This document shows positions 1-64,000 of a stretch of DNA of 64,000 bases, one piece after another. How positions within the stretch are numbered: the first letter of the stretch is position 1; every line of letters begins with the position of its first letter. The stretch is from positions 32,185-96,184 of the forward strand of contig JBEKSD010000003.1 of the NCBI GenBank assembly GCA_049517335.1. The letters are read 5' to 3'. This DNA is from Candidatus Omnitrophota bacterium. Lineage in GTDB: Bacteria; Omnitrophota; Gorgyraeia; Gygaellales; Profunditerraquicolaceae. The notes under the pieces are model-generated. The model was given only the letters and a program-made list of their open reading frames with translations. It made no database searches and was not told where the DNA came from. The position numbers and the translations under genes are program-made.

Positions 1-616
1 TGCGCCTCATCCAGGAAAATTTCGCAATCATACTTTTCTTTTAAGCGCACAATTTTTTTTAAGGGCGCTTTATCCCCATCCATACTAAATATGCTCTCCG
101 TAATAATCAGCGCCTTTTTAAAATTCCCTCTTTCTTTTTTAATAAGCAATTCCAGGTGGTCCGTATCGTTGTGGCGGAAACGGAATGATTGCGCTCCGGA
201 TAAATTTATGCCGTCAATCAGGCTGGCATGGTTTAAGCGGTCTGAAAAAATGCAGTCATCTTTGCCGTATAACGCGCTGATTATCCCAATATTTGCCTGA
301 TATCCGGAATTAAATACCAACGCCGCTTCTTTATTTTTAAACTTAGCCAGCCTTTTCTCTAGTCTATGGTGTAATTCCGAATCTCCGCTCAAGAGGCGCG
401 AGGCTGAATTAGAAGTGCCAAATTTATCGAGTGCTTTGCAAGATGCGGCTATAAGTTTAGGATGCTGCGAGAGGCCAAGATAATCATTAGAAGAGAAATC
501 TATATAGGGCTTATTATTAATAATTATTTTACCTGCCTTGCGCAAGGAAACAGGCCGCAGCATGCGCAGGGTGCCTTCTTGCGCCTTTTTTTTAAGTACT
601 ACCTCTACATCTGCCA
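1..616 (-). CDS. bioF: 8-amino-7-oxononanoate synthase (BioF), N-terminal part; the 3' end runs off the window start
   Basis: Manual reverse-complement translation from the ATG at 616-614 gives MADVEVVLKKKAQEGTLRMLRPVSLRKAGKIIINNKPYIDFSSNDYLGLSQHPKLIAAS...NSGYQANIGIISAL...SMDGD..., which matches a BioF/class-II aminotransferase N-terminus. It is missing from the ORF track because no stop codon lies inside the window. It overlaps the bioB stop by 12 nt. Confidence 0.75.
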
Positions 617-1522
617 TAGCTTTTTTATTTCCTCAACCAGTTTCCAGTCTTCATCAACCATTCTTCCTTTTATAGTAAGGTACCCACCGATAAGCATCCC
701 GTTTGCTCCGGCCATAAAAGCTAAAGCCTGAAAATCCTTTAATAGAGACTCGCGCCCTGCGGCAATCTTAATGGTCTTACCTTCCAAAATTATCCTAAAA
801 ATCGCAATAGTCCTAATGGCTTCTTGTGCAGAAAGTAATGCCTGCCTTTCCATTTGCGTTCCTTTTATCGGTACCAGTATATTTATAGGCACGGAATCCA
901 CATTTAACTCTTTTAATGTCAAAACCATATCTATCCTGTCCTGCATATCTTCCCCCATCCCGATTATCCCTCCGGAACATACCTGCAAGCCGCATCTTTT
1001 AGCTGCTTTAATGGTATTAAGCCTGTCCTGAAAGGTGTGCGTGGTAACGATTTTCGGGAAGAAACGCGCTGAGGTTTCAATATTATGGTGGTATCGGATA
1101 ATTCCTGCATTTCTTAATAAAGAGAATCGTTCTTCATCCATGCTTCCCAATGAAGCGCAAATTCGTATTTTGATATTGGTAGAAATTTCTTTAATCGCAT
1201 CAAGAACCACCCTAAAATCTTTTTCCGATAACTTATCGCCGCTGGTCACGATACCAAAACTCTTTGCGCCAATTTTCTTGGCACGCATTGCCGCTTTGAT
1301 AATCTCCTCTTTTTTCTTTAGAGGATATGTGTCCAGGCCTGTCGCGTGCTTGCTGGACTGAGCGCAAAATTTGCAATCCTCAGCGCAAAATCCGCTTTTT
1401 GCGTTCATAATAGTACAGAGGTCCATAGACTTGCCGGCAAACTTCTCCCTTACCCGGTTTGCCTCTACCACTAAATCCATAATCGGCATTTTAAGTAGTT
1501 TTTCTATTCTCTCTCCCTCCAT
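605..1522 (-). CDS. bioB: biotin synthase (radical SAM). The ORF track extends to 1585, but the likely start is the ATG at 1522 (MEGERIEK...), preceded by GAGAGG
   Basis: The CAEDCKFC motif is a CxxxCxxC radical-SAM signature. The BioB-like region reads LPIMDLV..ANRVR...GAKSFGIVTSG. It lies between birA and bioF. Confidence 0.85.
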   Translation of the reverse strand: MEGERIEKLLKMPIMDLVVEANRVREKFAGKSMDLCTIMNAKSGFCAEDCKFCAQSSKHATGLDTYPLKKKEEIIKAAMRAKKIGAKSFGIVTSGDKLSEKDFRVVLDAIKEISTNIKIRICASLGSMDEERFSLLRNAGIIRYHHNIETSARFFPKIVTTHTFQDRLNTIKAAKRCGLQVCSGGIIGMGEDMQDRIDMVLTLKELNVDSVPINILVPIKGTQMERQALLSAQEAIRTIAIFRIILEGKTIKIAAGRESLLKDFQALAFMAGANGMLIGGYLTIKGRMVDEDWKLVEEIKKLWQM

Positions 1523-1616
1523 CAAATAATTCCTCTCATACATAATTCCGGCGCTTATTATAATAAGCGCCGGAATAATTGTCAACCTAATTAAATTTAT
1601 TAGTTTACGGAACTGT

Positions 1617-2573
1617 TTATCTGCAATGCATTACATCCCCGGCCACAACTTTAACATTCAAACCGGCATCATTACGCAGGATAAGCCCGCCGTCAATATC
1701 AATATCAAGAGCTTCCCCTTCATAATGTTTTTTGTGCGTATAGACTTTAACCCTGCGGCCTAAAGTTGTACTGTGTTCTCTCCATTTTCCGATAATAGAG
1801 GCAGGGCCCCTATGCTGGAATAGCAAATAATCCGCTTCCAGCTGCCGTAATAACTCCCGCAGTAACTCAATACGGTTTATTCCTTCTTTTTTGTGTTCCT
1901 TTAAAGAAGTTGTTCCCGCAATCAAAGTTTTTTTATCGTTATTCACATTCAAGCCTATCCCGATACTTATGAAATTCACCCTGTCTGTTTCGGCGCTTAA
2001 CTCGGTAAGTATGCCACCCAATTTCTTATTATGGATTAATATATCGTTCGGCCACTTTATTTGCGCATCCAGCGTACATATTTTTTTAACCGCCTCGCAA
2101 ACACTTACTGCCGAAAGCAATGTCAGGATAGATGCTTCTGACGGTGGTATTTTTGGCCGTAAAATCAAAGACATATAAATTCCTTTATATTTGGGGGAAA
2201 ACCAAATCCTGCCTAGCCTGCCCTTGCCTTTTGTCTGCGTTTCCGCTAAAATAAGGGTTCCTTCCTGCGCACCTGTAATGCCGAGCTTGAGCGCTTCATT
2301 CATAGTAGAAGCTACGGAATCAAAATAATAGATTTTCCTTCCCACAAATTTTGTTCCCAAATTACGGCTAACTTCAAATTCAAAAAGGCGATCCGGGGTT
2401 TCTTTGAGCCGGTAGCCCAAATGGGGCACAGCCACGATGTCATACCCGGCATCCCTCAATTCCTGAATATGTTTCCAGAGTGCCTGCCGGGATACCCCTA
2501 AACGCACACTGATAGCGTCTCCTGAAACATAATCATCTTTATTGCTTAAATATTCTAAGATTTTTTCCTGCAT
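1617..2573 (-). CDS. birA: bifunctional biotin-protein ligase / bio operon repressor BirA, with an N-terminal HTH
   Basis: The N-terminal wHTH reads VSGDAISVRLGVSRQALWKHIQELRDAGY. The BPL catalytic core reads GKGRLGRIWFSP. The gene sits in a bio gene context. Confidence 0.85.
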   Translation of the reverse strand: MQEKILEYLSNKDDYVSGDAISVRLGVSRQALWKHIQELRDAGYDIVAVPHLGYRLKETPDRLFEFEVSRNLGTKFVGRKIYYFDSVASTMNEALKLGITGAQEGTLILAETQTKGKGRLGRIWFSPKYKGIYMSLILRPKIPPSEASILTLLSAVSVCEAVKKICTLDAQIKWPNDILIHNKKLGGILTELSAETDRVNFISIGIGLNVNNDKKTLIAGTTSLKEHKKEGINRIELLRELLRQLEADYLLFQHRGPASIIGKWREHSTTLGRRVKVYTHKKHYEGEALDIDIDGGLILRNDAGLNVKVVAGDVMHCR

Positions 2574-2575
2574 GA

Positions 2576-3739
2576 TTATTTCTTTTCGTAAAGAGGGGAC
2601 ATGGCGCGCAATTTCTCAACCACCTGCGACAGTTGCTTAAGAAAACGACTAATCTCTTCTTCCGTTGTCCACCTACCTATAGTTATACGCAGGGAACCAT
2701 GGGCGATTTCATGCGGTAGGCCCAAAGCCAGAAGGACATGCGAAGGCTCAAGCGACGTAGATGTGCAGGCGGAACCGGTAGAGCAGGCAATACCCAACAA
2801 ATCCAGATTAAGCAGCATAGACTCGCCTTCAATGTATTTTATGGAGAAATTCACGTTATTGGGCAGCCTCTTTACGGGGTGGCCGTTAAGAAGGACTTCG
2901 GGGATTTTTTTGCTGATTTCAGTTATCATCCTATCGCGCAGCCCGCTCTGGAATTTTGCCTCATTTGCCATATTTTTACTACATAATTCCACGGCTTTTC
3001 CTAAGCCCACAATGCCGGGAGTATTCTGCGTAGAAGCGCGCCTTCCTTTTTCCTGATCGCCGCCGTCTAAGAACCTTGTAATACGCGTCCCCTTCCTGAG
3101 GTATAAAGCACCTACCCCTTTGGGGCCGTAAAATTTATGCGCAGAAAGCGACAATAAATCCACGTTCATTTCGTTAACATCAACTGGAATGTGGCCGACG
3201 GTCTGAACCGCATCAGTATGAAAATAAATCCCTCTTTCTTTTGCGATCCTGCCGATCTCGGTAATAGGCTGAATTGTACCGATTTCGTTGTTCGCATGCA
3301 TTACTGAAATAAGGACCGTCTTATCGGTTATGGCTTTCTTGATATCCTCCGAGGAAACCAAACCGGTTTTATCCACCCTGACATAAGTAACATTAAAACC
3401 GTGTTTCTCAAGGTATTTACAAGGCTCAAGTATTGCATGATGCTCAATGGCGGAAGTTATAATGTGATTTCCCTTTTCCGCCATGGCGGAAGCTATACCT
3501 TTTACGGCAAAATTACCGGATTCAGTCCCTCCGGACGTAAAAATAATTTCATCAAGCTTTGCCCCGATAAAAGAAGCGAGTTCCTCGCGGGCATCCTCTA
3601 CTCCCTTTTTCGCTTCCTGACCGAAAGAATGTATACTTGAAGCATTGCCGTATTTTTCAAAGAAATACGGCTCCATTGCTTTAACTACTTCAGGGTCGGT
3701 CGGCGCTGTAGCGGCGTAATCCAGATATATTCTTTTCAT
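2576..3739 (-). CDS. nifS: cysteine desulfurase (NifS/IscS family)
   Basis: Class V aminotransferase fold. The sequence LDYAATAP...SGGTESGN...SAHKFYGPKG...GSACTS carries the active-site Cys motif. Confidence 0.85.
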   Translation of the reverse strand: MKRIYLDYAATAPTDPEVVKAMEPYFFEKYGNASSIHSFGQEAKKGVEDAREELASFIGAKLDEIIFTSGGTESGNFAVKGIASAMAEKGNHIITSAIEHHAILEPCKYLEKHGFNVTYVRVDKTGLVSSEDIKKAITDKTVLISVMHANNEIGTIQPITEIGRIAKERGIYFHTDAVQTVGHIPVDVNEMNVDLLSLSAHKFYGPKGVGALYLRKGTRITRFLDGGDQEKGRRASTQNTPGIVGLGKAVELCSKNMANEAKFQSGLRDRMITEISKKIPEVLLNGHPVKRLPNNVNFSIKYIEGESMLLNLDLLGIACSTGSACTSTSLEPSHVLLALGLPHEIAHGSLRITIGRWTTEEEISRFLKQLSQVVEKLRAMSPLYEKK

Positions 3740-4539
3740 TTTATTGCCTCGTTCATGCTTCCGGTACGGTAACCTTCCAAATCAACTGTGATGTAATTAT
3801 AACCTAACTTTTTCAATTTGTCGACTACGAGGTTGCGTTTAGAGATTAAATTGCGTATTTGTTTATTCTCCACCTCTATCCGGCAGGAACGGCCGTAATC
3901 CCTGAGCCTTACCTGCTTAAAGCCGAGCTTCCTTAAAAAAAGCTCTCCTTTATTTATCCGCTTTAGCGCTATTGATGAAATCCTATTCCCATAAGGGATG
4001 CGCGAAGCAAGGCAAGCAAGGCTGGGCTTATCCCAAGTAGGGAGTTTTAACTTCCTGCTTAAACAACGGATATCATCCTTGGTAAAACCCGCTTCTTCAA
4101 GCGGCGAGCTTATCTTTAATTCTTTTCCGGCAATGCTGCCCGGACGGAAATCGAATTTATCGGAAACATTGCCTGCCTCTAAAACAACCTTAAATTTTTC
4201 TGCCCTCGCCATGTCTTTAAGGCGCGAAAAAAGTTCTTTTTTGCAGAAATAGCAGCGGTTAACCGGATTAGCAATAAACTTTTTGTTCCTACCTTCATGG
4301 GTGCGGATTATTTTATGACGCACGCCTATAAGCTTTGCTATCCTTCTGGCATAGATGATTTCTTCTTTAGGGTAAGTCGGGGAAACTGCCGTAACTGCAA
4401 GCAGATTTTCTCCAGGCAGGGTTTCCGCCGCTATTTTAAGCAGTAAACTGCTGTCAACCCCTCCGGAGAAAGCAATCACGCAGGAATTATATTTTAAGAT
4501 AAGTTTTTTAAGCTTATCCAGTTTTTTATAAAGCAACAA
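3736..4539 (-). CDS. PP-loop ATP pyrophosphatase of the LarE/TIGR00268 family (sulfur transferase) with a CxxC...C motif
   Basis: The PP-loop is SGGVDSS. The motif NRCYFCKKELF plus a later Cys matches Fe-S-dependent LarE-type thiolation enzymes. The gene is embedded in the thiamine/sulfur operon. Confidence 0.65.
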   Translation of the reverse strand: MLLYKKLDKLKKLILKYNSCVIAFSGGVDSSLLLKIAAETLPGENLLAVTAVSPTYPKEEIIYARRIAKLIGVRHKIIRTHEGRNKKFIANPVNRCYFCKKELFSRLKDMARAEKFKVVLEAGNVSDKFDFRPGSIAGKELKISSPLEEAGFTKDDIRCLSRKLKLPTWDKPSLACLASRIPYGNRISSIALKRINKGELFLRKLGFKQVRLRDYGRSCRIEVENKQIRNLISKRNLVVDKLKKLGYNYITVDLEGYRTGSMNEAIK

Positions 4540-4798
4540 CCTCTTTAACCTCGGGGACTTCCTGCTTTAAAATCCTCTCAACGCCGTTCTTCAGGGTTAT
4601 TTGAGACATCGGGCAGCAGCCGCAGGTACCAGTAAGCTTAAGCTTCACTACCCCGTCAGCTGTTACTTCTACCAATTCAACATTCCCGCCGTCAGTCATA
4701 AGCATCGGCCTGATTTTATCTAAAGCCTTCTCTACTTTTTCTCTCATAAATTGCTCCTTTTTGCTATTATTATAGCATTCAGCTGCTTTATTTGCCAC
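4526..4798 (-). CDS. NifU-like (Nfu-type) Fe-S cluster scaffold domain protein
   Basis: TGTCGCCPMS is a CxxC motif typical of the NifU C-terminal domain. The protein is 90 aa. Confidence 0.7.
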   Translation of the reverse strand: MANKAAECYNNSKKEQFMREKVEKALDKIRPMLMTDGGNVELVEVTADGVVKLKLTGTCGCCPMSQITLKNGVERILKQEVPEVKEVVAL

Positions 4799-5420
4799 TT
4801 TTCTTTAAAACATATTCCAACACAATATCCGCTTCTTTTGCCGCAGCTATGTTAACCCGCGGGGATACTGCGGGCTTATCCTTAATATCGCTCTTTAAAT
4901 CCCCGACAACCACAAAGTTTTCCTTTATCCTGTGCGTTCTGATTTCATCGCTTGAGCCTACGCCGCCTAATCCGGAAGCAGAAACAATAAATCTGCCTTC
5001 GGGTAAAAGCCGATTAACTAACATGCTCTTACCTTCGGAGGTATCAAGACATTCAACAATAATATGGCAGTTTTTAAATAATTCTTTTATGTTATTTTCG
5101 GTAATTTTTACTGCTTCTGTTTTAATATCCAATTCCGGATTAACCCTGCAAAGATTTATTTTGAGCGCATCCACTTTTTTCTGGCCGACCTGGTCCAGAA
5201 AATAAAACTGCCGGTCTAAATTTGAAGGTGTAATGATATCAAAATCTACGATCTTAAATTTTTTAAAACCGGATCTTACCAGATTAAGGGCGCAATTAGA
5301 ACCCAACCCTCCTGCTCCGGCTATGCCTATTCTGGTCTCTTCAACCCTGGCGAGGTTCTCTTTCCCGAACTTTTTAATTAAATCTTCCCTGAATGTTTCC
5401 ATTTTTAGAGCTGCAACCAA
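4788..5420 (-). CDS. thiF: ThiF/MoeB-family E1-like adenylyltransferase (ThiS adenylyltransferase)
   Basis: The Rossmann fold reads [21 protein letters not shown]...DFD. It is adjacent to thiH, thiG and thiS. Confidence 0.8.
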
Positions 5421-6496
5421 TCTTTCAGCACCGGCTGGTATCCTTTTCTTTCAATTGCGTCTTTAATTTCATCAACACTTCTTTCGTCCGAAATCCGGAA
5501 CTGGGCTTGATGAGCGCCCTGATTCAAAGTATGGCCTCCTACGGCTGTAGTTGAACCGGCAGACATCTTGGTAATTCCCAAGGACAGAATATTTTCCCTG
5601 AACTCCGGATTCTCACGCGTAGATATTGTTATGCCGACACGCGGCAGGAATAATCTTAAAGCCATTATCATCTGGACGATATTCTTGTCTGTTACGATAT
5701 AAGGTGCTGTAAAATTTCCTACCTGCGGCCTCAAGCGCGGGAGCGAAATACCAATTTCTACATCTGGAAACTTATCCTGCAGGTATTTTGCGTGTAGCCC
5801 CATAAAGAAAGCCTCCTTTCTCCATGGCGCTAATCCCAGTAAAATACCTATATTGACATTACGCATGCCTGATGCGCATCCTCTTTCAGGCGCATCAAGC
5901 CTAAAGTTATAATTCTTTTTTGCTCCGGCAAGATGCACCGAATCATAAACTGTTTCGTCGTAAACTTCCTGGTATATTGTTAACCCGTCAACTCCGCAGG
6001 AAACCAACTCTGCATACTCAGCTTCTGTAAGCGGAAAAATTTCAATGGATATTGAACTAAAATATTTTTTCAGTACATTCACGCAATCCTTAATGTAGCT
6101 TATGGGCGTCATTTTACGGGATTCTCCGGTCAGAATAAGAATGTGTTTTAATCCAGTAGAAGCGATGAACTTGGCTTCTTTTTCAACTTCATCTAGGGAA
6201 AGCTTTTTTCTTTTAAAGCTGTTATCCGCGGTAAAACCACAGTAAGCGCATTTATTTTCGCAGTAATCCGATAAATACATTGGTGTATAAAGTTGGATGG
6301 TCTTGCCGAAATTACTTATAGTCAACTCATGGGCCCTTGCAGCTATCTCCTCCAAATATTTTTCCGCGGAAGCAGAAAGAAGAGCGGAAAATTGAGAAAT
6401 ACTCACATTATCGGTTAATATGGCAGATTTTATATCTTCCGACTTTTCGTCAAAAGTCTTACCTTTATATTGTGAATAAACTTCATAATAATTCAT
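5405..6496 (-). CDS. thiH: 2-iminoacetate synthase ThiH (radical SAM tyrosine lyase)
   Basis: The CENKCAYC radical-SAM motif is present. The ~363 aa length and the position next to thiG fit ThiH. Confidence 0.8.
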
Positions 6497-7281
6497 TTTC
6501 TTAAGAACCCCGTTAATGGGCTAGATGCCTGAGCCACATTTGATTGCGCGGGTATACCGCTTAAAAAAGCCTGTCTTCCGGATGAAACCGCCTTGTTAAA
6601 CGCTTCTGCAAAATTCACCGGATCCGGGGAGATAGCAATAGCAGTATTCACTAATACAGCGGCACTTCCTAACTCCATACATCTACAGGCATCTGACGGC
6701 CTGCCTAATCCCGCATCAACGATAATTGGAGCATTGACTTCTTCAATCATTATTTTAACAAGTTCTTCCGTCCTTAAACCCCTGTTACTGCCGATTGGTG
6801 AACCTAACGGCATAACAGCGCTGGCTCCGTATTCAACAAGCTTTTTTGCCACAGCTATATCCGGACTCATATAAGGCAAAACGATAAAACCTTCTTTAAC
6901 TAAAACCTCAGTTGCCTTTAAAACCTCAAGATTATCCGGCAGAAGGTATTTATTGTCCTTTATGATTTCAATTTTAATCCAGTTTCCCGCGCCTACTGCT
7001 TTGGCCAAGCGGGCAATCCTTATTGCCTCCTCTGCGTTCCGGGCACCGGAAGTATTGGTCATCACCAAGCATTCTTTAGGGATATAATACAAAATGTTAT
7101 CCGACTTAGAACCGACATCCACCCTTCTTAAAGCTACCGTTACCACATCCGGACTGACTTTTTCTAAAACTTCCTTCATAACACGGTTGCTTGAAAATTT
7201 TCCCGTGCCGATAAATAACCTGTTCTTGATTTTCTTTTTTGCGATTATCAATGCGTCTTCCAATTTATCCTCCTCCGACAA
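6493..7281 (-). CDS. thiG: thiazole synthase ThiG
   Basis: A ThiG-like TIM barrel of 262 aa (IGTGKF..., ...SPIGSNRG...), located between thiH and thiS. Confidence 0.85.
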
Positions 7282-7465
7282 AACTTAAGACCTCTAAAGT
7301 ATCATCCTGGGCTATTATAATTTTGCGCCATTCTTCTTTAGGCACAATGCGTAGATTATGTTCTACAATAATTCTTTCCAGAAGAAACCCCTTTTCTGCA
7401 AGTAAATCGTAGAGGGTTATTCCGGAGTTGAATGATATCTCTTCTCCGTTCAGTTTAACAGACAT
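7265..7465 (-). CDS. thiS: sulfur carrier protein ThiS
   Basis: 66 aa ending in GG (…LSFVGGG). It is the first gene after the TPP riboswitch and overlaps thiG. Confidence 0.85.
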
Positions 7466-7480
7466 CTCTCCCTCCTAAGA

Positions 7481-7516
7481 AATAAAAACCCTTAATGCCA
7501 AAAGATTAAGGGTTTT
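7481..7516 (-). terminator. intrinsic terminator hairpin forming the expression platform of the TPP riboswitch
   Basis: A 12-bp stem (aaaacccttaat / attaagggtttt) is followed on the minus-strand RNA by UAUUUCUUAGGAGG. The U-tract overlaps the thiS SD sequence. Confidence 0.7.
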
Positions 7517-7616
7517 ATATTTTTCCCTACGCTGGCATTATCCAGATCAGGTTAAACAAGGGTAATCTGCTTACTTTAAGCAGAACTCTCAGGCTGTCTG
7601 ACAACCTCCCCTTACT
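7517..7616 (-). ncRNA. TPP (THI-box) riboswitch aptamer
   Basis: The minus-strand RNA contains GGGGAGG...CUGAGAG...ACCCUUGUUUAACCUGAUCUGGAUAAUGCCAGCGUAGGGAA. These are the conserved CUGAGA and ACCUGAUCUGGAUAAUGCCAGCGUAGGGAA blocks of the THI element. It sits directly upstream of thiS. Confidence 0.9.
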
Positions 7617-7619
7617 TTT

Positions 7620-8210
7620 TTATTTTGAAATCACAAAAACCGCATTAAGAGCAAGAAGATTCGGCCAAAACCTAACCCTGCGCAATTTTCCAAGATTATA
7701 CACCTGGAGAATCTTTATATCTTTACTTTTACAATAATATTTAAAATCGCTGATACTCAAAAACCGGACGTTAGGAGTATCGTACCAGCGGTATGGTAAG
7801 GATTTCGTAATCGGGGCCTTGCCTTTAAAAAACATCATAAAGCGCGCCTTTATATGGGCAAAGTTAGAAAAGCCTATAATGACTTTCTTGCCTACGCGAA
7901 GCGTCTCCTCTATAACAAAGTCAATTTTTTTGACCTCCTGCATACTCTGATTCAAAATCACGTAATCAAAGTTTTTATCCGGATATTCAGTCAAGCCACT
8001 GTCAATATCGCTTTGAAAAACGCTCAAGCCTTTTTCAACGCAATCATGGATAGCCTCATCGTCAAGCTCAATACCCTGCACAATCGCATTTTTCTTTTCT
8101 GAGAGCAAAAGAATAAGGTCTCCGTTGCCGCAGCCTAAATCCAGAACGCGCGACCCGGGTTCAATAATATTAGTAATAACCTTATAATCTAACCTTATTT
8201 TTTCAGACAA
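7620..8210 (-). CDS. metW: methionine biosynthesis protein MetW (SAM-MTase-like)
   Basis: The methyltransferase fold reads VLDLGCGNGDLI. The gene lies immediately downstream of metX. Confidence 0.8.
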   Translation of the reverse strand: MSEKIRLDYKVITNIIEPGSRVLDLGCGNGDLILLLSEKKNAIVQGIELDDEAIHDCVEKGLSVFQSDIDSGLTEYPDKNFDYVILNQSMQEVKKIDFVIEETLRVGKKVIIGFSNFAHIKARFMMFFKGKAPITKSLPYRWYDTPNVRFLSISDFKYYCKSKDIKILQVYNLGKLRRVRFWPNLLALNAVFVISK

Positions 8211-8228
8211 TTTTCAACCTCTCTGTAC

Positions 8229-9356
8229 TTATCCGTGAAAAGTTTTCTTAAGAAAGTGCTTGATTAAATGCGTTTCCTCTTCAACCTCCAGAAGGAATGC
8301 ATCATGGCCATAGGTTGAGTTTATTTCACAGTACGTAGCGTCCTGACCGCGCAATTTCAGGGCTCGCGCTATCTCCTGCGACTGATAGGAAGGATACAGC
8401 CAATCGGACTTAAAAGAGATAACCAGAAAACGCAGATCAATATCTTTATCTTTCGGTATAAGTTTACTACCGGAAAGGTCAAAATAATCCATGGCCTTAG
8501 TCAAATACAGGTAAGAGTTGGCGTCAAAGCGCTTAACAAAATTATCCCCTCTATACCTTAAATACCCTTCAACTTCAAAATCTGTTGCGAATTTAAAACT
8601 ATAATCCTGTGCTTTAAGCCGACGGGAGAATTTTTCTTCCATAGATTTATCGCTCATATAAGTAATATGGCCGATCATGCGCGCAACAGCTAACCCTCTT
8701 TCCGGCTTTGCTTTCCCGTAATAATTGCCTTCATTCCACGCCGGGTCAGCCATTACTGCCTGCCTGCCTACTTCATCAAAGGCAATCTGCTGAGGCGAAT
8801 GTTTTAAAGTTGTAGCAATGGGTATGGCGCTTTGCACATGCTTAGGATATGTTGCTACCCATTGCAAAACCTGCATTCCGCCCATCGAGCCTCCGATAAT
8901 ACAAAGAAGTTTCTTGATTCCCAAATGATCAATCAAATACTTTTGGGCCCTGACCATATCAGCAATGGTAATTACCGGAAAATCAAGTCCGTAATAATTG
9001 CTTGTTTTCGGGTTAATTGATGCCGGGCCGGTGCTCCCCTTACATCCGCCAATGACATTTGAACAAATCACGAAATACTTATTTGTATCCAACGCTTTAT
9101 TCGGCCCAACCAACACATCCCACCAACCGGGATCTTTATCTCCTTCGTGGAATCCTGCGGCATGCGCATCCCCGGATAAGGCATGTTCAACAAGAATAGC
9201 ATTACTTTTGTCTGTATTAAGCTCGCCGTAAGTTTCATAGCTAAGCGTAATGGGGCCTAAAGACTGCCCGGAATCGAGCTTCAATCCATCTGAGCCTTCT
9301 GCGAAACTAAAATATTCCTGTTTTAGAGTACCTACCGATTCTGTTTTATAAGTCAT
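8229..9356 (-). CDS. metX: homoserine O-acetyltransferase
   Basis: A MetX alpha/beta-hydrolase of 375 aa carrying GGSMGGMQ. It sits with metW and metY. Confidence 0.85.
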
Positions 9357-10288
9357 CCTAAGTATTCCTGAAATAACCAGGTTGTCAGATAGCGTTCGCC
9401 TGTATCAGGCAGAACTACCACTATGGTTTTACCTTGTGATTCTTTGCGCTTGGCAACCTCTAATGCCGCCCATACGGCAGCGCCACTTGAAATCCCCACA
9501 AAAATGCCTTCCTGCCGCGCTAATTTTCTTGCAACTTGCCCCGCATCATCATTAGATACCTTAATGATTTCATCAATTATTTCGCGGTTAAGTATCTGCG
9601 GAATAAATCCCGCGCCTATTCCCTGAATTTTATGCGGTCCCGGCTTGCCTCCGGATAAAACCGGAGAATCGACCGGTTCAATTCCTATGACCTTTACGGA
9701 AGGTTTATTTTTTTTAAGTACTTCCCCTACTCCGGTTATTGTACCACCGGTGCCGATTCCGGCAATAAAAATGTCTACTTTGCCGTCAGTATCATCCCAT
9801 ATTTCCTGCGCGGTTGTTTTACGGTGGATCTCGGGATTTGCCGGATTATTAAACTGCTGCGGCACAAAACTATTTGGAGTAACCTTTGCCAATTCTTCTG
9901 CTTTCTCAACTGCCCCGCGCATGCCTTTAGCCCCTTCAGTCAAAATAAGCTCTGCGCCGAGAATCTTCAAAAGCTGCCTGCGCTCTAGGCTCATGGTATC
10001 CGGCATGGTCAAAATCAGCTTATACCCCTTGGCTGCGGCTACGAATGCCAAAGCAATCCCGGTATTACCACTGGTCGGTTCAATGATTACTGAATTTTTT
10101 TTCAAAAGCCCTTTTCTTTCGGCATCTTCGATCATAGCGACCCCTATGCGGTCTTTAACACTTGAAAGCGGATTAAACGATTCTATTTTTGCCAAAACAA
10201 ACGCATCTAAACCCTCAGTGATACGATTTAGTTTCACCAGAGGAGTATTTCCAACGGTTTTGGTTATATCATCAAATATTCTACTCAT
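9353..10288 (-). CDS. cysK: cysteine synthase (O-acetylserine sulfhydrylase)
   Basis: PLP fold with NPLSSVKDR and GNTGIALA, which is the CysK/CysM signature. Confidence 0.85.
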
Positions 10289-10304
10289 ATTCCCTCCTTA
10301 AAAA

Positions 10305-11627
<1,323 letters not shown>

Positions 11628-11673
11628 TTAACTACAGGCAAGGGGAATAAACCCCTTGCCTGTAGTTTTATCT

Positions 11674-12513
11674 TTAGAAAGCATATTGCGCGCTTAATAC
11701 AAACCCGCTGCCTAATCCTTGCCTCGTAGAATTAGTGTAGCTACCGGTATCAGTATAGGCTGCAATAAGAGTAAGATTTTTGTTTGCAAGCCATGCTAGA
11801 TGCGTATCCCAGTAGTTATTATTTTTATAAGTCGCAAACTGCTCTCCCTGCTTAAACTCCCAACCAACCACAAAACCGTGAGGCAGTACCACAGCAATGT
11901 TGGCAAACCCGGTGGTCTTTCTCTTGTTATGGAAACCTAACACGCCTGTAACAAATTCCTGCGAGGAAAGCACGCCACCAGAAACAATCACAGGTAGCGG
12001 AAGCTGTGTTATCGTTTTTGTTGCCACAGCATACCAATCCTGTCCGCTCGTACGAAGGGGAAGGCCCAGTTTATGTACGCCTTCGCTGGTAACCTTATAT
12101 ATAGTCCCAACGGAAACAGCGGGAACCCATTTTGAATTAAATGAATCCTCATCTAATAACAGATACTTAGCTCCGACGTTGTTTTTATGAAAAGTTGGAT
12201 GGTCTACCCAGCTGACAGCTTGAAAGCCGTAAGAAACTTCCAGCTTTTTAAATAAGGTATCTGCCACGCCAACTGATGTCCAGTCAATGGACGGATCCCC
12301 CAAATTCACATACCAAGCGCTGAATCTGGGTTTACCTATTACATCCTGATTACCGATCTTAAAATCACTGTCCCCCTCGGCAAGATACGCCAACGGGTTA
12401 AATGCCACACCGCCCACGCCTTCCAGATTATTGAACGGGGGAGCGGCGAATACGTTTTTTGAAAATACGACGGTCAGCAAAAGAGCGGTGAAAAACAAAA
12501 TAAGCTTTTTCAT
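11674..12513 (-). CDS. putative outer-membrane beta-barrel protein
   Basis: A signal peptide (MKKLILFFTALLLTVVFSKNVFA) and a C-terminal ...AQYAF ending in aromatic F, typical of OMPs. Confidence 0.45.
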   Translation of the reverse strand: MKKLILFFTALLLTVVFSKNVFAAPPFNNLEGVGGVAFNPLAYLAEGDSDFKIGNQDVIGKPRFSAWYVNLGDPSIDWTSVGVADTLFKKLEVSYGFQAVSWVDHPTFHKNNVGAKYLLLDEDSFNSKWVPAVSVGTIYKVTSEGVHKLGLPLRTSGQDWYAVATKTITQLPLPVIVSGGVLSSQEFVTGVLGFHNKRKTTGFANIAVVLPHGFVVGWEFKQGEQFATYKNNNYWDTHLAWLANKNLTLIAAYTDTGSYTNSTRQGLGSGFVLSAQYAF

Positions 12514-12636
12514 ATGTTTCTCCTTAACTTAATTTGCGCTTCCTACTCCAGCTGACTGGCCGTATTGAGCTTTAAATTTTTAAAGAACGAAGTTCCGGAA
12601 TGTCCGGTAAAACACAAAACTTAAAAATGCCTACTT

Positions 12637-12825
12637 TTAGATTCCACCTCCTTCTTCAATAAACCAAACACCATCAAAACGGCTTTTTTTAGATACGTCA
12701 ATTTGCACTATTTTTGAGTTGTGTACTTTAATAATGACAGAACCGAACTTCAAATCACGAATAGTATCCGCTATATCTTTTATAATCGCATCATTTACGA
12801 TATTCTTATTTTCCTTCATATCCAT
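12637..12825 (-). CDS. DUF2292 (YezD-like) small protein
   Basis: The segment GSVIIKVHNSKIVQIDVSKK resembles the YezD family motif GSVTLIIQDGKVIQIEKNEK. The protein is 62 aa. Confidence 0.55.
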   Translation of the reverse strand: MDMKENKNIVNDAIIKDIADTIRDLKFGSVIIKVHNSKIVQIDVSKKSRFDGVWFIEEGGGI

Positions 12826-12836
12826 CCATTCCTTAA

Positions 12837-13274
12837 TTATATTTGATAAGTAAAAACTTTATTTGTGGTTACTACCTGCTTCGCCAAATCTTCAAAAGTT
12901 ATATTATCCACGATATCACTTGTTGCTTGGGCTACCTGTTTAAAAATATTCCTAAAGGTACATTTATAAATATCGGCGCACCCGGAATAATCTTTTTCAG
13001 TACATGCAATCGGTTCAAGTGGGCCGTCAATATACCTTATCAGATCACCTATTTTAATTTGAGAAGGATGTTTTGCCAGTAAATAACCGCCGACTTTCCC
13101 CCTGCGGCTCTCTACAAACCTGCCTCTTTTCAAGTCCAACAAAACCTGCTCTAAGAATTTAATCGGTATCTGCGCGTGACTAGCTAAATCGTGAATGGTA
13201 ACGATCTTGTCATAATTTATAGCCAGATCCAATACTGCTTTTAAAGCATAATCTCCGCGATATGTAATTTTCAT
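12837..13274 (-). CDS. Rrf2-family transcriptional regulator (CymR/IscR-like)
   Basis: The Rrf2 N-terminus reads MKITYRGDYALKAVLDL followed by a wHTH. The likely ATG is at 13274, with the GTGAGG SD upstream. The ORF track starts at a GTG 12 nt further upstream. Confidence 0.75.
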   Translation of the reverse strand: MKITYRGDYALKAVLDLAINYDKIVTIHDLASHAQIPIKFLEQVLLDLKRGRFVESRRGKVGGYLLAKHPSQIKIGDLIRYIDGPLEPIACTEKDYSGCADIYKCTFRNIFKQVAQATSDIVDNITFEDLAKQVVTTNKVFTYQI

Positions 13275-13314
13275 TTTAAACCTCACATCATGATTATGTC
13301 TATCAACTTAGTAG

Positions 13315-13342
13315 AGTATAATATATTTTTTATTCTTGTCAA
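13315..13342 (-). promoter_or_regulatory. sigma70-like promoter for the Rrf2 gene (TTGACA-N16-TATACT)
   Basis: The minus-strand sequence is TTGACAagaataaaaaatatatTATACT. It lies ~40 nt upstream of the start. Confidence 0.5.
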
Positions 13343-13362
13343 GTATTTTCTTGAATTTTTTA

Positions 13363-13653
13363 TCAAACAATCAGCTTTAGGGCTTCTTTGACTGGCTGGC
13401 CGGATTTTATTCCAAGCTTCGTTGCGGCAGGTGTGCAGGAATTAATTTTGGCTTTTAAAGCATCCGATATTGTGGCTACTCTCACTATCTTGGCGGCAGC
13501 GTCTCTAAATTTTTTAGCTACGCTTAAATTTAGATACCCGCACATAATATAACCTCTGCAGCCCTTCAAAAGAACAAAATTTTTAGCCTGCAGATTAGTG
13601 GAAAAAGCTTCAATATACCTTGTGCCTATTTTGATTTTCTTATATTCTTTCAA
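13363..13653 (-). CDS. DUF1805 (YunC-like) protein
   Basis: The segment LLKGCRGYIMCGYLNLSVAKK resembles the B. subtilis YunC core (KGYIMCGALDV). The protein is 96 aa. Confidence 0.55.
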   Translation of the reverse strand: MKEYKKIKIGTRYIEAFSTNLQAKNFVLLKGCRGYIMCGYLNLSVAKKFRDAAAKIVRVATISDALKAKINSCTPAATKLGIKSGQPVKEALKLIV

Positions 13654-13661
13654 CTTATGTC

Positions 13662-14573
13662 TTAATTTTTGAAGTTATGCTGGGCTAAATATTTAAAAGC
13701 GCTAAGACAAGCTTTGGAGCCTTCCCCTGCGGCAATAATAATCTGTTTCTCCGGCACGTCGGTCACGTCGCCTGTGGCAAAAACTCCGGGAATATTGGTT
13801 TCGTTATAACTATTCACTTTTATCTCGCCAAGTCGGTTTTTCTCTACGCCTGCGGCAAATTCGCTATTTGGGATAAGCCCTATCTCTACAAAAACTCCCC
13901 CTACGCCCAAGGTTTCTTCTCTATCCTTACGCTTCACTTTAATCCCGCTTACAAATTTATCGCCCAATATTTCAACTATCCGGCTGTTATTCCATATGCT
14001 AACCTTATCAGAGCTTTCAACCTTTTCTCTCATAATCGCATCTCCAACCAGCGAGGATTTTATATTTATCAAATAAACGTGCTTTGCGATCTTAATTAAT
14101 TGTAAAGCTGCATCCAGCGCGGAATTCCCCCCACCGATAACCGCGACTTCCTTACCGGAAAAAAGCGGGGCGTCGCATGTTGCGCAATAGGTAAGACCGC
14201 GGTTCCTGAATTCTTCTTCGCCTGCGACGTTAAGCTTCCGGGTCCTTTTTCCAGAAGCGATAATCAGGCTTCGCGCTTCATATTTACTTTTACCGGTTAT
14301 AACAGTAACTACATCATTTTCTTTTTTTAATTCAACAACTGTTTCATTTTCTCTTACCGGAATATTATACTTGCGCATATGCTCTTCAAATTTAAGCGCC
14401 AGTTCCGGCCCGGTAATAAACTGATAACCCGTGTAGTTCTCAATATCCCCGCTCCAGGCAGCCTGTCCGCCGATATCGCCCGTAATAACAAGCGCATTCA
14501 GCATTTTACGCGCCGCATAAACACTAGCGGTAATCCCTGCCGGACCTGCCCCTATAATTATTAAGTCATACAT
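13662..14573 (-). CDS. trxB: thioredoxin-disulfide reductase
   Basis: The FAD and NAD sites read GAGPAGITA and GGGNSALD. The redox-active motif is CATCD. Confidence 0.85.
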   Translation of the reverse strand: MYDLIIIGAGPAGITASVYAARKMLNALVITGDIGGQAAWSGDIENYTGYQFITGPELALKFEEHMRKYNIPVRENETVVELKKENDVVTVITGKSKYEARSLIIASGKRTRKLNVAGEEEFRNRGLTYCATCDAPLFSGKEVAVIGGGNSALDAALQLIKIAKHVYLINIKSSLVGDAIMREKVESSDKVSIWNNSRIVEILGDKFVSGIKVKRKDREETLGVGGVFVEIGLIPNSEFAAGVEKNRLGEIKVNSYNETNIPGVFATGDVTDVPEKQIIIAAGEGSKACLSAFKYLAQHNFKN

Positions 14574-14576
14574 ATT

Positions 14577-14810
14577 TTAGATACCAAGTGTCTGTTTTAT
14601 CTTTTCTTTATCAAACCCCACAATAACCGTACCCTCTATGTCAAGCACCGGTACGCCCATCTGGCCGGACTTCTTAGTCATTTCGTCGGCCTTTTCAGAA
14701 TTCACTGAAACGTCATAATCCTGGTAAGGGACATTATTTTCTTTTAAAAACTGCTTCGTCCTTATACACCACGGACAGGTAGGAGTGCTGTAAATCAAGA
14801 CGTTCTTCAT
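14577..14810 (-). CDS. glutaredoxin/NrdH-like small redoxin
   Basis: A CPWC active site in a thioredoxin fold of 77 aa. Confidence 0.75.
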   Translation of the reverse strand: MKNVLIYSTPTCPWCIRTKQFLKENNVPYQDYDVSVNSEKADEMTKKSGQMGVPVLDIEGTVIVGFDKEKIKQTLGI

Positions 14811-14826
14811 AAGGTTCCCCCTTTTC

Positions 14827-15303
14827 TTAAAGTGCGCTTTTTAGCTCTATAAGTTTCTGCAAATGAAGCTGCTCTTGGGCGATAAGCTGGTCAACAAGAG
14901 CAACATTGCCCCCCATTACCACTTTTTTCATGCCTTCATAAAAAATAATCGAATCCTTTTCAAACCCGATTCCCTTCTCAATTGCTTCCTTTTCGCTTTT
15001 TATCTTCTTTGCTACTTCTGAGCCTTTGCCCGCTTGAGTAAAAACATACTCCCCGGCCAGGGTTTTCATATAACTAAGATATTCCCCGGGATAACTTTCC
15101 ACCGGTTCATAATTTTCTACCGTAGAAAGAATCTGCTCAAATACTTTTATATGTTTTTTTTCTTCCCCGGCAAGGTAGCGGAATACCTCTTTGGCTTTTT
15201 TATGCTTAGACTGTTCATCCAAGGCGCGGTAAAAATCCCTGCCGTTTTTCTCAATCTGTATCCCGATCCCGACTATTTCGCTGCCGGAAAAAATATTTAC
15301 CAT
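14827..15303 (-). CDS. rubrerythrin-like ferritin-fold protein
   Basis: A ferritin-like diiron four-helix bundle with E..H-type repeats (AGEEKKHIKVFE..., ...AQEQLHLQKL). There is no rubredoxin domain. Confidence 0.55.
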   Translation of the reverse strand: MVNIFSGSEIVGIGIQIEKNGRDFYRALDEQSKHKKAKEVFRYLAGEEKKHIKVFEQILSTVENYEPVESYPGEYLSYMKTLAGEYVFTQAGKGSEVAKKIKSEKEAIEKGIGFEKDSIIFYEGMKKVVMGGNVALVDQLIAQEQLHLQKLIELKSAL

Positions 15304-15327
15304 TGTTTTCTCCTCTTTTCAGTTTTT

Positions 15328-15786
15328 TTATTTCAAGGGCGGCGGCGTAAGGTTTACTGCTTCTTCCACCTCAACCTCGAGCAAATACTCCGGTTTTGGA
15401 AGCATGGCCTCGGGATGACGAGAATGCCCTTTTTCATCACGAATATTCTTAAGCAGGCGCTGGGTAAGACGACTGGTAATCCGGTCCTCCCAAGCCTTGA
15501 TAATCTCAGGTCTCAATTCTTCCGGAGGCATAATTCTCCCCTTGCCTTTTAAACAATAGCCGGTAAATTTATGCTCGTTTATCGCAGAAATACTCACATA
15601 GTGATTATGCAACAGGTTTTCATAAGTCCTTGCGCAATAAACATCCAGTAGATAAACCCTGCCGTTATTCTTAATATCGACTATCCCCTTGCATGAAATA
15701 TGGGGATAGCCGTTCTTATCAATGGTAGCAATAACGACAAATCCCTGATTTTGGAAAAAGTGCATTATCTCTTCGCTTAATTTCAT
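15328..15786 (-). CDS. pyridoxamine 5'-phosphate oxidase-family (FMN-binding split barrel) protein
   Basis: A PNPOx-like fold of 152 aa (FVVIATIDKNGYPHIS...). Confidence 0.5.
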   Translation of the reverse strand: MKLSEEIMHFFQNQGFVVIATIDKNGYPHISCKGIVDIKNNGRVYLLDVYCARTYENLLHNHYVSISAINEHKFTGYCLKGKGRIMPPEELRPEIIKAWEDRITSRLTQRLLKNIRDEKGHSRHPEAMLPKPEYLLEVEVEEAVNLTPPPLK

Positions 15787-16973
15787 TTATTTATTTTTGA
15801 CGCAAAGCTGCGCCCGAATTCAAAGCAGGCCTTCAAATCAGCTTCTGCGGGAGCATATTTTATCCCGAGTCCCGGCTGGAATACTTCAAGCCCTGCCTTT
15901 TTCAATAACTCTTCTATTTCTGCGACCGCTCCTCCTGCCCAGCCAAACGAACCAAAAGCTGCAGCCAGGCGCTCCTTTACCTTGAATCCTTTTACAAGCT
16001 CCAAAAATGCGGCAATATTCGGAAGTATATCATTATCATGAGTGGAAGAACCGAAAAGGAAACCTTTAGCGCTAAGCATATCCTTAACCACTTCCGTCCT
16101 GTCGGTTGAGGCGATATCATAAATTTTCGCGCTCACCCCTTCGCTTACAATACCTTCCAGTATCTTGCGGGACATTTCTTTTGTTGCTCCCCACATTGTC
16201 TCATAAACAATGATAATTTTAGGCTCTGTTACATTTTTTGCCCAATTCAGGTAAGCATTGATGATTTTTGCCGGCTCCTTCCTCCAGATAACCCCGTGGC
16301 TGGGCGCAATTATCTTAATAGGAATGTTCATTTTATGGACTTCTTCAATCTTACGCAGGATTACCGAACCCAAAGGCCACAGTATATTGGCGTAATATTT
16401 TTCCGCCTCATCCATGAGCGCGCAACTGTCTACTTCATCGTCAAAACGCTCTACTGTCGCGTAATGCTGACCAAAAGCATCGTTAGGCATAAGAAGCGCA
16501 TCTTGCGGGCAATAGGTAAACATGCTGTCCGGCCAATGGATCATCGGTGCTTCAATAAACTTTAAGGTTCGCTTTCCTAATTTTAATTCATCTCCGGTTT
16601 TAACTACCTGAAAATCCCAATTCTGGTAATAATGCCGATATAAACCCTCCTTGCACTTGGCAGTGCCGATAACTTTTGCCTTAGGGATTAACTTCATCAA
16701 CTCAGGAAGCGCTCCGGAGTGGTCGGTCTCAACGTGGTTAGCTATAACATAATCTATTTTCTCAATTGGGATAATCTGCCTGATATTCTCAATAAGCTCA
16801 TGGCCAAAACTTCCCAGTACCGTATCCACTAAAGCGGTCTTTTCATCCAGTATCAGGTAGGAATTATACGTAGTTCCTCTGTTCGTGGTGTAGGTGTGGC
16901 CGTGGAAATTGCGCACATCCCAGTCTATGGCTCCCACCGAATAAATATCAGGAATTATTTTCAAATTAGGCAT
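15783..16973 (-). CDS. fprA: flavodiiron protein (FprA / rubredoxin:oxygen oxidoreductase type)
   Basis: It combines a metallo-beta-lactamase-like domain (HVETDHSGALP) with a C-terminal flavodoxin domain. The 396 aa length and the adjacent rubredoxin gene fit FprA. Confidence 0.85.
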   Translation of the reverse strand: MPNLKIIPDIYSVGAIDWDVRNFHGHTYTTNRGTTYNSYLILDEKTALVDTVLGSFGHELIENIRQIIPIEKIDYVIANHVETDHSGALPELMKLIPKAKVIGTAKCKEGLYRHYYQNWDFQVVKTGDELKLGKRTLKFIEAPMIHWPDSMFTYCPQDALLMPNDAFGQHYATVERFDDEVDSCALMDEAEKYYANILWPLGSVILRKIEEVHKMNIPIKIIAPSHGVIWRKEPAKIINAYLNWAKNVTEPKIIIVYETMWGATKEMSRKILEGIVSEGVSAKIYDIASTDRTEVVKDMLSAKGFLFGSSTHDNDILPNIAAFLELVKGFKVKERLAAAFGSFGWAGGAVAEIEELLKKAGLEVFQPGLGIKYAPAEADLKACFEFGRSFASKINK

Positions 16974-17003
16974 TTAATCATCCCCCCCCCCTACTCCGTC
17001 TAT

Positions 17004-17162
17004 TTATATCTTTTCGAATTGGTCCTTTGGTACTCCGCACTCAGGGCAAACCCAGCTATCGGGAAGTTTTTCAAAAGGCGTGCCGGGTTGTATGTCTTGG
17101 GTTGAATCCCCTATTGCGGGATCATAAATATATCCGCAAACTGTGCACCTGTATTTATCCAT
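17004..17162 (-). CDS. rd: rubredoxin (52 aa); not in the ORF track because it is below the 60-aa cutoff
   Basis: Manual translation gives [52 protein letters not shown], with two CxxCG knuckles typical of rubredoxin. Confidence 0.85.
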
Positions 17163-17175
17163 TAAGACCTCCTTA

Positions 17176-17688
17176 TTATTTATGGGTAAAAAGCCCGGTT
17201 AGCTGCGCTTCTTCTATTACGTGACCTGCTATCGCTTCCGTAAACGCCCGGTTATCCGGCGGCGATTTAAATTTCAATTCGGTATCGAGGGCAAATATCT
17301 TAAATATATAGCGGTGTGTCCCCGAGGGCGGGCAGGGGCCGTGGTAAGCATTGTCTCCCGCGCTGTTTACTCCCTGATCGCCCGGCACACTTGCCTCTGT
17401 TATACGCGAAAGGGACGGGATATTATAAACAATCCAGTGCGTCCATAATCCTGCTGGCGCATCAGGGTCAACCACAAGCAAAGCAAGCGTCTTGGTATTG
17501 GCAGGTATATCTTTGATGGACAACTCGGGGCTTAGATCATCGCCCCGACAGGAAAATCTTTGGGGTATATATTCATTATTGCCGAAAGAAGGGCTGGTTA
17601 ATTTCATATTCGCGCTCCAGGCTAAATTAATAAAAAAAATTCCACTTAAAAAACTTAGGAGCAAAAAAGAAACTACGGGCTTATCCAT
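17176..17688 (-). CDS. YbhB/YbcL-family PEBP (Raf-kinase-inhibitor-like) protein, secreted
   Basis: A signal peptide precedes the PEBP motifs DPDAP..W.HW and GPCPP...HRY. Confidence 0.75.
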
Positions 17689-17972
17689 TTTTGGATATTA
17701 TAAACCCGCGTATTTACTTTGTCACCTTTTATTTCGGAAGGAAGGTCTCTTTTTAATTGAAGCCATTTTCCTTCGCCTATGCACTGGCGCGCGCTCGCGC
17801 ACCAATCCACACAGGCGGACAATCTTTCTCTTGCGGTCCATATACCGCAAGAGGGGCATTTAAGCTTAATTTCATCAGAAAATATCTCAATCAAATACCC
17901 GCAGTTATAACAACTTAACGTTTCTATCTTAATATTTCTTTTATCCTGCCCCGGGCATTTATTTATCAGCAT
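17673..17972 (-). CDS. Cys-rich small metal-binding protein (zinc-ribbon plus CxxxCx5C) of unknown function
   Basis: MLINKCPGQ...SCYNCGY...KCPSCGIW...SACVDWCASARQCIGEG carries 8 Cys in 99 aa. The ATG overlaps the Rrf2 stop (TAATG). The ORF track extends to an upstream start at 18065 inside the Rrf2 gene. Confidence 0.5.
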   Translation of the reverse strand: MLINKCPGQDKRNIKIETLSCYNCGYLIEIFSDEIKLKCPSCGIWTARERLSACVDWCASARQCIGEGKWLQLKRDLPSEIKGDKVNTRVYNIQKWISP

Positions 17973-18376
17973 TATTCCCGCTTTCCAAGAGAAGCGATTG
18001 TTATTAAACTCAATTCTTTTTTTACTATCTTCTCTATTCTTCCCAATTTTGCGCTTAAAGCGCATACCTTAACCGAAGGGCAGACTTTTGCCCTAAAAAT
18101 ACATTCATTGAGTTTCAACGGGCCTTGAAATATCTCCGCCAGTTTCACAAGATAAATCTTTACCGGTGCGACTTTAAGAGAAAAACCTCCACCCTGGCCT
18201 CTATGGGATTTAAGTATGCCTTCCTTATTTAAAACCTGCAATATCTTCCTTAAAAACGGCCCCGGCATCTTCAATTCTTTAATCATCCTTGAAACAGGGA
18301 CAATTTTATCTTTTTGTTTGGCGATGTAGCATACCGCCCTTAAGGCGTAATCCGTATCCCTGGTAATTAATTTCAT
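17972..18376 (-). CDS. Rrf2-family transcriptional regulator with a 3-Cys cluster-binding motif (IscR/NsrR-like)
   Basis: The Rrf2 N-terminus reads MKLITRDTDYALRAVCYIA, followed by a wHTH. The Cys-bearing segment is ECIFRAKVCPSVKVC. Confidence 0.75.
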   Translation of the reverse strand: MKLITRDTDYALRAVCYIAKQKDKIVPVSRMIKELKMPGPFLRKILQVLNKEGILKSHRGQGGGFSLKVAPVKIYLVKLAEIFQGPLKLNECIFRAKVCPSVKVCALSAKLGRIEKIVKKELSLITIASLGKRE

Positions 18377-18392
18377 CTTTCTCCTTTTTTTT

Positions 18393-18435
18393 AGGGACGT
18401 TTTTCAAGCGAGGTTAAAGCTTGAAAAACGTCCCT
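18393..18435. promoter_or_regulatory. perfect 17-bp inverted repeat with a 9-nt spacer (agggacgtttttcaagc-N9-gcttgaaaaacgtccct) in the Rrf2 5' region; candidate operator or regulatory hairpin
   Basis: Read directly from the sequence. The stem extends to 19 bp with flanking T/A. It lies 17-61 nt upstream of the Rrf2 start, in a divergent intergenic region. Confidence 0.5.
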
Positions 18436-18595
18436 AATTTTAAGGCAGTTTAGAGTCGTACCTTAGGACACTTTACTGCAGCCCTCCTTACAATGGGCTA
18501 CCGGGCGAAGCATATATTTTACGGTTATATCCATTCTAGCCCTCCTTTTGGATTAAAGATACCATATTAGTATCATTTGTCAAGAAAAATTTTTC

Positions 18596-18623
18596 TTGTA
18601 ATTCGGCACTTTAACAATATAAT
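18596..18623 (+). promoter_or_regulatory. sigma70-like promoter (TTGTAA-N16-TATAAT) whose -10 ends 9 nt before the ATG, suggesting a leaderless transcript; a 9-bp inverted repeat caagaaaaa/tttttcttg (18581-18598) overlaps the -35
   Basis: Read directly from the sequence. There is no SD between the -10 and the ATG at 18632. Confidence 0.4.
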
Positions 18624-18631
18624 TATGACTA

Positions 18632-19315
18632 ATGAATAGAATTGCTTTAATAATAACTATATTGGCCGTGAATTTAGTCGCTGCCGGCAGTGCTTTCGCT
18701 GCTTCTGAACCTGCGGCAATAACCTTTCCGGAGCAAGCCCAAGCCTTTGCTGAAGAAGTCGCGCAAGGTAAACCTAAAGAAACCGACGTAACTGTTGTAA
18801 AAGAAGAAAAATGCTTAATCGGTATTGAATTCCTTTCCGGTTACGGCCGGGCAAACAAAATCAGGCGTAAAGAAGACATAAAAGAGATCCCTTTCATGGT
18901 TGATTTTGACCTTAACCTTAAACCTTTATTAAAAAAAATTAATTTAAATCCCCCTGTATTAGCACAATTCCAGATTGAGCCTTTCGTTACCGACATATAT
19001 GAGCCGGTTAATGAGAACATTGAGGGAGGACTGGCTTTTTGGTTCAAATTTGGCCTGCTTCCGGAATCCTTCAAAATACAGCCCTATGCAAAATTCGGAG
19101 CCGGCTTTGATTATATGACTCTACATACTATCAATCAAGCCACCCAATTTAATTTTATTTCGCAGCTCGCCTGTGGCGTGCATTACTTCTTCCTGAAAAA
19201 TACCGCGCTTACTATTGAAGGCCACTACCGCCACCTTTCTAACGCAGGGATAAAAGAACCTAACCGCGGGATAAACACATATTTTATTCTCGGCGGGCTT
19301 ACCTGGCGGTACTAA
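18632..19315 (+). CDS. PagL-like lipid A deacylase / acyloxyacyl-hydrolase-family outer-membrane protein
   Basis: A signal peptide, beta-barrel character and the H-x-S-N-A/G catalytic-type motif (HYRHLSNAGI) near the C-terminus. Confidence 0.5.
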   Translation: MNRIALIITILAVNLVAAGSAFAASEPAAITFPEQAQAFAEEVAQGKPKETDVTVVKEEKCLIGIEFLSGYGRANKIRRKEDIKEIPFMVDFDLNLKPLLKKINLNPPVLAQFQIEPFVTDIYEPVNENIEGGLAFWFKFGLLPESFKIQPYAKFGAGFDYMTLHTINQATQFNFISQLACGVHYFFLKNTALTIEGHYRHLSNAGIKEPNRGINTYFILGGLTWRY

Positions 19316-19695
19316 TTCATACTTACCAAAACTATTCCGGTTATAATAAGGAAAGTCCCCAGCCATCGTTTTGAGCCCACTTTTTCCTTTAGGATAAACT
19401 TTGAGACAAGGGCAATGAGGATATAGTGCATGCTATCGGCTGAGAAGGCAAAACTAAGGTCAGCCTTGGAAAGCACGAAAAGCCAGATACAAAGGGATAG
19501 AACGGTAAAGCAAAACCCGATCCAGATACGGGGAATAACAATAAGTTTGATAATGAACCTGAATATCTTCTTTATGCTAAAGGCCACAGGAAGTTCCATG
19601 GAATTTATTGCGGACTTTAGGAATAACTGATTTATCGTATCACAGATACTGGTGAGCATAATCAGGAAAAGAATAAAAATGAGCCCTGGCTGCAT
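19312..19695 (-). CDS. small 4-TM EamA/SMR-like membrane protein (ArnE/ArnF-like flippase subunit)
   Basis: 127 aa and hydrophobic, with a C-terminal WLGTFLIITGIVLVS motif typical of the DMT/SMR half-domain. A paired paralog lies next to it. Confidence 0.55.
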   Translation of the reverse strand: MQPGLIFILFLIMLTSICDTINQLFLKSAINSMELPVAFSIKKIFRFIIKLIVIPRIWIGFCFTVLSLCIWLFVLSKADLSFAFSADSMHYILIALVSKFILKEKVGSKRWLGTFLIITGIVLVSMN

Positions 19696-19696
19696 A

Positions 19697-20104
19697 TTAA
19701 AGGACCCCTTTCTCTTCCGTACTTAGCGAAACAAAAATAACGCCCGTAAGTATCAGTAATATCCCTAGCCACCTGAGTAAGCCTATCTGTTCATGAAGGA
19801 AGATTATAGAAACTACCGGGACGAGGATATAGCTAAAGCTTGCTATCGGGACAGCGACGCTTAAATCAATCTTGGAAAGAATCGTTGACCAGATAACAAA
19901 GGTAAGGAATACCGATAAGAAAGCAATCCAGAGATAAGGAGAAAGAGAGACAGTCTTAAGAAATATAATAAGCTCGGAAAAACTGGATATTCCAAGCCTG
20001 TCCGCGTTTAGTGCGCTTTTTTTAAAACAAAAGTTCGTAAATGTTTCCAGAAAATCGGAGAATATTAAAAACGATAATATTGTAATAGTCAGTTTTTTCT
20101 TCAA
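19697..20104 (-). CDS. small 4-TM EamA/SMR-like membrane protein (ArnE/ArnF-like flippase subunit)
   Basis: 135 aa with the C-terminal motif WLGILLILTGVIFVS. It is divergent from the DegT aminotransferase gene. Confidence 0.55.
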   Translation of the reverse strand: MKKKLTITILSFLIFSDFLETFTNFCFKKSALNADRLGISSFSELIIFLKTVSLSPYLWIAFLSVFLTFVIWSTILSKIDLSVAVPIASFSYILVPVVSIIFLHEQIGLLRWLGILLILTGVIFVSLSTEEKGVL

Positions 20105-20120
20105 CGCTTCTCCTTACTCC

Positions 20121-20149
20121 TTGAATTTCAGAGTATTTTAGCATAAAAT
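20121..20149 (+). promoter_or_regulatory. sigma70-like promoter TTGAAT-N17-TAAAAT for the DegT gene
   Basis: Read directly from the sequence, 22 nt upstream of the ATG. Confidence 0.45.
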
Positions 20150-20170
20150 AGAAAAAAGGCTAATTATAAT

Positions 20171-21385
20171 ATGAGTATTCTTAAAGAAATCCCTCCTACC
20201 GCAGGTTTCCCTTTACGCTTAAAAGATATCTATTTTGCGCTAGCGGTAGCCAACCACAAGGACCTGCTTGAAGAAGATTTTAAGCATTACCTTAAAACCC
20301 CTTATGCCCGTGTCACCTATTCGGGAACCGCGGCTTTTTATTTTATCTTAGAATCCTTAAAAAAATTATCCGGTAAAAAAACTGTGGTCATCCCTGCTTT
20401 TATCTGCCCCCTTGTAGCGCTAGCAATTATTAAAGCCGGGCTGAAAGTTAAAATTTGCGATATAGATAAGGATGGTTTTGATTATAATTACAGACGCCTG
20501 GAAAGCCTGTGTAGAAATGACCCTGATATACTGGCGGTTGTGGCTACGCACTTGGCCGGTATTCCGGTTGACCTCGATAGAATAGCCAAAATAGCGCAGG
20601 AGAATAATGTTTTTGTCATTGAAGATTGCGCCCAAAGCTTGGGCGCTGAATACAAGAATCAAAAAGTAGGAACGTACGGAGATTTCGCTTTCTTCAGCCT
20701 CTGCCGGGGCAAGGGGCTGACAATATATGAAGGCGGAATAACGGTAACTAAAAATGCGGGATACGCGCAGCTGCTTAATAATACTATTGACCGCCTGGAA
20801 GATAACAATTTTTTTTCAGAGGCTCTCAAAATACTGGAGCTTTTTGGTTACTGGATTTTTTACCGCCCCACTCTTTTCTGGTTCGTATTCCGCCTGCCCC
20901 AGCTTTATTGGAGGCATAAGAAAAATGCGGTACGCGCAGCAGGAGATTACTTTGATGCGCATCTTCTTCTGCACCGGGTTTCAGCTTTCCGGAAATCATT
21001 AGGTCATGTAACATTTAACCGGCTCAATAGACAAATTTTAGAGCAGAGAGAGAAAGCGACGCACTATATAAATAAATTCAAAAATGCCCCCGGCATAAGA
21101 GTAATTACCGAGGCGGCTGAAGGCAAAGCTACCTACCCTTTCATTACCCTGATATTTGACGATCCCGCAAGGCGGGCACAGGCATTAAAAAGACTGGAAC
21201 ATTCTGGAATGGGCGGCTCAATAATTTACCTTAAGGCCATTACCGATTACGAATATTTAAAGAATATAATCCCCAGCACTACCTGCCCCAACGCTCAAAA
21301 CCTTGCTAACCGCCACCTCACCCTTTCCACCAGCACTTTTCTGGACAAAAAATCAATAGAGAATATTAATACTCTTCATTTTTAA
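20171..21385 (+). CDS. DegT/DnrJ/EryC1/StrS-family PLP aminotransferase (sugar aminotransferase, ArnB-like)
   Basis: 404 aa with a fold-type-I sugar aminotransferase pattern. The candidate PLP lysine lies in FFSLCRGKGL. It is divergent from the ArnE/F-like pair. Confidence 0.7.
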   Translation: MSILKEIPPTAGFPLRLKDIYFALAVANHKDLLEEDFKHYLKTPYARVTYSGTAAFYFILESLKKLSGKKTVVIPAFICPLVALAIIKAGLKVKICDIDKDGFDYNYRRLESLCRNDPDILAVVATHLAGIPVDLDRIAKIAQENNVFVIEDCAQSLGAEYKNQKVGTYGDFAFFSLCRGKGLTIYEGGITVTKNAGYAQLLNNTIDRLEDNNFFSEALKILELFGYWIFYRPTLFWFVFRLPQLYWRHKKNAVRAAGDYFDAHLLLHRVSAFRKSLGHVTFNRLNRQILEQREKATHYINKFKNAPGIRVITEAAEGKATYPFITLIFDDPARRAQALKRLEHSGMGGSIIYLKAITDYEYLKNIIPSTTCPNAQNLANRHLTLSTSTFLDKKSIENINTLHF

Positions 21386-21440
21386 ACGGCTGACTTGGTT
21401 TGATTCGAGCGGTGCTGCGAAAGGTAAGACTTGGCAGACG

Positions 21441-22367
21441 CTAAATTAATACTTCTAAGATTCTAAGGTTGGTTGTTTCGTTGATAGAGGTGACCATAGA
21501 CTCAGGAAGTTTTTCCGCAGCAATATTTCTAGGATGATCCAAGCGAGAAATAACGGCTTTAAATTTATTGGCGAAAGAGGGCTTTGAATAATCCCCGCAA
21601 ATATCCATACCGATGATCTCACAGTTATCCTTGATTATTTTCAGCATAACCAGCAACTCATCCAGAGAAAACTTCCCTTCTTCCCAATTGGTAAGACTAT
21701 CTTCATTCTTCAGGCAATCCTTATCCAGCGAAACATAGGCGTTTTTAACCGGAAGGCTCCTGACCAGTGATAAAAATAATTCCGGAATATTTTTGTCTTT
21801 AAGCTCGCTCCAGAATATCTTACTTAAAAGAAAGTTTCCTTCTCTTCTAAAAGAATTATTCTCGGGAATCTTTTCCAAAAATACCCGTGTCGGTTCATGC
21901 AGGTAAGGATAAATTTCAAGCCGGCTAGCCTTTAAAGAAACAAAATTACCGCTCTGGATTGACCATGTTGATATATCGGATGAGGAAACGCCGATTAAGA
22001 GACATTTTGAGAGGGCCTTATTGCGCAAGGCTTCAGTCACCCATGACCCGCAGCCGTAACGGGGAGGAAGAATATCCCAATCAGGATGGTGATCAAAAAC
22101 AATCAAAGAAAAAGGTTCTCGGAATTGCCGGGTAAGGATGCCTGAGATATGATGGAAGTCGCCCGACCCCGTAAAGGTAACTGCATTTTCGGTTTCCGGA
22201 AGCAGGCGGGCGGCAATCTCATCCTTTAAAGCGCTGTTCATCCATAACCTTACTTTTGGGCCGATTTTTTCCAAGTCAATGATTTGGGCGGGATATCGCA
22301 GGAGGATCCTTTTCTGCTTTATTAAGCTGTCGTCAAAATTAAGGATACGGATGGATTTATTTAACAT
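21441..22367 (-). CDS. arginase/deacetylase-fold (ureohydrolase-like) metallohydrolase, divergent
   Basis: His/Asp-rich motifs GSGDFHH, FDHHPD and SLDKD parallel the arginase-family GGDHS, DAHAD and SxDxD. The assignment is weak. Confidence 0.35.
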   Translation of the reverse strand: MLNKSIRILNFDDSLIKQKRILLRYPAQIIDLEKIGPKVRLWMNSALKDEIAARLLPETENAVTFTGSGDFHHISGILTRQFREPFSLIVFDHHPDWDILPPRYGCGSWVTEALRNKALSKCLLIGVSSSDISTWSIQSGNFVSLKASRLEIYPYLHEPTRVFLEKIPENNSFRREGNFLLSKIFWSELKDKNIPELFLSLVRSLPVKNAYVSLDKDCLKNEDSLTNWEEGKFSLDELLVMLKIIKDNCEIIGMDICGDYSKPSFANKFKAVISRLDHPRNIAAEKLPESMVTSINETTNLRILEVLI

Positions 22368-22380
22368 AGGGGGGCCTTAC

Positions 22381-23805
22381 CTACGATTTCTTTAAGGCCT
22401 TGGAGAGCGCTTCTTCAAAAAGATCGACCCCTAAATCAATCTCTGCTTCCGTAATGTAGAATGACGGCGCAAGAGTAAAGACGTTCTTGTAATACCCCCC
22501 GACATCAAGCACTAACCCGCGCATCTTGCCGCCAGCCGATAATTTGCCGCTCAAACCCAGCTCAACAATCTTATCGGTCAATTCCCTGTCCGGGGTATAG
22601 CCGTCCTTCCCGCACATCTCCACGCGCAGCGCTAAACCCAAACCATCGACGTCGCCTATCTGGGGGTATTTCTTCTGCAGCTTCTTCAGACGTATCTTAA
22701 AATATTCGCCTTTCTCGTGCACCATTGTGCCGAAATCAGATTCTTCGATTAATTTCATTACCTCTAATCCCACGGCGGTACCGAGGGGGTTGGATGAAAA
22801 TGTAGCATGGGTTGAGCCCGGAGGGAAGACTTCGGGAGAGATTAATTTCTCTTTCGCCCATATGCCTGAAATAGGATTAAGGCCGTTAGTCAAGGCCTTA
22901 CCAAAGACGATTATATCGGGCGTAACGTTAAAATGCTCAATCGCCCAGAATTTTCCTGTCCTGAAGAAACCCATTTGGATTTCGTCGTCCACGAACAATA
23001 TCCCGTATTTATCCAATATATCTTTTAAACCGGCAAAATAGTCGTGGGGAGGAGTGATATAGCCACCTGTGCCTTGTATTGCTTCGACGTAAAAAGCGAC
23101 AAACTCGCATTTATTATTCTTCTTGTTGACTACCGAATGATACTCCGTTTCAAATAGCTTTTCAAACTGCTTTAAGCAGTAAAAATCGCAAAAATTTTTC
23201 TTCTTCTCATAGGGGCAGCGGAAACAGTAAGGAAAAGGTATGAACATCGCCCTATCCCCGAAATGACCGAATCTCTCGCGGTAACGGAAACTCGAGGTAA
23301 TTGCGCTTGCGGCGAGGGTTCGGCCGTGATAACCGCCCATAAATGCAAACACGAGACTCCTTCCACAGTGATTCCTGACTAATTTCAGCGAATCCTCCAG
23401 AGCGGAGGACCCACCGACATTAAAATGGACCCGGCCCTTCTCCTCAAAGGTTAGCTCATTGCGCTGGGAAAGCTTAGCTGCCAGCCTGATCTTTTCTTCA
23501 TGAAGGTACTGACAGGCAAGCTGAGGAAGAGTATCAATCTGTTTTTTTAATACGTTGTTGAGGCGTTTGTTTTTGTAACCGAAGTTCGCCGCAGAATACC
23601 ACATCTGTAAGTCCAAAAATTCAGTCCCTTCCCGGTCATACAAAAATGAGCCTTCCGAAGCAACAAAGATATTGGGGCTTGCGACGTAATGCACGGTATC
23701 GCCCCATGAGCAATATTTGGCTTCCAGTTCCAGTAATTCATCGCCGGCCGCAGCATTTTCCTGCCTCAGCTTCTGATTACGCGCGTCAAACTGTTTATCA
23801 TTCAT
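22381..23805 (-). CDS. class-III (ornithine/GABA/BioA-type) PLP aminotransferase with a Cys-rich insert
   Basis: 474 aa. The sequence ...DEIQMGFFRTGKFWA... is the AT-III signature. The insert CFRCPYEKKKNFCDFYC is a Cx2Cx9Cx3C motif. Confidence 0.7.
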   Translation of the reverse strand: MNDKQFDARNQKLRQENAAAGDELLELEAKYCSWGDTVHYVASPNIFVASEGSFLYDREGTEFLDLQMWYSAANFGYKNKRLNNVLKKQIDTLPQLACQYLHEEKIRLAAKLSQRNELTFEEKGRVHFNVGGSSALEDSLKLVRNHCGRSLVFAFMGGYHGRTLAASAITSSFRYRERFGHFGDRAMFIPFPYCFRCPYEKKKNFCDFYCLKQFEKLFETEYHSVVNKKNNKCEFVAFYVEAIQGTGGYITPPHDYFAGLKDILDKYGILFVDDEIQMGFFRTGKFWAIEHFNVTPDIIVFGKALTNGLNPISGIWAKEKLISPEVFPPGSTHATFSSNPLGTAVGLEVMKLIEESDFGTMVHEKGEYFKIRLKKLQKKYPQIGDVDGLGLALRVEMCGKDGYTPDRELTDKIVELGLSGKLSAGGKMRGLVLDVGGYYKNVFTLAPSFYITEAEIDLGVDLFEEALSKALKKS

Positions 23806-24467
23806 GAGAAACTCCTTTTAAAATAATCATATACGTCTTTCAAATTGCGGTATGAAAAACAGGTTAAATTTTTATCCTTAAAATGTTTCAACAAATCATC
23901 TTTGGCGAAAATAATATCCGCATATTTTGACGGGCATATATCCGAGCGGCCGTCACCTATGTATATTATTATAGATTCCTTAGTCACATTTGCCAAGAGA
24001 TTTTTCGTTTTGCAATGTGCGCAAATATGGCATTTGTCGCTCGAGTAAGGGAATTTAGGCACAAGCTCATCTTTAACCAGGTGTAACTTATTGGAATAAA
24101 TCTTGAGGTTCTTTATTCCGTTTAAATGTAAAATGCGTTCTAATATATAATCAAAATTATCGCTTAAAACAAAAGTCTTTACTCCTCTTGATGCTAGGCC
24201 ACGGACAATTTTCTTAAAGTAAGGGTCAATTTTTATGCCAGAGAGGTAATTGTCCAAAGCTTTCCTGGTTATGCTTAAACCTTTAATCTGGCCTTCCAGG
24301 CAGGCGCGGGAGCCGATCTTACCTTTCTGCCACTTTGCTTCCAACTTCACCCAGAGGTCATCCTGAGAAAAACGCGGGAGCATATTGTCAAACACATCGC
24401 AGGTTGCGATAGTGTTATCAAAATCAAAAAAAACGGCGCATTTATCGGGATTAATTAGCTTCATCAA
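23802..24467 (-). CDS. HAD-IB-family phosphatase (MtnX/phosphoserine-phosphatase-like)
   Basis: DxDxT motif (FFDFDNTIA) and a C-terminal GDGRSD. Confidence 0.65.
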   Translation of the reverse strand: MMKLINPDKCAVFFDFDNTIATCDVFDNMLPRFSQDDLWVKLEAKWQKGKIGSRACLEGQIKGLSITRKALDNYLSGIKIDPYFKKIVRGLASRGVKTFVLSDNFDYILERILHLNGIKNLKIYSNKLHLVKDELVPKFPYSSDKCHICAHCKTKNLLANVTKESIIIYIGDGRSDICPSKYADIIFAKDDLLKHFKDKNLTCFSYRNLKDVYDYFKRSFS

Positions 24468-25473
24468 AACCTTTTCTAAAGACGCCCGCTATGGCCGTGC
24501 GGCAAAAAGAGCATCTTCCTTCCTCCAGATTATTCTGGGAAACATTAAAGAACTCCCTTTTAATCAGTAATTTTTTGCATTCCGGACAGTAAGTATCGCT
24601 GCCGGAACCGGGGACATTGCCGATATAGATAAATTTAAGCCCTGCGTGGCTTCCTATTTTTTGCGCCCTCTCCAAGGTTGATTCCGGAGTAGTTTCGTAA
24701 CCAATAAATTTATATTCAGGGTGAAAGCGCGAAATATGCCAGGGGATATTTTTATCAAGCTTTGCGATAAACCCGGCTATCCCGCTTAACTCTTCGTCTG
24801 AATCATTCTCTCCGGGAATCAGGAGCGTGGTTATTTCAACCCACACCCCCAGCCTTACCATACGCTCAATTGTACCCAGCACAGGCTGAAGAGTGGCCTT
24901 GCATATTTTCCTGTAAGATCTTTCTTTAAAGAACTTCAAATCCACGTTTGAGGCGTCCAGATAAGGCCTGATTGTCAAGAGCGCCTCTTCCGTCATGTAA
25001 CCGTTGGTTACAAAAACATTAAACAGGCCGTTAACCTTGGCTGACTTAGCCACGTCTAAAGCGTATTCAAAGAATATCGTCGGTTCAGTATAAGTATAGG
25101 ATATACTCCGGCATTCACTATCCAATGCCGCTTTCACGATTTCTTTCGGAGAAACTTCTTTTGCCTGTGCGCCTATATCCGGCGCCTGCGATATTTGCCA
25201 ATTTTGACAAAAACCGCAACGGAAATTACATCCGGCTGCGGCAATGGAAAAACTCAAGCTACCGGGAAAGAAATGATACAGCGGTTTTTTTTCAACGGGG
25301 TCAACGTACGACGCCACTACCTTACCGTAGCTGTAGGTAAAAAGCTCCCCTGCGATATTCTGGCGCACCCCGCAAAACCCAAATCCCTTTTCCCTAATCC
25401 GGCAGAAATGGGCGCAAAGATAACATCGCACTAAACCTTTACCTATCTTTTCATAAAGCAGTGCTTCTTTCAT
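24451..25473 (-). CDS. radical SAM enzyme of the AmmeMemoRadiSam (PflA-activase-like) family
   Basis: The N-terminal Cys pair is CYLCAHFC. It is followed by EKKPLYHFFPGS and the CNFRCGFC radical-SAM cluster motif. The C-terminal motif is CPEC...CSFC. Confidence 0.7.
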   Translation of the reverse strand: MKEALLYEKIGKGLVRCYLCAHFCRIREKGFGFCGVRQNIAGELFTYSYGKVVASYVDPVEKKPLYHFFPGSLSFSIAAAGCNFRCGFCQNWQISQAPDIGAQAKEVSPKEIVKAALDSECRSISYTYTEPTIFFEYALDVAKSAKVNGLFNVFVTNGYMTEEALLTIRPYLDASNVDLKFFKERSYRKICKATLQPVLGTIERMVRLGVWVEITTLLIPGENDSDEELSGIAGFIAKLDKNIPWHISRFHPEYKFIGYETTPESTLERAQKIGSHAGLKFIYIGNVPGSGSDTYCPECKKLLIKREFFNVSQNNLEEGRCSFCRTAIAGVFRKGFDEAN

Positions 25474-25481
25474 TTCCCGGC

Positions 25482-25518
25482 AAACCTAAAAAGAAACCCT
25501 TAGCCTAAACAGGGTTTC
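25482..25518 (-). terminator. rho-independent terminator downstream of the lipoprotein gene
   Basis: An 8-bp stem (gaaaccct/agggtttc) with a 10-nt loop is followed on the minus-strand RNA by UUUUUAGGUUU. Confidence 0.55.
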
Positions 25519-25584
25519 CTTCCTTTGTTCGCCTTCTTCGAACGCCAGTTAAGTTTCCCCCTGCGTTTTCTTTTTCCCATAGTC

Positions 25585-26142
25585 TTAATATTTGTAATAT
25601 TTGGAAGGTATAGAATGCAATATATACCTTACTGCTTCATTAATACATTCATCGATTGCCTTATCCAGCGAAGCATCTGCGCCTGCCTGGCCCTGAACGC
25701 GCCCTACGGAGAAAACCTGTGCGTTGGCATAATCCGCAATACGTATCTCCAAAGCAACATGGGTTTTATTAAGGGAAGCCCCTAGTAGTCCGCCGAATTC
25801 CCCGCTAGACGAACCGCCGCCGCCGCCTATACCGGAACGGCCTCCTGAGCGGTCCTGCGGCTCAAACTCCACTAATGTTGCGGTAAGGATCAACTCTGCC
25901 TGCTTAAGCGCGGGCTCACTTATCAGAAACCGGTTACTCTTTAATAGCGCGGCAATCAATTTTTCACGCAAAATAGACGCTGATTCTTTATCCGCCTTGG
26001 CGGCCTTCACTTCAAAATCCGCAACTGTAATCTTTGCTTTTTTTCCTTCCGGCATAAAAAGTACCTTCTTGACCGAAGATATGCATCCGGAGAGCATAAA
26101 AACAACCAGGCAAACGGCAATTGCGTAAGTTATTTTCTTCAT
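25585..26142 (-). CDS. lipoprotein of unknown function with a Gly/Ser-rich linker
   Basis: Signal peptide plus lipobox (FMLSGC) and a GGGGGSSSGEFGG stretch. Confidence 0.5.
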   Translation of the reverse strand: MKKITYAIAVCLVVFMLSGCISSVKKVLFMPEGKKAKITVADFEVKAAKADKESASILREKLIAALLKSNRFLISEPALKQAELILTATLVEFEPQDRSGGRSGIGGGGGSSSGEFGGLLGASLNKTHVALEIRIADYANAQVFSVGRVQGQAGADASLDKAIDECINEAVRYILHSIPSKYYKY

Positions 26143-26159
26143 TCTAGAAAAGGTAAGGA

Positions 26160-26660
26160 TTATTTATTGCTGTGCGGAGGGGTCTCCGTTTGCGTATTCT
26201 CTGTGCTTGTCTCGCCGTTAGGGGTTTCCTGAGGCGCAGCAGCCGATTCGGGCTTTTCAAGGCTGATATTCTTTGCAGTATTTTTACCCTCGGCTCCTAC
26301 GATATAATCTATGCTCAACGTATCCTTTGGCTTTATTTCATCTATGCTTTTAATATTTTCGTAGGTTGTTTTTTCATCCGTACCGATAACCATATCTTTT
26401 TCCTGGTCTGTTTCATAATCAAGGTATTTAACAGTAAGCGATTTTGCGGCAGGGTCTATTGAAAGAACTTCACCCCAAACCCATTGCGTTTCCGACTCAC
26501 TCGGGGGCATAATCGTAGCCGGATTTTGCGGAACAGCTATCTCCTGTGATGCCGGCTGAGTAGCAACAGTGTCTTCCTGCGAGCCCTCTGCGGCAAAAAC
26601 AGCACCTATAAATAATAATGAAACCGAGATTACCAAGAGCGATAATTTATTAATCTTCAT
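26160..26660 (-). CDS. secreted protein of unknown function
   Basis: A signal peptide (MKINKLSLLVISVSLLFIGAVFA) and acidic, Thr-rich low-complexity tails. A candidate promoter TTGACA-N17-TATTTT and a GGAGGTG RBS lie upstream. Confidence 0.4.
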   Translation of the reverse strand: MKINKLSLLVISVSLLFIGAVFAAEGSQEDTVATQPASQEIAVPQNPATIMPPSESETQWVWGEVLSIDPAAKSLTVKYLDYETDQEKDMVIGTDEKTTYENIKSIDEIKPKDTLSIDYIVGAEGKNTAKNISLEKPESAAAPQETPNGETSTENTQTETPPHSNK

Positions 26661-26739
26661 TTTACACCTCCGTTTATAGTTTAAGTTAAAATATCACATA
26701 AAAACCTATTTGTCAAGTTAATGAGTCCTTATTGCTTAG

Positions 26740-26931
26740 CTATTCTTTCGCAATCGCTAAAGTGAGTATCCCGGCAAGGATTAAAAGCGCAGGGGCGCTC
26801 CCTTTTAAAACCAGCCAGGTCTGACGCCACCATTGCAGCTCAAGCAAAAGATAAACTGCAAGGCCCAGAAAAAATAACCCCAGAATGACTTTTAAGATTA
26901 CAGCCGATATTTTCCTGTCTTCCCTTGGCAT
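26740..26931 (-). CDS. small 2-TM membrane protein
   Basis: 63 aa with two hydrophobic helices. Confidence 0.35.
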   Translation of the reverse strand: MPREDRKISAVILKVILGLFFLGLAVYLLLELQWWRQTWLVLKGSAPALLILAGILTLAIAKE

Positions 26932-26961
26932 ATTTTCCTCCTAATGTTTGCACCACTTAAT

Positions 26962-27882
26962 TTAAACCGGCTTTGATTTCCACCTGCGATGAATCCACCC
27001 CCATTCTGCCGGGTAGCGGCGTATATAAGACTCAATTATACCTGTTAACTTCTGGATATTTATAAGGATGGTCTCCTGAGCGTTGCTTCCTTCCTCCAAT
27101 ACCATCTCCGGCTCAAAGACTATGTTATGCCTATCGTCGTACTGGCGAATAATGAAACACGGTAAGAGTGATGCTTTAGTGCGTTGGGCTAAAACAACCG
27201 GCCCGGTAGCCGTAGCAGCTTTAACCCCGAAAAAATCCACAAATACCCCGGAAGTCCCGAAATTCTGGTCTAGGGGTATGAACACTGCTTCATTGTTACG
27301 TAATGATTCAATGGTAGAGTTAACGCAAACTTTGCGCGGCTGGGCGTAAATTGTTTTTATCCCATAACGGTTGCGCATCTTTAAAAAAATATTTTCCACC
27401 TTTAAATCACGCATCTGCCGCATTATGCCGACGGTTTTATAGCCCTCTAAACTAAGCTTCGCAAGCAGGAGCGGGAAATTCCCAAAATGCGCGCTCACCA
27501 GGATTACGCCTTTACCCTTGGTAAGGGCGCTGTCCAAGTGTTCGGCTCCTATAATCTTAACGCGCTCTTTTAACGCCTGGGGCCTGCCCATTAAATACAT
27601 AAGCTCAATTGCACTTTTAGCCATATAAATGAAACAATCTTTGGCTATACGCTCCAGTTCCGGGGCAGACTTTTCATTTCCAAAGGCTATCTTCAGGGAA
27701 TCAAGCGCGATCTTCCTTTGTTTTGAGGCAAGACGGTATCCTACGAATGCTATTGCGTTTGCAAAACCATAAAGACAGCAGGAAGGAGAGAGCTTAACTA
27801 TAAAAAGGCATATACGCAACCCGAAGCGCGCCAAGAAACGGCTGATAGAAGTACGAATTTTTTTATAATCCATAGCCGGCAA
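26962..27882 (-). CDS. lipid A biosynthesis lauroyl/myristoyl acyltransferase (LpxL/HtrB family)
   Basis: 306 aa. The N-terminal TM is followed by an acyltransferase HX4D-type region (SAHFGNF). Confidence 0.7.
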   Translation of the reverse strand: MPAMDYKKIRTSISRFLARFGLRICLFIVKLSPSCCLYGFANAIAFVGYRLASKQRKIALDSLKIAFGNEKSAPELERIAKDCFIYMAKSAIELMYLMGRPQALKERVKIIGAEHLDSALTKGKGVILVSAHFGNFPLLLAKLSLEGYKTVGIMRQMRDLKVENIFLKMRNRYGIKTIYAQPRKVCVNSTIESLRNNEAVFIPLDQNFGTSGVFVDFFGVKAATATGPVVLAQRTKASLLPCFIIRQYDDRHNIVFEPEMVLEEGSNAQETILINIQKLTGIIESYIRRYPAEWGWIHRRWKSKPV

Positions 27883-28374
27883 TTATAACTTATACCCCGC
27901 TTTACGCAGGAATTGTTTTCTCCATAAGATATCCTCATCCGTCTCAATGCCTTTGGGCCTTGAGCCATCGATTACCCCAAGTATCCCCCTTGAGCCTCCT
28001 ACGTTTTCGGCCACAATAACTTCTAGAGGATTTGCAGTCGCGCAATAAATATTGCAGACTTCCGGTATATTTTTTATCGTGTTTAAAACGTTTATCGGAT
28101 AAGCGTTCCTTAGGAAAATCAGGAAACTATGCCCTGCTCCGATTTCCAGCATATTAGCAGCGGCAAGCCTTTTTAATTCCTCGTCATTACCTTCGCATCT
28201 TACCTTACAGGCTCCGGAAGATTCAGAAAAGGCAAAACCGAATTTTATACCGGGCACGCTGCTAACCAAAACTTCGTATAAATCCTCAACTGTCTTTATA
28301 AAATGGCTCTGGCCAAGGATAAGGTTTACCTCGTCCGGCTTATTTATCTTCACTAATTTTAGTTCTACCATCAC
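27883..28374 (-). CDS. PF04008-like (adenosine-specific kinase family) protein
   Basis: The sequence LVKI.KP...[32 protein letters not shown]...[22 protein letters not shown] matches my recollection of that family. The assignment is tentative. Confidence 0.35.
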
Positions 28375-29686
28375 TCCCCCCCTTTATTATAATCTTGCGG
28401 AAACCGGAAAAATATGCCAAAGACTGCTCCCCGTATACTTTAACGGAAGCAAACAAGAAATCGGGCTCCCCTAACAGTTTTAAGGGTACCCTCAAAACTA
28501 GTGTTTCGTTAAATAAATCAATTTTTACTTCTTCCGGGTTGATTATTCTTGGACCATTAAAAATTTTAACTTTATTATATTTACTCACTATCATAATTTT
28601 AGGCATTTCTGCGAACGGCTTTTTATAACTATAGCTAAAAAGATAACTTAAAGTAGAGATATGCTTGATTACTTCTTTCGGTTTATCTATGCTGATAAGA
28701 AGATCGCCGTTGTCAAGGGAATAGTTTATAGGATACATATTTTTATCCTGCGTTAAATCAATAGGGGAATAATCCCCGAACAGCTCATTTTTACGCGCAA
28801 AAGACAAAAGGTAAAACGCGCTTGACTCTGTCTGACTGCGGTAGCTGAGTATAGAGCGGTGTTTATTCTTTAATTGCCCTTCGGTCAGATAAAATTTAAA
28901 CCAATCGATCTGCCCATCGGAGAATTCTTGCGGCGCATCAAGACCTAACTCCGGATGATAATGCCGGGGCTGCGGCCAGCCTAGGCAATGCACAAGGTAA
29001 GGATAAACCTTCGGAGCGTTAATTTGATTTTTCAGGTCCGCCAACGCCACCTGCAGATAGATATAAAGACTCTTGTGGTCCACATTTACATCAGCCGGAT
29101 GCGAAACAAAAATTTCATCCGGTTTATAATTAAGGATAACATTTTTTAAATCCCGCAAAATATTATCCCCTATATAAGAGGAACCAAAAGAAAGGTTTGT
29201 TTTATAAGGCACGCTTGAGATACGCGTGAGCAGGCTTTTATAGGGACGCGCGTCATTCCAGTAATTACGCAATATCATAAAGGTGCCGAAATCCGGGTAG
29301 CCTAAGAAGATAAGATTACTTTCATCGAGCCCCAGAAGCTTCATCGCTTTCTTTGCTTCGTTCATCCGCACTTCGCCCATATGGATGAATTCGCTTCTGC
29401 GCAAAGTAAACCGCTTTTCATAGACAATAAAAGAAAACTGGTTATGGTCCCCGTTCGTAAGATACACTATTTTTACTTCTGAACCCTTGGCAAGAGCCTC
29501 TTGGATTACCCCTGCGCAGGCAATCGCTTCATCATCGGGGTGAGGAACAAGGATTAAGATACGCCCCTTTCTTTTAATTAAGCTGCCTTCCTTGCTATCG
29601 GCCTGTTTTGCATTCTGCCTTATGAACAGGAATACGCCAAAACCAAAAACCACGAATATAAAAATCAAGATTATTTTCTTAAACAT
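28340..29686 (-). CDS. PIG-L/LmbE-family N-acetylglucosaminyl deacetylase with an N-terminal TM helix and a C-terminal extension
   Basis: The sequence [17 protein letters not shown] is the canonical LmbE zinc-binding motif. The protein is 448 aa. Confidence 0.7.
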
Positions 29687-29730
29687 GGATTTTATCTTAT
29701 CATATAAGTCGGAGGTAGTCGATAAATAAT

Positions 29731-29759
29731 TTGAAATGGCCTTGAATTAGGTATATAAT
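29731..29759 (+). promoter_or_regulatory. sigma70-like promoter TTGAAA-N17-TATAAT, with the -10 ending 10 nt before the CDF ATG (likely leaderless)
   Basis: Read directly from the sequence. There is no SD. Confidence 0.45.
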
Positions 29760-29768
29760 TACGAAAAG

Positions 29769-30644
29769 ATGGATAGCTTAAGCCAACATTACGGCCGTAT
29801 ACGTAAAGCTCTCATAATAATCCTGGGGTTAAACTGGCTCGTAGCTCTAGTCAAAATTTTTTACGGATTGACTACCAGGTGCGAAAGTATGACTGCCGAT
29901 GGCTTTCATTCTCTTGCCGACGGCGCGTCTAACATTATCGGCTTAGTCGGGATACATTTCGCCTGCCAGCCTAAAGACTCAGACCACCCTTACGGGCATA
30001 AAAAATACGAGACATTCTTTGCGTTAGGTATTGCCGGTATGCTTTTTCTGGTTGCATTTAATCAGACTAAACAAGGAATAACCCACCTAACTCAACCCCA
30101 TAACCCCGTGGTTAACCTCAATAGCTTCATAGTTATACTTATCACCTTGGCGGTTAATTTTTGGGTAATGGATTATGAACGCAAACTAGGCATTAAGTTT
30201 AAAAGCGATATCCTCATCTCGGACGCAGCGCATACAAAGGCTGATATTTTCACTTCCCTCTCAGTAATCTGCGTCCTTATCGTAATAAAACTGGGTTATC
30301 CTATACTTGACCCCATTGTCACTATAATCATTTCCGTTTTTATCGCGTATGCCGGATATGAAATTATCAAAGAGAGCTCCAATGTCCTTTGTGATACGGC
30401 TGCGATATTAGACGTGAAAAGAATAAGCGATATCGTACTGGCTGTAAAGGGGGTGAAGACCTGCCATAAGATCCGCTCCCGCGGCCGGCCCGACGATGTG
30501 CATATTGATTTACATGTGCAGGTTAATCCCGATATGCACGTGGATAATGCTCATAAGATTAGTTTTGCTATTGAAGAGGCGATAAAGAAAGCTTTGCCTG
30601 AAGTGACGGATGTTATTGTCCATATAGAGCCTAAATATAACTAG
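29769..30644 (+). CDS. cation diffusion facilitator (CDF) family metal efflux transporter
   Basis: The motif HSLADGASN, six TMs and a C-terminal cytoplasmic domain. Confidence 0.8.
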   Translation: MDSLSQHYGRIRKALIIILGLNWLVALVKIFYGLTTRCESMTADGFHSLADGASNIIGLVGIHFACQPKDSDHPYGHKKYETFFALGIAGMLFLVAFNQTKQGITHLTQPHNPVVNLNSFIVILITLAVNFWVMDYERKLGIKFKSDILISDAAHTKADIFTSLSVICVLIVIKLGYPILDPIVTIIISVFIAYAGYEIIKESSNVLCDTAAILDVKRISDIVLAVKGVKTCHKIRSRGRPDDVHIDLHVQVNPDMHVDNAHKISFAIEEAIKKALPEVTDVIVHIEPKYN

Positions 30645-31783
30645 AGGCCAGAGAGGACAAAGAAAAATCCAATACTTGCGATTATACCCATAAAAGACCC
30701 GAAGTAAAATGCCGCCTGCGCGCCATACACCTTCCAGAGTAGTCCTGCCAATATAGAAGCCGGCAACAACCCTATTCCTACTAGCGTCGCATGCAGGCCA
30801 ATTGCTGTTGCGCGTAAGTTTGGGGGAGCAATATCCGTAACTAATGCCTTTTCTACCCCCTCGGTAAAACCTATATATAAACCGTAGAAGCCGAAAAGAA
30901 ACCAGAAATTACTTAACGAGCCGTTGCGCGCGAAACCAAAATAAACTAACCCATAGAATAAATACCCTAAAACCAGAATCTTCTTTCTTCCTATTTTATC
31001 CGATAAATGCGCAGCTGGATAAGATGCTAAAGCATATATTAAGTTATAAACTAAATAATAAAGAATCACCAATGGAAGAGACGCGCCTAAAGTTTTAGCC
31101 CGGAGCAATAAAAATTGGTTTGATGAATTGCCTAAAGTAAATATGAAAGTAAAAATCAGGAAAAACTTAAGCCTCTTATCCAGGGAATGCCAATTAAATC
31201 TGATTTTCTCATGCTGGGTCCCTACTTCCCTTTTTTTCTCTTTGACAAAAAACAAAAATATTACCCCCAAAAGAGCTGGAAGCAACGAGAGAAGGAATAT
31301 ATTCTTAAAATCCCCTTTGTAACGCGTGATTAAAAAATAGGCTAAGGTTACTCCGATAGCAGCACCAACAGTATCCATAGTCCTATGCAGACCGAAAGCT
31401 GCCCCTGACCTGCCTACCTTTGCGCTTTCGGCGATCAACGCATCACGCGGAGCAGTGCGGATGCCTTTCCCAAAACGGTCTACTACCCGACTAAATAAAA
31501 CCAAACCCCAACTGGAAGAAATATACAAAAAGAATTTTCCTATCGCAGAGCTAAAATACCCCAATATCGTAAAAGGCCTTCTGCGCCTAATTTTATCTGA
31601 AAAATACCCTGAGAAAACTTTTAGCAGGCTTGCGTTACTTTCCGCTATTCCTTCGATTAACCCCAATATGGCCGGGCTTGCGCCCAGCACGGTAACAATA
31701 TAAACAGGTAAAAGAGGATATATCATTTCACTAGAAATATCGGTCAATAAACTGGTAATCCCCAATATGATAATATTAAACAT
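30641..31783 (-). CDS. MFS transporter
   Basis: 380 aa with ~12 TMs. An MFS-like loop motif (GRSGAAFG) is present. Confidence 0.6.
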   Translation of the reverse strand: MFNIIILGITSLLTDISSEMIYPLLPVYIVTVLGASPAILGLIEGIAESNASLLKVFSGYFSDKIRRRRPFTILGYFSSAIGKFFLYISSSWGLVLFSRVVDRFGKGIRTAPRDALIAESAKVGRSGAAFGLHRTMDTVGAAIGVTLAYFLITRYKGDFKNIFLLSLLPALLGVIFLFFVKEKKREVGTQHEKIRFNWHSLDKRLKFFLIFTFIFTLGNSSNQFLLLRAKTLGASLPLVILYYLVYNLIYALASYPAAHLSDKIGRKKILVLGYLFYGLVYFGFARNGSLSNFWFLFGFYGLYIGFTEGVEKALVTDIAPPNLRATAIGLHATLVGIGLLPASILAGLLWKVYGAQAAFYFGSFMGIIASIGFFFVLSGL

Positions 31784-31786
31784 AGG

Positions 31787-33304
31787 TTATCTTCGTCCTT
31801 TTCGGAAAAATTGAGGTATTATTCCAACTAATACCATTATCAGGCAGATTAAAACAAAAATATCTCCAAAACGTGTATAAAATGCAGGTTTTGCCTGCAA
31901 GATATTAACCTCTCCGGTATCAAGCCCGTCAACAAATAAAGCTCTTCCTGATTTATCCTTAACCAAAGAAATAATCTTGCCGGTCGGTGAGATAAAACCG
32001 GAGACACCGGTATTGGCTGCCCGGGCTAAATAAACGCGGTTTTCCACTGCCCGAAAAACCGAGGCCTGTAAATGCTGCCAAGGTGCTGAGCTTTCTTTAT
32101 ACCAGGCGTCATTGGTGATGTTTACGAGGAAACCCGCCCCTCTTTTCACAAATTTCCGGGCCAACTCCGGAAAAACATCCTCAAAACAATCAAGGACGGC
32201 AAAGCCTGAAGGGAAAATAGTATACTCTCTGCCTCTCTGGATATCTCCGATAGGCACGATTGTCTCTAAAAAAGGAAAGGTATTTTTTAATGGAATGTAC
32301 TCACCAAAGGGGACCCGGTGCAGTTTATCGTAACGGCCGACAATTATCCCGGCAGTATCAATCAGCAATGCGCTGCCAAAGTAATTTCCCCTGTCTTTAA
32401 CTACCGCTCCGGCGAGTAATGGGATTTTCATTTCTTTGGCCAAAGAAAAAATTTCTTTATATACCCAATCGTCTTCGCCTAATATTCCGGGGACGGCTGC
32501 TTCCGGCCAAATAATCATCTGTGGATTCTCCTTAGCCGCTAACCGAGAAAGCTTTAAATATTTTTCCAGTACAAATTCACTGTATCGCTCGTCCCATTTC
32601 AACTCCTGCGGGATATTACCCTGAATCACAGAAATCTTCATCCGAGTTCCCTGCCTGCCAATAGGCAGGCGTATTCCGTTAATCCTGTAATAACCGTAGC
32701 CTAAAGTTAAAATTAGGACCGAGATTAAAAAAATAATAATCCTCTTTAATCTGAGCCTAAGTTTATTTCTTATTGCCCAGATTATTTCCACAATTCCCAC
32801 ATTGACCAGCATAACTAAAAAAGAAATGCCCCAAACTCCAGTGATATCCGCGACTTGGATTACGGGAAGATTAAGGTATTGAGAGTAGCCTAAAAGGGCC
32901 CAAGGGAATCCCGTAAAAAAGTGCCCCCGGACGTATTCCAGCAAAACCCAGACTGAAGGGATAAATATCAGAACGTAAGGCGTAGAATGTTTGGTGCAGG
33001 CTCGGATAATCAGGCCGAATATTGCAAAGTATAAAGCCAAATATAGAATCAGGACAATTGTTCCGACTAAAGTAACATGGGCCAGCCAATAAATAATCCC
33101 CGACCAGAAAATTATCCCGGTAATAAAAAACAAAAAGAAGGCATCTTTGCGGGATTTATCCTTTAGTGCAAAAAATACCGGCACAAACCCAAACCAAGCA
33201 AATAGCCAGATATTAAAATTAGGAAAAGATAAAATAAGTAATCCTGCGGACAATAAACAAAGAGGTAATCCTTTTGTGATATGCGAAGTTATCTTCCGCA
33301 GCAT
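31787..33304 (-). CDS. lnt: apolipoprotein N-acyltransferase
   Basis: An N-terminal multi-TM region is followed by a CN-hydrolase domain (WPEAAVPG..., ...[12 protein letters not shown]). The protein is 505 aa. Confidence 0.8.
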
Positions 33305-36183
33305 TTTTTATATTTCTTGCCTGAACCGCAAGGACAGGGGTCATTACGGCCTACTTTGGGATGCGTTGATTGTATTGGCTTTTGAGCTGGCTGTTGCTCC
33401 GGTTGTTGTGCGGCAGCATCTAACGCGGATAGTTCGGGATGGGTTAATTCCTGCCTTTCTTCACTAAATACCCCTTTAAAATGGGCTGTTCCTGCCGGCT
33501 GGAGCTTAAATAGCGTTTCGACAGCCTCTTCTTCAATCGAAGAAATCATCTGATTGAACATAAGGAAACCTTCGCGTTTATATTCTATTAAGGGATCCCG
33601 CTGACCATAAGCGCGTAAGCCAATGCCTTCGCGGAGGCTGTCCATGGCGTAAAGATGGTCCTTCCATTTGGAGTCTATTATCTGCAGAAAGACCATGCGC
33701 TCCAAATGGCGCATCAAATCAAGCCCGACAGAATTCTCTTTCTTTTCATAAGCAGTAAGTGCAATTTCATAAAGGCTGTCTTTCAATTGCTCCTTATGCA
33801 AATCTTCCATCTTCTTATCTTCTATATCAAGCCCGAACTTCAATTTCATTATATTGATTAAACCGGGAAGATCCGGTTCATGCGCGCTTCCCATATAGGT
33901 TTCAACTATACCGTCAATTGAACCCCGAAGCATATCCAGCATATTTTCTTTTAAATTCGCCCCCTCAAGCGTCTGTTTACGCTGGCTGTAAATTATCTCT
34001 CTCTGTTTATTCATGACGTTGTCGTAATCAAGGAGCTGTTTCCTAATCTCGAAGTTATGCTGCTCAACCCTCCTCTGGGCAATTTCAATGGAACCGGCAA
34101 CCCAGGGGTGTTCAATTACCTGCCCCTTCTCTAAGCCCAATTTTTCCATAAGGCCGATAAGCCTCTCGGAGCCGAATAAACGCATAAGGTCGTCTTCAAG
34201 CGCAACGTAAAATCTGGATGAACCTGGGTCTCCTTGCCTACCGGAACGGCCGCGCAGCTGATTATCAATACGCCTTGATTCATGACGCTCAGTCCCCAAA
34301 ACATGCAAACCGCCGAGGCTTACAACTTTTTCATGTTCTTCGGCTGTCTCTTTTTTATATTTCTCGAGTAATTTCTTGTATTCTTCCTGATAATCAGGAT
34401 GGTCAGCTTTTAACTTCTGCTTGATTACGTTCTTAGCCATAAACTCAGGGTTACCGCCTAAAAGTATATCGGTTCCCCGGCCGGCCATATTAGTTGCAAT
34501 AGTCACGCCCTTGAACCTGCCTGCCTGCGCGACAATTTGAGCTTCCATTTCATGGTATTTTGCGTTTAAGACCTGATGCGTTATGCCGCGACGCTTAAGC
34601 ATTTCGGAAAGATACTCCGATTTATCTATAGTTATGGTCCCCACAAGAACGGGCCTTCCGGAATTATAAAGAGAACTTATTTCATCAACCACAGCATTGA
34701 ATTTTTCCTCTTCTGTCTTATAAACCCTGTCCGGGTAATTTGTCCGGATTAAATTCCTGTTCGTAGGTATCGTGATCACGTCAAGCTGGTAAATGCTTTT
34801 AAACTCATTGGCTTCGGTCGCTGCGGTTCCGGTCATACCGGCTAATTTTTCATACATGCGGAAATAATTCTGGAAGGTAATGGTGGCCAGCGTCTGGTTT
34901 TCCCGCTCAATTTTTAAACCTTCTTTTGATTCCACCGCCTGATGCAGGCCGTCCGACCAGCGCCTGCCCGGCATCATGCGCCCGGTGAATTCATCTACGA
35001 TAATCACCTGCCCGTCTTTTACGACGTAATCCACATCACGCTCGAAAAACTCCTTGGCCCTTAATGCCTGTATAGTGTGGTGCCTGTATTCAATAGTCTC
35101 AATGCTGTGCAGGCTCTCCACTCCCCAGAGGCGCGCTGCTTTCATCTCTCCGTTTTCAGTCATGGCCACCGTCTGGGCCTTTTCATCGGCAAGATAATCG
35201 AACCCCTGGGATAAATCTATGCCTTTATATTTTGCGTTAATTTCGTCTTTTTCGGTAACGCGCCTGCCTTTAAGCTGCCCGGCTATGGTGTTTGCAGTAT
35301 AATATTTATCGGTTGATTCTTCTGCCGGGCCGGAGATGATCAAGGGTGTACGCGCCTCATCAACCAGGATGGAATCAACTTCATCTACTATCGCATAATA
35401 AAACGGCCTCTGTACAAGGTCGCCTAAATTATATTTCATATTATCGCGCAGGTAATCAAAACCAAATTCGTTGTTGGTCCCGTAGGTTATATCGCAGGCA
35501 TATTCGGTTTTCCTTTCTTCATCTGGCATATCATGCTGGATTACCCCGATAGAAAGACCTAAGAATTCATAAACAGGCCCCATCCACTCTGCGTCACGCC
35601 TCGCTAGGTAATCATTAACGGTGACTACATGTACGCCTTTGCCAAACAGCGCATTTAAATACGCGGGCAGGGTCGCCACAAGGGTCTTTCCTTCACCTGT
35701 GGCCATTTCACAGATGCCTCCTTGATGGAGGATTATCCCGCCGGCAATCTGCACGTCAAAATGGCGCAGTCCTATTGTGCGGCTTGCCGCCTCCCTTACC
35801 ACGGCAAACGCTTCAGGCAGAATATCCTCAAAAATTTTATTTCTTGTATTTTTGAGTTTTTCTTTTATTTTTTCCTTTTCTTCGGGGATGGCCACCGAAG
35901 ACATCTGTTCTTCCAGGTTCGCTATCTCCTGCTGGTAAATTTCGGATTGTTTCCTGATATGCTCCCTAAACTCTAGTGACTTTGCCTTTAATTGCGCATC
36001 GCTTAAGGCACTGACCTTCTCTTCCCAAGAATTTACCGCGGCGACAATCCCGGCTACCACAACCATTTTATTCATTGAAGGACTGGGCATTTCCGGATGC
36101 AATACTATTTTCACTCCGGGGTAACGCCTGGTAATCGCATTCTGCTTGTTTTTTAGAATAACCTGTTTTATTAATTTAAGCAT
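33289..36183 (-). CDS. secA: preprotein translocase ATPase SecA
   Basis: 964 aa with DEAD-like motor motifs ([25 protein letters not shown]) and a C-terminal zinc motif ([14 protein letters not shown]). Confidence 0.95.
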
Positions 36184-37290
36184 CTTGGTTTGTCTTTTGT
36201 TTTTTTTAAGTACGCTTCAATGAATTTATCCAGCCCGCCGTCCATAATTGAGGCAACGTCCCCCGTTTCATAACCACTGCGATGGTCTTTGACCATACTG
36301 TAAGGATGCATTACGTAAGAACGTATCTGGCTGCCGAATTCAATTTTCTTTTTCTCGCCACCCCCAAACTGCTCCTGCAGCTGGCGTTCTTTTTTCTTCC
36401 TTTCAAATTCAAAAAGGCGCGCCTTTAGTATCTTCAAGGCCATCTGCTTATTTTGGTATTGCGAGCGCTCATTCTGGCATTGGGCTACGATACCCGAAGG
36501 GATATGCGTAATACGCACTGCCGAATCTGTCGTGTTTACGCTCTGGCCGCCTGCGCCTTTTGAGCGGTAAACGTCAATGCGCAGCTGTGTTTCATCTATC
36601 TTTATCTCCGCATCTTCTTCTATTTCCGGAATAACGTCCACCGAGGCAAAAGAAGTATGCCTGCGTTTATTGGCGTCAAACGGCGAAATACGCACCAGGC
36701 GGTGTACTCCCCGCTCCGCTTTCAAATAACCATAGGCATATTCGCCCTCAATTATAGCCGTTACGTTCTTAATACCGGCTTCTTCGCCAAAGAGTATATC
36801 CGTGGTCTTAAAGATATAGTCGTGCTTTTCGGCAAAACGCGTATACATACGCAGGAGCATACTCACCCAGTCGCATGATTCCGTGCCTCCGGCGCCGGCA
36901 TTGATGCTGAGAATAGCACCCGCGGAATCAAACGGAGCACCGAGGAGAGTTTTAAACTCTAATTTCTCGAGTTCTCCGGAAAGCGCTTCAATATTCCGCG
37001 CCAGCTCTAAGATTAACCCTGAATCCTCATTCTGGAGTATTTCGGCAAGCTCTTTTAATTCCTGAAGTTTTTTTGAAATCAATTCCCACGGCTCGACACT
37101 GGTTTTAAGGTTCTTTAATTCTTTTACTATCCTAGTTGACCTCTCCGGATTATCCCAAAAACCTTCACTTGACATTGACTGAGTTAGTTCATTAATCAGC
37201 CTCTTCTTTTTATCAATGTCAAAGATAACCTCTGAGGTTGGCGAGCTTAACCTCTAATGTGTTTATTTTGCCCTTAATATCTTCAAACAT
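36171..37290 (-). CDS. prfB: peptide chain release factor 2 with a programmed +1 ribosomal frameshift (frame 0 from 37290 to 37219, then the +1 frame from 37220)
   Basis: The ORF-track ORF carries the SPF and GGQ motifs. Manual translation upstream gives [23 protein letters not shown] followed by TGA. The shift site is AGAGGUUAUCUUUGAC, matching the canonical AGGGGGUAUCUUUGAC. Confidence 0.9.
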
Positions 37291-37308
37291 CTCACGCCTT
37301 CCCTTATT

Positions 37309-38382
37309 TTAAGCTTTCCTTATCCCTTTTAAAGCCAATATGAACTCATCCCGGTTATCCGAGAAAGTTATGGCATCTTCTTCTTTAATCCTGCCTTCTT
37401 TGACCAGCTTAACCAGCGCCTGATTAAATGACTGCATCCCAAACACCTCTCCGTCTTCAATAAACTGAGGTATATCCCAGATTTTCCCTTCCCTGATTAA
37501 GCGGCTGATGGTCGGCGTAAGGAGCATAATTTCGCAAGCCGGGATGCGTTTTGTTCCGTCAAAAGAGGGAACGAGGCGTAAGGATATTACGCCTTTTAAA
37601 AGAGTAGATAACTCGTTACGGATTTCATGGTGTTGGTGAGGCTGGAAAAAGTTTACAATTCTTTCCACGCTTTTAGAAGCATTCACCGTATGTAGGGTGC
37701 TTAAGACCAGCACCCCCGTATCAGCGGCGGTAATAGCCGCGGACATTGTTTCAATATCCCTGATATTACTGATAAAGAGGACATCCGGGCTTTGTAAAGT
37801 AAAAGCCCTTAAAGCCGCTCCGTATGTGGAAACGTCCAGCTCCAGCTCCCGCTGGTTTACAACCGAACTCTTGTCTCTAAAGGTAAATTCAATGGGTTCC
37901 TCAATGGTGAGGATGTGTTTCTTACAGTTAGTATTGATATATTCAATCATGCTCGCGATAGTCGTAGACTTACCGCTGCCCATTGAGCCGGTCAAAAGCA
38001 CCAGCCCTCTTGTTTCAAGCGATAATCTTTTTAATGTTTCCGCAGGTAGGTTTAAATCCTCAAAGGTCTGGACTTCGCTGCGCACATTCCTGATGACCAT
38101 CGAAGGCCAGTTCCTTTGCCTGAAGATACTTACGCGGAACCTGTGGTTCACCTCTTCAACATAAACCGCGAAATCAACATCAAGATTATCCTTAAAAGTC
38201 TCCCTCTGTTTAGGCGTGGTTAATTCTTCAACCGCCTCCATAATGTCATCTACGCTTAAAATAATATCATCAACCGGGATAACTTTTCCGGCAAGCCTCA
38301 AATATGCAGACCCGCCTGCGCGGTAAAATAAATCCGAGGCATTCTGGTCTACCATCTGTTTTAATAATTTCTTTATGCTCAT
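37309..38382 (-). CDS. pilT: type IV pilus retraction ATPase PilT (PilT/PilU family)
   Basis: Walker A (GSMGSGKSTT), the PilT N-terminus (QNASDLF) and the 357 aa length. Confidence 0.8.
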   Translation of the reverse strand: MSIKKLLKQMVDQNASDLFYRAGGSAYLRLAGKVIPVDDIILSVDDIMEAVEELTTPKQRETFKDNLDVDFAVYVEEVNHRFRVSIFRQRNWPSMVIRNVRSEVQTFEDLNLPAETLKRLSLETRGLVLLTGSMGSGKSTTIASMIEYINTNCKKHILTIEEPIEFTFRDKSSVVNQRELELDVSTYGAALRAFTLQSPDVLFISNIRDIETMSAAITAADTGVLVLSTLHTVNASKSVERIVNFFQPHQHHEIRNELSTLLKGVISLRLVPSFDGTKRIPACEIMLLTPTISRLIREGKIWDIPQFIEDGEVFGMQSFNQALVKLVKEGRIKEEDAITFSDNRDEFILALKGIRKA

Positions 38383-38402
38383 AGCTTATGCCCTCGCCTT
38401 CA

Positions 38403-39896
38403 TTATACCACTTTCTTGATTTTTGTAGTAGGATTAAATTCCATGTATTTGGCCAGCATTAAGCGGGTTTGCGCGTCGAGAGCAGGGGCTGAGCCAAGGA
38501 TGAGGATGACAAGCGGCACCAATGCCCACTCTAAAGTCATCACCACATTTTTAAACCAGCTTACGTGTTTGGGCCGCTCAGGCAGCGTTGTGCGGCTTAA
38601 AATTATCCAGGCCAGGCTTGAAGCAAGGGTGAAATTCAGCAACAGGCCGGTAATCTTAGGAAGGTTGTAGCTGATTGTCATCTGATTAAAGAAAGTACCC
38701 CCCAAAACTAAAGGTAAAGGAGCAGCGAGGAACAAGATATTCGCCCAAATCGCCCAGGTAACGTGGCTCTCGAGAAGCTGGAAAGAACGCCTTAACTTGG
38801 TTAAAAAAGGGATATCCCTGTTCCTTAAGAAGCCGTCGACAACAAAAGGAAAATTCTCCACCCCCCAGGCCCACCTTCTTTTCTGTTTATATTGCAGACT
38901 AATGGTCTTAAACAAATTGCTGGAATAAGCTACATCCATGGAAACAGTTATATATAAAGGCACTACCCGGTAATCGCCATTATAAAATAAAAACGCCTTC
39001 CAATAAATAACGGAATCATCCGAAACCATATCCACCGGCCAGTAATCAATATCGACAAGCGTTTTAAAACTCATGCTATGACTTGAAAAAGTAACAAACT
39101 TTTCTAGCCGCATGCTTTCTATCAGCTGGCAGAATGAACTGCTGATTTCAACGAGGCGGGCAAATGAAGGCGCTTCCCAGACATTATTATTGTAAACGGG
39201 CATGGGCTGGTAGCTTGCCTGATGAGGTTTCTCAGAAGTCAAAAAATGATAGGCAAGGCAACTGAAGTATTTTTTATCCACGCAGGTATCGGCGTCAAAA
39301 CAGGAAATAATCACCTTTTCATAGGGAATTTTTTTCTCATCAAGCAGTTCTTTGGCTTTTTTCGCCGCCCAAGTGGCGTTTGCGCCTTTGGTGCGCGACT
39401 CAAAAGGGATATTGTCCGGATGGAAGGTGGTCAAAAAGATAAAAAAATCTTTTTTAAACTCCCTTTCAAGCATAAGGGCATTTTCCCGCGCTTTAGGGTT
39501 GCGCTCTTCAAGGGCCAAAACCACGATCATCTTATCTTTAGGATAATCGCAGTTACGTAGGGCTTCAAACGAAGGCCTTAGGATCTCCAGGCCTTCCTTA
39601 TAAGATGGGAATATAACCAGATGATACGGCCCCGGGCAATCTTTACCCGCCGCTAGGCCTTTACACTCCCTAAGCCAGGCCCTGTTCTTTTGCTTTTGCA
39701 GCTTATGATGGGCAATTACTAAAAGCGTGGTCAGGTAGGTGGTACGTATAATCCAGTAAAAATCAAAAATGATTATGAGTACCGCGCAGATAACGGGATT
39801 AACGACCGCAAGTATCAAGAAAAAAAGGAGTATCCCCCAGGAAAGGGAGCCCGGCAATATTTCAAAGAACCTTCTTTTTTTATTCCGGCCGTTCAT
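38403..39896 (-). CDS. family-2 glycosyltransferase, processive synthase type (cellulose/chitin-synthase-like) with a multi-TM C-terminus
   Basis: The DxD motif is CFDADT. The QxxRW-like motif is QYKQKRRWAWG. There are N- and C-terminal TM segments. Confidence 0.6.
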   Translation of the reverse strand: MNGRNKKRRFFEILPGSLSWGILLFFLILAVVNPVICAVLIIIFDFYWIIRTTYLTTLLVIAHHKLQKQKNRAWLRECKGLAAGKDCPGPYHLVIFPSYKEGLEILRPSFEALRNCDYPKDKMIVVLALEERNPKARENALMLEREFKKDFFIFLTTFHPDNIPFESRTKGANATWAAKKAKELLDEKKIPYEKVIISCFDADTCVDKKYFSCLAYHFLTSEKPHQASYQPMPVYNNNVWEAPSFARLVEISSSFCQLIESMRLEKFVTFSSHSMSFKTLVDIDYWPVDMVSDDSVIYWKAFLFYNGDYRVVPLYITVSMDVAYSSNLFKTISLQYKQKRRWAWGVENFPFVVDGFLRNRDIPFLTKLRRSFQLLESHVTWAIWANILFLAAPLPLVLGGTFFNQMTISYNLPKITGLLLNFTLASSLAWIILSRTTLPERPKHVSWFKNVVMTLEWALVPLVILILGSAPALDAQTRLMLAKYMEFNPTTKIKKVV

Positions 39897-40827
39897 TTGT
39901 TTTTGTCCTCATCAGGTCCTGGAAAGGAAATGATTTTACGTTCAACTCAAGTTTGTAAACATTGTCGTAATAATTATCGTCCGCCGCCTTCTGCGTATCC
40001 AGGAAATAGAGTGCGTCTTTTGTTTCATCGTAAAAAACTTTCGTCTCCTTCTTGTTAAGCCTGACAAGTTCAATGGGTATTGTTTCGGCTTGGGCTTCCA
40101 AAACTTCAACTGTTTTCTCCGTAACCACCAGCATATGGTAACTGTCCGAATGCCAGAAAACATCAATTATTTTCCTGCCGCCAAGGTTTAAGACTATTGC
40201 TGAATCGGAAATTGATGAACCCTCTTCTAATTTTAAGCTGACTATTACTAGCTGAGAAGGATTAAAAAAAAGCAGCCTTTCTCTATTCGGAGAAAGTTTC
40301 CATTTTTTAGGCGCCGGGGTTATCTCAGGAAGCGAGCCGATATCCTGAAAATCTTCTCCCTCAAGGTCTGATTTATAGATTACATTTTCTTTTACGTCTA
40401 CGTAATAAATTTTCCCTCTCTCTTCATCCACCCAGAAAGTGGAAATCTTGTCCTTATTCAGCTTCTTCACATTAGGCCGCAGAGGAAAAAGAATAACCTT
40501 ATCAAACCTGCTCACGTGCCCCCCATAGACTTCCGTATCGCTTGACCAGGGATAGTGTTTTTCGAGTTCAATTTTAATATTATATTTTCCGGGAAGCAGC
40601 TCCTGAATGGTGGCAGGGGTCTTTTTATCCAGGAGGGTACCGTTAAGATAAACATCTGCGCCCGCAGGCTGGGTTTCTATGGCGATTATCCCCGTCTTGG
40701 TAAACTTTAATAAACGCATGTTAAATTTATAGCCAAGCGCGTAAGAAAGGATATAGGGCAGGCCGGCGAAAAACACAAGGACGCTCGCGTAAAAAAGGAC
40801 CGACCTTATTTTCTGTCCGCTAAACAC
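39880..40827 (-). CDS. membrane-anchored PEGA-domain protein
   Basis: An N-terminal TM is followed by ETQPAGADVYLNGTLLDKKTP...LPGKYNIKIE, which is a PEGA motif. It overlaps the GT2 gene by 17 nt. Confidence 0.55.
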   Translation of the reverse strand: MFSGQKIRSVLFYASVLVFFAGLPYILSYALGYKFNMRLLKFTKTGIIAIETQPAGADVYLNGTLLDKKTPATIQELLPGKYNIKIELEKHYPWSSDTEVYGGHVSRFDKVILFPLRPNVKKLNKDKISTFWVDEERGKIYYVDVKENVIYKSDLEGEDFQDIGSLPEITPAPKKWKLSPNRERLLFFNPSQLVIVSLKLEEGSSISDSAIVLNLGGRKIIDVFWHSDSYHMLVVTEKTVEVLEAQAETIPIELVRLNKKETKVFYDETKDALYFLDTQKAADDNYYDNVYKLELNVKSFPFQDLMRTKTNERPE

Positions 40828-41090
40828 TTCGCTATCTCCTTCTCCAGCTTAATAAGCATTTTCTTATTTTTTCTCCCTCCCGCATAGCCGCCTAGGCTTA
40901 AGTCGTTCTTAACTACGCGGTGGCAGGGGATAATCAAAGGATAGGGATTCTTCTTTAAGGCTCTGCCTACTGCCCGGTAGGCAGCCGGAAACCCTGCTTT
41001 TTGCGCAACCCATTTGTAACTGCGCACCTCGCCTAACGGTATTTTTGCAACAACCCTGTAAACCTTTTTAGTAAAAGTGGTCATCTTCAT
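40806..41090 (-). CDS. methylated-DNA-protein-cysteine methyltransferase DNA-binding/active-site domain protein (MGMT family)
   Basis: The PCHRVV active-site motif in a 94 aa protein. Confidence 0.75.
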   Translation of the reverse strand: MKMTTFTKKVYRVVAKIPLGEVRSYKWVAQKAGFPAAYRAVGRALKKNPYPLIIPCHRVVKNDLSLGGYAGGRKNKKMLIKLEKEIAKCLADRK

Positions 41091-42328
41091 TTTCCGATCA
41101 CCTTTTTTCTGTGCAAGAGGTGATGATAGCTTAGCGCAAACCTGTGTGCCTCATCGCGCACCCTGCGGATTAAGTTAAGCGCTGCGTTATCCGACTTAAA
41201 TTTGACCGGCGTTGCGCTGCCTTTAGTATATATATTCTCTTCTTCTTTGGCAATACTTAGTAAGGGCAAATTAAGCCCCAGGGCCTCAAGCTCCTTTTGC
41301 GCGGTAGCCAGATGCGCAAGGCCGCCGTCAATCAAAATTAAATCCGGCAAGGGTAATTTCTCTTTAAGCAGCCTTTGATAGCGCCTGCCCACTACTTCAG
41401 AGAGCATTTTATAATCATCAATACCTTTCACGGTCTTAATCCGGAAACGCCGGTAATTATTTTTATCCGGCACGCCTTTATAGAAACTGACCATTGAGCC
41501 GCAGGCCTCCTGGCCGCTGATATTGGAAATATCAAAGGCCTCTATCCTCTCAGGCAGCCTTTGCATATGCAGCAGCTCTTTTAAGCCCTGAAGTGCAGCA
41601 GAAGCAGCAGGGCCTAGCTGCACTGAATTAATCGCGCTTATGGCCTTAATCTGATCCCGGATCTTGGCCGCCTCTTCATATTGCTGCTGCTTAGACTTTT
41701 TTTGCATAATACGGTTTAAGTACTTAAGCAGATATTCTGTTTTACCTTCTAAAATCAGGCGGATATTCTTAATCAAGACAGCATAATCTTTCCGAGAAAT
41801 TTTACCTATGCATGGCGCGGGAGAGAGGTTAAGGCGATAGTAAATACAGGCTTTCTTGGGAAGTTTCCTACAGGAACGAAAGGGAAAAGTGCGGCGGATA
41901 ATCCTTAGGGCTTCCTTGAGTAATTTCGCGCTTGTGTAAGGCCCAATATAAACGGAGCCGTCATTCTTTTTCTCGCGGGTTATCTGAATCGCGGGATATT
42001 CCTCATTAGTGATTACAACATAAGGGAAACTTTTATCATCGCGCAAAACAACGTTGTATTTCGGCATATATCTGTGGATTAAATTCGCTTCGCGCAGCAA
42101 GGCTAGGCTTTCCGTAGGGCATAATTCATATTCAATTTTAGAGGCATGCTGCATTAAGGCGGCGGTTTTAGCGGAAAGCCCACCTGCGAAATAACTGCTC
42201 AGGCGCTTCTTAAGCGAATTCGCCTTGCCTACATAGATGACCTGCTCAGAGGCGTTTTTCATGAGATACACGCCTGAAGCATCCGGCAGGGCATTTGCTT
42301 TTAGCTTGAGCTGATTTATTCTCTTCAT
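41087..42328 (-). CDS. UvrC-like excinuclease: GIY-YIG nuclease plus the UvrC RNase-H-like endonuclease domain; no HhH tail
   Basis: GIY-YIG is SGVYLMKN..VIYVGKANSLKKR. The C-terminal region reads AFDISN...DGG...DEAHRFA. At 413 aa it is ~200 aa shorter than UvrC. Confidence 0.6.
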   Translation of the reverse strand: MKRINQLKLKANALPDASGVYLMKNASEQVIYVGKANSLKKRLSSYFAGGLSAKTAALMQHASKIEYELCPTESLALLREANLIHRYMPKYNVVLRDDKSFPYVVITNEEYPAIQITREKKNDGSVYIGPYTSAKLLKEALRIIRRTFPFRSCRKLPKKACIYYRLNLSPAPCIGKISRKDYAVLIKNIRLILEGKTEYLLKYLNRIMQKKSKQQQYEEAAKIRDQIKAISAINSVQLGPAASAALQGLKELLHMQRLPERIEAFDISNISGQEACGSMVSFYKGVPDKNNYRRFRIKTVKGIDDYKMLSEVVGRRYQRLLKEKLPLPDLILIDGGLAHLATAQKELEALGLNLPLLSIAKEEENIYTKGSATPVKFKSDNAALNLIRRVRDEAHRFALSYHHLLHRKKVIGK

Positions 42329-42340
42329 CTTTTTTATCTT

Positions 42341-43885
42341 TTAAGCGCTTGCTTTCATCCCTTTTTTTAACCAGACTAACAGCTCGCCTGCCTCGCTGAC
42401 CCTGAAGATAAAACAGCAAACAACGTAAGAAACCATACCTGCCGCAACTGCCAGGCTTAAGCTTAATAATTTATTTACTCCGATATTAGAAATAAAATAA
42501 CAGGCCGCCCCCATGCAAACGCTTGAGGCCAGTATTTTTACGAATGAACTCGCGATGTGTCTTGATTCAAAATCGCCGATTCTCCTACGCAAAACTATAA
42601 ACAAAATAATAAAGCTGATTATCCCCGATATGGAGGTTGCCAGGGCAAGCCCGGCTATCTTCATGGGAAACATAAACAGAGAACATAAGACGATATTTAA
42701 AACTAAGGTTATACCCGCATTCTTAGCCGGAGTTACGGTATCTTTAAGCGCAAAAAAACATGATTGCAATATTTTAACTGCCCCGTAGGCAAATAATCCG
42801 ATACTATAGTAGAAAAGCGCTTGCGAGGTAAGGTTAGCGGAGTAGGCGTCGAATTTTCCTCCCCTATATAAAGTTGAAATAATTTGCCTTGAGAGGACCA
42901 TAAAGGCAACCGAAGCCGGCAGCATCACGAATAAATTCGCGCGCAGGCCCCAAGAAAGTGTGCGTTTTAAATCCTGATGATTATCATCCAGCGCCTCTCT
43001 TGAAAAAGTAGGCAGGATTGCCTGAGAAAGCGCGTTACTAAAAATACCGATGGGAAACTGAATCAGGCGGTAAGAAAAATACAGTACCGCTACACCTCCC
43101 TCCCCTACGATAAATGCCAAAGAACCGAATATTGAATCAACAAAATTATTCAGCTGATAAATGCCGGAACTGGCTACCCGCGGCAGCATGAGTTTAGCAA
43201 TAGTCCGCGCGCCGGGATGGTTAAAATGCTTGAATAAGCGCAGCCGGAAACCCTTTTTATAAAGAACGGGGATCTGCACGGCAAGCTGCAAAACTCCTCC
43301 TACAAGCACGCCGTAAGCCAACCCGGCAATCCCCTCTCCAAAGAGAAGCGCGAATACGATTATGGAAATATTCAGAAGACAGGGCGCAAAAGCGGGAACG
43401 GCAAAATGTTTCAACGAATTAAGCACCCCCATTGCATAAGCTGCCAGGCATATTAAAATCAGGTAAGGGAATATTATCCGGTTAAGTTTTATGGTTGTTT
43501 CTAATTTCTCGGGGAAACTGATAAATCCAGGGGCAATAAGGCGCACGATAAGGGGAGAAAATATCATCCCTAAAATCGTAATAACCATGAGTGTCACAAG
43601 GAGCAGGTTCAAGACCACATTCGCTAGTTCCCAAAATTCTTCTTTTGTGTGCTTATGCGCGTATTCGCTAAATACCGGGACAAGGGCGGCGTTGCTTGCC
43701 CCCTCCCCGAGTAAGTCGCGGAAAAGGTTGGGGATCCTGAAAGAAATAACTAATGCCTGGGCGTAAAGATAGACGCCGAAGAGCCGGGCAATGACTATAT
43801 CCCGGACAAACCCCAAGAGCCGCGAAACGAACGTCGCTAGCGCGATGACTAAAGCGGACCTGGCTATGGATTTATGGGTTGACAT
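42341..43885 (-). CDS. murJ: lipid II flippase MurJ
   Basis: 514 aa and multi-TM. The MurJ N-terminal region reads ALVIALATFVSRLLGFVRDIVIARLFG. Confidence 0.85.
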   Translation of the reverse strand: MSTHKSIARSALVIALATFVSRLLGFVRDIVIARLFGVYLYAQALVISFRIPNLFRDLLGEGASNAALVPVFSEYAHKHTKEEFWELANVVLNLLLVTLMVITILGMIFSPLIVRLIAPGFISFPEKLETTIKLNRIIFPYLILICLAAYAMGVLNSLKHFAVPAFAPCLLNISIIVFALLFGEGIAGLAYGVLVGGVLQLAVQIPVLYKKGFRLRLFKHFNHPGARTIAKLMLPRVASSGIYQLNNFVDSIFGSLAFIVGEGGVAVLYFSYRLIQFPIGIFSNALSQAILPTFSREALDDNHQDLKRTLSWGLRANLFVMLPASVAFMVLSRQIISTLYRGGKFDAYSANLTSQALFYYSIGLFAYGAVKILQSCFFALKDTVTPAKNAGITLVLNIVLCSLFMFPMKIAGLALATSISGIISFIILFIVLRRRIGDFESRHIASSFVKILASSVCMGAACYFISNIGVNKLLSLSLAVAAGMVSYVVCCFIFRVSEAGELLVWLKKGMKASA

Positions 43886-43950
43886 GGGTTTATAATTATG
43901 CTATAAAATAAACCGCTTGAATTTTTTTTACGCTAAAAGGAGAAATTAAT

Positions 43951-44214
43951 ATGCCCAGACGCAGAACATCATTAAAGAGCAACCGCCAGAACCTAAAAAA
44001 ACACTTACGTAACTTAAAAGTAAAACAGCAGCTTAAGAAAACGCTGAAATCCCTTCAGGACCTGCTTAGTGCTAAGAATTTAGCGGAAGCGAAAAAGCTA
44101 CTGACAAAAGTTTTCTCCCAGCTGGACAAGGCAGCCAAGAAAAAGATCATTCACCCTAAAACAGCCAGCCGTAGGAAATCCCGCCTAATGAAGCGGCTTA
44201 ACAAAAGCGCATAA
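43951..44214 (+). CDS. rpsT: 30S ribosomal protein S20
   Basis: 87 aa and highly basic with an alpha-helical K/R/A-rich composition typical of S20. Synteny with holA supports the call. Confidence 0.8.
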   Translation: MPRRRTSLKSNRQNLKKHLRNLKVKQQLKKTLKSLQDLLSAKNLAEAKKLLTKVFSQLDKAAKKKIIHPKTASRRKSRLMKRLNKSA

Positions 44215-44835
44215 ACTCACGACTAATTTTTCCAAGGCGAAAACGGGCTTTAGTTTACCCATTTTTATTTCCGTATCGCATAAGATAAAAAGCTTGAGTC
44301 TTCTTCTTAATTCAAAAGGGCCTGCACTCAGCCTTTCCCACTCATGGCGCAACCCGCCCAGTATCCTTTCCGGCCTCTCCCCCTGATTTAATAACTGATT
44401 CAGCACCCTTAATGCCGCATCTATGCTTTTTGAGTCAATCAAGCGGCATAATGTAAACGTATTCAGCTGAGGCGTTTCCTTAAAGCGGATTACTTTTGCA
44501 TATTTTGCGGCATTATTAAGAAAACTGTCCCTTCTATCAACGCAGCCTAGATCCAATATAAGGACTACGTATTTCTGCGCTTCCTTTAGATATTCCAGCA
44601 GGAAATCCTTTAACGCCTCTTTTAACTCCTGCGCTTCTTTAATAACCACCATTCTTTTAGCATTGTTGCCGGGAAGGTAAAACAGTTTTTCCTGAAGGCT
44701 CTTTAAGCTGAGGCCCCTTGCATATAGGGTATCAAGGTTAAACTGTTCTATATTTTCAGGTAAGAATGAGCTTTTTAGTTTCCTAAGCTGGATATCTTTT
44801 GAGGTAGGATCATCACCGACGAATAAATAGACCAT
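44185..44835 (-). CDS. holA: DNA polymerase III delta subunit (short form)
   Basis: 216 aa with a HolA-like N-terminus (MVYLFVGDD). It is convergent with rpsT as in many bacteria. Confidence 0.55.
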   Translation of the reverse strand: MVYLFVGDDPTSKDIQLRKLKSSFLPENIEQFNLDTLYARGLSLKSLQEKLFYLPGNNAKRMVVIKEAQELKEALKDFLLEYLKEAQKYVVLILDLGCVDRRDSFLNNAAKYAKVIRFKETPQLNTFTLCRLIDSKSIDAALRVLNQLLNQGERPERILGGLRHEWERLSAGPFELRRRLKLFILCDTEIKMGKLKPVFALEKLVVSLCAFVKPLH

Positions 44836-44844
44836 TACCTTAGC

Positions 44845-45390
44845 TTACCACTGGTCAACAGCCCGCTCAACAACCCTGCGCGCAAGGTCGACCAAGGCGT
44901 TGTTAACTGCCGCACTTTCCGAGATTGCGGTTGTACCGCTAGTATAATAAGTTGTGTCTCCCGTAAAGTTGTTTTCTTGGTAAAGGAGCTTATTTTCTTT
45001 AGTGTCCCAGAGGCTCATATTAATAACGGGACTAAGCCGGTACTCCAAAACATTCTTGCTATTATCGTATCTTAAGGGATCCCTGTGAAAATCAACCAGT
45101 TCGCCTTTGAGGATTAAATCCGCATTAGGTTCTTGAACCGGCTTAAGGTTTCCGTCGGTAAGGAACTTATTGATAACCGCGTTCGTTATATCCGTCTCAA
45201 GATGGGGTATGTAGATACGGTACTGGCTTCCAGTATAGGCTTCATTGGTAATATCGGTCTTATTCACGAAAGGCGTGATGTATATGGTGTGGTATTTATT
45301 GGTAATCATTGATCGGGTAGTATAGCCGCAGCCGCATAAAGCAGTAACGAGTAACAAGTAACTAGTAATTAATAAAAATCTTTTTCTCAT
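44845..45390 (-). CDS. LptE-like LPS-assembly lipoprotein
   Basis: Lipobox LVTALCGCG, the ~180 aa size and the position directly upstream of holA. The likely start is MRKRF at 45390. The ORF track begins further upstream, at 45441. Confidence 0.45.
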   Translation of the reverse strand: MRKRFLLITSYLLLVTALCGCGYTTRSMITNKYHTIYITPFVNKTDITNEAYTGSQYRIYIPHLETDITNAVINKFLTDGNLKPVQEPNADLILKGELVDFHRDPLRYDNSKNVLEYRLSPVINMSLWDTKENKLLYQENNFTGDTTYYTSGTTAISESAAVNNALVDLARRVVERAVDQW

Positions 45391-46331
45391 TTTTTCATTT
45401 TCTCCAGTACCTGAAGCCTCTCGGCAGCCTTTGCCGGCCAAGAAGTTTCGGAATAATTATTTATTATATCATTATAATAAATAATGGCTGCGTTATAAGC
45501 CTTCTCTTTTTCGTAGAAACGGGCGATATCGTAGCAGCTGGCCGCCTCTTTTTCTTTTAAAGCCGCAATATTCTTCTCCGCTTCCTGAGACAAAACTGCG
45601 TCGGGATGATCCCGGGCAAACTCCTCAAATTTCTGTTTTGCTTCCTGCATCGCGCCCTGATCATACTCCGGTCCTTGGGATTCTGCTGCGCGGCAGGTGG
45701 CTATCTGGAACCTTGCGGCAGTAGCCCATTCGCTGGAGGGGTAATTTGAGATAACCTTGCCAAACGCTTCCTCTGCATCATAATAACTCAGCTGCTTTTT
45801 TAAAACAAGCCCGAGCATATACTCTGCCTTTGGCGCAAGCGGACCGTAAGTAGAGTTTTCAACTACTTTAGTAAAGATTTCAATAGCCGGGTTCTCAACC
45901 GGTAGAGTAACCCCCAGCGCTTTCCTTTTCGCGCCGTTCATGAAATCTTCTGCGATCTTATACTCACGCCTGATTATTTCCTGGATCCTTTCAGAGAAAG
46001 GATACTTATCGATTACTTTCTGGTAGGCCTGATACGCCTCGTATATATTACCTTTTTCTTCCTCAATTAAACCGATATAATACTGCGATTCGGAAGCCTC
46101 AAAGGACTTAGGATAGGCCTTAAGGAGTTTCTTGAACTCGCGTATCGCGTCCTCATATTTCTTTATATCATAGAAACTTTTGGCATACTCAAACTGCTCT
46201 TTAGGAGTAGATTTGGGTAAGCTTTTAGGATTTACGAATTTCCCGCTCTTAGGAGTCCAGATCCAATAAGGATAGGCCGGGGTTAAACCCAAAGTAAGAA
46301 GTAAAAATATTATTAAGATGCTGCGCTTCAT
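45387..46331 (-). CDS. TPR-repeat lipoprotein, BamD/YfiO-like
   Basis: A signal peptide is followed by several TPR-like helices (YEDAIREFKKLLKAYPKS..., ...YEAYQAYQKVIDKYP). Confidence 0.5.
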   Translation of the reverse strand: MKRSILIIFLLLTLGLTPAYPYWIWTPKSGKFVNPKSLPKSTPKEQFEYAKSFYDIKKYEDAIREFKKLLKAYPKSFEASESQYYIGLIEEEKGNIYEAYQAYQKVIDKYPFSERIQEIIRREYKIAEDFMNGAKRKALGVTLPVENPAIEIFTKVVENSTYGPLAPKAEYMLGLVLKKQLSYYDAEEAFGKVISNYPSSEWATAARFQIATCRAAESQGPEYDQGAMQEAKQKFEEFARDHPDAVLSQEAEKNIAALKEKEAASCYDIARFYEKEKAYNAAIIYYNDIINNYSETSWPAKAAERLQVLEKMKK

Positions 46332-46340
46332 AATGTTTTA

Positions 46341-46369
46341 ACTTTAACATACGGCGGGGATTTTGTCAA
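46341..46369 (-). promoter_or_regulatory. sigma70-like promoter TTGACA-N17-TAAAGT, with the -10 ending 10 nt before the ATG (leaderless candidate)
   Basis: Read directly from the sequence on the minus strand. Confidence 0.4.
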
Positions 46370-46482
46370 CCCGTCTAGAACCAATTCAAACTGCCTCCCA
46401 AGTCCAAATAAAGATTATAATTCAAGCACTCTAACGAATCCCTATTATAGCAAAGATTGGCAAAAAGAATACAAGAATTACA

Positions 46483-46566
46483 TTTACTTAAAATGTCTTT
46501 ACGGGAAATCGCTAAAGCGTTTAAGATAAGTAAAGGAACTGTCTTTAAGGCATTTAAATATCTGAA
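46483..46566 (+). pseudogene. 27-codon remnant of an HTH (resolvase/transposase-type) DNA-binding domain
   Basis: Translation gives MSLREIAKAFKISKGTVFKAFKYLNHS*. It resembles the C-terminal HTH of serine recombinases or IS OrfA (LSLREIAK.FGVSK.TVYR). It lies in an AT-rich intergenic islet. Confidence 0.35.
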
Positions 46567-46783
46567 TCATTCCTAGTAGAAAACTGTCGTTTTTTGTCCG
46601 ATTTTTTAAGGCCTTAAATTACGTAACTCTTTTGTATGCAATAAGTTAAGAATAAATAACGCATCGAGCTATGACATTAGTTCCTAGATGTATTAGTTTG
46701 CAGGTTAGCGTCGGCATTATATAAACCTAGCTTTTTATTCTCTACAATAAGAAGTTTAGCTACTCTTTACGGTATTTCCAGCT

Positions 46784-47152
46784 TTATTCTCCTTTGCTTC
46801 TTTCATTCTCTATCGGATAAATTCTAAAAGCACCATATCCTTGGCTATGTATATAATACTCATCACCATCTAGCTTTGATTTAACCCTTAGTGGCTTATC
46901 TCTCATTATGAAGTCTGTCTTACATATACAAAAATGCTTAAAAGCTTCTTCTGACGAAATTATTACACCATTACTTTTCGTCTCCCTACTTCTTTTTATT
47001 ATCCCTTTAGACTGAGGAGATATTTTTGTTTCTTCTATTCTTCCTGGCTTAACTTCAATCTCGCTATCTTTCTTCGTTAAATCGCTTCGACAATACCTAC
47101 ATTTTATCGCTTCATCTTGGATTTCCTCGGCACAAAAAGGACATTTCTTCAT
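46784..47152 (-). CDS. zinc-ribbon protein of unknown function
   Basis: CPFC...CRYC at the N-terminus. The likely start is MKKCPF. AT-rich. Confidence 0.35.
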
Positions 47153-47368
47153 GATATACCTCCCTGTTTCTTTTATCCACCTGCTCAAAGGCTTTGGGGT
47201 TATTAATTAGCTCTGAGGGAAAGCAAGTATGAAAGTCTTACGAAGAGACTTATTTTCTGGAATTATCTATATTCCATTTTGGCATATTTCATCTTGGAAT
47301 ATATCATATTTATATAAGACAATCAAGATAAATAGGAAGGTAAATATGGATAAAACGGCTGGTTTATT

Positions 47369-48382
47369 CTATGCGTGTGTTTCAGTAAATTTAATGATAT
47401 GTTCCATCATATCAACGCATTCTATAGGATACAAACCGACTGCGGTTTCTGCGGAAAGCATCACGTAATCCGAACCGTCCAATATGGCGTTAGCCACATC
47501 TGAAACCTCCGCCCTTTCAGGGATACGATTCTCAGTCATACTCTCCAGCATCTGAGTAGCGGTAATGACAAATTTTCCTGCTCGGTTACATTTTCTAATT
47601 ATCTCTTTTTGAACTATCGGCACCTCATATATAGGGATAGAAACTCCCATATCCCCTCTTGCGACCATAATCCCATCGCAGACTTTGATTATTTCATCAA
47701 TATTTTTAATGCCTTCCCGGTTCTCGATCTTTGCAATGATCTGACATTTATGCGGATAATTCTTAAGATATTCTCTAATAATAACGATGTCATCCTTACT
47801 TCTTACAAAAGACTGGGCTATATAATCAATTTTATTCTCTATACAAAAACGTATATTCTCCTTGTCTTTTGCTGTCAAATCTTTAAAGCCAATTTTAACG
47901 CCGGGCATATTAATACCCTTACGCTCCTTAATTAGCCCGGGCATAACCACCCTAGTCTTTAATCTATTTCTTTGGCGCTCTAAAACTAAAAGAGCAATAT
48001 TGCCATCATCAATATAAATATGCTGGCCTTTTTTGATCTCATTTAAAGAGTCTTTGTAATCAAACGGTATGAGGCTACCTTTTCCTAAAGTATTCTCTTG
48101 CGTTAACCAAATGACCTCCCCTTTTTTTACTTTGATAGCCTGACCTACCTTTAGTCTACCAACCCTTATGCGGTAACCTTCTAAATCTCCCAATATTTTT
48201 GTATTTAGGCGATATTTTTTATTTAGTTTTCTGATGAGCCGTACCAGATGCAAATGAACCTTTAGGCTAGAGTGAGAGAAATTTAGCCTTGCCACATCCA
48301 TACCAGCACGCATCATCTTTAAGAGGATACTTTCTTTTTTTGAAGCAGGGCCTAAAGTGCAAATTATTTTAGTCTTTGTCAT
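47369..48382 (-). CDS. pyk: pyruvate kinase, A (TIM-barrel) and B domains only; the C-terminal effector domain is absent
   Basis: The PK motifs [25 protein letters not shown] and TATQMLESM are present. The protein ends at ...[26 protein letters not shown], the usual A/C domain junction. Confidence 0.7.
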
Positions 48383-49164
48383 TTACGAATTTTCCCCTTA
48401 TGATTCTTGAGGTTTTTCTCAATACACCTATAATCTTCGATTTCGCAATGCAATTGTTTATTGATTATCTCTAAAGCGCGAGATGTTGTTTCCATTTGGA
48501 TTCTTTTCTTTTGAATACGGTAAAAAATATAGCCGAAGACAAGAAATACAAGAAAAAATAATCCTATCAGCACCAGTAAATTTCTTAAATTCCTATGCAG
48601 CGGGACGGTAAGCGCGCTGAGCCTTTCTGTTACGACAACAGAATAAAGGCCATTTTGCCCCTGTAGGTGGGCAAAGGCAAATAGTTTCATTTCTTTCTTC
48701 GGCTTATCGTCCTTTGTAGGGAACAATAAAATTGCTGTCCCCGAACTGTTAGAATTCAGCTTTTTCATAAAAGCATTTAACTGAGACAATTCCTTTGCGT
48801 TCAATACCTCTTTGCCGACTTCAAGAATATTTTTACCTACGTGCCTTTTAACCGGATCGCTCAAGATAGTATGATTATTATCCATAACAAAGGTGGTAAA
48901 TCTTTCTTGATCATTTATATGTTGTATAAGCTTGTCTATATACCCGGGCTCTTGTTTAATTCCAAGAACCCTGCTTTCAATATCATGACTAGCTGACTTG
49001 GCAATAATCAGAAGTTCACGTAACTCCGCGTTAATAACAGAACGCTCAAAATCAAAATGATTAATCCATCCTAAAGTTAAAATACTACCCACAAACAAAA
49101 CAGCTAAGGTAAATAACAGCGCATTCCTGAAGCTGATAACTTGCCTAGCTATTCTTTTTATCAT
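48379..49164 (-). CDS. membrane protein with a periplasmic sensor-like (Cache-like) domain between two TMs and no output domain
   Basis: TM1 lies at residues ~15-35 and TM2 at ~195-220. The fold assignment is tentative. Confidence 0.3.
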
Positions 49165-50012
49165 TTTGTTACCCCCTGCCCTATACGAGAGACTCTCGCA
49201 ACAAAAATTACTACTCCAAATACAATCATCACGAAACAGAGGATTTGCCCCATACTAAACGGACCTACAATAAATCCTAATTGCTGATCTGGTTCACGAA
49301 AGAACTCTAAAAAGAACCGTATCACTCCATAGCCGATAAGATAGAAAGAGAAAAGCGCTCCAGGAATCCGCACCTTCTTACGCAGGCTCCAGAGAATAAT
49401 AAAAAGAAATAGCCCCTCAAATAACGCTTCATAAAGCTGGGATGGATGCCGTAATTGACGCATAGGGTCTAAAGGAAAATACATACCCCAGGGCACACTA
49501 GTAACGCGTCCGTAAAGTTCGCCATTAATAAAATTTCCTAATCTGCCAAAGGTATACCCTAAAGGAACAGCGGAAACGAATAAATCCGCAAGTATCCAGA
49601 AATTCAACTTAAACTTACGGCAAAAAATTACCGAGGCAGCAATTATTCCTATAAGGGCACCATGATAACTCATTCCGTATAGCCCTATATAGTGGAATCC
49701 GTTATTAATATCAAAAGGTAAGATGATTTCTAAAGGATGCTTAAGGTAATAGGATAAATTATAAAATAAAACATACCCTATCCTGCCGCCGGTTAAAAGA
49801 GCAATAGTTATCCAAAGAAAATAAGTGTCTATAGACTCTTTTTTAAATTCAATCTTTTCGTTTTTCAGCCTATACAAAACAAACAAATATACGGTAAGAA
49901 AAGCCAAAAGATACATCAGCCCATAATAATGCACCTGTACCGGGCCTATTCTAAGTGCAATAGGGCTAATGTGTTCAGGAATATGTTTCCACAAGCTAAT
50001 GAATTCTTTCAT
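49161..50012 (-). CDS. lgt: prolipoprotein diacylglyceryl transferase
   Basis: 283 aa and multi-TM. The Lgt signature G103-like region reads GRLGNFINGELYG. Confidence 0.85.
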   Translation of the reverse strand: MKEFISLWKHIPEHISPIALRIGPVQVHYYGLMYLLAFLTVYLFVLYRLKNEKIEFKKESIDTYFLWITIALLTGGRIGYVLFYNLSYYLKHPLEIILPFDINNGFHYIGLYGMSYHGALIGIIAASVIFCRKFKLNFWILADLFVSAVPLGYTFGRLGNFINGELYGRVTSVPWGMYFPLDPMRQLRHPSQLYEALFEGLFLFIILWSLRKKVRIPGALFSFYLIGYGVIRFFLEFFREPDQQLGFIVGPFSMGQILCFVMIVFGVVIFVARVSRIGQGVTK

Positions 50013-50250
50013 TCAGTATAGAGGTTAAAAAACTCCTTCTTAGTATATATCTTTAAAAGTATACCCACAATAAAAAATCACCACAAACACGTTTTCCTCA
50101 TACAGTTCTTGTGAAATTTGCGAGTTATTTCCGCTAAGGAGGGGCAGTAATATTGCAACTCTCTAGACACAGCTATGGGGAAAACTTAAGAGGTAACTCC
50201 CTTAAGAGGAGCCGAACTTATGCATTGACAAGCCCCTTATTAAACAAACA

Positions 50251-50829
50251 TCATTTTCCATGCACCTTTTTTATCAGCCAAGACATATTTTTACCCAATA
50301 CGCTCATCGTCAATAACCCCTCTTCGTCTTTTTCAACCTCTCCGATTTCACGGCCTACTCCTATATTCCAATAGGAAGACCCGACAGTGATCATCTGCCC
50401 TATGGTAAAGAAATGGTTTAGGGTATCGAATGCATGGATTGCACCGGAGCGCCTGACCGAAACAACTGCAGCACCGACCTTACGTTTAAACATTTCGCCG
50501 TTCGCTCTGGAAACGAATCCCGCACGCTCAATTAAGGCTTTTATCTGTGCCGTGCAATCGGCAAAATAGGTAGGTGAGCCTAAGATGATGCCCTCTGCCT
50601 GCTCCATTTTTGCGATACACTCGTTTACTATGTCATCGGTTACCGCGCAGCGCTTGTTTTTGGCGGAGAAACATTTATAACAGGCGATACAACCTTGAAT
50701 CTTCTCTCCGGCAAGCTGAACGAGTTCAGTCTTAATGTCTTCTTTTTCAAGCTCCTTAAATACATGCTTTATCAGAATAGCGGTATTACCATCCTTGCGT
50801 GCACTTCCGTTAAAGGCAACAACTTTCAT
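50251..50829 (-). CDS. iron-sulfur flavoprotein (NADPH-dependent FMN reductase / Isf family)
   Basis: A flavodoxin-like fold (MKVVAFNGSARKDGNT) plus the Cys motif CIACYKC...C. Confidence 0.65.
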   Translation of the reverse strand: MKVVAFNGSARKDGNTAILIKHVFKELEKEDIKTELVQLAGEKIQGCIACYKCFSAKNKRCAVTDDIVNECIAKMEQAEGIILGSPTYFADCTAQIKALIERAGFVSRANGEMFKRKVGAAVVSVRRSGAIHAFDTLNHFFTIGQMITVGSSYWNIGVGREIGEVEKDEEGLLTMSVLGKNMSWLIKKVHGK

Positions 50830-50856
50830 GATACGGCCTCCTTTTATAACAACAGC

Positions 50857-51924
50857 TTATAGCTCTATTAGCTCATAGTCAAGATTACCCAGCCCTATTT
50901 CCTGGGCATACACAAGTTGTTTCATCCCGTCCTTGTCAGGATGAGCTGCCTTAAAAATATCTTGGCCACAATTCTTATTCACTATATCAAGACTTGCCTT
51001 GTCAATGCTTACAGGATCAAGTGATGCCAGTATTCCGACATCAGGCCCAATCCGCGGGTTCTCCATGTTCCAACAATCGCATTCTTTACTAATATTAACG
51101 GCGAAGTTCAGGAATCCCACTTTGCCTTTCTTGTCTTTAAGCACGGCTAAACTATACTCGGCTATCTTTTCCTGCGTTTTGTCGCTTCCACCTAAGTCTA
51201 TGAACATCGCCATAGTAGGACAAACCGCTAAACAACTTGCGCAGCCTATGCATTTCTTGCTATCGATTACCGATTTATTGTTTTCGATGCGAATTGCTCC
51301 TACCGGACAGATTATTGAACATTCACCGCAGCCAATGCATTTATCCACATTGACAACAGGGGAAACATCGCAATGTTGCGCAAGCTTGCCCTCTCTGGTA
51401 GCGCAACCCATACCGATGTTTTTCAATGCGCCTCCAAATCCGGTCAAGATATGCCCCTTGAAATGGCTGACGGCGACAAGCGCATCCGCATCAATAAAGA
51501 CACTGGCGAGCTTAGCAGTCTTGATGAATTTCTGATTGATTTGGATATCGATTGCGTCTTCTTTCTTATTGTCATCCGGGATGAGAACATCCACACCTAC
51601 CGTCTCTTTTGTGAAACCGTGCTCATGGGCAAGCTGCAAATGGTCCTTAGAGTTTAAGCGCTTGCCGCGATAAAGCGTGTTTGCGTCTGAGAGGAATGCC
51701 TTTGCGCCTTTATGGGCAATCCCGTCGCAGACAACACGCAGATGCTCAGGCCTGACAAAATTAAGATTACCCGCTTCTCCGAAATGCACCTTCAGCGCAA
51801 CCTTATAATCTTTCTGAATGAAATCTAGGACCTTGCTTACAGCAAGCAGTTTTTTAAGCCTATTATTTATGCTTTTAACCTTATCAGAATCCTTTACCGC
51901 TACGAAATATACTTTACTTTTCAT
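50857..51924 (-). CDS. DUF362-domain protein fused to a 2x[4Fe-4S] ferredoxin domain
   Basis: The motifs CIGCGECSIICP and CIGCASCLAVCP are present. The likely start is MKSKVYF. The ORF track starts 7 codons upstream. Confidence 0.6.
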   Translation of the reverse strand: MKSKVYFVAVKDSDKVKSINNRLKKLLAVSKVLDFIQKDYKVALKVHFGEAGNLNFVRPEHLRVVCDGIAHKGAKAFLSDANTLYRGKRLNSKDHLQLAHEHGFTKETVGVDVLIPDDNKKEDAIDIQINQKFIKTAKLASVFIDADALVAVSHFKGHILTGFGGALKNIGMGCATREGKLAQHCDVSPVVNVDKCIGCGECSIICPVGAIRIENNKSVIDSKKCIGCASCLAVCPTMAMFIDLGGSDKTQEKIAEYSLAVLKDKKGKVGFLNFAVNISKECDCWNMENPRIGPDVGILASLDPVSIDKASLDIVNKNCGQDIFKAAHPDKDGMKQLVYAQEIGLGNLDYELIEL

Positions 51925-51972
51925 AGGCTGATCTCCCTGCTGCAAATAACTTTCAAAGTATTCGCAGCTATT

Positions 51973-52410
51973 TCATATGAGCGCTTTTGCTAATTTCTTA
52001 CCCAGCTCTTTTGCCTTTTCTAAGTCCACCTTCTTAGGCTTACCTTCCACGAGTAAGGACTCAGTAACCTTTTTTAATTTAAATCTCTCTGCCATCGTTT
52101 CCAGGCTGCTAAGTGCCTTTCCGCCTCCGCCGTGACTGACAAAAGAAACATAGGGTCTGTTGGTAATCTTACCTTCAGAGGGATAACAAGTCCGGTCAAA
52201 GAAATCCTTTAACGCGCCTGCCATATAACTGAAATAATCCGGGGTTCCAAAACAATAGCCGTCAGAGGATAGTAAATCCTCTAAGCTTGCTTCAGATGCC
52301 TTTTTTAATATTACATCTATAGCGCAAGATTCAACTCCTTCCTTTACGGCAAGAGCCAATTTTTCTGTATTTCCTGTCTGGGTATGATAAACCACTAGAA
52401 CTTTAGCCAT
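51973..52410 (-). CDS. flavodoxin
   Basis: MAKVLVVYHTQTGNTEKLA is the flavodoxin FMN-binding T/S-x-T-G-x-T loop. The protein is ~145 aa. Confidence 0.7.
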   Translation of the reverse strand: MAKVLVVYHTQTGNTEKLALAVKEGVESCAIDVILKKASEASLEDLLSSDGYCFGTPDYFSYMAGALKDFFDRTCYPSEGKITNRPYVSFVSHGGGGKALSSLETMAERFKLKKVTESLLVEGKPKKVDLEKAKELGKKLAKALI

Positions 52411-52930
52411 TTTTATTCCTCCATCCCTCATGCATTACGATTTCTTGAAGAGCTAATCTGTCTTTTTGTCCCAGGCAAGGTTTATCCGGATATCCTAAGG
52501 TCAAGAGGTCCACTACTCGGATATCTTGAGGGATGCCCAAAATCTCTTTAACCTGATCTTCATAAAAAGCCCCGATCCAGCAAGTCCCCAATCCCTCTTC
52601 AGTTGCCTTAAGCGCCATATGTTCAATGGCAATAGCCAGATCAATGGGATAAGACAATTGGCCGCAGGTCATTACCTGGTTATCGGTCTTAGCACAACAG
52701 GCGATTACTACCGGTGCTTGAGCCACAAAGGCTTGGTTTTTGGCTGCTTTCATAAGGCGCTGCCGGGTACTTTTATCCTGAACCAGAATAAATCTCCATT
52801 CCTGCCGGTTACTTGCAGAAGGCGCAAGTCTAGCTGCTTCAAGAATACTCTCGAGTTTTTCTTTCTCAAGCGCTCGGTCCTGGTAACTGCGCACGCTGCA
52901 TCTTCTTTTAATCGCTTCCATGACGTTCAT
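52403..52930 (-). CDS. nitroreductase-family protein
   Basis: RRCSVRSY...APSASNRQEW is the nitroreductase FMN-site signature. Confidence 0.75.
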   Translation of the reverse strand: MNVMEAIKRRCSVRSYQDRALEKEKLESILEAARLAPSASNRQEWRFILVQDKSTRQRLMKAAKNQAFVAQAPVVIACCAKTDNQVMTCGQLSYPIDLAIAIEHMALKATEEGLGTCWIGAFYEDQVKEILGIPQDIRVVDLLTLGYPDKPCLGQKDRLALQEIVMHEGWRNKNG

Positions 52931-52942
52931 AGTTTACTCCTT

Positions 52943-53317
52943 CTAAAAACTGGTTATATTTTTGCATTGGTCGATCCTACGCATAACCTTGAATCTGTTA
53001 TTTCTTACACGTTCCATAATTAGTTTATATGGTCTGCCTTTCTTCCATGGGATCTTAAAGTTTTCTCTAAGCCATCGACCAATCTCTTTATGGCACAATT
53101 CTCTGCAAACATGATCCCAAAAAGATTTTTTATCAATATTCACTCGAATTCCATCATATTTTCCCTTTAATATCAAAACGATATATTTCCATCTTTTATC
53201 GAAGTAAGCATCTCTATCCTTAACCCTTATTTTTATACCATATCCTGCGCCTGTAGAATAATGCTTACCATTATTCCATACGCTTACTATTATTTTTCTC
53301 TTCAGCGCTATACTCAT
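52943..53317 (-). CDS. hypothetical protein
   Basis: 124 aa, basic and AT-rich. No motif was recognised. Confidence 0.3.
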   Translation of the reverse strand: MSIALKRKIIVSVWNNGKHYSTGAGYGIKIRVKDRDAYFDKRWKYIVLILKGKYDGIRVNIDKKSFWDHVCRELCHKEIGRWLRENFKIPWKKGRPYKLIMERVRNNRFKVMRRIDQCKNITSF

Positions 53318-53341
53318 TTTTCTATAATTTATTGATAAAAT

Positions 53342-53932
53342 CTAAAATTTAGGCGACGATTCTTGCTGCTGTTTGCTTTGTTGTGATTCAAGCTCAACAT
53401 CAATATATGAAACAGAGTAATAATTCACTTCGTGATCAAATTGTTCACCGAATTCCTCGTCAATCCCTAGGATAGTTTTTCCGTCATTCCACTCTATTGA
53501 TTTTCGCACAGCATCTTCTTTGCCTGTTCCATATTCTTGTTTTGCATTAGAAATGAACTCATCCCAAGAAGGATGATATTGATAAGAGTACTGTATGGAT
53601 ATGCCGTATAATCTCCCATTGAAAAAAGAACAAAACACCTGATAAACATTAGGGACTTCTTTCATAGTCCCCCCATTGTCGATATTGTACATCCGTGAAT
53701 AAGCCAGATATGGCCTTCCCGGTATTTGCTGATAAGTTACTTTAGATTTAAATTCTTCCTCGCTCATCCCCAGAGTTAGATCTTCGAAGTTTCTACTTAT
53801 CGGTTTTTTAACAGTGGCACCATTACCACACCCAATAAGAAATAACATTGGTATGATAAAAATAGTTATGACCTTCTTCACGGTTCCTCCTTGTTCAGAG
53901 TATTTAACGAATTCTATTAAGGCAGATATCAA
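53342..53932 (-). CDS. hypothetical lipoprotein
   Basis: TM plus lipobox (FLIGCG). Confidence 0.35.
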   Translation of the reverse strand: MISALIEFVKYSEQGGTVKKVITIFIIPMLFLIGCGNGATVKKPISRNFEDLTLGMSEEEFKSKVTYQQIPGRPYLAYSRMYNIDNGGTMKEVPNVYQVFCSFFNGRLYGISIQYSYQYHPSWDEFISNAKQEYGTGKEDAVRKSIEWNDGKTILGIDEEFGEQFDHEVNYYSVSYIDVELESQQSKQQQESSPKF

Positions 53933-53974
53933 TGTGTTCCCGGGAACTTTAGGAAAAGGTTATTTAAGGTTTAA

Positions 53975-56362
53975 TTAAACTACGATGTTAACCAGCTTTT
54001 TTGGGACGATGATGAAATTCCTAATAGGCTTTCCTTCCAGCCAGGATTTGATTTTCTCATCGGAAAGAACGAAGACTTTGAGCTTATCTTCGGACAGATC
54101 CGCGGGAATATCCATCTTCGAACGAACCTTCCCGTTTACCTGAATTACTATTGTCACAGTATCCTCAATTAACATTTCGGGGTTAAACTTAGGCCACTCT
54201 GCTTTAAATATACTGTCGCTATTACCTAAAATATGCCAGAGCTCTTCGGCAAAATGCGGAATAATCGGGGAAAGTAGCAAAACAAGCTTACTAAAAACTT
54301 CTTTATCCGAGCCCTGCTGATAAATTGCGTTGGTGAGCTCCATAAGAGAAGCGATTGCGGTATTGAATTTAAACTCCTCTACATCTTCAGAAACCTTTTT
54401 TATCGTTTTATGCATTATCCGGATGAGTTCGGGGCTGGCTTTACTTTTTAAATTATCCTGAATGCGCCAGACACGGTTTAAGAATTTAAAAGCTCCTTCG
54501 ATCCCCCGGTCATCCCATTCCAACTCTGTCTCAGGAGGTGCGGCGAATAAAATAAACAACCGTAAAGTATCGGCACCATATTTTGAAATTATGGAATCGG
54601 GATCAACGATGTTGCCGCGCGATTTTGACATTACCTCCCCGTCTTTTAAAACCATACCCTGGGTTAAAAGGCGCTTGAACGGCTCCTCGAAATTAATCAT
54701 CCCGAGGTCTTTAAAGAATTTGGTAAAAAACCGGGAATATAGCAGGTGCAATATCGCATGCTCTATCCCGCCGATATACTGGTCCACCGGCATCCAGTAT
54801 TTTGTTTCTTTCATGTCAAATGGCGCGCCCTCAAATTTCGGGGAACAGAATCTTAAAAAATACCAGGAAGAATCAAAGAAAGTAGCCATGGTATCTGTCT
54901 CACGCCGCGCCGCACCCTTACACTTCGGGCATTTTACATTGACAAATTTTTCTACCTTCCCCAGCGGGCTGCCGCCTTCTCCGGTAAACGGAGCAGCACT
55001 CGGCAATTCTACGGGTAAATCTTCGTAAGGCACAGGCACAACTGCACATTTCGGGCAATAGATCATGGGAATAGGTGTGCCCCAATAACGCTGGCGCGAG
55101 ATAAGCCAGTCACGCAGGCGCCAGTGCGTCTCAATTTTACCTATCCCTTTCTTCTCCATCCATTGCGCAATCTTTATTTTTGCTTCCTGATTTGACAGAC
55201 CATTAAATTCTCCGGAGTTAACCTGGATACCATCGCCTTCATATGCTTCATCCATTGCCTCAAGAGAATCCGGGCCCTTTATTACGATGCGCATGGGTAG
55301 GTTATGCTCTCTGGCGAACAAAAAGTCGCGCTGATCATGCGTAGGCACGCTCATGATCGCGCCCGTACCGTACTCCATCAGCACATAATCCGCAATCCAT
55401 ATCGGCATTTCCTCATTATTCACCGGGTTAACCGCGAAACATCCGCTGAATATCCCTTCCTTCTTAACATCCGAAGAGGAACGTACGACTTTGCTTTCCT
55501 TGGAAACCTTCTCGATGAATTTCAAAACTTCTTTTTCCTGAAAGTTCCCCTTGATGAGTTCCTTGACCAAGGGATACTCCGGGGCTAAAACAATATAAGT
55601 TGCCCCGAAAATAGTATCTACGCGCGTGGTAAAAACAGGAATGATCTTTTCTGAATTTTTGAGGCGGAAATAAATCTGCACACCCTGGCTCTTCCCGATC
55701 CAGTTCGACTGCATGGCCAGGACCCTTGAAGGCCACTGTCCCAACTGATCTAAATCTTCCAGAAGCCTTTGGCGGTAATCGGTGATCTTCAAATACCACT
55801 GCTCAAGGTCCTTCTGTTCGACCTTGGTATTGCACCTCCAGCAGCCGCCGTCAACAACCTCCTCATTGGCAAGCGTGGTTGAGCATGACGGGCACCAGTT
55901 GACATTTGAGGCTTTCTTATAGGCAAGCCCGCGCTCAAACATTTTTAAGAATATCCACTGGTTCCATTTATAGTAAGACGCATCAGAGGTAGAAATTTCC
56001 CTTTCCCAGTCATAAGAAAAGCCCATCTTTTTAAGCTCAACGCGCATCCAATCAATGCATTTATGCGTCCAAGCGTCCGGCTTGGTCTTATTCTTAATCG
56101 CGGCGTTCTCCGCCGGCTGGCCGAAAGCGTCAAACCCCATGGGATGCAATACATTAAAACCCTGGATCATCTTGACCCGGGCTGCGGCATCCGCGATGGT
56201 GTAATTACGCACATGACCCATATGAATTTTTCCCGAAGGATAAGGAAACATCTCAAGCAGGTAATATTTCTTCTTATCCGGATTTGCGCTGACATTAAAA
56301 ATACGCATCCTTTGCCAGCATTCCTGCCACTTTTTTTCTATTTCTCTAAAATTGTAATCCAT
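53975..56362 (-). CDS. leuS: leucyl-tRNA synthetase
   Basis: HMGH (…GKIHMGHVRNYT) and KMSKS (VMSKSRGN) motifs in a 795 aa protein. Confidence 0.95.
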   Translation of the reverse strand: MDYNFREIEKKWQECWQRMRIFNVSANPDKKKYYLLEMFPYPSGKIHMGHVRNYTIADAAARVKMIQGFNVLHPMGFDAFGQPAENAAIKNKTKPDAWTHKCIDWMRVELKKMGFSYDWEREISTSDASYYKWNQWIFLKMFERGLAYKKASNVNWCPSCSTTLANEEVVDGGCWRCNTKVEQKDLEQWYLKITDYRQRLLEDLDQLGQWPSRVLAMQSNWIGKSQGVQIYFRLKNSEKIIPVFTTRVDTIFGATYIVLAPEYPLVKELIKGNFQEKEVLKFIEKVSKESKVVRSSSDVKKEGIFSGCFAVNPVNNEEMPIWIADYVLMEYGTGAIMSVPTHDQRDFLFAREHNLPMRIVIKGPDSLEAMDEAYEGDGIQVNSGEFNGLSNQEAKIKIAQWMEKKGIGKIETHWRLRDWLISRQRYWGTPIPMIYCPKCAVVPVPYEDLPVELPSAAPFTGEGGSPLGKVEKFVNVKCPKCKGAARRETDTMATFFDSSWYFLRFCSPKFEGAPFDMKETKYWMPVDQYIGGIEHAILHLLYSRFFTKFFKDLGMINFEEPFKRLLTQGMVLKDGEVMSKSRGNIVDPDSIISKYGADTLRLFILFAAPPETELEWDDRGIEGAFKFLNRVWRIQDNLKSKASPELIRIMHKTIKKVSEDVEEFKFNTAIASLMELTNAIYQQGSDKEVFSKLVLLLSPIIPHFAEELWHILGNSDSIFKAEWPKFNPEMLIEDTVTIVIQVNGKVRSKMDIPADLSEDKLKVFVLSDEKIKSWLEGKPIRNFIIVPKKLVNIVV

Positions 56363-56364
56363 TT

Positions 56365-56751
56365 TTATTTTATGCGCGCGGGAAGAAGGGAAACCATTGT
56401 TTTTATTCCGTGCAAAACCGCATCAATAGTGCAGGGTTTGGCCAGATAATGGTCCGCCTCCATATCATAGCCCTTCCTGATTGAGTCAAGCTCGGCATTA
56501 GTGCTGATAATGATTACCGGCCGCCATCGGTCATTAATATTGGTCCTGATCTCTTTTAAAACATCAAAACCATTGAGTTTAGGCATAATCAGGTCTAAAA
56601 GGATAATATCGGGATTACAGTCTTTTACCATCCTTAACCCCTCTTCTCCGTCAAAAGCCTCAATGACGTCGTAACCTTCGCGCTGCAAGCGGGGCTTAAG
56701 GGTTTCAATTATCTCTTTATCGTCATCTACTAAAAGTAATTTATGCGGCAT
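56365..56751 (-). CDS. single-domain response regulator (CheY-like receiver)
   Basis: LLVDDD...D...ILLDLIMP...K fits the receiver-domain Asp/Lys pattern. The protein is 128 aa. Confidence 0.75.
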   Translation of the reverse strand: MPHKLLLVDDDKEIIETLKPRLQREGYDVIEAFDGEEGLRMVKDCNPDIILLDLIMPKLNGFDVLKEIRTNINDRWRPVIIISTNAELDSIRKGYDMEADHYLAKPCTIDAVLHGIKTMVSLLPARIK

Positions 56752-56776
56752 ATTTATCCTCTTAATATATAATAAG

Positions 56777-56849
56777 TGGAGCTGAGGGGGATTGAACCCC
56801 TGACCCCTTGCATGCCATGCAAGTGCTCTCCCAGCTGAGCTACAGCCCC
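56777..56849 (-). tRNA. tRNA-Ala (anticodon GGC)
   Basis: The manually folded RNA is GGGGCUGUAGCUCAGCUGGGAGAGC-ACUUGCAUGGCAUGCAAG-...-GGUUCAAUCCCCUCAGCUCCA. It has a G3:U70 pair, the anticodon loop AUGGCAU and no encoded CCA. Confidence 0.85.
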
Positions 56850-56912
56850 GAAATTAATCTATTGACCTTTGTTATTTTAGAATATAAAATAAGCTCCGTC
56901 AATCTTAATCTT

Positions 56913-56995
56913 GCCGAGGTGGTGGAATGGCATACACGTCGGTCTCAAAAACCGATGAGTTCACGCTCGTGAGGGTTCAACTCCCTCCCTCGGCA
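56913..56995 (+). tRNA. tRNA-Leu (anticodon CAA), type II with a long variable arm
   Basis: The acceptor stem is GCCGAGG/CCUCGGC. The anticodon arm is UCGGU-CUCAAAA-ACCGA. The T-arm is GAGGG-UUCAACU-CCCUC. The RNA is 83 nt. Confidence 0.85.
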
Positions 56996-57015
56996 TTATC
57001 TTTTTCTCTCCTCGT

Positions 57016-58101
57016 CTATAAATCTCCATTTTTGCCTTTCTTTGGCATAACTTTTGGCATAAGACCGGTATCTATTTTTGTTATCTCTAATCCCCGTGCC
57101 ACATTCTCCGGCGTAGCGTGTGCGTAATATTTAAAAATAGTTGCGCTATCCTTATGCCCTGTTATTGCCTTTACCACTTCCACATTGGCTGTATTATCTA
57201 AAATGTTAGTTACTACCCAATGCCTAAATATATGGTTAGTGATATTCTTTTTTATGTCTAGCTCCTTACAGGCACGCTTTACATAATTTAATAACAGGTC
57301 TTTCCCTATAAAATCTGTTCCTTTATGGAATGGCGGGTAGAGCAAACCATCGGGCTTATATTTCTTCATCTTCTTCAGGAGGATTATGTGTTCATTAAAA
57401 ACCATACAATCCTGATCCGTTAATTTTGCTGGTCTTGGCTCTGTTTTAGCATTTCTGATATACACAATCTTGCTGGCTAAATCCACATCAGAAATGAGCA
57501 TTTTCCTAAACTCACTCCTTCGCCATCCTCTAGTAATAACGAAATATATCCAAGCGTAGAAGTAAGGTTTATTCTTATAAAACCATTTAAGAATCTTTAA
57601 CCGTTCTTCCTGAGTAGGCAGAATCCAAACTTTCTTCTCAAAAGGAAAACTCCTTATTTCCTTGGGGTCAAACTTTGTAACCAGTCTTTTATTTAATGCG
57701 CTCTTGCCTATTTCCTTCAGATAATCAAGGTCTCTATTTATGCCTGATTTTGACCTTCCCTCATCGTGTTTACTGTTTTTGTAGTCGTTAAGTAGGCTTT
57801 CTGAATAATCTTCCATTGATTGTCTTGACCGCTTCTGAAGAAATATATCAAAGTGATGCACTGTCTCCAGAAATACTTCTCTCGTAGCATCAGAGGGTCT
57901 CTTGCTTTCTAAAACTTGTAAGGCAAAATCCTTGAAAGCAGTATCTTTAGTTAATATCCCCCCAAGTTCCCGCCTCCCAGCTTCATCCTTGGCATCTTTT
58001 TTCCCAGGATATTTGCTTTTGGGGATAGTGGCAAATTTCTGCTTACTATCAACCATCCACCAAATACGCCAACTATTTTTCCGTGAAACTACTCCAGCCA
58101 T
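57016..58101 (-). CDS. int: tyrosine-type site-specific integrase
   Basis: The C-terminal catalytic motifs HIFRHWVVT (HxxR) and GHKDSATIFKYYAH (catalytic Tyr) are present. The gene is adjacent to the tRNA. Confidence 0.85.
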   Translation of the reverse strand: MAGVVSRKNSWRIWWMVDSKQKFATIPKSKYPGKKDAKDEAGRRELGGILTKDTAFKDFALQVLESKRPSDATREVFLETVHHFDIFLQKRSRQSMEDYSESLLNDYKNSKHDEGRSKSGINRDLDYLKEIGKSALNKRLVTKFDPKEIRSFPFEKKVWILPTQEERLKILKWFYKNKPYFYAWIYFVITRGWRRSEFRKMLISDVDLASKIVYIRNAKTEPRPAKLTDQDCMVFNEHIILLKKMKKYKPDGLLYPPFHKGTDFIGKDLLLNYVKRACKELDIKKNITNHIFRHWVVTNILDNTANVEVVKAITGHKDSATIFKYYAHATPENVARGLEITKIDTGLMPKVMPKKGKNGDL

Positions 58102-58105
58102 AAGT

Positions 58106-58270
58106 TTATTGCTTGCCGTCCTTTTTCATTTTACTTAATACTTCAGCTAAGTCATATCTGTGATTTCTCCCAATTACGAGAGCAGGAATTATTCCCTTCC
58201 TCCTGTAATAATCAACCATCGCTGGGGAAATCTTTAATTCCTTTGCCAATTCTTCCTTATCAATAAGCAT
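58106..58270 (-). CDS. xis: excisionase/AlpA-like HTH DNA-binding protein (54 aa; not in the ORF track)
   Basis: Manual translation gives MLIDKEELAKELKISPAMVDYYRRKGIIPALVIGRNHRYDLAEVLSKMKKDGKQ*. It lies directly upstream of int. Confidence 0.65.
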   Translation of the reverse strand: MLIDKEELAKELKISPAMVDYYRRKGIIPALVIGRNHRYDLAEVLSKMKKDGKQ

Positions 58271-58273
58271 TTT

Positions 58274-58849
58274 TTAACCCTCCTGTTTTACCAAAATTCG
58301 CTTTCCTAATTGCCTGTTCTTTTTCCTAATTCCACTGTATCGCAAATAATACCCCCCTGTTGCTCTCGGTCTTTTATCTTTACTTCCAAGATGCCTCCCA
58401 AGCTTAATCCCATCTCTTTTTGCTCTTTCTAAACCACTGATTACCCTACTCCTGATAATTTCCCTCTCCAACTCGCCAAAAACTCCCAAGAGTTGCCAAA
58501 ATGCTTTAGACACAGGGTCATCTGCCTTAGCGGTATCAATATTGTCCGTAACAGATACTAACCTAATTTTCCTATTCCTAAATTCTTGGAATAAATTCAA
58601 GAGGTGTGATAGGCTGCGGGCTATGCGGTCTAATTTATAGATTACAATAACATCGAATTTCTTATTCCTCATATCAATTAAAAGCTGATTTAATTGCGGT
58701 CTTGATTCTTTGGCGCCGCTAACGCCAACGTCAACATATTCCCTAAAGACCTTTATCTTATGCTCACGACAGAAATCCCTAGGTGGCAATAGCTGTGTTT
58801 CAGCAACCTGTTTGCCTGTAGAGACTCTGCCATAAATTGCTCCCAACAT
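58274..58849 (-). CDS. serine recombinase (resolvase/invertase family)
   Basis: AIYGRVSTGKQ is the catalytic Ser motif, inside the resolvase N-terminal domain. Confidence 0.8.
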   Translation of the reverse strand: MLGAIYGRVSTGKQVAETQLLPPRDFCREHKIKVFREYVDVGVSGAKESRPQLNQLLIDMRNKKFDVIVIYKLDRIARSLSHLLNLFQEFRNRKIRLVSVTDNIDTAKADDPVSKAFWQLLGVFGELEREIIRSRVISGLERAKRDGIKLGRHLGSKDKRPRATGGYYLRYSGIRKKNRQLGKRILVKQEG

Positions 58850-58984
58850 AAAACCTCCTTTACTTATTCCGAATTACCCCTAGTAGGGTTTAGTTATATA
58901 AAAAATAACCTATAAATCTGTACCCCCAAAGGATTATTTTATCTTTGAAAATCATGGTCACGGAACTTTGGGGAAAACAAGAAG

Positions 58985-59200
58985 TTACCAAAATCCATTA
59001 GGCTCAGAAATTGGTATTTTTAATTTTCTCCTGCTCCTTTTTATGCGAGAATCTTGTTCAAGCTTGAATCGGCAAAAAGGACACGCCTCTGCGCTCACGC
59101 CATTCTTTAATATTTCCTTATCTGGATACCACCAACCACCACAAGTCTGACATTCCTCCAAATTTACCTTAGCCTTTGCTCCTAACGGTTCTTTTTCCAT
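58985..59200 (-). CDS. small zinc-finger protein
   Basis: CQTCGG...CPFC in 71 aa. Confidence 0.35.
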   Translation of the reverse strand: MEKEPLGAKAKVNLEECQTCGGWWYPDKEILKNGVSAEACPFCRFKLEQDSRIKRSRRKLKIPISEPNGFW

Positions 59201-59280
59201 CTGATTCCTCCTTGTTAATTAAATTATTCCATAAATAAATCAAATTACTAACCCCCACTTTGTTTAAATAAAGTCTTGAT

Positions 59281-59309
59281 AAAATAAAAACCCAGTCTTA
59301 AAGACTGGG
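59281..59309 (-). terminator. rho-independent terminator downstream of the 59343-61274 gene pair
   Basis: The stem cccagtct/agactggg is followed on the minus-strand RNA by UUUUUAUUUU. Confidence 0.55.
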
Positions 59310-59342
59310 TATAAAAATTGATTTTAGTATTATACTTAGTTC

Positions 59343-59927
59343 TTAATCGTATTTCTTACTATAAACAATCTCCTTGATTGTCTTAATTGTTCTATGATAT
59401 TTACGTGATAGCCAATCAATAGCATATGAAGGTTTATCTCCTCTTTTCCTCAGTTTCTTAAATTCTGCCCTAATCTTTCTTTTATACTCAAAATAGTCAA
59501 TATTTTTAAGGGCTCCGTATTTGAATTTTCTTCCTTTTAATGATTTTTTGATTTCAGGCAAATAATCTCTTATATCTCCTGAATTTGCCCATTCGGGGAT
59601 AGATAAATTAATTTCTGCATCTTTACCTTTTGATTCCACTTTGAGCCCTTTAAGAACTGGTTTATTACCCCTGAAACCTTGAAGCCCCCATTTTAAACAA
59701 AGCCGACTCATAGCAAAAAATGCAATCATATATTTTCTTTTTCTTAGATGATTAAGATTTAAATCCTCTCCGGCTATCTTCTTTAATTCTGACAAGTCTT
59801 TTTGAAATTCGGGTTTGGACTCTAACTCTCTTAGTTTAGCCTGAAGTCTTCTAACATATGGAAGGTAAATGATTTTAGGCGGGCAATTCCTATTAGCTAA
59901 TTCTTTTAACGCTTCTTCCTTTTTCAT
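59343..59927 (-). CDS. hypothetical highly basic protein (island cargo)
   Basis: 194 aa and K/R-rich. No motif was recognised. Confidence 0.35.
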   Translation of the reverse strand: MKKEEALKELANRNCPPKIIYLPYVRRLQAKLRELESKPEFQKDLSELKKIAGEDLNLNHLRKRKYMIAFFAMSRLCLKWGLQGFRGNKPVLKGLKVESKGKDAEINLSIPEWANSGDIRDYLPEIKKSLKGRKFKYGALKNIDYFEYKRKIRAEFKKLRKRGDKPSYAIDWLSRKYHRTIKTIKEIVYSKKYD

Positions 59928-59936
59928 AATGTATAT

Positions 59937-61274
59937 TTACGACTTATTTTTTCTTTGTTTCTTTTTTAATTGCTTAATTCTGTATTGCTCTGCTTCTACT
60001 ATTTCTTTTGCATATGTAACCATTTTATCGTATTCTTTCTTTCCTTTCGCCTTATTAACGAATAATGATAAATCCTTAACACCTTGTTCCATATCATAAA
60101 ATTTATAACCTATAATGCCCATTGCAAATAAGAAAGCAATTTCATTTTTATTCTCCTGATATCGCTGATTAAAGAATTCCAGGAGTTGGGGTATATATAC
60201 ATCAATTACAGTAAAAGATATGACCTTCTTATACCAAAATAATGCCCTATCATAGTTCTTTTCCAATAGCATAAAAAAGGCATTATTGAGGAAAACCACT
60301 GGGTGTTCTTTTTCAATCTCGCTTGCTTTAGCAGTATACCCTTTGGCTTTATTTAAATCTCCCAAGAAATATTCTAATCTTGCCAATTGGATATAAACAC
60401 GGAAATGATTTATCGGAAGCCGCAGTAGCTCTATGAAACATTGCTTAGCCACTCTATATTCTTTTTTTTCAATCAGCTCTTCTCCTATCAATATGTATAA
60501 TTCGCTGATGATTACGTTAATTCTGCCTTCAATAAGAGGTTTAAAGGTATCGGGTTTCATAGCTGCCAACATCTGTTGTAGACCGTTAAATAATTTTAAC
60601 GCATCGCGCAACCTATTATCAGTAAACAGATGTATTCCAAAAATGAAAATCCCAGCTTCGACAAAGTTATCAGCAACCTTTATCTCTTCAAATAATGTGT
60701 TGTCAATGTTGAGTATCCAATCACGAGTTCCAGCAATCAAAGCTAAATCGGCATTAAACAGCAACATCTTATTTTTTAACCACTGATTTAGCCTATAAGT
60801 ATAATTTAAGCTGAAGCTAACGACATCTTTACCTTCCTTTGTTTCAACGAAAGCGCTGCCCCAAATAATTAAATCCACTCCTTGGTTCTCACAATATTGA
60901 ACCGCTTCTTCACGTTTATTAATAATATCGGAAGCTATATTAATTATTTTCACTTCCTTAGAAATATTAAAATTATCAAGCTTAATTCTAAGCTTTTCTA
61001 ATACTTTTTCGAAATGTAATTTTGACTTATCATCTGTTTTAATGCAGAAAATCAATGTGTATTTATTGGTAGGCAAAATAAATCTTCCGCTTTTACAGAA
61101 CCAAAACGCCATCCATAAAAGAATTAAGGCAGGAGCAATATATAAGACGAAAGGAATTTTGATTATGTAGCATATTAACGAAATTAACAAAATACCACCC
61201 AATAACCCACCAATGGTTTTGGGTTCTTTCTTTAATGAACCTAAAGCTAAATCAAATAGTCCTTTCATACCCAT
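59937..61274 (-). CDS. membrane-anchored (2 TM) protein with an alpha/beta region and a C-terminal TPR-like helical domain (island cargo)
   Basis: Hydrophobic helices lie at ~20-60. The alternating beta/alpha pattern is LIFCIKT...VKIINIAS...DLIIWGS. The C-terminus is helical and repeat-like. Confidence 0.35.
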   Translation of the reverse strand: MGMKGLFDLALGSLKKEPKTIGGLLGGILLISLICYIIKIPFVLYIAPALILLWMAFWFCKSGRFILPTNKYTLIFCIKTDDKSKLHFEKVLEKLRIKLDNFNISKEVKIINIASDIINKREEAVQYCENQGVDLIIWGSAFVETKEGKDVVSFSLNYTYRLNQWLKNKMLLFNADLALIAGTRDWILNIDNTLFEEIKVADNFVEAGIFIFGIHLFTDNRLRDALKLFNGLQQMLAAMKPDTFKPLIEGRINVIISELYILIGEELIEKKEYRVAKQCFIELLRLPINHFRVYIQLARLEYFLGDLNKAKGYTAKASEIEKEHPVVFLNNAFFMLLEKNYDRALFWYKKVISFTVIDVYIPQLLEFFNQRYQENKNEIAFLFAMGIIGYKFYDMEQGVKDLSLFVNKAKGKKEYDKMVTYAKEIVEAEQYRIKQLKKKQRKNKS

Positions 61275-61433
61275 ATTTTGTTTTTACATTATACCACTAT
61301 CAACCCAAATATGGCGGGTAAATAAACTATTAATTGTTTGGTTTAGAAACTAATGAGTAGGTATCGACGATAAAGCTTAATTACTTTTATAGGGGGGTTT
61401 ATTTGGCAAACCTAAGGAGTATTTATATAGAGG

Positions 61434-61940
61434 CTATTCCCAACCTTTTATCTTATAGTCAAAGGTTATTTTCTTAATCTGCGGGTTGCTTTCATATTTA
61501 TTAAGGCACCGCTTGTCCATCTTGAAGCCTTTTTGCCTATTTATTCTACACTGTCTTTCAAATTCTACCCAAGGCAATAGATACATCCGTATATTATTAG
61601 CATCATCAATTGAATCAACTACGACAGCAAGATAAGGCTCACAATCAAAGATTTTGCAGGCAGATAATACTTCTCTTTTGCTTGGGATGGTTACATTGCT
61701 ATAAGCTTGCCCTCTTTCACGGGTGCGGGCTTTAACACTTATGCCTAGCCTTTCTTTTGTCTTCTTGTTATACGCTATTAAGTCAATTCCAATATAATCA
61801 ACATTAACAACCTCATAGCCATACTTAGATAGCCAATACATCAGCATAGCTTCGCCAAAGTCGCCAGCAATCTTACTATGCCTTGAGCTCTTTCTTATTT
61901 CCATGTAAAGGATTGTATCACCTACTTTAGTGGGTGTCAA
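61434..61940 (-). CDS. small PD-(D/E)xK-fold nuclease-like protein (Hjc/Mrr-cat-like core)
   Basis: The pattern G..GE..L...L.K.G..V is followed by GIDLIAY (Asp) and ISVKAR (x-V-K), which matches the restriction-endonuclease-like core. The assignment rests on the motif pattern only. Confidence 0.4.
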   Translation of the reverse strand: MTPTKVGDTILYMEIRKSSRHSKIAGDFGEAMLMYWLSKYGYEVVNVDYIGIDLIAYNKKTKERLGISVKARTRERGQAYSNVTIPSKREVLSACKIFDCEPYLAVVVDSIDDANNIRMYLLPWVEFERQCRINRQKGFKMDKRCLNKYESNPQIKKITFDYKIKGWE

Positions 61941-61972
61941 TATGTGGAATTTTATGGGAGAATTGGAGCGTG

Positions 61973-62182
61973 GAAAATATTAATGCTGGATTTGGAAAAC
62001 ACTTAAAAGACCTACGCAGAAAAAAGAAGATAACTCAAGAGGAGCTTGCGGAATTGGCTAACTTGGAATACAAATACATCCAGCGCCTTGAGGGTAAGAA
62101 GCCTTCTTCTCCTACCTTAAACACCTTAGAGAAACTTGCCAAAGCCTTCAGTATAACTCCTTCACAATTACTTAAATTTTAA
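61973..62182 (+). CDS. XRE-family (Cro/C1-type) HTH transcriptional regulator
   Basis: The HTH reads LKDLRRKKKITQEELAELANLEYKYIQRLE. The probable GTG start is at 61973. The ORF track begins at the ATG at 61934, which overlaps the divergent gene. Confidence 0.65.
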   Translation, partial: ENINAGFGKHLKDLRRKKKITQEELAELANLEYKYIQRLEGKKPSSPTLNTLEKLAKAFSITPSQLLKF

Positions 62183-62186
62183 TTAC

Positions 62187-63401
62187 TTATTTCTCTTTAT
62201 CCTGTAATTTTGATAAAGAAACGGATTTTTTGGATTCAATCTTTAAAAAACCTTTAATTTTAGTCATTATCTTCTTATCCCATCTTGATTCATTAACGGC
62301 TTTTTCAACTGCATAGGTGTCTATATCAGCGACTTCATCCCACTTGCCGGCTTCCTTTAACGCTTTTGATAATTCTTCCCGTTCTTCGCTTCCCTTAGGA
62401 GGACAGGAAACTTTCTGTTTTTCGGCAACTTTAAGCTTATTATTGTTGCCTATGATAATGCTGGATTTTTCTTCTTCGGCATACTGGATAACCGCTTCTT
62501 TTACCTTATCTATTTCCTCATCTATTTTGTCAATCTCTCCCTGTTGCTCACGCTTCTTAGCTACAAGCTTAGCGAAAGTATTTACAAGCTTTACGCCGCT
62601 GTCTTTTAGGTATTCATTTACAGGTAGAGCTTCCACTTTATAGAGGTGCTTTCTCTTGGGGCAAAGGTCAGGATATACGCACCATTCGCAAAGGCTACTT
62701 TCATTCGGTAGGAATTCCTCTGTAGCTTCAATCTTATCAATTAGGACTGCCGTATCATTCTTTAGCTGCTCCAATTGTTTATCAGTCCTCACAGAGGACA
62801 TTTCCTTGTCAAAAACCACATAATGCCAGATTAACTTGACCTTATTGACATCATTCCAAGTGTCGCTTATGCCAATTTGATACAGAGCAAGCTGTCTATC
62901 CTCATCAAAATGCGCCTGTCCGGGCAAGGATCCGGAAGTCTTATAATCATGTATCTCATAAGTATCGTCTTGTGCTTGGGCTAGCCTATCTATGTAACCC
63001 CTAAGCTTATATTTACCGTCCCCATTTAAGTCAATCAAAACCTCCCTCTCAAGACCTAAGACCCTGCTCTGGTCAAAGGGAGAATAGCGCTTATAATAAT
63101 CCTCAATGCATTTCCTGCCTATGTTTTTGTAGTCCTCAGCGGTTCTATCTTTCTTAGTAACAATAATAGTATCGTTATATTCCTTATCCCATTGGCTTTC
63201 ATAATAACCCAATAGCTCCTTTAAGGAATATGTCTTGCATTTAAGGTCTTTATAGAGTTTCTGCATGGTTTCGTGGAAACGAGAACCCATAAATGCCTCA
63301 ATGCCTTCTTGTTCACGCTCAATCTTATCTATGTAGGAAAACTTATACCGGAGAGGACAGGATTCAAAACTATTTAATCTGGAATGGGAATATATAGGCA
63401 T
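62187..63401 (-). CDS. Cas4-like / RecB-family PD-(D/E)xK exonuclease with a 4-Cys Fe-S motif and a KE-rich C-terminal tail
   Basis: The N-terminus reads YSHSRLNSFESCPLRYKFSYID. The RecB motif is IHDYKTSG. The C-terminal Cys triad reads LCEWCVYPDLCP. Confidence 0.6.
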   Translation of the reverse strand: MPIYSHSRLNSFESCPLRYKFSYIDKIEREQEGIEAFMGSRFHETMQKLYKDLKCKTYSLKELLGYYESQWDKEYNDTIIVTKKDRTAEDYKNIGRKCIEDYYKRYSPFDQSRVLGLEREVLIDLNGDGKYKLRGYIDRLAQAQDDTYEIHDYKTSGSLPGQAHFDEDRQLALYQIGISDTWNDVNKVKLIWHYVVFDKEMSSVRTDKQLEQLKNDTAVLIDKIEATEEFLPNESSLCEWCVYPDLCPKRKHLYKVEALPVNEYLKDSGVKLVNTFAKLVAKKREQQGEIDKIDEEIDKVKEAVIQYAEEEKSSIIIGNNNKLKVAEKQKVSCPPKGSEEREELSKALKEAGKWDEVADIDTYAVEKAVNESRWDKKIMTKIKGFLKIESKKSVSLSKLQDKEK

Positions 63402-63463
63402 ATTATTTTTGTTTATTTCCGCCTACCCAAAGATTGATAGGTATTAGTTTACATGCTTTTTAC

Positions 63464-64000
63464 TTACCTTTTTCTTCTGATAAATTTTCTTATTACTTCG
63501 TTAAGATTTATTCCCAAACCAAAAAAATTTGGTTTTAATTCAAGCATATCGACATTATCACCGATTTTAGTTTTAATTTTCCCTTTCCTACCAACAAAAT
63601 CCTCTAAACGTCCTGCGAGATTTGATAGGTCTCTCATATCAATAGCCATGCCTCGACCTTGTTCATATAATTCTTCAACTAATCTAAAGTTTTTATTGTC
63701 GTAATCTTTATCCTCATATCTATTATGCCAAATTTCACCATAGCGAATATCGAGATCCGTGGCTGTTTTATATAAATTCCTAATTCTTTTCACGTGATGA
63801 ACTTTAACTTCCTGTTGTATCTCACTTAGTATTTCAGAGATTTCTTTAATACTTGTATCATAAAATTTTAAGGAATATTGTACTATACCTTGAAAGTCAC
63901 TGTCTACTTTTTTCCAATATTCTAATTCTTTAAGTTTTCGAATATTTTTAGAAATAATTGTAGTAACTTCTTCAAGATTCTTAATCCATACCTGTAAGTC
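63464..64000 (-). CDS. hypothetical protein, 5' end beyond the window
   Basis: The reading frame stays open upstream of the GTG reported by the ORF track (...SEIQQEVKVHHVKRIRNLYK...). It is probably cotranscribed with the Cas4-like nuclease. Confidence 0.35.
   Translation of the reverse strand, partial: DLQVWIKNLEEVTTIISKNIRKLKELEYWKKVDSDFQGIVQYSLKFYDTSIKEISEILSEIQQEVKVHHVKRIRNLYKTATDLDIRYGEIWHNRYEDKDYDNKNFRLVEELYEQGRGMAIDMRDLSNLAGRLEDFVGRKGKIKTKIGDNVDMLELKPNFFGLGINLNEVIRKFIRRKR

Follow-up and report, generated by a model that had tools for sequence, protein, structure and literature searches.

A predicted terminator-type TPP riboswitch heads thiSGHF in an Omnitrophota gene array that is probably divided into three transcription units

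A riboswitch placed at the head of a long same-strand run of thiamine, Fe-S/sulfur and biotin genes raises the question of how far along that run its control extends. In the 64,000-nucleotide stretch of DNA analysed here (the window), the first-pass annotation had located a TPP riboswitch at 7481-7616 and had proposed that it governs the ten genes from thiS to bioF as one super-operon. Our analysis indicated that a canonical terminator-type TPP riboswitch serves thiSGHF and that the array probably consists of three adjacent transcription units instead of a single TPP operon. The proposed super-operon control is thus retained for thiSGHF, which the riboswitch heads and which, judging from the sequence, are the only genes clearly TPP-controlled; it is not retained for nifU to birA or for bioB and its followers, which have predicted promoters of their own. 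All promoters, terminators and the operator described below for the array are predictions from sequence.

Profile matches (NCBIfam and Pfam) over the array bore out the proposed list of ten genes (thiS, thiG, thiH, thiF, nifU, a larE-like gene, nifS, birA, bioB and bioF), which are given here with their upstream neighbour:

7620..8210, minus strand: metW, upstream neighbour (TIGR02081, 224.2 bits)
7265..7465, minus strand: thiS, sulfur carrier (TIGR01683, 65.4 bits; SD AGGAGG 7476..7471, ATG 7465)
6493..7263, minus strand: thiG, thiazole synthase (PF05690, 332 bits)
5405..6496, minus strand: thiH, 2-iminoacetate synthase, radical SAM (TIGR02351, 500.7 bits)
4788..5402, minus strand: thiF, ThiS adenylyltransferase (NF006395, 264.8 bits)
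4526..4747, minus strand: nifU, Nfu-type, 73 aa (PF01106, 98.3 bits)
3736..4539, minus strand: larE-like PP-loop sulfur transferase (TIGR00268, 309 bits, cut-off 150)
2576..3739, minus strand: nifS, cysteine desulfurase (TIGR03402, 585.4 bits)
1617..2573, minus strand: birA, group II biotin ligase with N-terminal HTH (repressor) domain (TIGR00121, 210.7 bits)
605..1522, minus strand: bioB, biotin synthase (TIGR00433, 391.5 bits)
1..617 (617..<1), minus strand: bioF, 5' part (translation, gene table of locus L001, Pfam)

The likely start of thiG is the TTG at 7263, 2 nt past the thiS stop, and the bioB ATG at 1522 is also the start called by JGI. The N-terminal domain of BirA matched TIGR00122 over residues 4-64 with 56.9 bits, under the cut-off of 70, and PF08279 (HTH_11) is on record for the birA gene. 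The bioF and bioB genes overlap by 13 nt, and beyond bioF the source contig continues with bioH-like, bioC-like, bioD and bioA genes. Upstream of the array, and on its strand, lie metY, a PALP enzyme gene, metX and metW. The exact ThiH protein was found on JGI contig Ga0427963_0000706 (sample 3300038451), and the nearest genomes all belong to Candidatus Omnitrophota. The earlier figure of -16 to +36 nt between genes of the array applies only if every ORF is taken at its greatest length; when more realistic starts are chosen (nifU ATG 4747, bioB ATG 1522) the thiF-nifU and birA-bioB gaps reach 40 and 94 nt, respectively, and these two widest gaps of the array are exactly the two that contain predicted promoters.

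The regulatory element upstream of thiS comprises the following features:

7507..7622, minus strand: TPP riboswitch aptamer (THI element; RF00059, 62.1 bits, gathering threshold 54.3, E 8.9e-10)
7477..7516, minus strand: terminator-like hairpin and U-run (terminator scan, folding)
~7609..7619 with ~7500..7512, minus strand: predicted antiterminator, AAAAGUAAGGG (~7619..7609, P1/P2 5' strand) with CCCUUA..UCUUU (~7512..7500)

The coordinates first assigned to the element were right and its strand is the minus strand; its identity as a TPP riboswitch was upheld by the RF00059 score, which lies above the gathering threshold. The match is full-length (model positions 1-105, cmscan) and is the sole riboswitch match in the window, as a scan of the whole 64 kb against Rfam at the gathering threshold returned 3 matches, the other 2 being tRNAs. 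A permissive Rfam scan of positions 1..12000 yielded, beyond the TPP aptamer, only sub-threshold hairpin artefacts. The cmscan alignment revealed intact ligand-contact motifs, CUGAGA in the pyrimidine-sensor arm and ACCUGAUCUGGAUAAUGCCAGCG in the pyrophosphate-sensor arm, and P2, P3, P4 and P5 were all formed in the MFE fold. P1 is poor in the same alignment, with 3 of its 5 pairs non-canonical. The aptamer is placed 41 nt upstream of thiS, which is followed by thiG, thiH and thiF. A related locus, L084, carries a homologous aptamer (69 bits against RF00059) which differs from that of the window by substitutions that fall in loops or preserve pairing, two of them being stem substitutions of the latter kind, while the flanking spacers show indels. 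RF00059 was also matched upstream of thiS in 8/8 related metagenome thiSGHF loci, with 60-82 bits, the score of the window aptamer being the second lowest among the nine leaders (the window and the eight related ones). On these matches, the element is a genuine TPP riboswitch. A search for an alternative P1 gave no convincing candidate conserved in L084; a long-range P1 between AAAUAAAAA (7626..7618) and UUUUUAUUU in the U-run is perfectly complementary in the window, and since it is absent in L084 we took it as an A/U-rich coincidence.

Downstream of the aptamer, the hairpin AAAACCCUUAAU-CUUUUGGC-AUUAAGGGUUUU (7516..7485) has a 12-bp stem with 3 G-C pairs and an 8-nt loop, folds with -14.1 kcal/mol (z -2.3) and is followed by the U-run UUUUUAUUUCUU (7488..7477). 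The U-tract had been described as overlapping the thiS SD; it abuts it instead, ending 1 nt ahead of AGGAGG (7476..7471). In L084 the stem is identical and an insertion separates the U-run from the thiS start by about 50 nt; SD masking therefore cannot be the mode of the hairpin there, which argues for termination. A stem followed by a U-run lies between aptamer and thiS in 8/8 related leaders, with unrelated stem sequences. The strand CCCUUA..UCUUU to which AAAAGUAAGGG is predicted to pair is the 5' arm of the terminator, and this antiterminator is the MFE structure of nascent window transcripts that end short of the terminator 3' arm; folding the nascent transcripts of 8/8 leaders likewise predicted a pairing between the terminator 5' arm and an aptamer strand. 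Both the stem and U-run in the eight leaders and these nascent folds support the terminator-type platform that had been assigned to the element, as a prediction. The aptamer strand involved varies, being the P1/P2 5' strand in the window versus the P4 3' strand in L084, and the full-length MFE structure without ligand already includes the terminator, which means that the switch must be kinetic; for these two reasons the antiterminator stays a prediction. Another antiterminator, formed by UAAUGCCA (P5 3' strand) and UGGCAUUA (terminator loop and 3' arm), would comprise 8 perfect pairs, also in L084. Its two strands are identical in the window and L084 and therefore offer no covariation, and forcing their pairing placed the structure 6.7 kcal/mol above the MFE; we set this pairing aside as a possible secondary alternative only.

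In the mechanism that we propose, the TPP-bound aptamer would retain its P2/P4 strands, AAAACCCUUAAU would be available to form the hairpin with AUUAAGGGUUUU, and transcription would terminate in the U-run just short of the thiS ribosome-binding site. With no TPP, the aptamer 5' strand AAAAGUAAGGG and the terminator 5' arm would form the antiterminator and transcription would proceed into thiSGHF. As for the origin of these transcripts, the RF00059 match opens with the metW stop codon (TAA, 7622..7620), and scanning metW and the metX 3' end for a promoter of the riboswitch gave only weak matches. Of those, the best (AAGATA-17-TATAAT, 7723..7695) lies in metW, where Tyr-Asn codons form its TATAAT; it is conserved in L084, as is the whole coding region. 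Since the aptamer begins at the metW stop and no good promoter precedes it, the switch may also work on metXW transcripts, as a conditional terminator for polymerases arriving from upstream.

THI-elements followed by terminators have been described upstream of Desulfovibrio thiSGHFE (Rodionov et al. 2004, PMC545781). The window shares with that system an RF00059 aptamer, the regulated genes thiS, thiG, thiH and thiF and a platform made of a hairpin and a U-run. It differs in having a single aptamer instead of a tandem pair, a poor P1, an aptamer that starts at the stop of the co-directional metW with no visible promoter, and a unit that lacks thiE and has no closing terminator after thiF. Terminator-type TPP riboswitches before thiSGHF are a well-known class, and one more member from Omnitrophota is by itself a modest result.

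The two other units are delimited by predicted signals within the array. The window contains 7 sigma-70 matches with at most 1 mismatch, where 0.64 would be expected, and 0 shuffles reached 7. Four of these near-consensus promoters are intergenic and precede genes, and the other 3 sit within upstream genes, at their 3' ends; 2 of the 7 fall in the array, at 1585..1557 (12/12) and at 3824..3796 (11/12). Together with a candidate extended -10 promoter before nifU and the signals around bioB, they give the following features:

4769..4798, minus strand: candidate nifU promoter GTGGCA-18-TGcTATAAT (promoter scan, 10/12 with TG, extended -10)
3796..3824, minus strand: possible promoter TCGACA-17-TATAAT (11/12 match), inside the larE 3' end, 57 nt before nifS
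1579..1610, minus strand: predicted BirA operator (bioO) ccGTAAACt-N14-GGTTGACAA (match to the published consensus, conservation)
1557..1585, minus strand: predicted bioB promoter TTGACA (1585..1580)-17-TATAAT (1562..1557), the only 12/12 match in the window
1545..1576, minus strand: perfect 16+16-nt palindrome ATTCCGGCGCTTATTA / TAATAAGCGCCGGAAT, spanning the bioB -10 box

The view that no internal promoters exist between thiS and bioF is contradicted by the predictions at 1585..1557, 3824..3796 and 4798..4769, of which the first and the last are conserved in relatives. Strong internal promoters were what the first-pass annotation itself had counted against a super-operon, and the sequence scan placed such candidates before bioB, nifU and nifS. 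The one inside larE is inseparable from coding constraint, because its conservation in relatives coincides with the VDK...GYNY codons.

At the thiF-nifU junction, the predicted promoter has its -35 box GTGGCA at 4798..4793 and its -10 box at 4774..4769, followed by the nifU SD AGGAG at 4758..4754. The last codons of thiF lie inside the -35 box and the thiF stop comes immediately after it (GTGGCAAATAA). The motif GTGGCAA...aTGnTATAAT (GTGGCAA...GAATGnTATAAT) is common to the window and to the related loci L083 and L016. L016 has no thiF at this place; there the motif occupies an intergenic region of 98 nt that follows thiM, the gene for hydroxyethylthiazole kinase. This conserved extended -10 promoter, overlapping the thiF stop, would drive the nifU-larE-nifS-birA unit. 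The thiF-nifU gap showed no hairpin or terminator (fold -9.8 kcal/mol, z -1.2). Several other genomes have nifU right after a PALP-family gene, which appeared cysK-like when its C-terminal end was judged by eye, or have a different extended -10 box ahead of nifU.

The third unit, bioBF(HCDA), would be transcribed from the consensus bioB promoter, with BirA acting as repressor at an operator that covers the -35 box. The predicted operator follows the birA stop directly and its right half-site includes the bioB -35 box, so that it sits over the bioB promoter. The published BirA signal is TTGTAAACC-N14/15-GGTTTACAA, and variants predicted before bioB include GGTTgACAA in Geobacter and TTGTAAACC-N15-aGTTgACAA in Desulfovibrio (PMC545781); the window operator fits this signal, particularly the GGTTgACAA and aGTTgACAA variants. 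In E. coli, bioO is likewise positioned over the bio promoters (PMC5640590), and the window resembles the E. coli, Desulfovibrio and Geobacter sites in presenting an imperfect palindrome over the bioB -35 box with an HTH-bearing group II BirA encoded nearby. Unlike known bioO sites, it is located immediately 3' of birA, and an inverted repeat able to form a hairpin extends across the -10 box. The exact core GTAAAC-N16-GTTGAC was found in 16 of the 113 loci, each time just downstream of birA; these 16 include two copies of the window (L001 and L002), the remainder being 14 further Omnitrophota genomes. Of the 15 distinct loci examined, 13 have a TATAAT or TACAAT box downstream of the operator, with a spacer of 17-18 nt.

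As RNA, the palindrome at 1576..1545 gives a hairpin of 14 bp, and the 76 nt around it (1600..1525) fold with -24.1 kcal/mol (z -4.2, 0/200 shuffles as good), contrary to the earlier statement that no other terminator is visible in the array. The tail after the palindrome, UAUGUAUG, is weakly U-rich, and for that reason the hairpin may terminate poorly, with uncertain efficiency. Hairpins of different sequence occupy the same position in 11 further loci, mostly followed by a U-run, with the 5' arm in the promoter spacer and the 3' arm past the start site. Transcripts begun at the bioB promoter would carry the 3' arm only and transcripts reading through from birA would carry both arms, and the simplest reading would be that the terminator of one unit is embedded in the promoter of the unit that follows. 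A literature search on terminators embedded in promoters found nothing directly comparable. In most Omnitrophota relatives the operator precedes a TonB-dependent receptor gene and not bioB. A phylum-wide arrangement of a BirA operator, a consensus promoter and a hairpin formed only upon read-through, often before a TonB-dependent receptor gene, may be of broader interest.

Comparison among relatives, for which a tblastn map covered 80 larE loci, suggested that thiSGHF, nifU-larE-nifS-birA and the genes from bioB onwards are separable modules. In about 20 Omnitrophota genomes, nifU-(HcyBio-NIL/Fer4)-larE-nifS-birA occurs without thiSGHF upstream. For such modules lacking thi genes, an Rfam scan matched RF00059 in 0/11 loci, and a THI-box pattern search across 113 loci found no TPP riboswitch near other Omnitrophota nifU-birA modules. 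The thiF-nifU junction was present only in the window (with its duplicate L002) and in L083, whose ThiF and NifU are 81% and 93% identical to those of the window; a junction common to lineages only 81% identical in ThiF must have been retained for some time. The arrangement in L084 is metXW-TPP-thiSGHF, followed by genes for a methyltransferase, cystathionine beta-synthase (CBS), a gamma-lyase-like protein (CGL) and GAPDH. Its identity to the window is high (MetX 94%, MetW 90%, thiSGHF 79-91%, with ThiH at 86%), and an Rfam scan of L084 downstream of thiF found nothing. The ThiF proteins of L083 and L084 are 92% identical to residue 200 and divergent beyond, where the downstream genes also differ, which places a breakpoint within the last thiF codons. 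In L016 the slot between metW and nifU is filled by thiM, another thiazole gene. The linkage of thiS to bioF as one unit is therefore not conserved, as nifU to birA occur without thi genes in the roughly 20 genomes and thiSGHF occur without nifU in L084.

These observations bear on three other readings of the locus. Among the enzymes encoded, ThiH and BioB are radical-SAM proteins with Fe-S clusters, and a cysteine desulfurase is needed for ThiS to be converted to its thiocarboxylate. A single transcript that spans thiS to bioF (and extends to bioA), through which thiamine status would gate sulfur mobilisation, Fe-S assembly and biotin synthesis, would agree with this shared need for Fe-S clusters and sulfur, with the same-strand arrangement of all genes, which overlap or are closely spaced, with the thiF-nifU junction lacking a hairpin and being kept in L083, and with the presence of thiM in the same metW/nifU slot of L016. 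We nevertheless consider it improbable, since bioB is preceded by a perfect consensus promoter and a BirA operator conserved in 16 loci as well as by the strong birA-bioB hairpin, nifU has a conserved promoter, the close relative L084 ends its unit after thiF, and some 20 genomes have nifU to birA with no thi genes, none of the 11 scanned having a TPP riboswitch.

The two other readings concern the riboswitch itself. TPP switches can act on translation, as the thiM switch of E. coli does. Translational switches have also been reported for thiED/thiM in delta-proteobacteria (PMC545781), and in the window, where the U-run reaches to within 1 nt of the SD, the TPP-bound hairpin and U-run could hinder the ribosome there without terminating transcription. 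Such a platform seems quite unlikely given that in the folds predicted no aptamer-dependent segment pairs with the SD, that the identical hairpin of L084 lies about 50 nt away from the thiS start and that the classic layout of stem and U-run recurs in 8/8 related leaders. Least credible is a decaying aptamer followed by a constitutive metXW terminator, with thiSGHF expressed from elsewhere or poorly regulated. The degenerate P1, a score just 8 bits above threshold, the contact with the metW stop and the lack of a promoter found would suit this explanation, but the ligand-contact motifs are all intact, the substitutions between the window and L084 are confined to loops or preserve pairing, and a constitutive terminator would silence thiSGHF, which lack another predicted promoter.

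Within the preferred reading, a terminator-type riboswitch for thiSGHF followed by two independently promoted units, the junction between the first and the second unit may be leaky. With no terminator after thiF, TPP-dependent read-through could contribute to nifU-birA expression, and polymerases that the riboswitch lets pass probably go on through nifU-larE-nifS-birA. That thiamine scarcity would in this way boost nifU-larE-nifS-birA on top of its constitutive promoter, as a partial and additive coupling, is a tentative suggestion on our part. If true, the boost to Fe-S assembly and cysteine-derived sulfur would come when ThiH (Fe-S) and ThiS (sulfur) need both, and the read-through from thiF would be a small case of regulatory coupling by gene juxtaposition. 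It is equally speculative that this partial coupling is an arrangement seen in the window and L083 and lost, or never gained, in L084. TPP control of the biotin genes is unlikely. A literature search found no account of TPP control of nifS/iscS, of thiamine regulation in Omnitrophota or of the present locus. More generally, tight same-strand arrays in compact genomes are not to be read as single operons.

The larE-like gene of the second unit can also be compared with a known system. Its translation contains an SGGVDS P-loop, C96-x-x-C99 and C175. LarE proteins dependent on a [4Fe-4S] cluster, such as that of Thermotoga maritima, have an SGGxDS P-loop and a CxxC...C motif (Chatterjee et al. 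2022, PMC9283937), and the T. maritima enzyme is served by the cysteine desulfurase IscS, the desulfurase genes being distant from larE (PMC9283937). Like T. maritima LarE, the window protein combines TIGR00268 with SGGxDS and CxxC...C; unlike in T. maritima, the window larE overlaps both nifU and nifS. By analogy, the position of larE beside desulfurase and Fe-S scaffold genes fits a cluster-dependent, desulfurase-fed sulfur transferase.

The predicted BirA operator, with its GTAAAC-N16-GTTGAC core, forms part of a composite element recurring in Omnitrophota, in which it is joined to a TTGACA-17-TATAAT promoter and to an inverted repeat lying across the -10 box. The element was located as follows:

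1610..1545, minus strand: predicted composite element in the window
Just 3' of birA: composite element in the comparison loci L004-L007, L010, L012, L013, L015, L016, L018, L022, L023, L026 and L067

The 5' arm of the repeat is placed within the promoter spacer and the 3' arm past the start site, usually with a T-run next to it. Because the arms diverge in sequence between loci and yet remain complementary, their pattern suggests that the hairpin would act as a terminator of birA read-through, from which transcripts initiated at the promoter would escape.

In most relatives the gene under predicted BirA control is not bioB. The first gene past the operator instead encodes a candidate outer-membrane biotin receptor, roughly 600 aa long, that has a signal peptide together with Plug and TonB-dependent-receptor domains (Pfam check confined to L010):

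L005, L006, L010, L012, L013, L015, L016, L018, L023 and L067: first gene after the operator of the TonB-dependent-receptor type
L010 5347-7140: example of such a gene

The ATG is only 6-7 nt past the -10 box in six of the receptor-type loci as well as in L022, and their mRNAs may therefore be leaderless. The 3' arm of the hairpin and the T-run fall inside the signal-peptide codons. Further near-consensus promoters in the window also stop just a few nucleotides ahead of the nearest ORF start:

17725..17697, minus strand: promoter a few nt before an ORF
29731..29759, plus strand: promoter whose -10 box runs to 29759, with the ORF beginning at 29769
61940..61912, minus strand: promoter a few nt before an ORF

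Judged from these spacings, this organism may commonly make mRNAs with very short leaders or none.

A cluster of nifU, HcyBio (PF01837, sulfur-incorporating homocysteine synthesis), NIL/4Fe-4S ferredoxin, larE (CxxC-C type), nifS and birA is conserved in Omnitrophota (L003, L005-L007, L012, L014-L016, L018, L021, L022 and L067; for example L016 5657-10430); the nifU-larE-nifS-birA genes of the window are without the HcyBio and NIL pair. Within or right behind the 3' end of larE, ahead of nifS, three loci carry a palindromic insert of ~30-50 nt, possibly a small mobile element of the hairpin type:

L004 ~930-1000: CCCCGTTAGAAA...TTTCTAACGGGG
L067 ~10780-10850: CCCCGTTAGAAA...TTTCTAACGGGG, as in L004
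L022 ~7790-7825: a palindrome unlike that of L004 and L067

Between the DUF3034 gene and metY, the window holds a perfect 16-bp hairpin, ACTACAGGCAAGGGG...CCCCTTGCCTGTAGT (11667..11630), just 30 nt from the metY start. This hairpin lacks a T-run on the coding (minus) strand and has a weak, sub-threshold Rfam match to tpke11 (27.5 bits vs 43). Past thiF in the relative L084 (8600-8780), a TTGACA-16-TATACT match precedes a ~120-nt leader. Of its two hairpins, the second, CCCACTACC...GGTAGTGGG followed by T6, is terminator-like. This leader stands before methyltransferase, CBS and gamma-lyase genes and, since it matched no Rfam family, may be an undescribed regulatory leader of sulfur amino-acid genes.

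In L016, the space between metW and the nifU promoter is occupied by thiM (hydroxyethylthiazole kinase; 4752-5558), which starts 12 nt past metW and is without a TPP riboswitch. The slot is that of TPP-thiSGHF in the window; thiazole salvage and de novo synthesis swap at one locus.

Follow-up and report, generated by a model that had tools for sequence, protein, structure and literature searches.

An eight-cysteine mini-protein family encoded with Rrf2-type regulators in redox-stress operons of uncultured anaerobes

The 99-aa ORF that follows an Rrf2-family regulator gene in the window (the whole 64-kb stretch of Omnitrophota DNA that was analyzed) is a real gene, and its product belongs to a conserved family of eight-cysteine proteins that has no name. 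Equivalent gene clusters in other uncultured anaerobes almost always include a member of this family. Because it is almost always encoded in the NO and O2 stress operons of these organisms, the mini-protein is probably a metal-binding component so far missing from NO/O2 stress defence. The best explanation as a whole, to which we give about an even chance, is an Rrf2-controlled stress operon in which the mini-protein serves as a redox or metal effector. Its membership in the regulon is well supported; its biochemical role, which we infer to be that of an accessory protein, redox- or metal-related, with two Cys4 sites, is the weak step of this explanation.

The mini-protein family and its genomic setting

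By the ORF list and coordinates, every gene of the module lies on the minus strand of the window, and the mini-protein gene opens a long operon or stands second in it (Table 1). The order is leader micro-ORF, Rrf2, mini-protein, PEBP, rubredoxin, flavodiiron, PNPOx-like, rubrerythrin-like, glutaredoxin-like, and thioredoxin-reductase-like. The first-pass annotation had described the regulator as coupled through TAATG to an 8-Cys, 99-aa protein that in turn overlaps the PEBP gene by 16 nt, and the coordinates bear this out: the Rrf2 stop codon TAA (17974–17972) and the ATG of the mini-ORF (17972–17970) share one base, and the mini-ORF ends at 17673 with the PEBP gene starting at 17688. The flavodiiron protein scores 507 bits against NF008887, below the equivalog cut-off of 635. 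Homologues of the rubrerythrin-like, glutaredoxin-like, and thioredoxin-reductase-like proteins are found in 12–18 related loci, and a homologue of the 149-aa Rrf2 protein also terminates the corresponding gene clusters in loci L002, L032, and L048. Neither Hcp nor the ~263-aa ferredoxin that accompanies the family elsewhere was found in the 64-kb window by tblastn. The window therefore holds a reduced operon, lacking the pairing of Hcp with a ferredoxin-like partner that defines an hcp-frdX type regulon and that most related loci have.

Table 1. Coordinates of the features of the module within the window.
Feature	Position	Strand	Remarks
Promoter-like site	18556..18583	-	TTGACA (18583-18578), 16-nt spacer, TATCTT (18561-18556); 10/12 match
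Candidate 23-bp palindromic operator, AATGATAC-N7-GTATCTTT	18555..18577	.	Conserved upstream of Rrf2
Leader micro-ORF MDITVKYMLRPVAHCKEGCSKVS, 23 aa	18463..18534	-	Strong SD (AAAAGGAGGG)
Small H-type pseudoknot motif	18442..18469	-	Overlaps the micro-ORF stop codon; covariation
Perfect 19-bp inverted repeat, 9-nt spacer	18391..18437	.	Between leader and Rrf2 SD
Rrf2-family regulator, 134 aa	17972..18376	-	PF02082 E 9e-26; TIGR00738
8-Cys mini-protein, 99 aa	17673..17972	-	Core residues 1-76 = 17745-17972; tail 17673-17744 unconserved
PEBP / YbhB-YbcL family protein, 170 aa	17176..17688	-	PF01161 E 3e-38; TIGR00481
Rubredoxin, 52 aa	17004..17162	-	PF00301 E 5e-25; passes the NF045768 cut-off
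Flavodiiron protein, 396 aa, O2/NO reductase type	15783..16973	-	ODP and Flavodoxin_1 domains; no fused rubredoxin
PNPOx-like flavin-binding protein, 152 aa	15328..15786	-	PF01243 E 6e-14; homologues in 18 related loci
Operon tail	13363..15303	-	Four genes, intergenic gaps 3-24 nt
Rubrerythrin-like protein (operon tail)	14827-15303	-	
Glutaredoxin-like protein (operon tail)	14577-14810	-	
Thioredoxin-reductase-like flavoprotein (operon tail)	13662-14573	-	
DUF1805 (operon tail)	13363-13653	-	
Other Rrf2 gene, 149 aa	12837..13286	-	PF02082 E 3e-33

Conservation had been set in advance as the test of the mini-ORF, and it was passed decisively. Searches returned 95 homologues (E 1e-17 to 1e-63), relatives are encoded by 330 species genomes, and the family comprises 924 representative clusters at 50% identity. 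The conserved core covers ~75 aa (residues 1–76); the last ~24 aa are specific to the window and make the overlap with the PEBP gene. The eight cysteines (C6, C21-x2-C24, C39-x2-C42, and C54-x3-C58-x5-C64) include the CxxC...CxxC zinc ribbon and the CxxxCx5C motif noted at first reading, and all eight are invariant among 132 diverse family sequences. The family has 18 invariant residues in total, these eight included. The window protein carries each invariant residue of the family signature, C-P-G ... C-x2-C ... E ... E ... C-x2-C ... C-x2-W-C-x5-C-x-G. A 130-aa version of the ORF starting at 18065, given by the mechanical ORF list, has an unconserved N-terminus and was rejected because the family start lies 3–6 codons ahead of the CPGQD motif in related loci. 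An apparent CRP::mini fusion in locus L017 is an artefact of a masked N-run.

The first-pass annotation did not recognise the family, and no Pfam or NCBIfam model is matched by the mini-protein above its cut-off. The rubrerythrin Rd-like domain PF21349 reaches 17.2 bits against a gathering threshold of 26.5, NF011481 (the HVO_2753-type RNA-binding ribbon) scores 14.5 against a cut-off of 61, the rubredoxin model PF00301 gives no match in the Pfam search, and PF07754 (DUF1610) is not among the matches at E up to 1. The protein does have the two CxxC knuckles and beta-hairpin sheet of a generic zinc ribbon. A PDB search with the family profile returned ribbon-level matches alone (E 0.006 or worse), and nothing beyond the zinc ribbon matches among solved folds. 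Fold prediction gives a beta-sheet of the zinc-ribbon or rubredoxin-knuckle kind and, after it, two helices; the charge of the core, judged by counting residues, is roughly neutral to slightly basic. Cluster look-ups gave no member from a cultured organism and no informative name, and literature searches gave nothing specific on the 8-Cys family or its type of operon.

The domain also forms the N-terminus of fusion proteins with HD, hemerythrin, and LMW-phosphatase (LMWPc) domains. In the HD fusions it begins proteins of ~230–250 aa with the HD domain at the C-terminus, and many of the fused C-terminal domains no longer have the HD motif. The HD domain PF01966 is absent from the window mini-protein, being found only in longer fusion relatives. 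Since the window protein and most family members are without an HD domain, the NCBI name "phosphohydrolase" is misleading, and for the stand-alone form it is a propagated misnomer.

Gene context was counted over 81 loci, namely the window and 80 related ones. The ~263-aa ferredoxin adjoins the mini-gene in 50 of them, Rrf2 is present in 43 (which answers the question of co-occurrence in other genomes), and rubredoxin in 32. A prismane-family enzyme lies directly 3' of the mini-gene in 27/81 loci (25 Hcp, 2 CooS-like). Less frequent are an FNR-like reductase (25/81), flavodiiron protein (23/81), superoxide reductase (20/81), SufC (10/81), and SufB (6/81), and equivalent clusters of other uncultured anaerobes also carry peroxiredoxin. 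Among the 43 loci, window included, with Rrf2 or the ferredoxin as upstream neighbor, 31 have a mini-gene start that overlaps the upstream stop, and in 10 others the distance between the two is at most 12 nt. The fusion forms occur in like neighborhoods, for example in an operon of Rrf2, Fer4, mini::HD, cupin, and Hcp, and in another of Rrf2, a small ribbon, mini::LMWPc, and ferredoxin; relatives of the mini-protein also adjoin NifU and CODH/ACS genes. The ~263-aa ferredoxin combines Fer4 with PF27217 (AF_0155), and the PDB holds no structure for the latter, C-terminal domain. Its homologue search returned only MAG proteins named "ferredoxin", "4Fe-4S binding protein", or "ATP-binding protein", names that do not identify it with the published FrdX.

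The first-pass annotation had suggested a redox- or metal-responsive module. The surrounding genes and the 80 related loci point to redox, NO, and O2 stress and agree with this, but the PEBP gene included in that module is not part of its core. PEBP membership itself is clear (PF01161, 131.7 bits against 24; TIGR00481, 114.6 against 57.75). The gene is in the same operon in 4/81 loci (the window, L002, L007, and L052) and is an occasional passenger, no core partner of the mini-protein; its recurrence in three other loci also rules out an insertion unique to the window. Read from the sequence, its N-terminus resembles a signal peptide, and the internal Met28 is a possible alternative start, as the homologue in L007 begins there. 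A promoter-like GTGACA-17-TATAAT lies ahead of it at 17725–17697.

The regulator, its predicted operator, and the leader

The 134-aa regulator belongs to the Rrf2 family (PF02082, 91 bits against a cut-off of 30; TIGR00738, 89.5 against 73.3). It has cysteines at positions 16, 92, 99, and 105, and its motif C92-x6-C99-x5-C105 is joined by D9. The three motif cysteines align with C93, C99, and C105 of ScNsrR (5N07) and D9 aligns with D8, and each of these four residues is 100% conserved in 42 orthologues. We take the [4Fe-4S] ligands in the 5N07 structure to be the three C-terminal cysteines and Asp8 of ScNsrR. On sequence, the window protein has the three cysteines and fourth ligand of a cluster-binding sensor of the NsrR/IscR type, in line with the original proposal of an Fe-S or NO sensor; the protein reaches no NCBIfam equivalog cut-off, with NsrR (NF008240) at 37.8 against 182 bits and IscR at 37.1 against 207.55. 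The models most similar to it are those of the SUF regulator (65.6 against 110.65) and of iron regulators such as RirA (64.6 against 193), all below cut-off, and CymR and HypR also remain below theirs. The regulator belongs to a distinct Rrf2 subfamily, defined here together with its conserved predicted operator.

That operator is a 23-bp palindrome, with the family-wide consensus AATGATAC-N7-GTATCATT, which occupies the -35/-10 spacer of the promoter-like site and overlies its -10 element. It precedes the Rrf2 gene in the window and in 41 related loci, mostly at one copy per locus, and is single-copy in the 64-kb window. The arrangement TTGACA...TATCAT upstream of the Rrf2 gene is kept in about 40 related loci, and in the window a TG precedes the -10. 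An upstream palindrome had been proposed as the binding site of the regulator, and the conserved one at 18555–18577 fits that role, but the more conspicuous 19-bp inverted repeat at 18391–18437 does not: it folds strongly (z = -10.1) and is unique to the window, which rules it out as a conserved operator. A few related loci (e.g., L025, L053, L056, and L062) have strong hairpins of unrelated sequence at this position.

The type of regulator differs by lineage. In Omnitrophota it is the cluster-type Rrf2, and in Dehalococcoidia a CRP/FNR protein with an HcpR-like box. In the latter, the CRP/FNR gene is followed by the box TATGTGATTTAAATCATAG, centered ~41.5 bp upstream of a -10, and then by the mini-gene and ferredoxin. 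This box resembles the HcpR consensus wTGTGAnnnnnnTCACAw (PMC1274295).

The leader micro-ORF ahead of the Rrf2 gene recurs in 24/43 Rrf2 loci and in at least 120 metagenome contigs, and its codon-position entropy (0.32/0.15/1.08) indicates a translated peptide. In the pseudoknot motif at its stop codon, S1 would pair gtc (18469–18467) with gac (18457–18455) and S2 aggta (18463–18459) with tgcct (18447–18443), with an A-rich loop (TAAAC). The motif was first aligned on 24 sequences and then on 123, and in the larger alignment 87.4% of cells are paired and 8/10 pairs show compensatory changes, values attained by 0/500 shuffles. The leader matches no Rfam family, even at E up to 10. In an independent sample of contigs picked by the leader and not by the mini-protein, the first gene is Rrf2 in 72/97 contigs and the mini-protein is no more than 2.2 kb away in 32/54. 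The leader is a candidate new cis-regulatory RNA and peptide element, in which a uORF of ~20–23 aa is joined to a putative H-type pseudoknot.

Proposed role of the mini-protein and alternative readings

In the proposed mechanism, the Rrf2 protein would carry an NsrR/IscR-type Fe-S cluster, bind the 23-bp palindrome overlapping its own promoter, and repress the operon until the cluster is damaged or lost through NO, O2/ROS, or Fe-S shortage. The stop/start overlap would then lead to the mini-protein being made along with the regulator upon derepression. The mini-protein may bind two metal centers through four cysteines each: the ribbon would provide one, of the rubredoxin-like Fe(Cys)4 or Zn type, and C6, C54, C58, and C64 would form the other. 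It would be an effector and no transcription factor. Most likely it would be a small protein for redox reactions or electron relay, or else one that handles metal centers; the enzymes it would assist are the regulon's Fe-S and di-iron stress enzymes, chiefly the ferredoxin/Hcp pair. As these two are missing from the window, the mini-protein there may act together with the rubredoxin/flavodiiron branch or with partners whose genes lie elsewhere.

Several observations weigh against parts of this mechanism. The sequence is just as compatible with an all-zinc structural protein. A relay is also harder to reconcile with the absence of the family ferredoxin and of Hcp within the 64 kb of the window, where a true rubredoxin already stands beside the flavodiiron protein so that there is no obvious need for another electron carrier, and with a core that is neutral to slightly basic, unlike acidic rubredoxins. 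Maturation or repair fits as well as electron transfer, given the relatives beside NifU and CODH/ACS genes. Small N-terminal domains in fusions of the HD, hemerythrin, and LMW-phosphatase type are often sensors, which speaks against an effector. A broader and more tentative proposal is that the 8-Cys domain is an undescribed metallo-module that strict anaerobes devote to their prismane-superfamily and Fe-S stress systems, accompanied by an undescribed cis-regulatory leader. Such a module could be a small domain of a new kind that senses NO or O2 through Fe-S or Fe(Cys)4, or else the factor still lacking for the maturation of, or electron donation to, Hcp and stress-type CooS, alongside the FrdX-like ferredoxin.

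Among the alternatives, the domain could be a sensory or regulatory module with an NO/O2-labile Fe-S cluster or redox-active thiols at C6, C54, C58, and C64, modulating the fused HD, hemerythrin, or phosphatase domain or, when alone, the co-encoded regulator or ferredoxin. Three close cysteines and one remote one are also the pattern of FNR and WhiB-like proteins. In two regulator systems that are unrelated, the mini-gene always comes right after a regulator, or after a regulator and ferredoxin; of the 15 loci with Rrf2 directly upstream (window included), 13 have a mini-gene that overlaps the Rrf2 stop or begins no more than 12 nt from it; the mini-gene is the most constant gene of a cluster whose enzymes vary; and the N-terminal placement in fusions fits as well. 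We nevertheless consider a sensor unlikely, for the ferredoxin gene stands between regulator and mini-gene in most Rrf2 loci, a single small protein would hardly dock on both the Rrf2 and the CRP/FNR fold, and the mini-gene of Dehalococcoidia forms a separate unit behind the CRP box, which marks it as a target gene. Moreover, the loss of the HD motif from many fused C-terminal domains leaves the fusions without a clear output activity. The case for a metallochaperone, or for a factor that matures or repairs complex Fe-S centers (the Hcp hybrid cluster, the CooS C-cluster, or damaged [4Fe-4S] clusters generally), draws on the position of the mini-gene directly upstream of both kinds of prismane-superfamily enzyme (Hcp in 25 loci; CooS in L044, L078, and L093). 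In L019 and L037 the genes immediately after it are those for SufC and SufB, about 10 loci have Suf genes, NifU follows an HD-like fusion form with stop and start overlapping, and the SUF and iron regulators are the closest NCBIfam models to the Rrf2 protein. This role, however, seems rather doubtful to us, because the mini-gene is also present where no prismane enzyme or Suf gene is nearby, as in the window, and Pfam, NCBIfam, and fold searches gave no similarity to Nfu, A-type, or CooT/CooJ carriers.

A purely structural zinc ribbon that binds nucleic acid, such as a factor associated with translation or transcription, would account for the weak resemblance, in profile and in fold, to S27e, RpoP, and Zn-ribbon RNA-binding proteins, for the neutral-to-basic core counted above, and for JGI names that imply such a role (DUF1610-type RNA-binding ribbon, RpoP-like). 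Those matches all fall below family cut-offs and cover a 30-residue ribbon only, the helical half and four extra invariant cysteines have no counterpart, and the context consists uniformly of redox-stress enzymes with no translation or transcription genes, which together make this reading quite improbable. Finally, a spurious ORF with the true downstream gene beginning elsewhere could explain the unconserved 24-aa tail over the PEBP start and the weak Shine-Dalgarno sequence in the window (GGGA). We give this virtually no weight in view of homologues across several phyla (E down to 1e-32), the 18 invariant residues with their eight cysteines, and the conserved start and operon position.

Significance and comparison with known systems

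In anaerobes, hcp and the adjacent ferredoxin-like frdX are strongly induced by NO, and in C. difficile at least, knockdown of either renders cells NO-sensitive (PMC12915319). A third, strictly conserved Cys-rich component would be an obvious candidate for the missing piece in Hcp/FrdX electron supply or in cluster building and repair, and the mini-gene stands between a regulator and Hcp/ferredoxin enzymes in hundreds of genomes, among them those of Omnitrophota, Dehalococcoidia, and Aminicenantes. The mini-protein is a concrete, small, and easily expressed target, and the Rrf2 subfamily with its operator, the explanation of the "phosphohydrolase" name, and the candidate RNA/peptide leader are further yields. 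Even a mere zinc-ribbon accessory would provide a useful annotation for a domain of unknown function.

The closest parallels lie in several known systems. HD "phosphohydrolases" share the N-terminal mini-domain, whereas the stand-alone form is without HD. With rubredoxin and the Rd-like domain of rubrerythrin, the mini-protein shares two CxxC(G) knuckles 14 residues apart, a small beta-sheet, a weak RUBY_RBDX match, and co-location with di-iron stress enzymes; it differs in its four further invariant cysteines, its helical half, and its lack of acidic character. No Pfam match to ScdA_N or YgbA_NO and no sequence relationship to either was detected in the mini-protein. YgbA of E. coli is a small Cys-rich, NsrR-regulated protein. 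By analogy only, YgbA and YtfE/RIC (ScdA_N plus hemerythrin) are likewise small or N-terminal Cys modules tied to NO-stress di-iron and Hcp systems (PMC9052748), and the mini::hemerythrin fusion P0239 mimics the RIC architecture.

On the regulatory side, the window Rrf2 resembles NsrR, IscR, and RsrR in its winged-helix Rrf2 domain, in its three C-terminal cysteines and N-terminal Asp, in a palindrome over the promoter of its own operon, and in operon genes for NO/O2 detoxification and Fe-S. Its spacing is C-x6-C-x5-C and not C-x5-C-x5-C, and its predicted operator AATGATAC-N7-GTATCATT differs from the published NsrR motif gATGyAT-N5-ATrCATc (PMC1274295). With the HcpR/hcp-frdX nitrosative-stress systems of Desulfovibrio and clostridia, the related loci of the CRP/FNR type have in common this regulator, a box of the form TGTGA-N6-TCA(C/T)A placed for activation, and a ferredoxin-like gene and hcp as targets (PMC1274295; PMC545781; PMC12915319). 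The published regulons contain hcp and frdX and no 8-Cys mini-protein, whereas here the mini-gene is the first target.

The eight-cysteine mini-protein family

The 99-aa mini-protein encoded between the Rrf2 and PEBP genes contains exactly eight cysteines (C6, C21-x2-C24, C39-x2-C42 and C54-x3-C58-x5-C64) and reaches the cut-off of no model in Pfam or NCBIfam, with weak matches only to generic zinc-ribbon and rubrerythrin rubredoxin-like models. A search of a large protein database returned 95 homologues (E 1e-17 to 1e-63), mostly 73-85 aa long, whose sources are MAGs of Omnitrophota, Chloroflexota/Dehalococcoidia and other groups. When 30 homologues are aligned, 18 residues are invariant, all eight cysteines among them, in a core of ~75 aa; the C-terminal ~24 residues in the window lack a counterpart. 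Relatives occur in 330 species in a scan of one genome per species, and a profile search of 1.84 billion representatives returned 924 clusters at E ≤0.001 (318 at E ≤1e-10); across 132 diverse members, the eight cysteines, G8, E29 and W57 are all invariant. Lack of conservation had been named beforehand as the sign of a spurious ORF, a scenario that this distribution excludes, and there is firm support for the mini-protein as a genuine, cysteine-rich product under strong constraint. Cluster look-ups found no cultured or experimentally studied member, and no description of the family was found in the literature searched.

The AlphaFold2 model (pLDDT 82.8, 132-sequence alignment) predicts a ribbon of four strands (residues 16-20, 27-31, 36-38 and 45-47) that bears both CxxC knuckles, and helices (53-57 and 61-74) that bear C54, C58 and C64. 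The only PDB sequence matches were ribbons of S27e/RpoP type, none better than E 0.006, and Foldseek gave no significant match. Eight invariant cysteines in 75 residues suggest a pair of Cys4 metal centres. The CxxCG and CPxCG knuckles of the ribbon would be compatible with Zn or rubredoxin-type Fe alike, and the invariance of the cysteines suggests that C6 packs against C54, C58 and C64 as the second site; this set, in which C-x3-C-x5-C joins one distant Cys, is reminiscent of labile sensor clusters.

Among the best 150 representatives, 23 are proteins of 196-261 aa with the mini-domain, the conserved core, at the N-terminus. The partner is an HD domain in the representative proteins P0108, P0123 and P0186 and in genome locus L079, a low-molecular-weight phosphatase/ArsC-type domain in P0158 and a hemerythrin domain in P0239; further partners are helical domains of HD-like type whose HD motif has been lost. 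Many homologues carry the NCBI name 'phosphohydrolase', which, since fusions carry the HD domain, is a transferred name on the stand-alone HD-less proteins. A mini-protein in locus L065 has a C-terminal extension (...LPCAIAFKIARKLKVTPRQVGDIANRLNIKITSCQLGCF) without a Pfam match, which looks like a small helix-turn-helix-like Cys-containing module.

A redox and nitric oxide stress neighbourhood

ORFs within 5 kb of the mini-gene were clustered in 80 genome loci and the window, the clusters being named via Pfam and NCBIfam and counted once per locus. A ferredoxin adjoins the mini-gene in 50 of the 81 loci, and nearby genes include Rrf2 (43), rubredoxin (32), an FNR-like reductase (25), a flavodiiron protein (23) and superoxide reductase (20); a prismane-family enzyme lies directly downstream in 27 (25 Hcp, two CooS-like). 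The Omnitrophota-type locus usually starts with (permeases), Rrf2, an optional ~263-aa ferredoxin, the mini-protein and an optional class III Hcp, continues with superoxide reductase, a Met-rich membrane protein, rubredoxin, FNR-like reductase and flavodiiron protein, and ends with PNPOx-like and rubrerythrin-like proteins, glutaredoxin and thioredoxin reductase; some loci add SufC/SufB, peroxiredoxin and a ferritin-VIT1 type protein. The first-pass annotation had proposed a redox- or metal-responsive module and, as a check, co-occurrence with Rrf2 in other genomes; the neighbours are indeed redox and NO/O2-stress genes across the 81 loci, Rrf2 being among them in 43. Where the upstream neighbour is Rrf2 or ferredoxin (43 loci, window included), the mini-gene start overlaps the upstream stop in 31 and lies ≤12 nt away in 10 more, and the coupling read from the TAATG junction of the window is one case of a general tight coupling. 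The Met-rich small membrane protein (cluster c15, with motifs such as ...MMKCPMMCMMNQGKGQMMKKCMAPGMM...; loci L002, L014, L018, L072 and others) is regularly encoded just upstream of rubredoxin; it has no Pfam match and is absent from the window.

The ~263-aa ferredoxin, found next to the mini-gene in L072 and 49 other loci and also in L084, belongs to a family of at least 8000 members (E ≤1e-10), for which no solved structure was found. It consists of an N-terminal 2x[4Fe-4S] domain and a C-terminal domain, labelled PF27217 (AF_0155) in precomputed annotations/newer Pfam, with conserved CPKLDD and EVPCC motifs. FrdX is a ferredoxin-like protein encoded together with Hcp in one operon; NO induces frdX in C. 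difficile, where knockdown of the gene leads to NO sensitivity (PMC12915319). The ~263-aa ferredoxin fits this description and is possibly the published FrdX.

Fusion forms share the neighbourhood of the stand-alone mini-protein. The order is Rrf2, Fer4 protein, mini::HD (the mini-domain fused to HD), cupin and Hcp, with a divergent flavodiiron gene, in one case, and Rrf2, small ribbon protein, mini::LMWPc (the phosphatase-type fusion) and a 257-aa ferredoxin in another. Other fusion members lie upstream of a CooS-type CO dehydrogenase or within CODH/ACS clusters, and one is directly followed by NifU. In some lineages (L044, L078 and L093), a CooS-type CO dehydrogenase, not Hcp, is directly downstream of the mini-protein or its HD-like fusion. 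With CooS in the Hcp position, the mini-domain tracks the whole prismane/CODH superfamily.

In the window, the gene order, the TAATG junction, the 8-Cys ORF and its overlap with the PEBP gene had been read correctly in all details. The whole string lies on the minus strand and, past the PNPOx-like gene, encodes rubrerythrin-like and glutaredoxin-like proteins, a thioredoxin-reductase-like flavoprotein and DUF1805, with intergenic gaps of just 3-24 nt. Because tblastn found none of six partner types (the ~263-aa family ferredoxin, Hcp, superoxide reductase, FNR-like reductase, permeases and SufBC) in the 64-kb window, its operon is a reduced version. Rrf2 is directly followed by the mini-gene here and in 14 other loci. 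PEBP homologues occur in the equivalent operon of only three other loci, two with a signal peptide, such as the window protein appears to have, and one without; PEBP is not a core member of these operons. A near-consensus sigma-70-like site (GTGACA-17-TATAAT) inside the non-conserved mini-ORF tail, 9 nt upstream of the PEBP start, may provide PEBP with its own predicted promoter. Given the rarity of PEBP and this promoter-like site, the overlap looks like a local accident of the variable C-terminal tail rather than conserved coupling; of PEBP as part of the module, the overlap stands and the conserved partnership does not. Upstream of the operon are two tandem small EamA/ArnE-F-like membrane-protein genes, a position kept in eight related loci; in the window, they are parted from the Rrf2 promoter by an inserted, opposite-strand gene for a PagL-like outer-membrane protein.

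Coordinates of features in the window and in related loci (L handles)
Feature	Position	Strand	Remarks
Rrf2	17972-18376	-	134 aa; Pfam and NCBIfam confirmed
8-Cys mini-ORF	17673-17972	-	99 aa; start ATG shares one base with Rrf2 TAA stop (TAATG)
PEBP	17176-17688	-	Pfam and NCBIfam confirmed; start overlapped 16 nt by mini-ORF
Rubredoxin	17004-17162	-	Pfam/NCBIfam
Flavodiiron protein	15783-16973	-	Pfam/NCBIfam
PNPOx-like flavoprotein	15328-15786	-	Pfam/NCBIfam
Other Rrf2	12837-13286	-	76-nt gap after DUF1805
Possible PEBP promoter	17725-17697	-	sigma-70-like
Inverted repeat	18391-18437		perfect, 19 bp, 9-nt spacer
Candidate pseudoknot	18442-18469	-	~27 nt
Leader micro-ORF	18463-18534	-	23 codons
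Predicted operator palindrome	18555-18577		single copy in window
Promoter-like site	18583-18556		reported by scanner
PagL-like gene	18632-19315	+	
EamA/ArnE-F-like pair	19312-20104	-	
Leader ORF, L002	6616-6699		
Ferredoxin, L072	7171-8004		~263-aa family
Ferredoxin, L084	6605-7378		~263-aa family
Extended mini-protein, L065	7965-8420		
CooS-type, L044	8287-10191		
CooS-type, L078	8285-10189		
CooS-type, L093	6778-8688		
Met-rich protein, L072	11443-11787		cluster c15

Regulators, operators and the leader

The Rrf2 protein passes family cut-offs and reaches no equivalog cut-off, its best similarities being to the SUF regulator, RirA, NsrR and IscR. Among PDB entries, it aligns with RsrR and S. 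coelicolor NsrR. The 3-Cys motif noted in the first reading (C92, C99 and C105) falls on the NsrR ligands C93, C99 and C105, and D9 on D8; all four residues are 100% conserved in 42 orthologues. Related loci share a promoter (cTTGACA...TATCAT) upstream of the Rrf2 gene, its spacer and -10 filled by the palindrome AATGATAC-N7-GTATCATT, which was found in 41 related loci and the window, usually once per locus, when three mismatches were allowed; in the window, it agrees with the scanner's promoter-like site. The predicted layout is the geometry of an autoregulated repressor, and by analogy with NsrR, IscR and RsrR, the cluster state of Rrf2 should control operator binding. The inverted repeat that immediately precedes the Rrf2 SD within the 5' UTR, probably the 'upstream palindrome' of the first-pass annotation, is ruled out as a conserved operator: it is unique to the window, and related loci share the promoter palindrome instead. 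Strong hairpins of unrelated sequence occupy its position in only a few related loci, and the repeat may be an inserted palindrome or influence the stability of the RNA.

Dehalococcoidia-type loci have a CRP/FNR protein in place of Rrf2. A spacer follows its gene, usually of 107-185 nt but of 85 and 269 nt in two loci, and bears the conserved box TATGTGATTTAAATCATAG ~90-110 nt upstream of the mini-gene (L005, L021, L023, L026, L039, L046, L050, L058, L061 and others); beyond the spacer come the mini-gene, which has a strong SD, and then the ferredoxin. The box is centred ~41.5 bp upstream of a -10-like hexamer (counted on L046 and L050) and resembles the HcpR consensus wTGTGAnnnnnnTCACAw; its position also fits the predicted activation of hcp-frdX by HcpR (PMC1274295, PMC545781). 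It looks like a putative HcpR-type site for class II activation of the mini-gene and ferredoxin.

Between the Rrf2 operator and gene lies a leader ORF with a strong SD (MDITVKYMLRPVAHCKEGCSKVS; consensus peptide MD[IV]T[IV][RKH]YMLRPVAHCKEGC[SC]), shared by 24 of 43 Rrf2 loci (the window, L002 and 22 other genome loci). Over its first 20 codons, entropy by codon position is 0.32/0.15/1.08 and mean identity is 86.5% for amino acids against 78.1% for nucleotides; this concentration of variation at third positions argues that it is translated. A scan with the back-translated peptide found the leader in at least 120 metagenome contigs (L095-L214), mostly upstream of Rrf2. In this leader-selected sample, Rrf2 comes next in 72 of 97 contigs and a mini-protein gene follows no more than 2.2 kb on in 32 of 54, which independently confirms that the two go together. 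Other genes, too, can stand behind the leader (identified by sequence reading, some confirmed by BLAST): rubredoxin and peroxiredoxin, a string of PEBP, rubredoxin and flavodiiron protein, GH5-like hydrolases, and BirA-like and azoreductase-like genes. The leader thus is not specific to the Rrf2/mini-protein operon.

The leader's 3' end and stop codon lie inside a nucleotide-conserved motif, nGUC-CY-GGGCA-Y-GACn-(N)UUAAAC-UGCCC, that can form an H-type pseudoknot with stems GUC/GAC and GGGCA/UGCCC and an invariant A-rich loop, UAAAC (alignment A4, columns 5-32). Pairing holds in 87.4% of cells in 123 ungapped sequences against 32-50% in slid controls, an advantage owed in part to derivation of the structure from the same sequences. 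Compensatory changes affect 8 of 10 pairs (58 cells), 0 of 500 shuffles reach any observed measure, and most sequences leave the outermost pair of stem 1 open. L158, L170 and L183 have an extra hairpin in the A-rich loop. Rfam 15 gave no match to the leader even at E up to 10, and, having no model there, the leader is new relative to Rfam. It may act in translation-coupled attenuation, sense a ligand or encode a functional micropeptide.

The role of the mini-protein and known systems

It is firmly supported that the mini-protein is a core member of stress-defence clusters under a cluster-type Rrf2 or HcpR-like CRP/FNR regulator. The best reading of its role is an accessory protein (redox, electron-relay or metal-centre) to the enzymes of the regulon, because the mini-gene, lying behind the CRP box, behaves like a regulated target, a ferredoxin gene usually separates it from Rrf2, and the mini-domain stays with ferredoxin and prismane enzymes even in fusions. 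That the protein, with its sensor-like second cysteine set, is itself a sensor module is doubtful, and a part in cluster maturation or repair is slightly more doubtful again. A nucleic-acid-binding ribbon, the PDB matches to S27e/RpoP-type ribbons notwithstanding, is improbable, and after its conservation a spurious ORF is barely conceivable. The settings of the family, Rrf2-controlled NO/O2 stress operons and hcp-frdX regulons, are systems of known kinds; the eight-cysteine family itself lacks a Pfam or NCBIfam model and, in the literature searched, a description.

Follow-up and report, generated by a model that had tools for sequence, protein, structure and literature searches.

What kind of DNA follows the tRNA-Leu(CAA) gene on this Candidatus Omnitrophota contig, and does it belong to the ancestral chromosome? 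After the tRNA, the window (the whole 64,000-nucleotide stretch of DNA analysed) carries an inward-facing tyrosine integrase gene, whose stop codon lies 20 nt past the tRNA, followed by genes for a 54-aa helix-turn-helix (HTH) protein, a serine recombinase and further proteins (Table 1). An initial annotation had read this arrangement as an integrase-bearing integrative element that continues beyond the window, and had proposed a prophage remnant or defence island. The features that it listed were recovered in place by ARAGORN, Rfam, profile searches and motifs, and its gene calls were essentially right except for a 168-aa ORF and the last gene (see below). We conclude that the region from 57016 to at least virtual position 66706 is very probably a small site-specific integrative element (genomic island) of a family found in Candidatus Omnitrophota. 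The element is of an ordinary kind, its family appears to be undescribed, and its cargo consists mostly of rare proteins of unknown function.

Table 1 Features of the tRNA-Leu(CAA) locus within the window
Feature	Position	Strand	Evidence or remarks
tRNA-Leu(CAA), presumed integration target	56913-56995	+	Rfam tRNA 59.6 bits; ARAGORN 56912-56996
Spacer, 20 nt, tRNA to integrase stop codon	56996-57015	.	Coordinates
Tyrosine integrase, 361 aa	57016-58101	-	PF00589 E=1.5e-15; phrog_1 E=5.7e-28
Excisionase-like HTH protein (Xis/AlpA type), 54 aa	58106-58270	-	HTH_17 E=1e-5; MerR E=1.4e-5; PHROG excisionase E=2.6e-6
Small serine recombinase (resolvase/invertase type), 191 aa	58274-58849	-	PF00239 E=5.9e-37
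Zn-ribbon protein, 71 aa	58985-59200	-	Two CxxC pairs: C17, C20, C40, C43
Terminator-like hairpin 3' of 194-aa gene	59290-59310	-	9-bp stem, 5 GC pairs, then T run
Basic protein, 194 aa	59343-59927	-	pI 10.0; 26% K+R
Membrane-anchored protein, 445 aa	59937-61274	-	Two N-terminal TM helices, alpha/beta domain, TPR C-terminal half
PD-(D/E)xK-like protein, 156 aa	61434-61904	-	UPF0102/YraN weak, E about 1e-3; divergent from XRE gene
Promoter-like site (TTGACA, 17 nt, TG-TACAAT)	61912-61940	-	Consensus match only; in front of 156-aa gene
XRE-family regulator, 82 aa (70 aa by another gene call)	61934-62182	+	HTH_26 E=1.6e-12; HTH_3 E=2.1e-10
RecB/Cas4-like PD-(D/E)xK nuclease, 404 aa	62187-63401	-	PDDEXK_1 E=2.6e-32; PADLOC Cas4 E=2.7e-8; phrog_69 exonuclease E=2.9e-30
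C-terminal part of 196-200-aa ORF	63464-64000, runs off window end	-	Stop at 63464; full ORF in identical contig L001

An insertion at a tRNA-Leu hot spot

The region is an insertion, as shown by its GC drop, its tetranucleotide distance and the empty sites in relatives. GC content is 34.7% in the island versus 42.5% in the host, where 9.7-kb windows range from 39.7 to 44.8%, and the tetranucleotide distance of the island (0.0232) is twice that of any host window (maximum 0.0108). Because the island is an outlier in both measures, we count the observation as more than chance; low GC taken alone is weak evidence for insertion. Low GC is also seen in housekeeping DNA at 46-50 kb of the window.

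The tRNA-Leu(CAA)/tRNA-Ala(GGC)/LeuS arrangement is kept across Omnitrophota. In about 26 of 40 related genomes the tRNA leads into core genes, with a GDSL lipase gene no more than 7 kb away (immediately next to the tRNA or separated from it by FeoB) and usually an RlmN-like gene after it. None of these three core genes is present in the window or its extension to 66706. Conversely, the element genes are not conserved at the orthologous site of the fetched relatives, where only two matches were found: an XRE-type ORF in L018, on the side of the tRNA where LeuS lies, and a distant resolvase homologue in L038. The latter is part of another island, which occupies this tRNA in L038 and encodes a large serine recombinase, RloB and AAA_21. 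The tRNA-Leu(CAA) site is thus a hot spot.

The right end lies past the window, as the initial annotation had held: a metagenome contig identical to the window (L001) continues the element genes to virtual position 66706. Up to that position, which is the end of the only extending contig, the tRNA 3' end does not recur as a repeat of at least 11 nt. Because attR is not reached by 66706, the size of the element, at least 9.7 kb, is given as a lower bound only. At the left end, the attL core is presumed to be the 3' end of the tRNA (about CTCCCTCCCTCGGCA). The tRNA is of the long-arm type, 83-85 nt long, and its alignment with relatives shows every position of the acceptor stem paired. A motif, CTCGTC[TA]ATA(A), starts in the 20-nt spacer and crosses the integrase stop codon to about 57021. 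It is common to the occupied sites (the window and L085, CTCGTCTATAA; L082, CTCGTCAATAA) and absent from the compared sites that lack a family-type integrase.

A conserved recombination backbone

The integrase contains the motifs GWRRSE (192), AKT (218), HIFRH (290), GH (315) and FKYYAH (323), providing the catalytic-type residues R194, K219, HxxR (290-293), H316 and Y326. It has 33 homologues at E<=1e-10, and those with a source name are all from Omnitrophota. Every relative examined has a small ORF beside its integrase, 36-46% identical to the 54-aa protein in the four for which there is DNA sequence. The serine recombinase, with YGRVST at residue 6, has no C-terminal HTH or other DNA-binding domain recognisable from Pfam domains or PDB alignments; its PDB alignments to Gin and gamma-delta resolvase end at residues 152-166. 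No related element lacks it, and those with DNA sequence show 34-46% identity.

By analogy with known tRNA-targeting tyrosine integrases, the integrase would recombine an element-borne attP with the 3' end of tRNA-Leu(CAA), and the element's own copy would restore the tRNA end after insertion. The 54-aa protein would be the directionality factor for excision, and the likely task of the serine recombinase would be resolving multimers of the excised circle.

Wherever an integrase homologue of 43-69% identity was located, it lay at a tRNA-Leu gene next to genes for a small HTH protein and a resolvase, and the cargo differed from one element to the next. The integrase/excisionase-like/resolvase backbone is conserved in all five integrase lineages examined, accompanied throughout by an XRE-type regulator; the remaining genes are swappable cargo. 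One relative (L082; integrase 68% identical) is likewise at tRNA-Leu(CAA) and shares the excisionase-like protein (44%), the resolvase (46%), the XRE regulator (54%) and, alone among the relatives, the small nuclease-like gene, its other cargo being a primase, a radical SAM protein, MauJ and nSTAND3. The contigs of P0003 and P0005 carry LeuS, integrase, small HTH protein, resolvase and XRE; one of these elements is complete, spanning about 8.4 kb from FeoB/GDSL lipase to the tRNA. A more distant relative (L086; integrase 43% identical) lies at tRNA-Leu(CAG); here, lower-GC DNA of about 7.0 kb is delimited by an exact 15-nt copy of the tRNA 3' end. Together with the composition and the empty sites, these relatives with the same backbone bear out the initial reading as an integrative element at tRNA-Leu(CAA).

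Cargo of the element

All element genes but the XRE gene are on the minus strand. This copy carries the 71-aa Zn-ribbon, 194-aa basic and 445-aa 2TM/TPR proteins and the phage-type RecB/Cas4-like exonuclease. The 71-aa protein gives a below-cutoff match to the Zn-ribbon family PF13453 (E=1e-3) and has no homologue in related loci. The 194-aa protein has no match in Pfam, PHROGs, NCBIfam, PADLOC or PDB and belongs to a very rare family, with only 4 non-self clusters among 1.84 billion representatives. One of its homologues sits between RmuC/type I R-M genes and a ParB-methyltransferase gene, two genes on from which lies a terminase-like gene. The 445-aa protein, also of a very rare family, has a hydrophobic N-terminal stretch (residues 19-61) followed by an alpha/beta domain (about residues 70-190), and one homologue adjoins a DUF4062 protein. 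In the homologue loci compared, the neighbours of these two families are not conserved.

The ORF listed as 168 aa (end 61940) is probably 156 aa. We prefer this start because it is the ATG at 61904 of the JGI gene call and because a promoter-like site precedes it; this site, with 11 of 12 consensus positions and an extended -10, scores highest in the region and overlaps the XRE 5' end. The 156-aa protein has the motifs GDFGE, GIDLIA and SVK, and its syntenic counterpart in L082 (167 aa) is 28% identical (E=1e-5). The adjoining operon (156-aa, 445-aa and 194-aa genes) is probably under the control of the XRE regulator. Residues 4-252 of the RecB/Cas4-like nuclease are about 30% identical to phage RecB-family exonucleases, and its C-terminal extension gives a weak DUF7307 match only. 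The last gene is an ORF of 196-200 aa, of which the listed 109-aa ORF covers only the C-terminal part; no match was found for it in any profile library or in PDB.

Beyond the window, the extension adds a SIR2-like protein of 372 aa (about 365 aa) and a phage-type HNH/DnaD-like protein. At the sequence level the former resembles known families only marginally (Pfam SIR2_2 E=0.055; PDB profile E about 0.1). Its structural model (pLDDT 89) has as its best Foldseek match the SIR2 subunit of SIR2-HerA (E=2.8e-8), with further matches to ThsA, then DSR2, SPARSA and Avs5. Across 36 homologues G14/G16/G20, N166, H210 and four cysteines do not vary, and D168 hardly does. The model suggests a stand-alone Zn-ribbon member of the anti-phage NADase class. 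Phage defence through this protein would be the most probable benefit to the host, judging by the fold. We infer the role of the XRE regulator and all cargo functions from domains or folds only.

Alternative explanations

It is extremely improbable that the locus is ancestral, non-mobile chromosome whose genes are housekeeping paralogues that have diverged, and that the integrase was left behind by some unrelated event. The low GC of the housekeeping DNA noted above and the lack of an attR up to 66706 would fit it. It is contradicted by the site comparison, in which most relatives have core genes after the tRNA and, bar the L038 resolvase and the L018 XRE-type ORF, no element genes, and by a recurring element family whose backbone appears at tRNA-Leu genes elsewhere with different cargo. 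The strong compositional outlier also speaks against it, and no cargo protein matches a housekeeping family. A temperate prophage, complete or decaying, is unlikely: integrase, excisionase-like protein and XRE switch would form a lysogeny/early arm, with structural and lysis genes past 66706. The exonuclease has counterparts in phage families, and so does the HNH/DnaD-like protein, whose homologue in E. coli phage Louie lies between cII and the replication initiator; in addition, one homologue of the 194-aa protein is close to a terminase-like gene. However, the 15 visible genes have no PHROG structural, packaging or lysis match and, in contrast to a lambdoid layout, all but XRE point to the integrase; the two complete relatives measure only about 7.0 and 8.4 kb, and Pfam recognises no structural genes in either. 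IMG/VR holds no relative of the integrase, the RecB/Cas4-like nuclease or the 445-aa protein, and the phage and plasmid collections searched contained no matching DNA. The prophage remnant of the initial annotation is therefore not the favoured reading.

A mobile defence island, which is compatible with an integrative element, is a better but still doubtful proposal. The cargo would then comprise one or more undescribed anti-phage systems, the candidates being the XRE-controlled cassette (156-aa, 445-aa and 194-aa genes) and, together with its HNH or TM neighbours, the stand-alone SIR2-like protein. The fold and invariant catalytic-type residues of the latter argue for it, as do the nuclease-rich cargo, the defence-type genes of other occupants of this and sister sites (RloB/AAA_21 in L038; nSTAND3/radical SAM in L082), and the DUF4062 and type I R-M neighbours of the 445-aa and 194-aa homologues. 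Against it, PADLOC finds no complete system among the window or extension genes, only single-domain matches; the 445-aa and 194-aa proteins do not occur together elsewhere; the SIR2-like protein lacks a conserved partner, its homologue P0055 adjoining neither the HNH nor the 200-aa protein; and replication or recombination of the element itself would be an equally good role for the nucleases. The undescribed defence system that the initial annotation placed in the window is thus not established: the cargo is rare and lacks conserved partners, and the only clearly defence-like protein, SIR2-like, is outside the window, with neither a HerA nor a TIR partner alongside on the extension contig.

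Comparison with known systems

Islands that target tRNA genes with a P4/lambda-type tyrosine integrase are found, for example, at leuX, selC and pheV in enterobacteria. The integrative element resembles them in that its integrase gene faces the tRNA 3' end and adjoins a small AlpA/Xis-type HTH gene, in its atypical composition, variable cargo and empty orthologous site, and in the short tRNA-end repeat that bounds a sister element. It differs in being much smaller (complete relatives 7-8.4 kb), in its Omnitrophota host, in always having, across the family, a small serine recombinase besides the integrase, and in lacking virulence and metabolic cargo as well as recognisable transfer genes. The SIR2-like protein shares with the anti-phage SIR2 effectors (SIR2-HerA, Thoeris ThsA, DSR2, SPARSA, Avs5) the fold and the GxGxxxG, N, D and H positions, but stands alone, with an inserted four-Cys Zn ribbon and no HerA, SLOG, TIR, pAgo or STAND partner or fusion. 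Like Cas4 and phage RecB-family exonucleases, the 404-aa nuclease has a PD-(D/E)xK core and the cysteine pattern of an Fe-S cluster, one N-terminal Cys (C15) and, towards the C-terminus, CxxCxxxxxC (C238, C241, C247); unlike them, it has an extra C-terminal region of about 150 aa, and no cas genes or CRISPR array are near it. In comparison with phage satellites (P4-like, with integrase, AlpA and primase; PICI-type), the visible 9.7 kb lacks a primase, replication initiator, capsid-redirecting or packaging gene, and we know of no helper phage. The likeness lies in the small size and in the integrase, excisionase-like HTH protein and XRE-type switch, and extends in the sister L082 to a 614-aa DnaG-Zn-ribbon primase-like protein encoded between the excisionase-like gene and the resolvase.

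Organization of the island

We interpret the region beginning beside tRNA-Leu(CAA) as, very probably, a small integrative element with swappable cargo that belongs to an Omnitrophota family and has inserted into the 3' end of the tRNA gene. The tRNA gene is intact and ends in about CTCCCTCCCTCGGCA; the integrase gene adjoins this end, with its stop codon 20 nt past the tRNA. The integrase has a complete R-K-HxxR-H-Y catalytic set (GWRRSE, AKT, HIFRH, GH and KYY) with the expected spacing. The gene-by-gene description in the initial annotation (tRNA, integrase, HTH protein, resolvase and cargo) was borne out, subject to three corrections: the ORF described as 168 aa is probably 156 aa, the gene leaving the window is 196–200 aa when complete, and the resolvase has no recognizable C-terminal HTH, which is also the case for its relatives (176–198 aa). 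A basic tail, GSKDK..R..GY[YF]LRY, is kept between the window resolvase and that of a related element, L082 (6459–7007).

The island could be followed past the end of the window because a JGI metagenome contig, Ga0427963_0003231 (L001), encodes the 404-aa nuclease and matches the window without a single difference over 11,814 nt. It contributes a further 2,706 nt, which we number in virtual window coordinates, obtained by subtracting the L001 coordinate from 66707. Repeats of the tRNA 3' end of at least 11 nt were absent up to virtual 66706 in k-mer and repeat searches; as L001 ends there without such a repeat, the element is at least 9.7 kb long. A Logan contig (L088) is also identical to the window, yet shorter, and scans of genome and metagenome contigs with the SIR2-like protein, together with an exact 40-mer scan, returned nothing. 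Two NCBI proteins, P0001 and P0048, lie on a 109,552-bp contig and show 100% identity to proteins of the window or its extension.

Features of the island, its extension and its surroundings (positions above 64000 are virtual window coordinates)
Feature	Position	Strand	Remarks
Pyruvate kinase	47369–48382		Inside low-GC stretch
Lgt	49161–50012		Inside low-GC stretch
tRNA-Ala(GGC)	56776–56849	-	ARAGORN
tRNA-Leu(CAA)	56912–56996 (ARAGORN); 56913–56995 (Rfam)	+	Acceptor stem fully paired
Tyrosine integrase	57016–58101	-	PF00589, E=1.5e-15
54-aa HTH_17/MerR-type protein	58106–58270	-	PHROG excisionase matches
Serine recombinase (resolvase)	58274–58849	-	PF00239, E=6e-37; YGRVST at residue 6
71-aa Zn-ribbon protein	58985–59200	-	
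Terminator-like hairpin	59310–59290	-	Past 194-aa gene; consensus match only
194-aa basic protein	59343–59927	-	pI 10.0
445-aa protein	59937–61274	-	Hydrophobic N-terminal stretch; weak TPR matches
Small PD-(D/E)xK-like protein	61434–61904/61940	-	Weak matches only
Top promoter-like site	61940–61912	-	TTGACA, 17 nt, TG-TACAAT; consensus match only
XRE regulator	61934–62182	+	Sole plus-strand gene of the island
404-aa PDDEXK_1 nuclease	62187–63401	-	Cas4-type cysteines
ORF leaving the window	Stop at 63464	-	Full size 196–200 aa
Remainder of 200-aa ORF	To 64054/64066	-	
74-aa protein	64126–64350	-	Two TM segments
372-aa SIR2-like protein	64387–65505	-	L001 1202–2320
255-aa HNH protein	65525–66292	-	Weak DnaD/DnaB_2-like region
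73-aa protein	66300–66521	-	
DUF6804 membrane protein	66555–66704	-	Cut by contig end

Evidence for insertion

The LeuS protein places the host in Candidatus Omnitrophota (top match 79% identity, against species representatives). Across this phylum the arrangement of LeuS, tRNA-Ala(GGC) and tRNA-Leu(CAA) is kept and, as in the window, a response-regulator gene frequently accompanies it. Approximately 26 of 40 relatives have a GDSL lipase gene at most 7 kb past tRNA-Leu, directly or after FeoB; an RlmN-like radical-SAM gene usually comes next, and often an AMP-ligase gene too. None of these core genes occurs in the window or its extension. Conversely, searches of the fetched relatives for island genes gave only two distant matches (in L038 a homologue of the resolvase, in L018 an ORF of XRE type), neither of them within an element of the family type.

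Composition also sets the island apart. Its GC content is 34.7% against 42.5% for the host, in which 9.7-kb windows span 39.7–44.8%, and its tetranucleotide distance to the host is 0.0232 against a maximum of 0.0108 among host windows. Comparison with the flanks and a search for empty sites in relatives had both been proposed by the initial annotation as checks, and both speak for insertion. Low GC by itself is weak evidence, since the 46–50 kb stretch, which holds the pyruvate kinase and Lgt genes, is low in GC too (0.35–0.38 at 46000–50000 and at 53000–54000, with housekeeping genes). Given these genes, we rejected the 46–50 kb stretch as a second island.

Several relatives hold other, unrelated genes at the same position, and the tRNA-Leu(CAA) site is thus an integration hot spot. 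The Omnitrophota MAG Go_SlDig_bin_84 (L038), for example, carries a different island approximately 1–6.5 kb beyond the tRNA, with a large serine recombinase, an RloB-like protein (E=2e-47) and an AAA_21 ATPase (E=1e-40).

A family of related elements

We found 33 integrase homologues at E<=1e-10, and every named one is from Omnitrophota. In each of the five lineages examined, the integrase gene has a small HTH-type ORF and a resolvase gene as companions. The element in L082 (ENA ERZ1742237 NODE_1652, 1–9600), also at tRNA-Leu(CAA), shares with the window its integrase (68% identity), excisionase-like protein (44%), resolvase (46%) and XRE regulator (54%), as well as a small nuclease-like protein in syntenic position (28% identity over 60 aa, E=1e-5). 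Its cargo differs, comprising a 614-aa primase-like protein with a DnaG-type Zn ribbon, a MauJ-like protein, a radical SAM protein, an nSTAND3 NTPase and two small ORFs. Two further integrases adjoin LeuS. That of the P0003 contig (69% identity) is accompanied, according to the gene table alone, by an HTH_17 protein, a resolvase and an XRE regulator. That of the 68-kb P0005 contig (49% identity) is accompanied by a 56-aa protein, a resolvase and an XRE regulator, and the complete element there measures approximately 8.4 kb from FeoB/GDSL lipase to the integrase, with the tRNA pair visible in locus L085.

L086 is a sister element at tRNA-Leu(CAG) (integrase 43%, excisionase-like protein 36% and resolvase 34% identity). 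Here the 15-nt sequence GTGCGGAAGGAGGGA, within the final 17 nt of the tRNA, recurs exactly and only once, in an intergenic position 7.0 kb away; by our own estimate approximately 1e-3 such recurrences are expected by chance. The segment bounded by the repeat is lower in GC and encodes a 62-aa ORF, the resolvase, an HTH protein and a TPR protein, together with a 712-aa protein and small ORFs. Separately, approximately 2.6 kb from this element, L086 positions 13840–14249 and 14485–21032 hold a tmRNA followed by genes for a Dam-type methyltransferase, ParB_N and MJ0330_N proteins and a second tyrosine recombinase, which may represent a second island at the tmRNA gene.

Within 56996–57021 a short motif, CTCGTC[TA]ATA(A), runs from the last part of the spacer across the integrase stop codon and is common to the three occupied sites of the window, L082 and L085; among the sites compared, it is absent where a family-type integrase is missing. 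It may be an integrase-binding site, or may instead reflect a conserved integrase C terminus.

Nature of the element

Four features of a genomic island are present: a tyrosine recombinase, adjacency to a tRNA 3' end, an empty site in relatives and distinct composition. A fifth, a far-boundary repeat of the tRNA end, is seen in the sister element L086. The backbone would consist of the integrase, the excisionase-like protein and the resolvase, together with an XRE-type regulator. An ancestral, non-mobile origin of these genes in the chromosome is contradicted by the empty sites and by the recurrence of the backbone with different cargo at tRNA-Leu genes.

The exonuclease and the HNH/DnaD-like protein match phage families; they may be phage-type early, replication or recombination genes, and genes of these kinds are found on other mobile elements too. 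That the island is a full prophage appears improbable. None of the 15 genes visible up to 66706 has a structural, packaging or lysis match in PHROGs or Pfam. Nearly all island genes face the integrase, complete relatives measure only 7–8.4 kb, and IMG/VR, scanned with the 445-aa protein, the nuclease and the integrase, yielded no relatives. The island gave no blastn match to phages or plasmids, and tBLASTn of the SIR2-like and 194-aa proteins gave none to phages; against plasmids, the SIR2-like protein gave two weak matches only. Unlike phage satellites of the PICI or P4-like kind, the visible island has no primase or replication initiator, a primase-like gene being present only in the sister element L082. 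It likewise differs from ICEs and integrative mobilizable elements, as Pfam and NCBIfam gave no relaxase, oriT or type IV secretion match in its visible part. A small integrative element remains the preferred reading.

Cargo and predicted transcription units

The promoter-like site immediately precedes the ATG at 61904, and part of it falls within the 5' end of the divergently transcribed XRE gene. Together with the terminator-like hairpin, it suggests three predicted minus-strand units: one that extends from the distal genes to the exonuclease, one next to XRE with the 156-aa, 445-aa and 194-aa genes, and one comprising the Zn-ribbon, resolvase, excisionase-like and integrase genes.

Much of the cargo is rare. 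The 445-aa protein has only 13 homologues among 5.8 billion proteins, each at least 48% identical. Its AF2 model (pLDDT 71) combines a pair of TM helices with an alpha/beta domain and a TPR half, and fold searches returned TPR matches only. The neighbourhoods of its homologues are unrelated, one type being an integrase-bearing element (L089–L091) and another a position beside a DUF4062 protein (L092). In L089–L091 (JGI 3300024353 and others) the homologue is 51% identical, the element carries a 464-aa fusion of HTH_17 and integrase, and the homologue has a 575-aa TPR protein and numerous ORFs without annotation beside it. For the 194-aa protein, a set of 1.84 billion representatives contains four clusters other than its own; one homologue is flanked by RmuC/type I restriction–modification genes and a ParB-methyltransferase gene, with a terminase-like gene two genes past the latter. 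A conserved trio of the 445-aa, 194-aa and Zn-ribbon proteins was considered and rejected, as they do not co-occur elsewhere.

Searches of Pfam, PHROGs, NCBIfam, PADLOC and PDB gave nil or insignificant matches for the 194-, 200-, 73- and 74-aa proteins and weak matches only for the 156-aa protein. The nuclease domain of the exonuclease shares approximately 30% identity with RecB-family exonucleases of phages. Matches to phage HNH families cover most of the HNH protein, and a homologue in the E. coli phage Louie lies between cII and the replication initiator.

The SIR2-like protein and the question of defence

The SIR2-like protein belongs to a stand-alone family of approximately 365 aa with an inserted four-Cys Zn ribbon, comprising more than 160 clusters from several phyla; those with a named source are from a Muricauda isolate and from MAGs of Cytophagia, Ignavibacteriaceae, WOR-3 and Verrucomicrobiae. 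G14, G16, G20, N166, H210 and the four cysteines are invariant, and D168 nearly so. The match to Pfam SIR2_2 is marginal (E=0.055) despite a clear SIR2 fold in the model (pLDDT 89, pTM 0.88). The closest structure is the SIR2 subunit of the anti-phage system SIR2-HerA (Foldseek E=2.8e-8, TM approximately 0.52), followed by ThsA, DSR2, SPARSA and Avs5. Depletion of NAD+ by SIR2 effectors in phage defence is established (for example PMC10973363), and we infer that the island protein may be an NADase. A HerA, TIR, SLOG or STAND partner gene was found neither here nor beside its homologue P0055. Pairing with the 200-aa protein as a conserved module was rejected, the 201-aa neighbour of P0055 being unrelated.

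The fold matches SIR2-HerA; the neighbours in the island are the HNH protein and the 74-aa TM protein, without an ATPase. Thoeris differs in that Pfam and PADLOC detect no SLOG or TIR domain, and the ThsA matches are weaker and confined to the SIR2 domain. The island nuclease has the Cas4 domain and its four cluster cysteines, but no cas genes or repeat array lie nearby.

The initial annotation had singled out the element as the likeliest place in the window for an undescribed defence or anti-defence system. This was not established: PADLOC-DB v2, run on the island and its extension, gave isolated domain matches (a mad1-like HTH, a capH/C-protein-like XRE, Cas4, Aga_SIR2 at E=4e-7 and a PtuB-like HNH) without a complete system. 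From fold and context, it is possible, though rather doubtful, that the cargo includes a new defence module. The broader proposal is unlikely: that backbone and XRE regulator define an undescribed Omnitrophota-specific family of 7–10 kb that shuttles new anti-phage genes between tRNA-Leu sites, with the XRE-controlled cassette (the small PD-(D/E)xK protein, the 445-aa 2TM/alpha-beta/TPR protein and the 194-aa basic protein), the SIR2 family, or both, as an unrecognized defence module.

Significance

Integrative islands linked to tRNA genes are routine, so the element itself changes no picture. Mobile elements have seldom been described from Omnitrophota, which is an uncultivated phylum. No account of this family emerged from a limited search of the literature; a preprint dealing with mobile elements of the phylum concerns different, much larger ones. 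A family of very small integrative elements and an integration hot spot at tRNA-Leu/LeuS are now documented in the phylum, and the backbone (with the XRE regulator) offers an anchor for mining variable cargo from metagenomes, examples being nSTAND3 with a radical SAM protein, RloB with AAA_21, and SIR2-like proteins. The widespread stand-alone Zn-ribbon SIR2-like family is a candidate single-gene NADase defence. We regard the finding as modest: correct and useful for cargo mining, yet unsurprising, and not a demonstration of a new system.

Elsewhere in the window, a TPP riboswitch lies at 7507–7622 on the minus strand (Rfam RF00059, 62.1 bits, over the gathering score).
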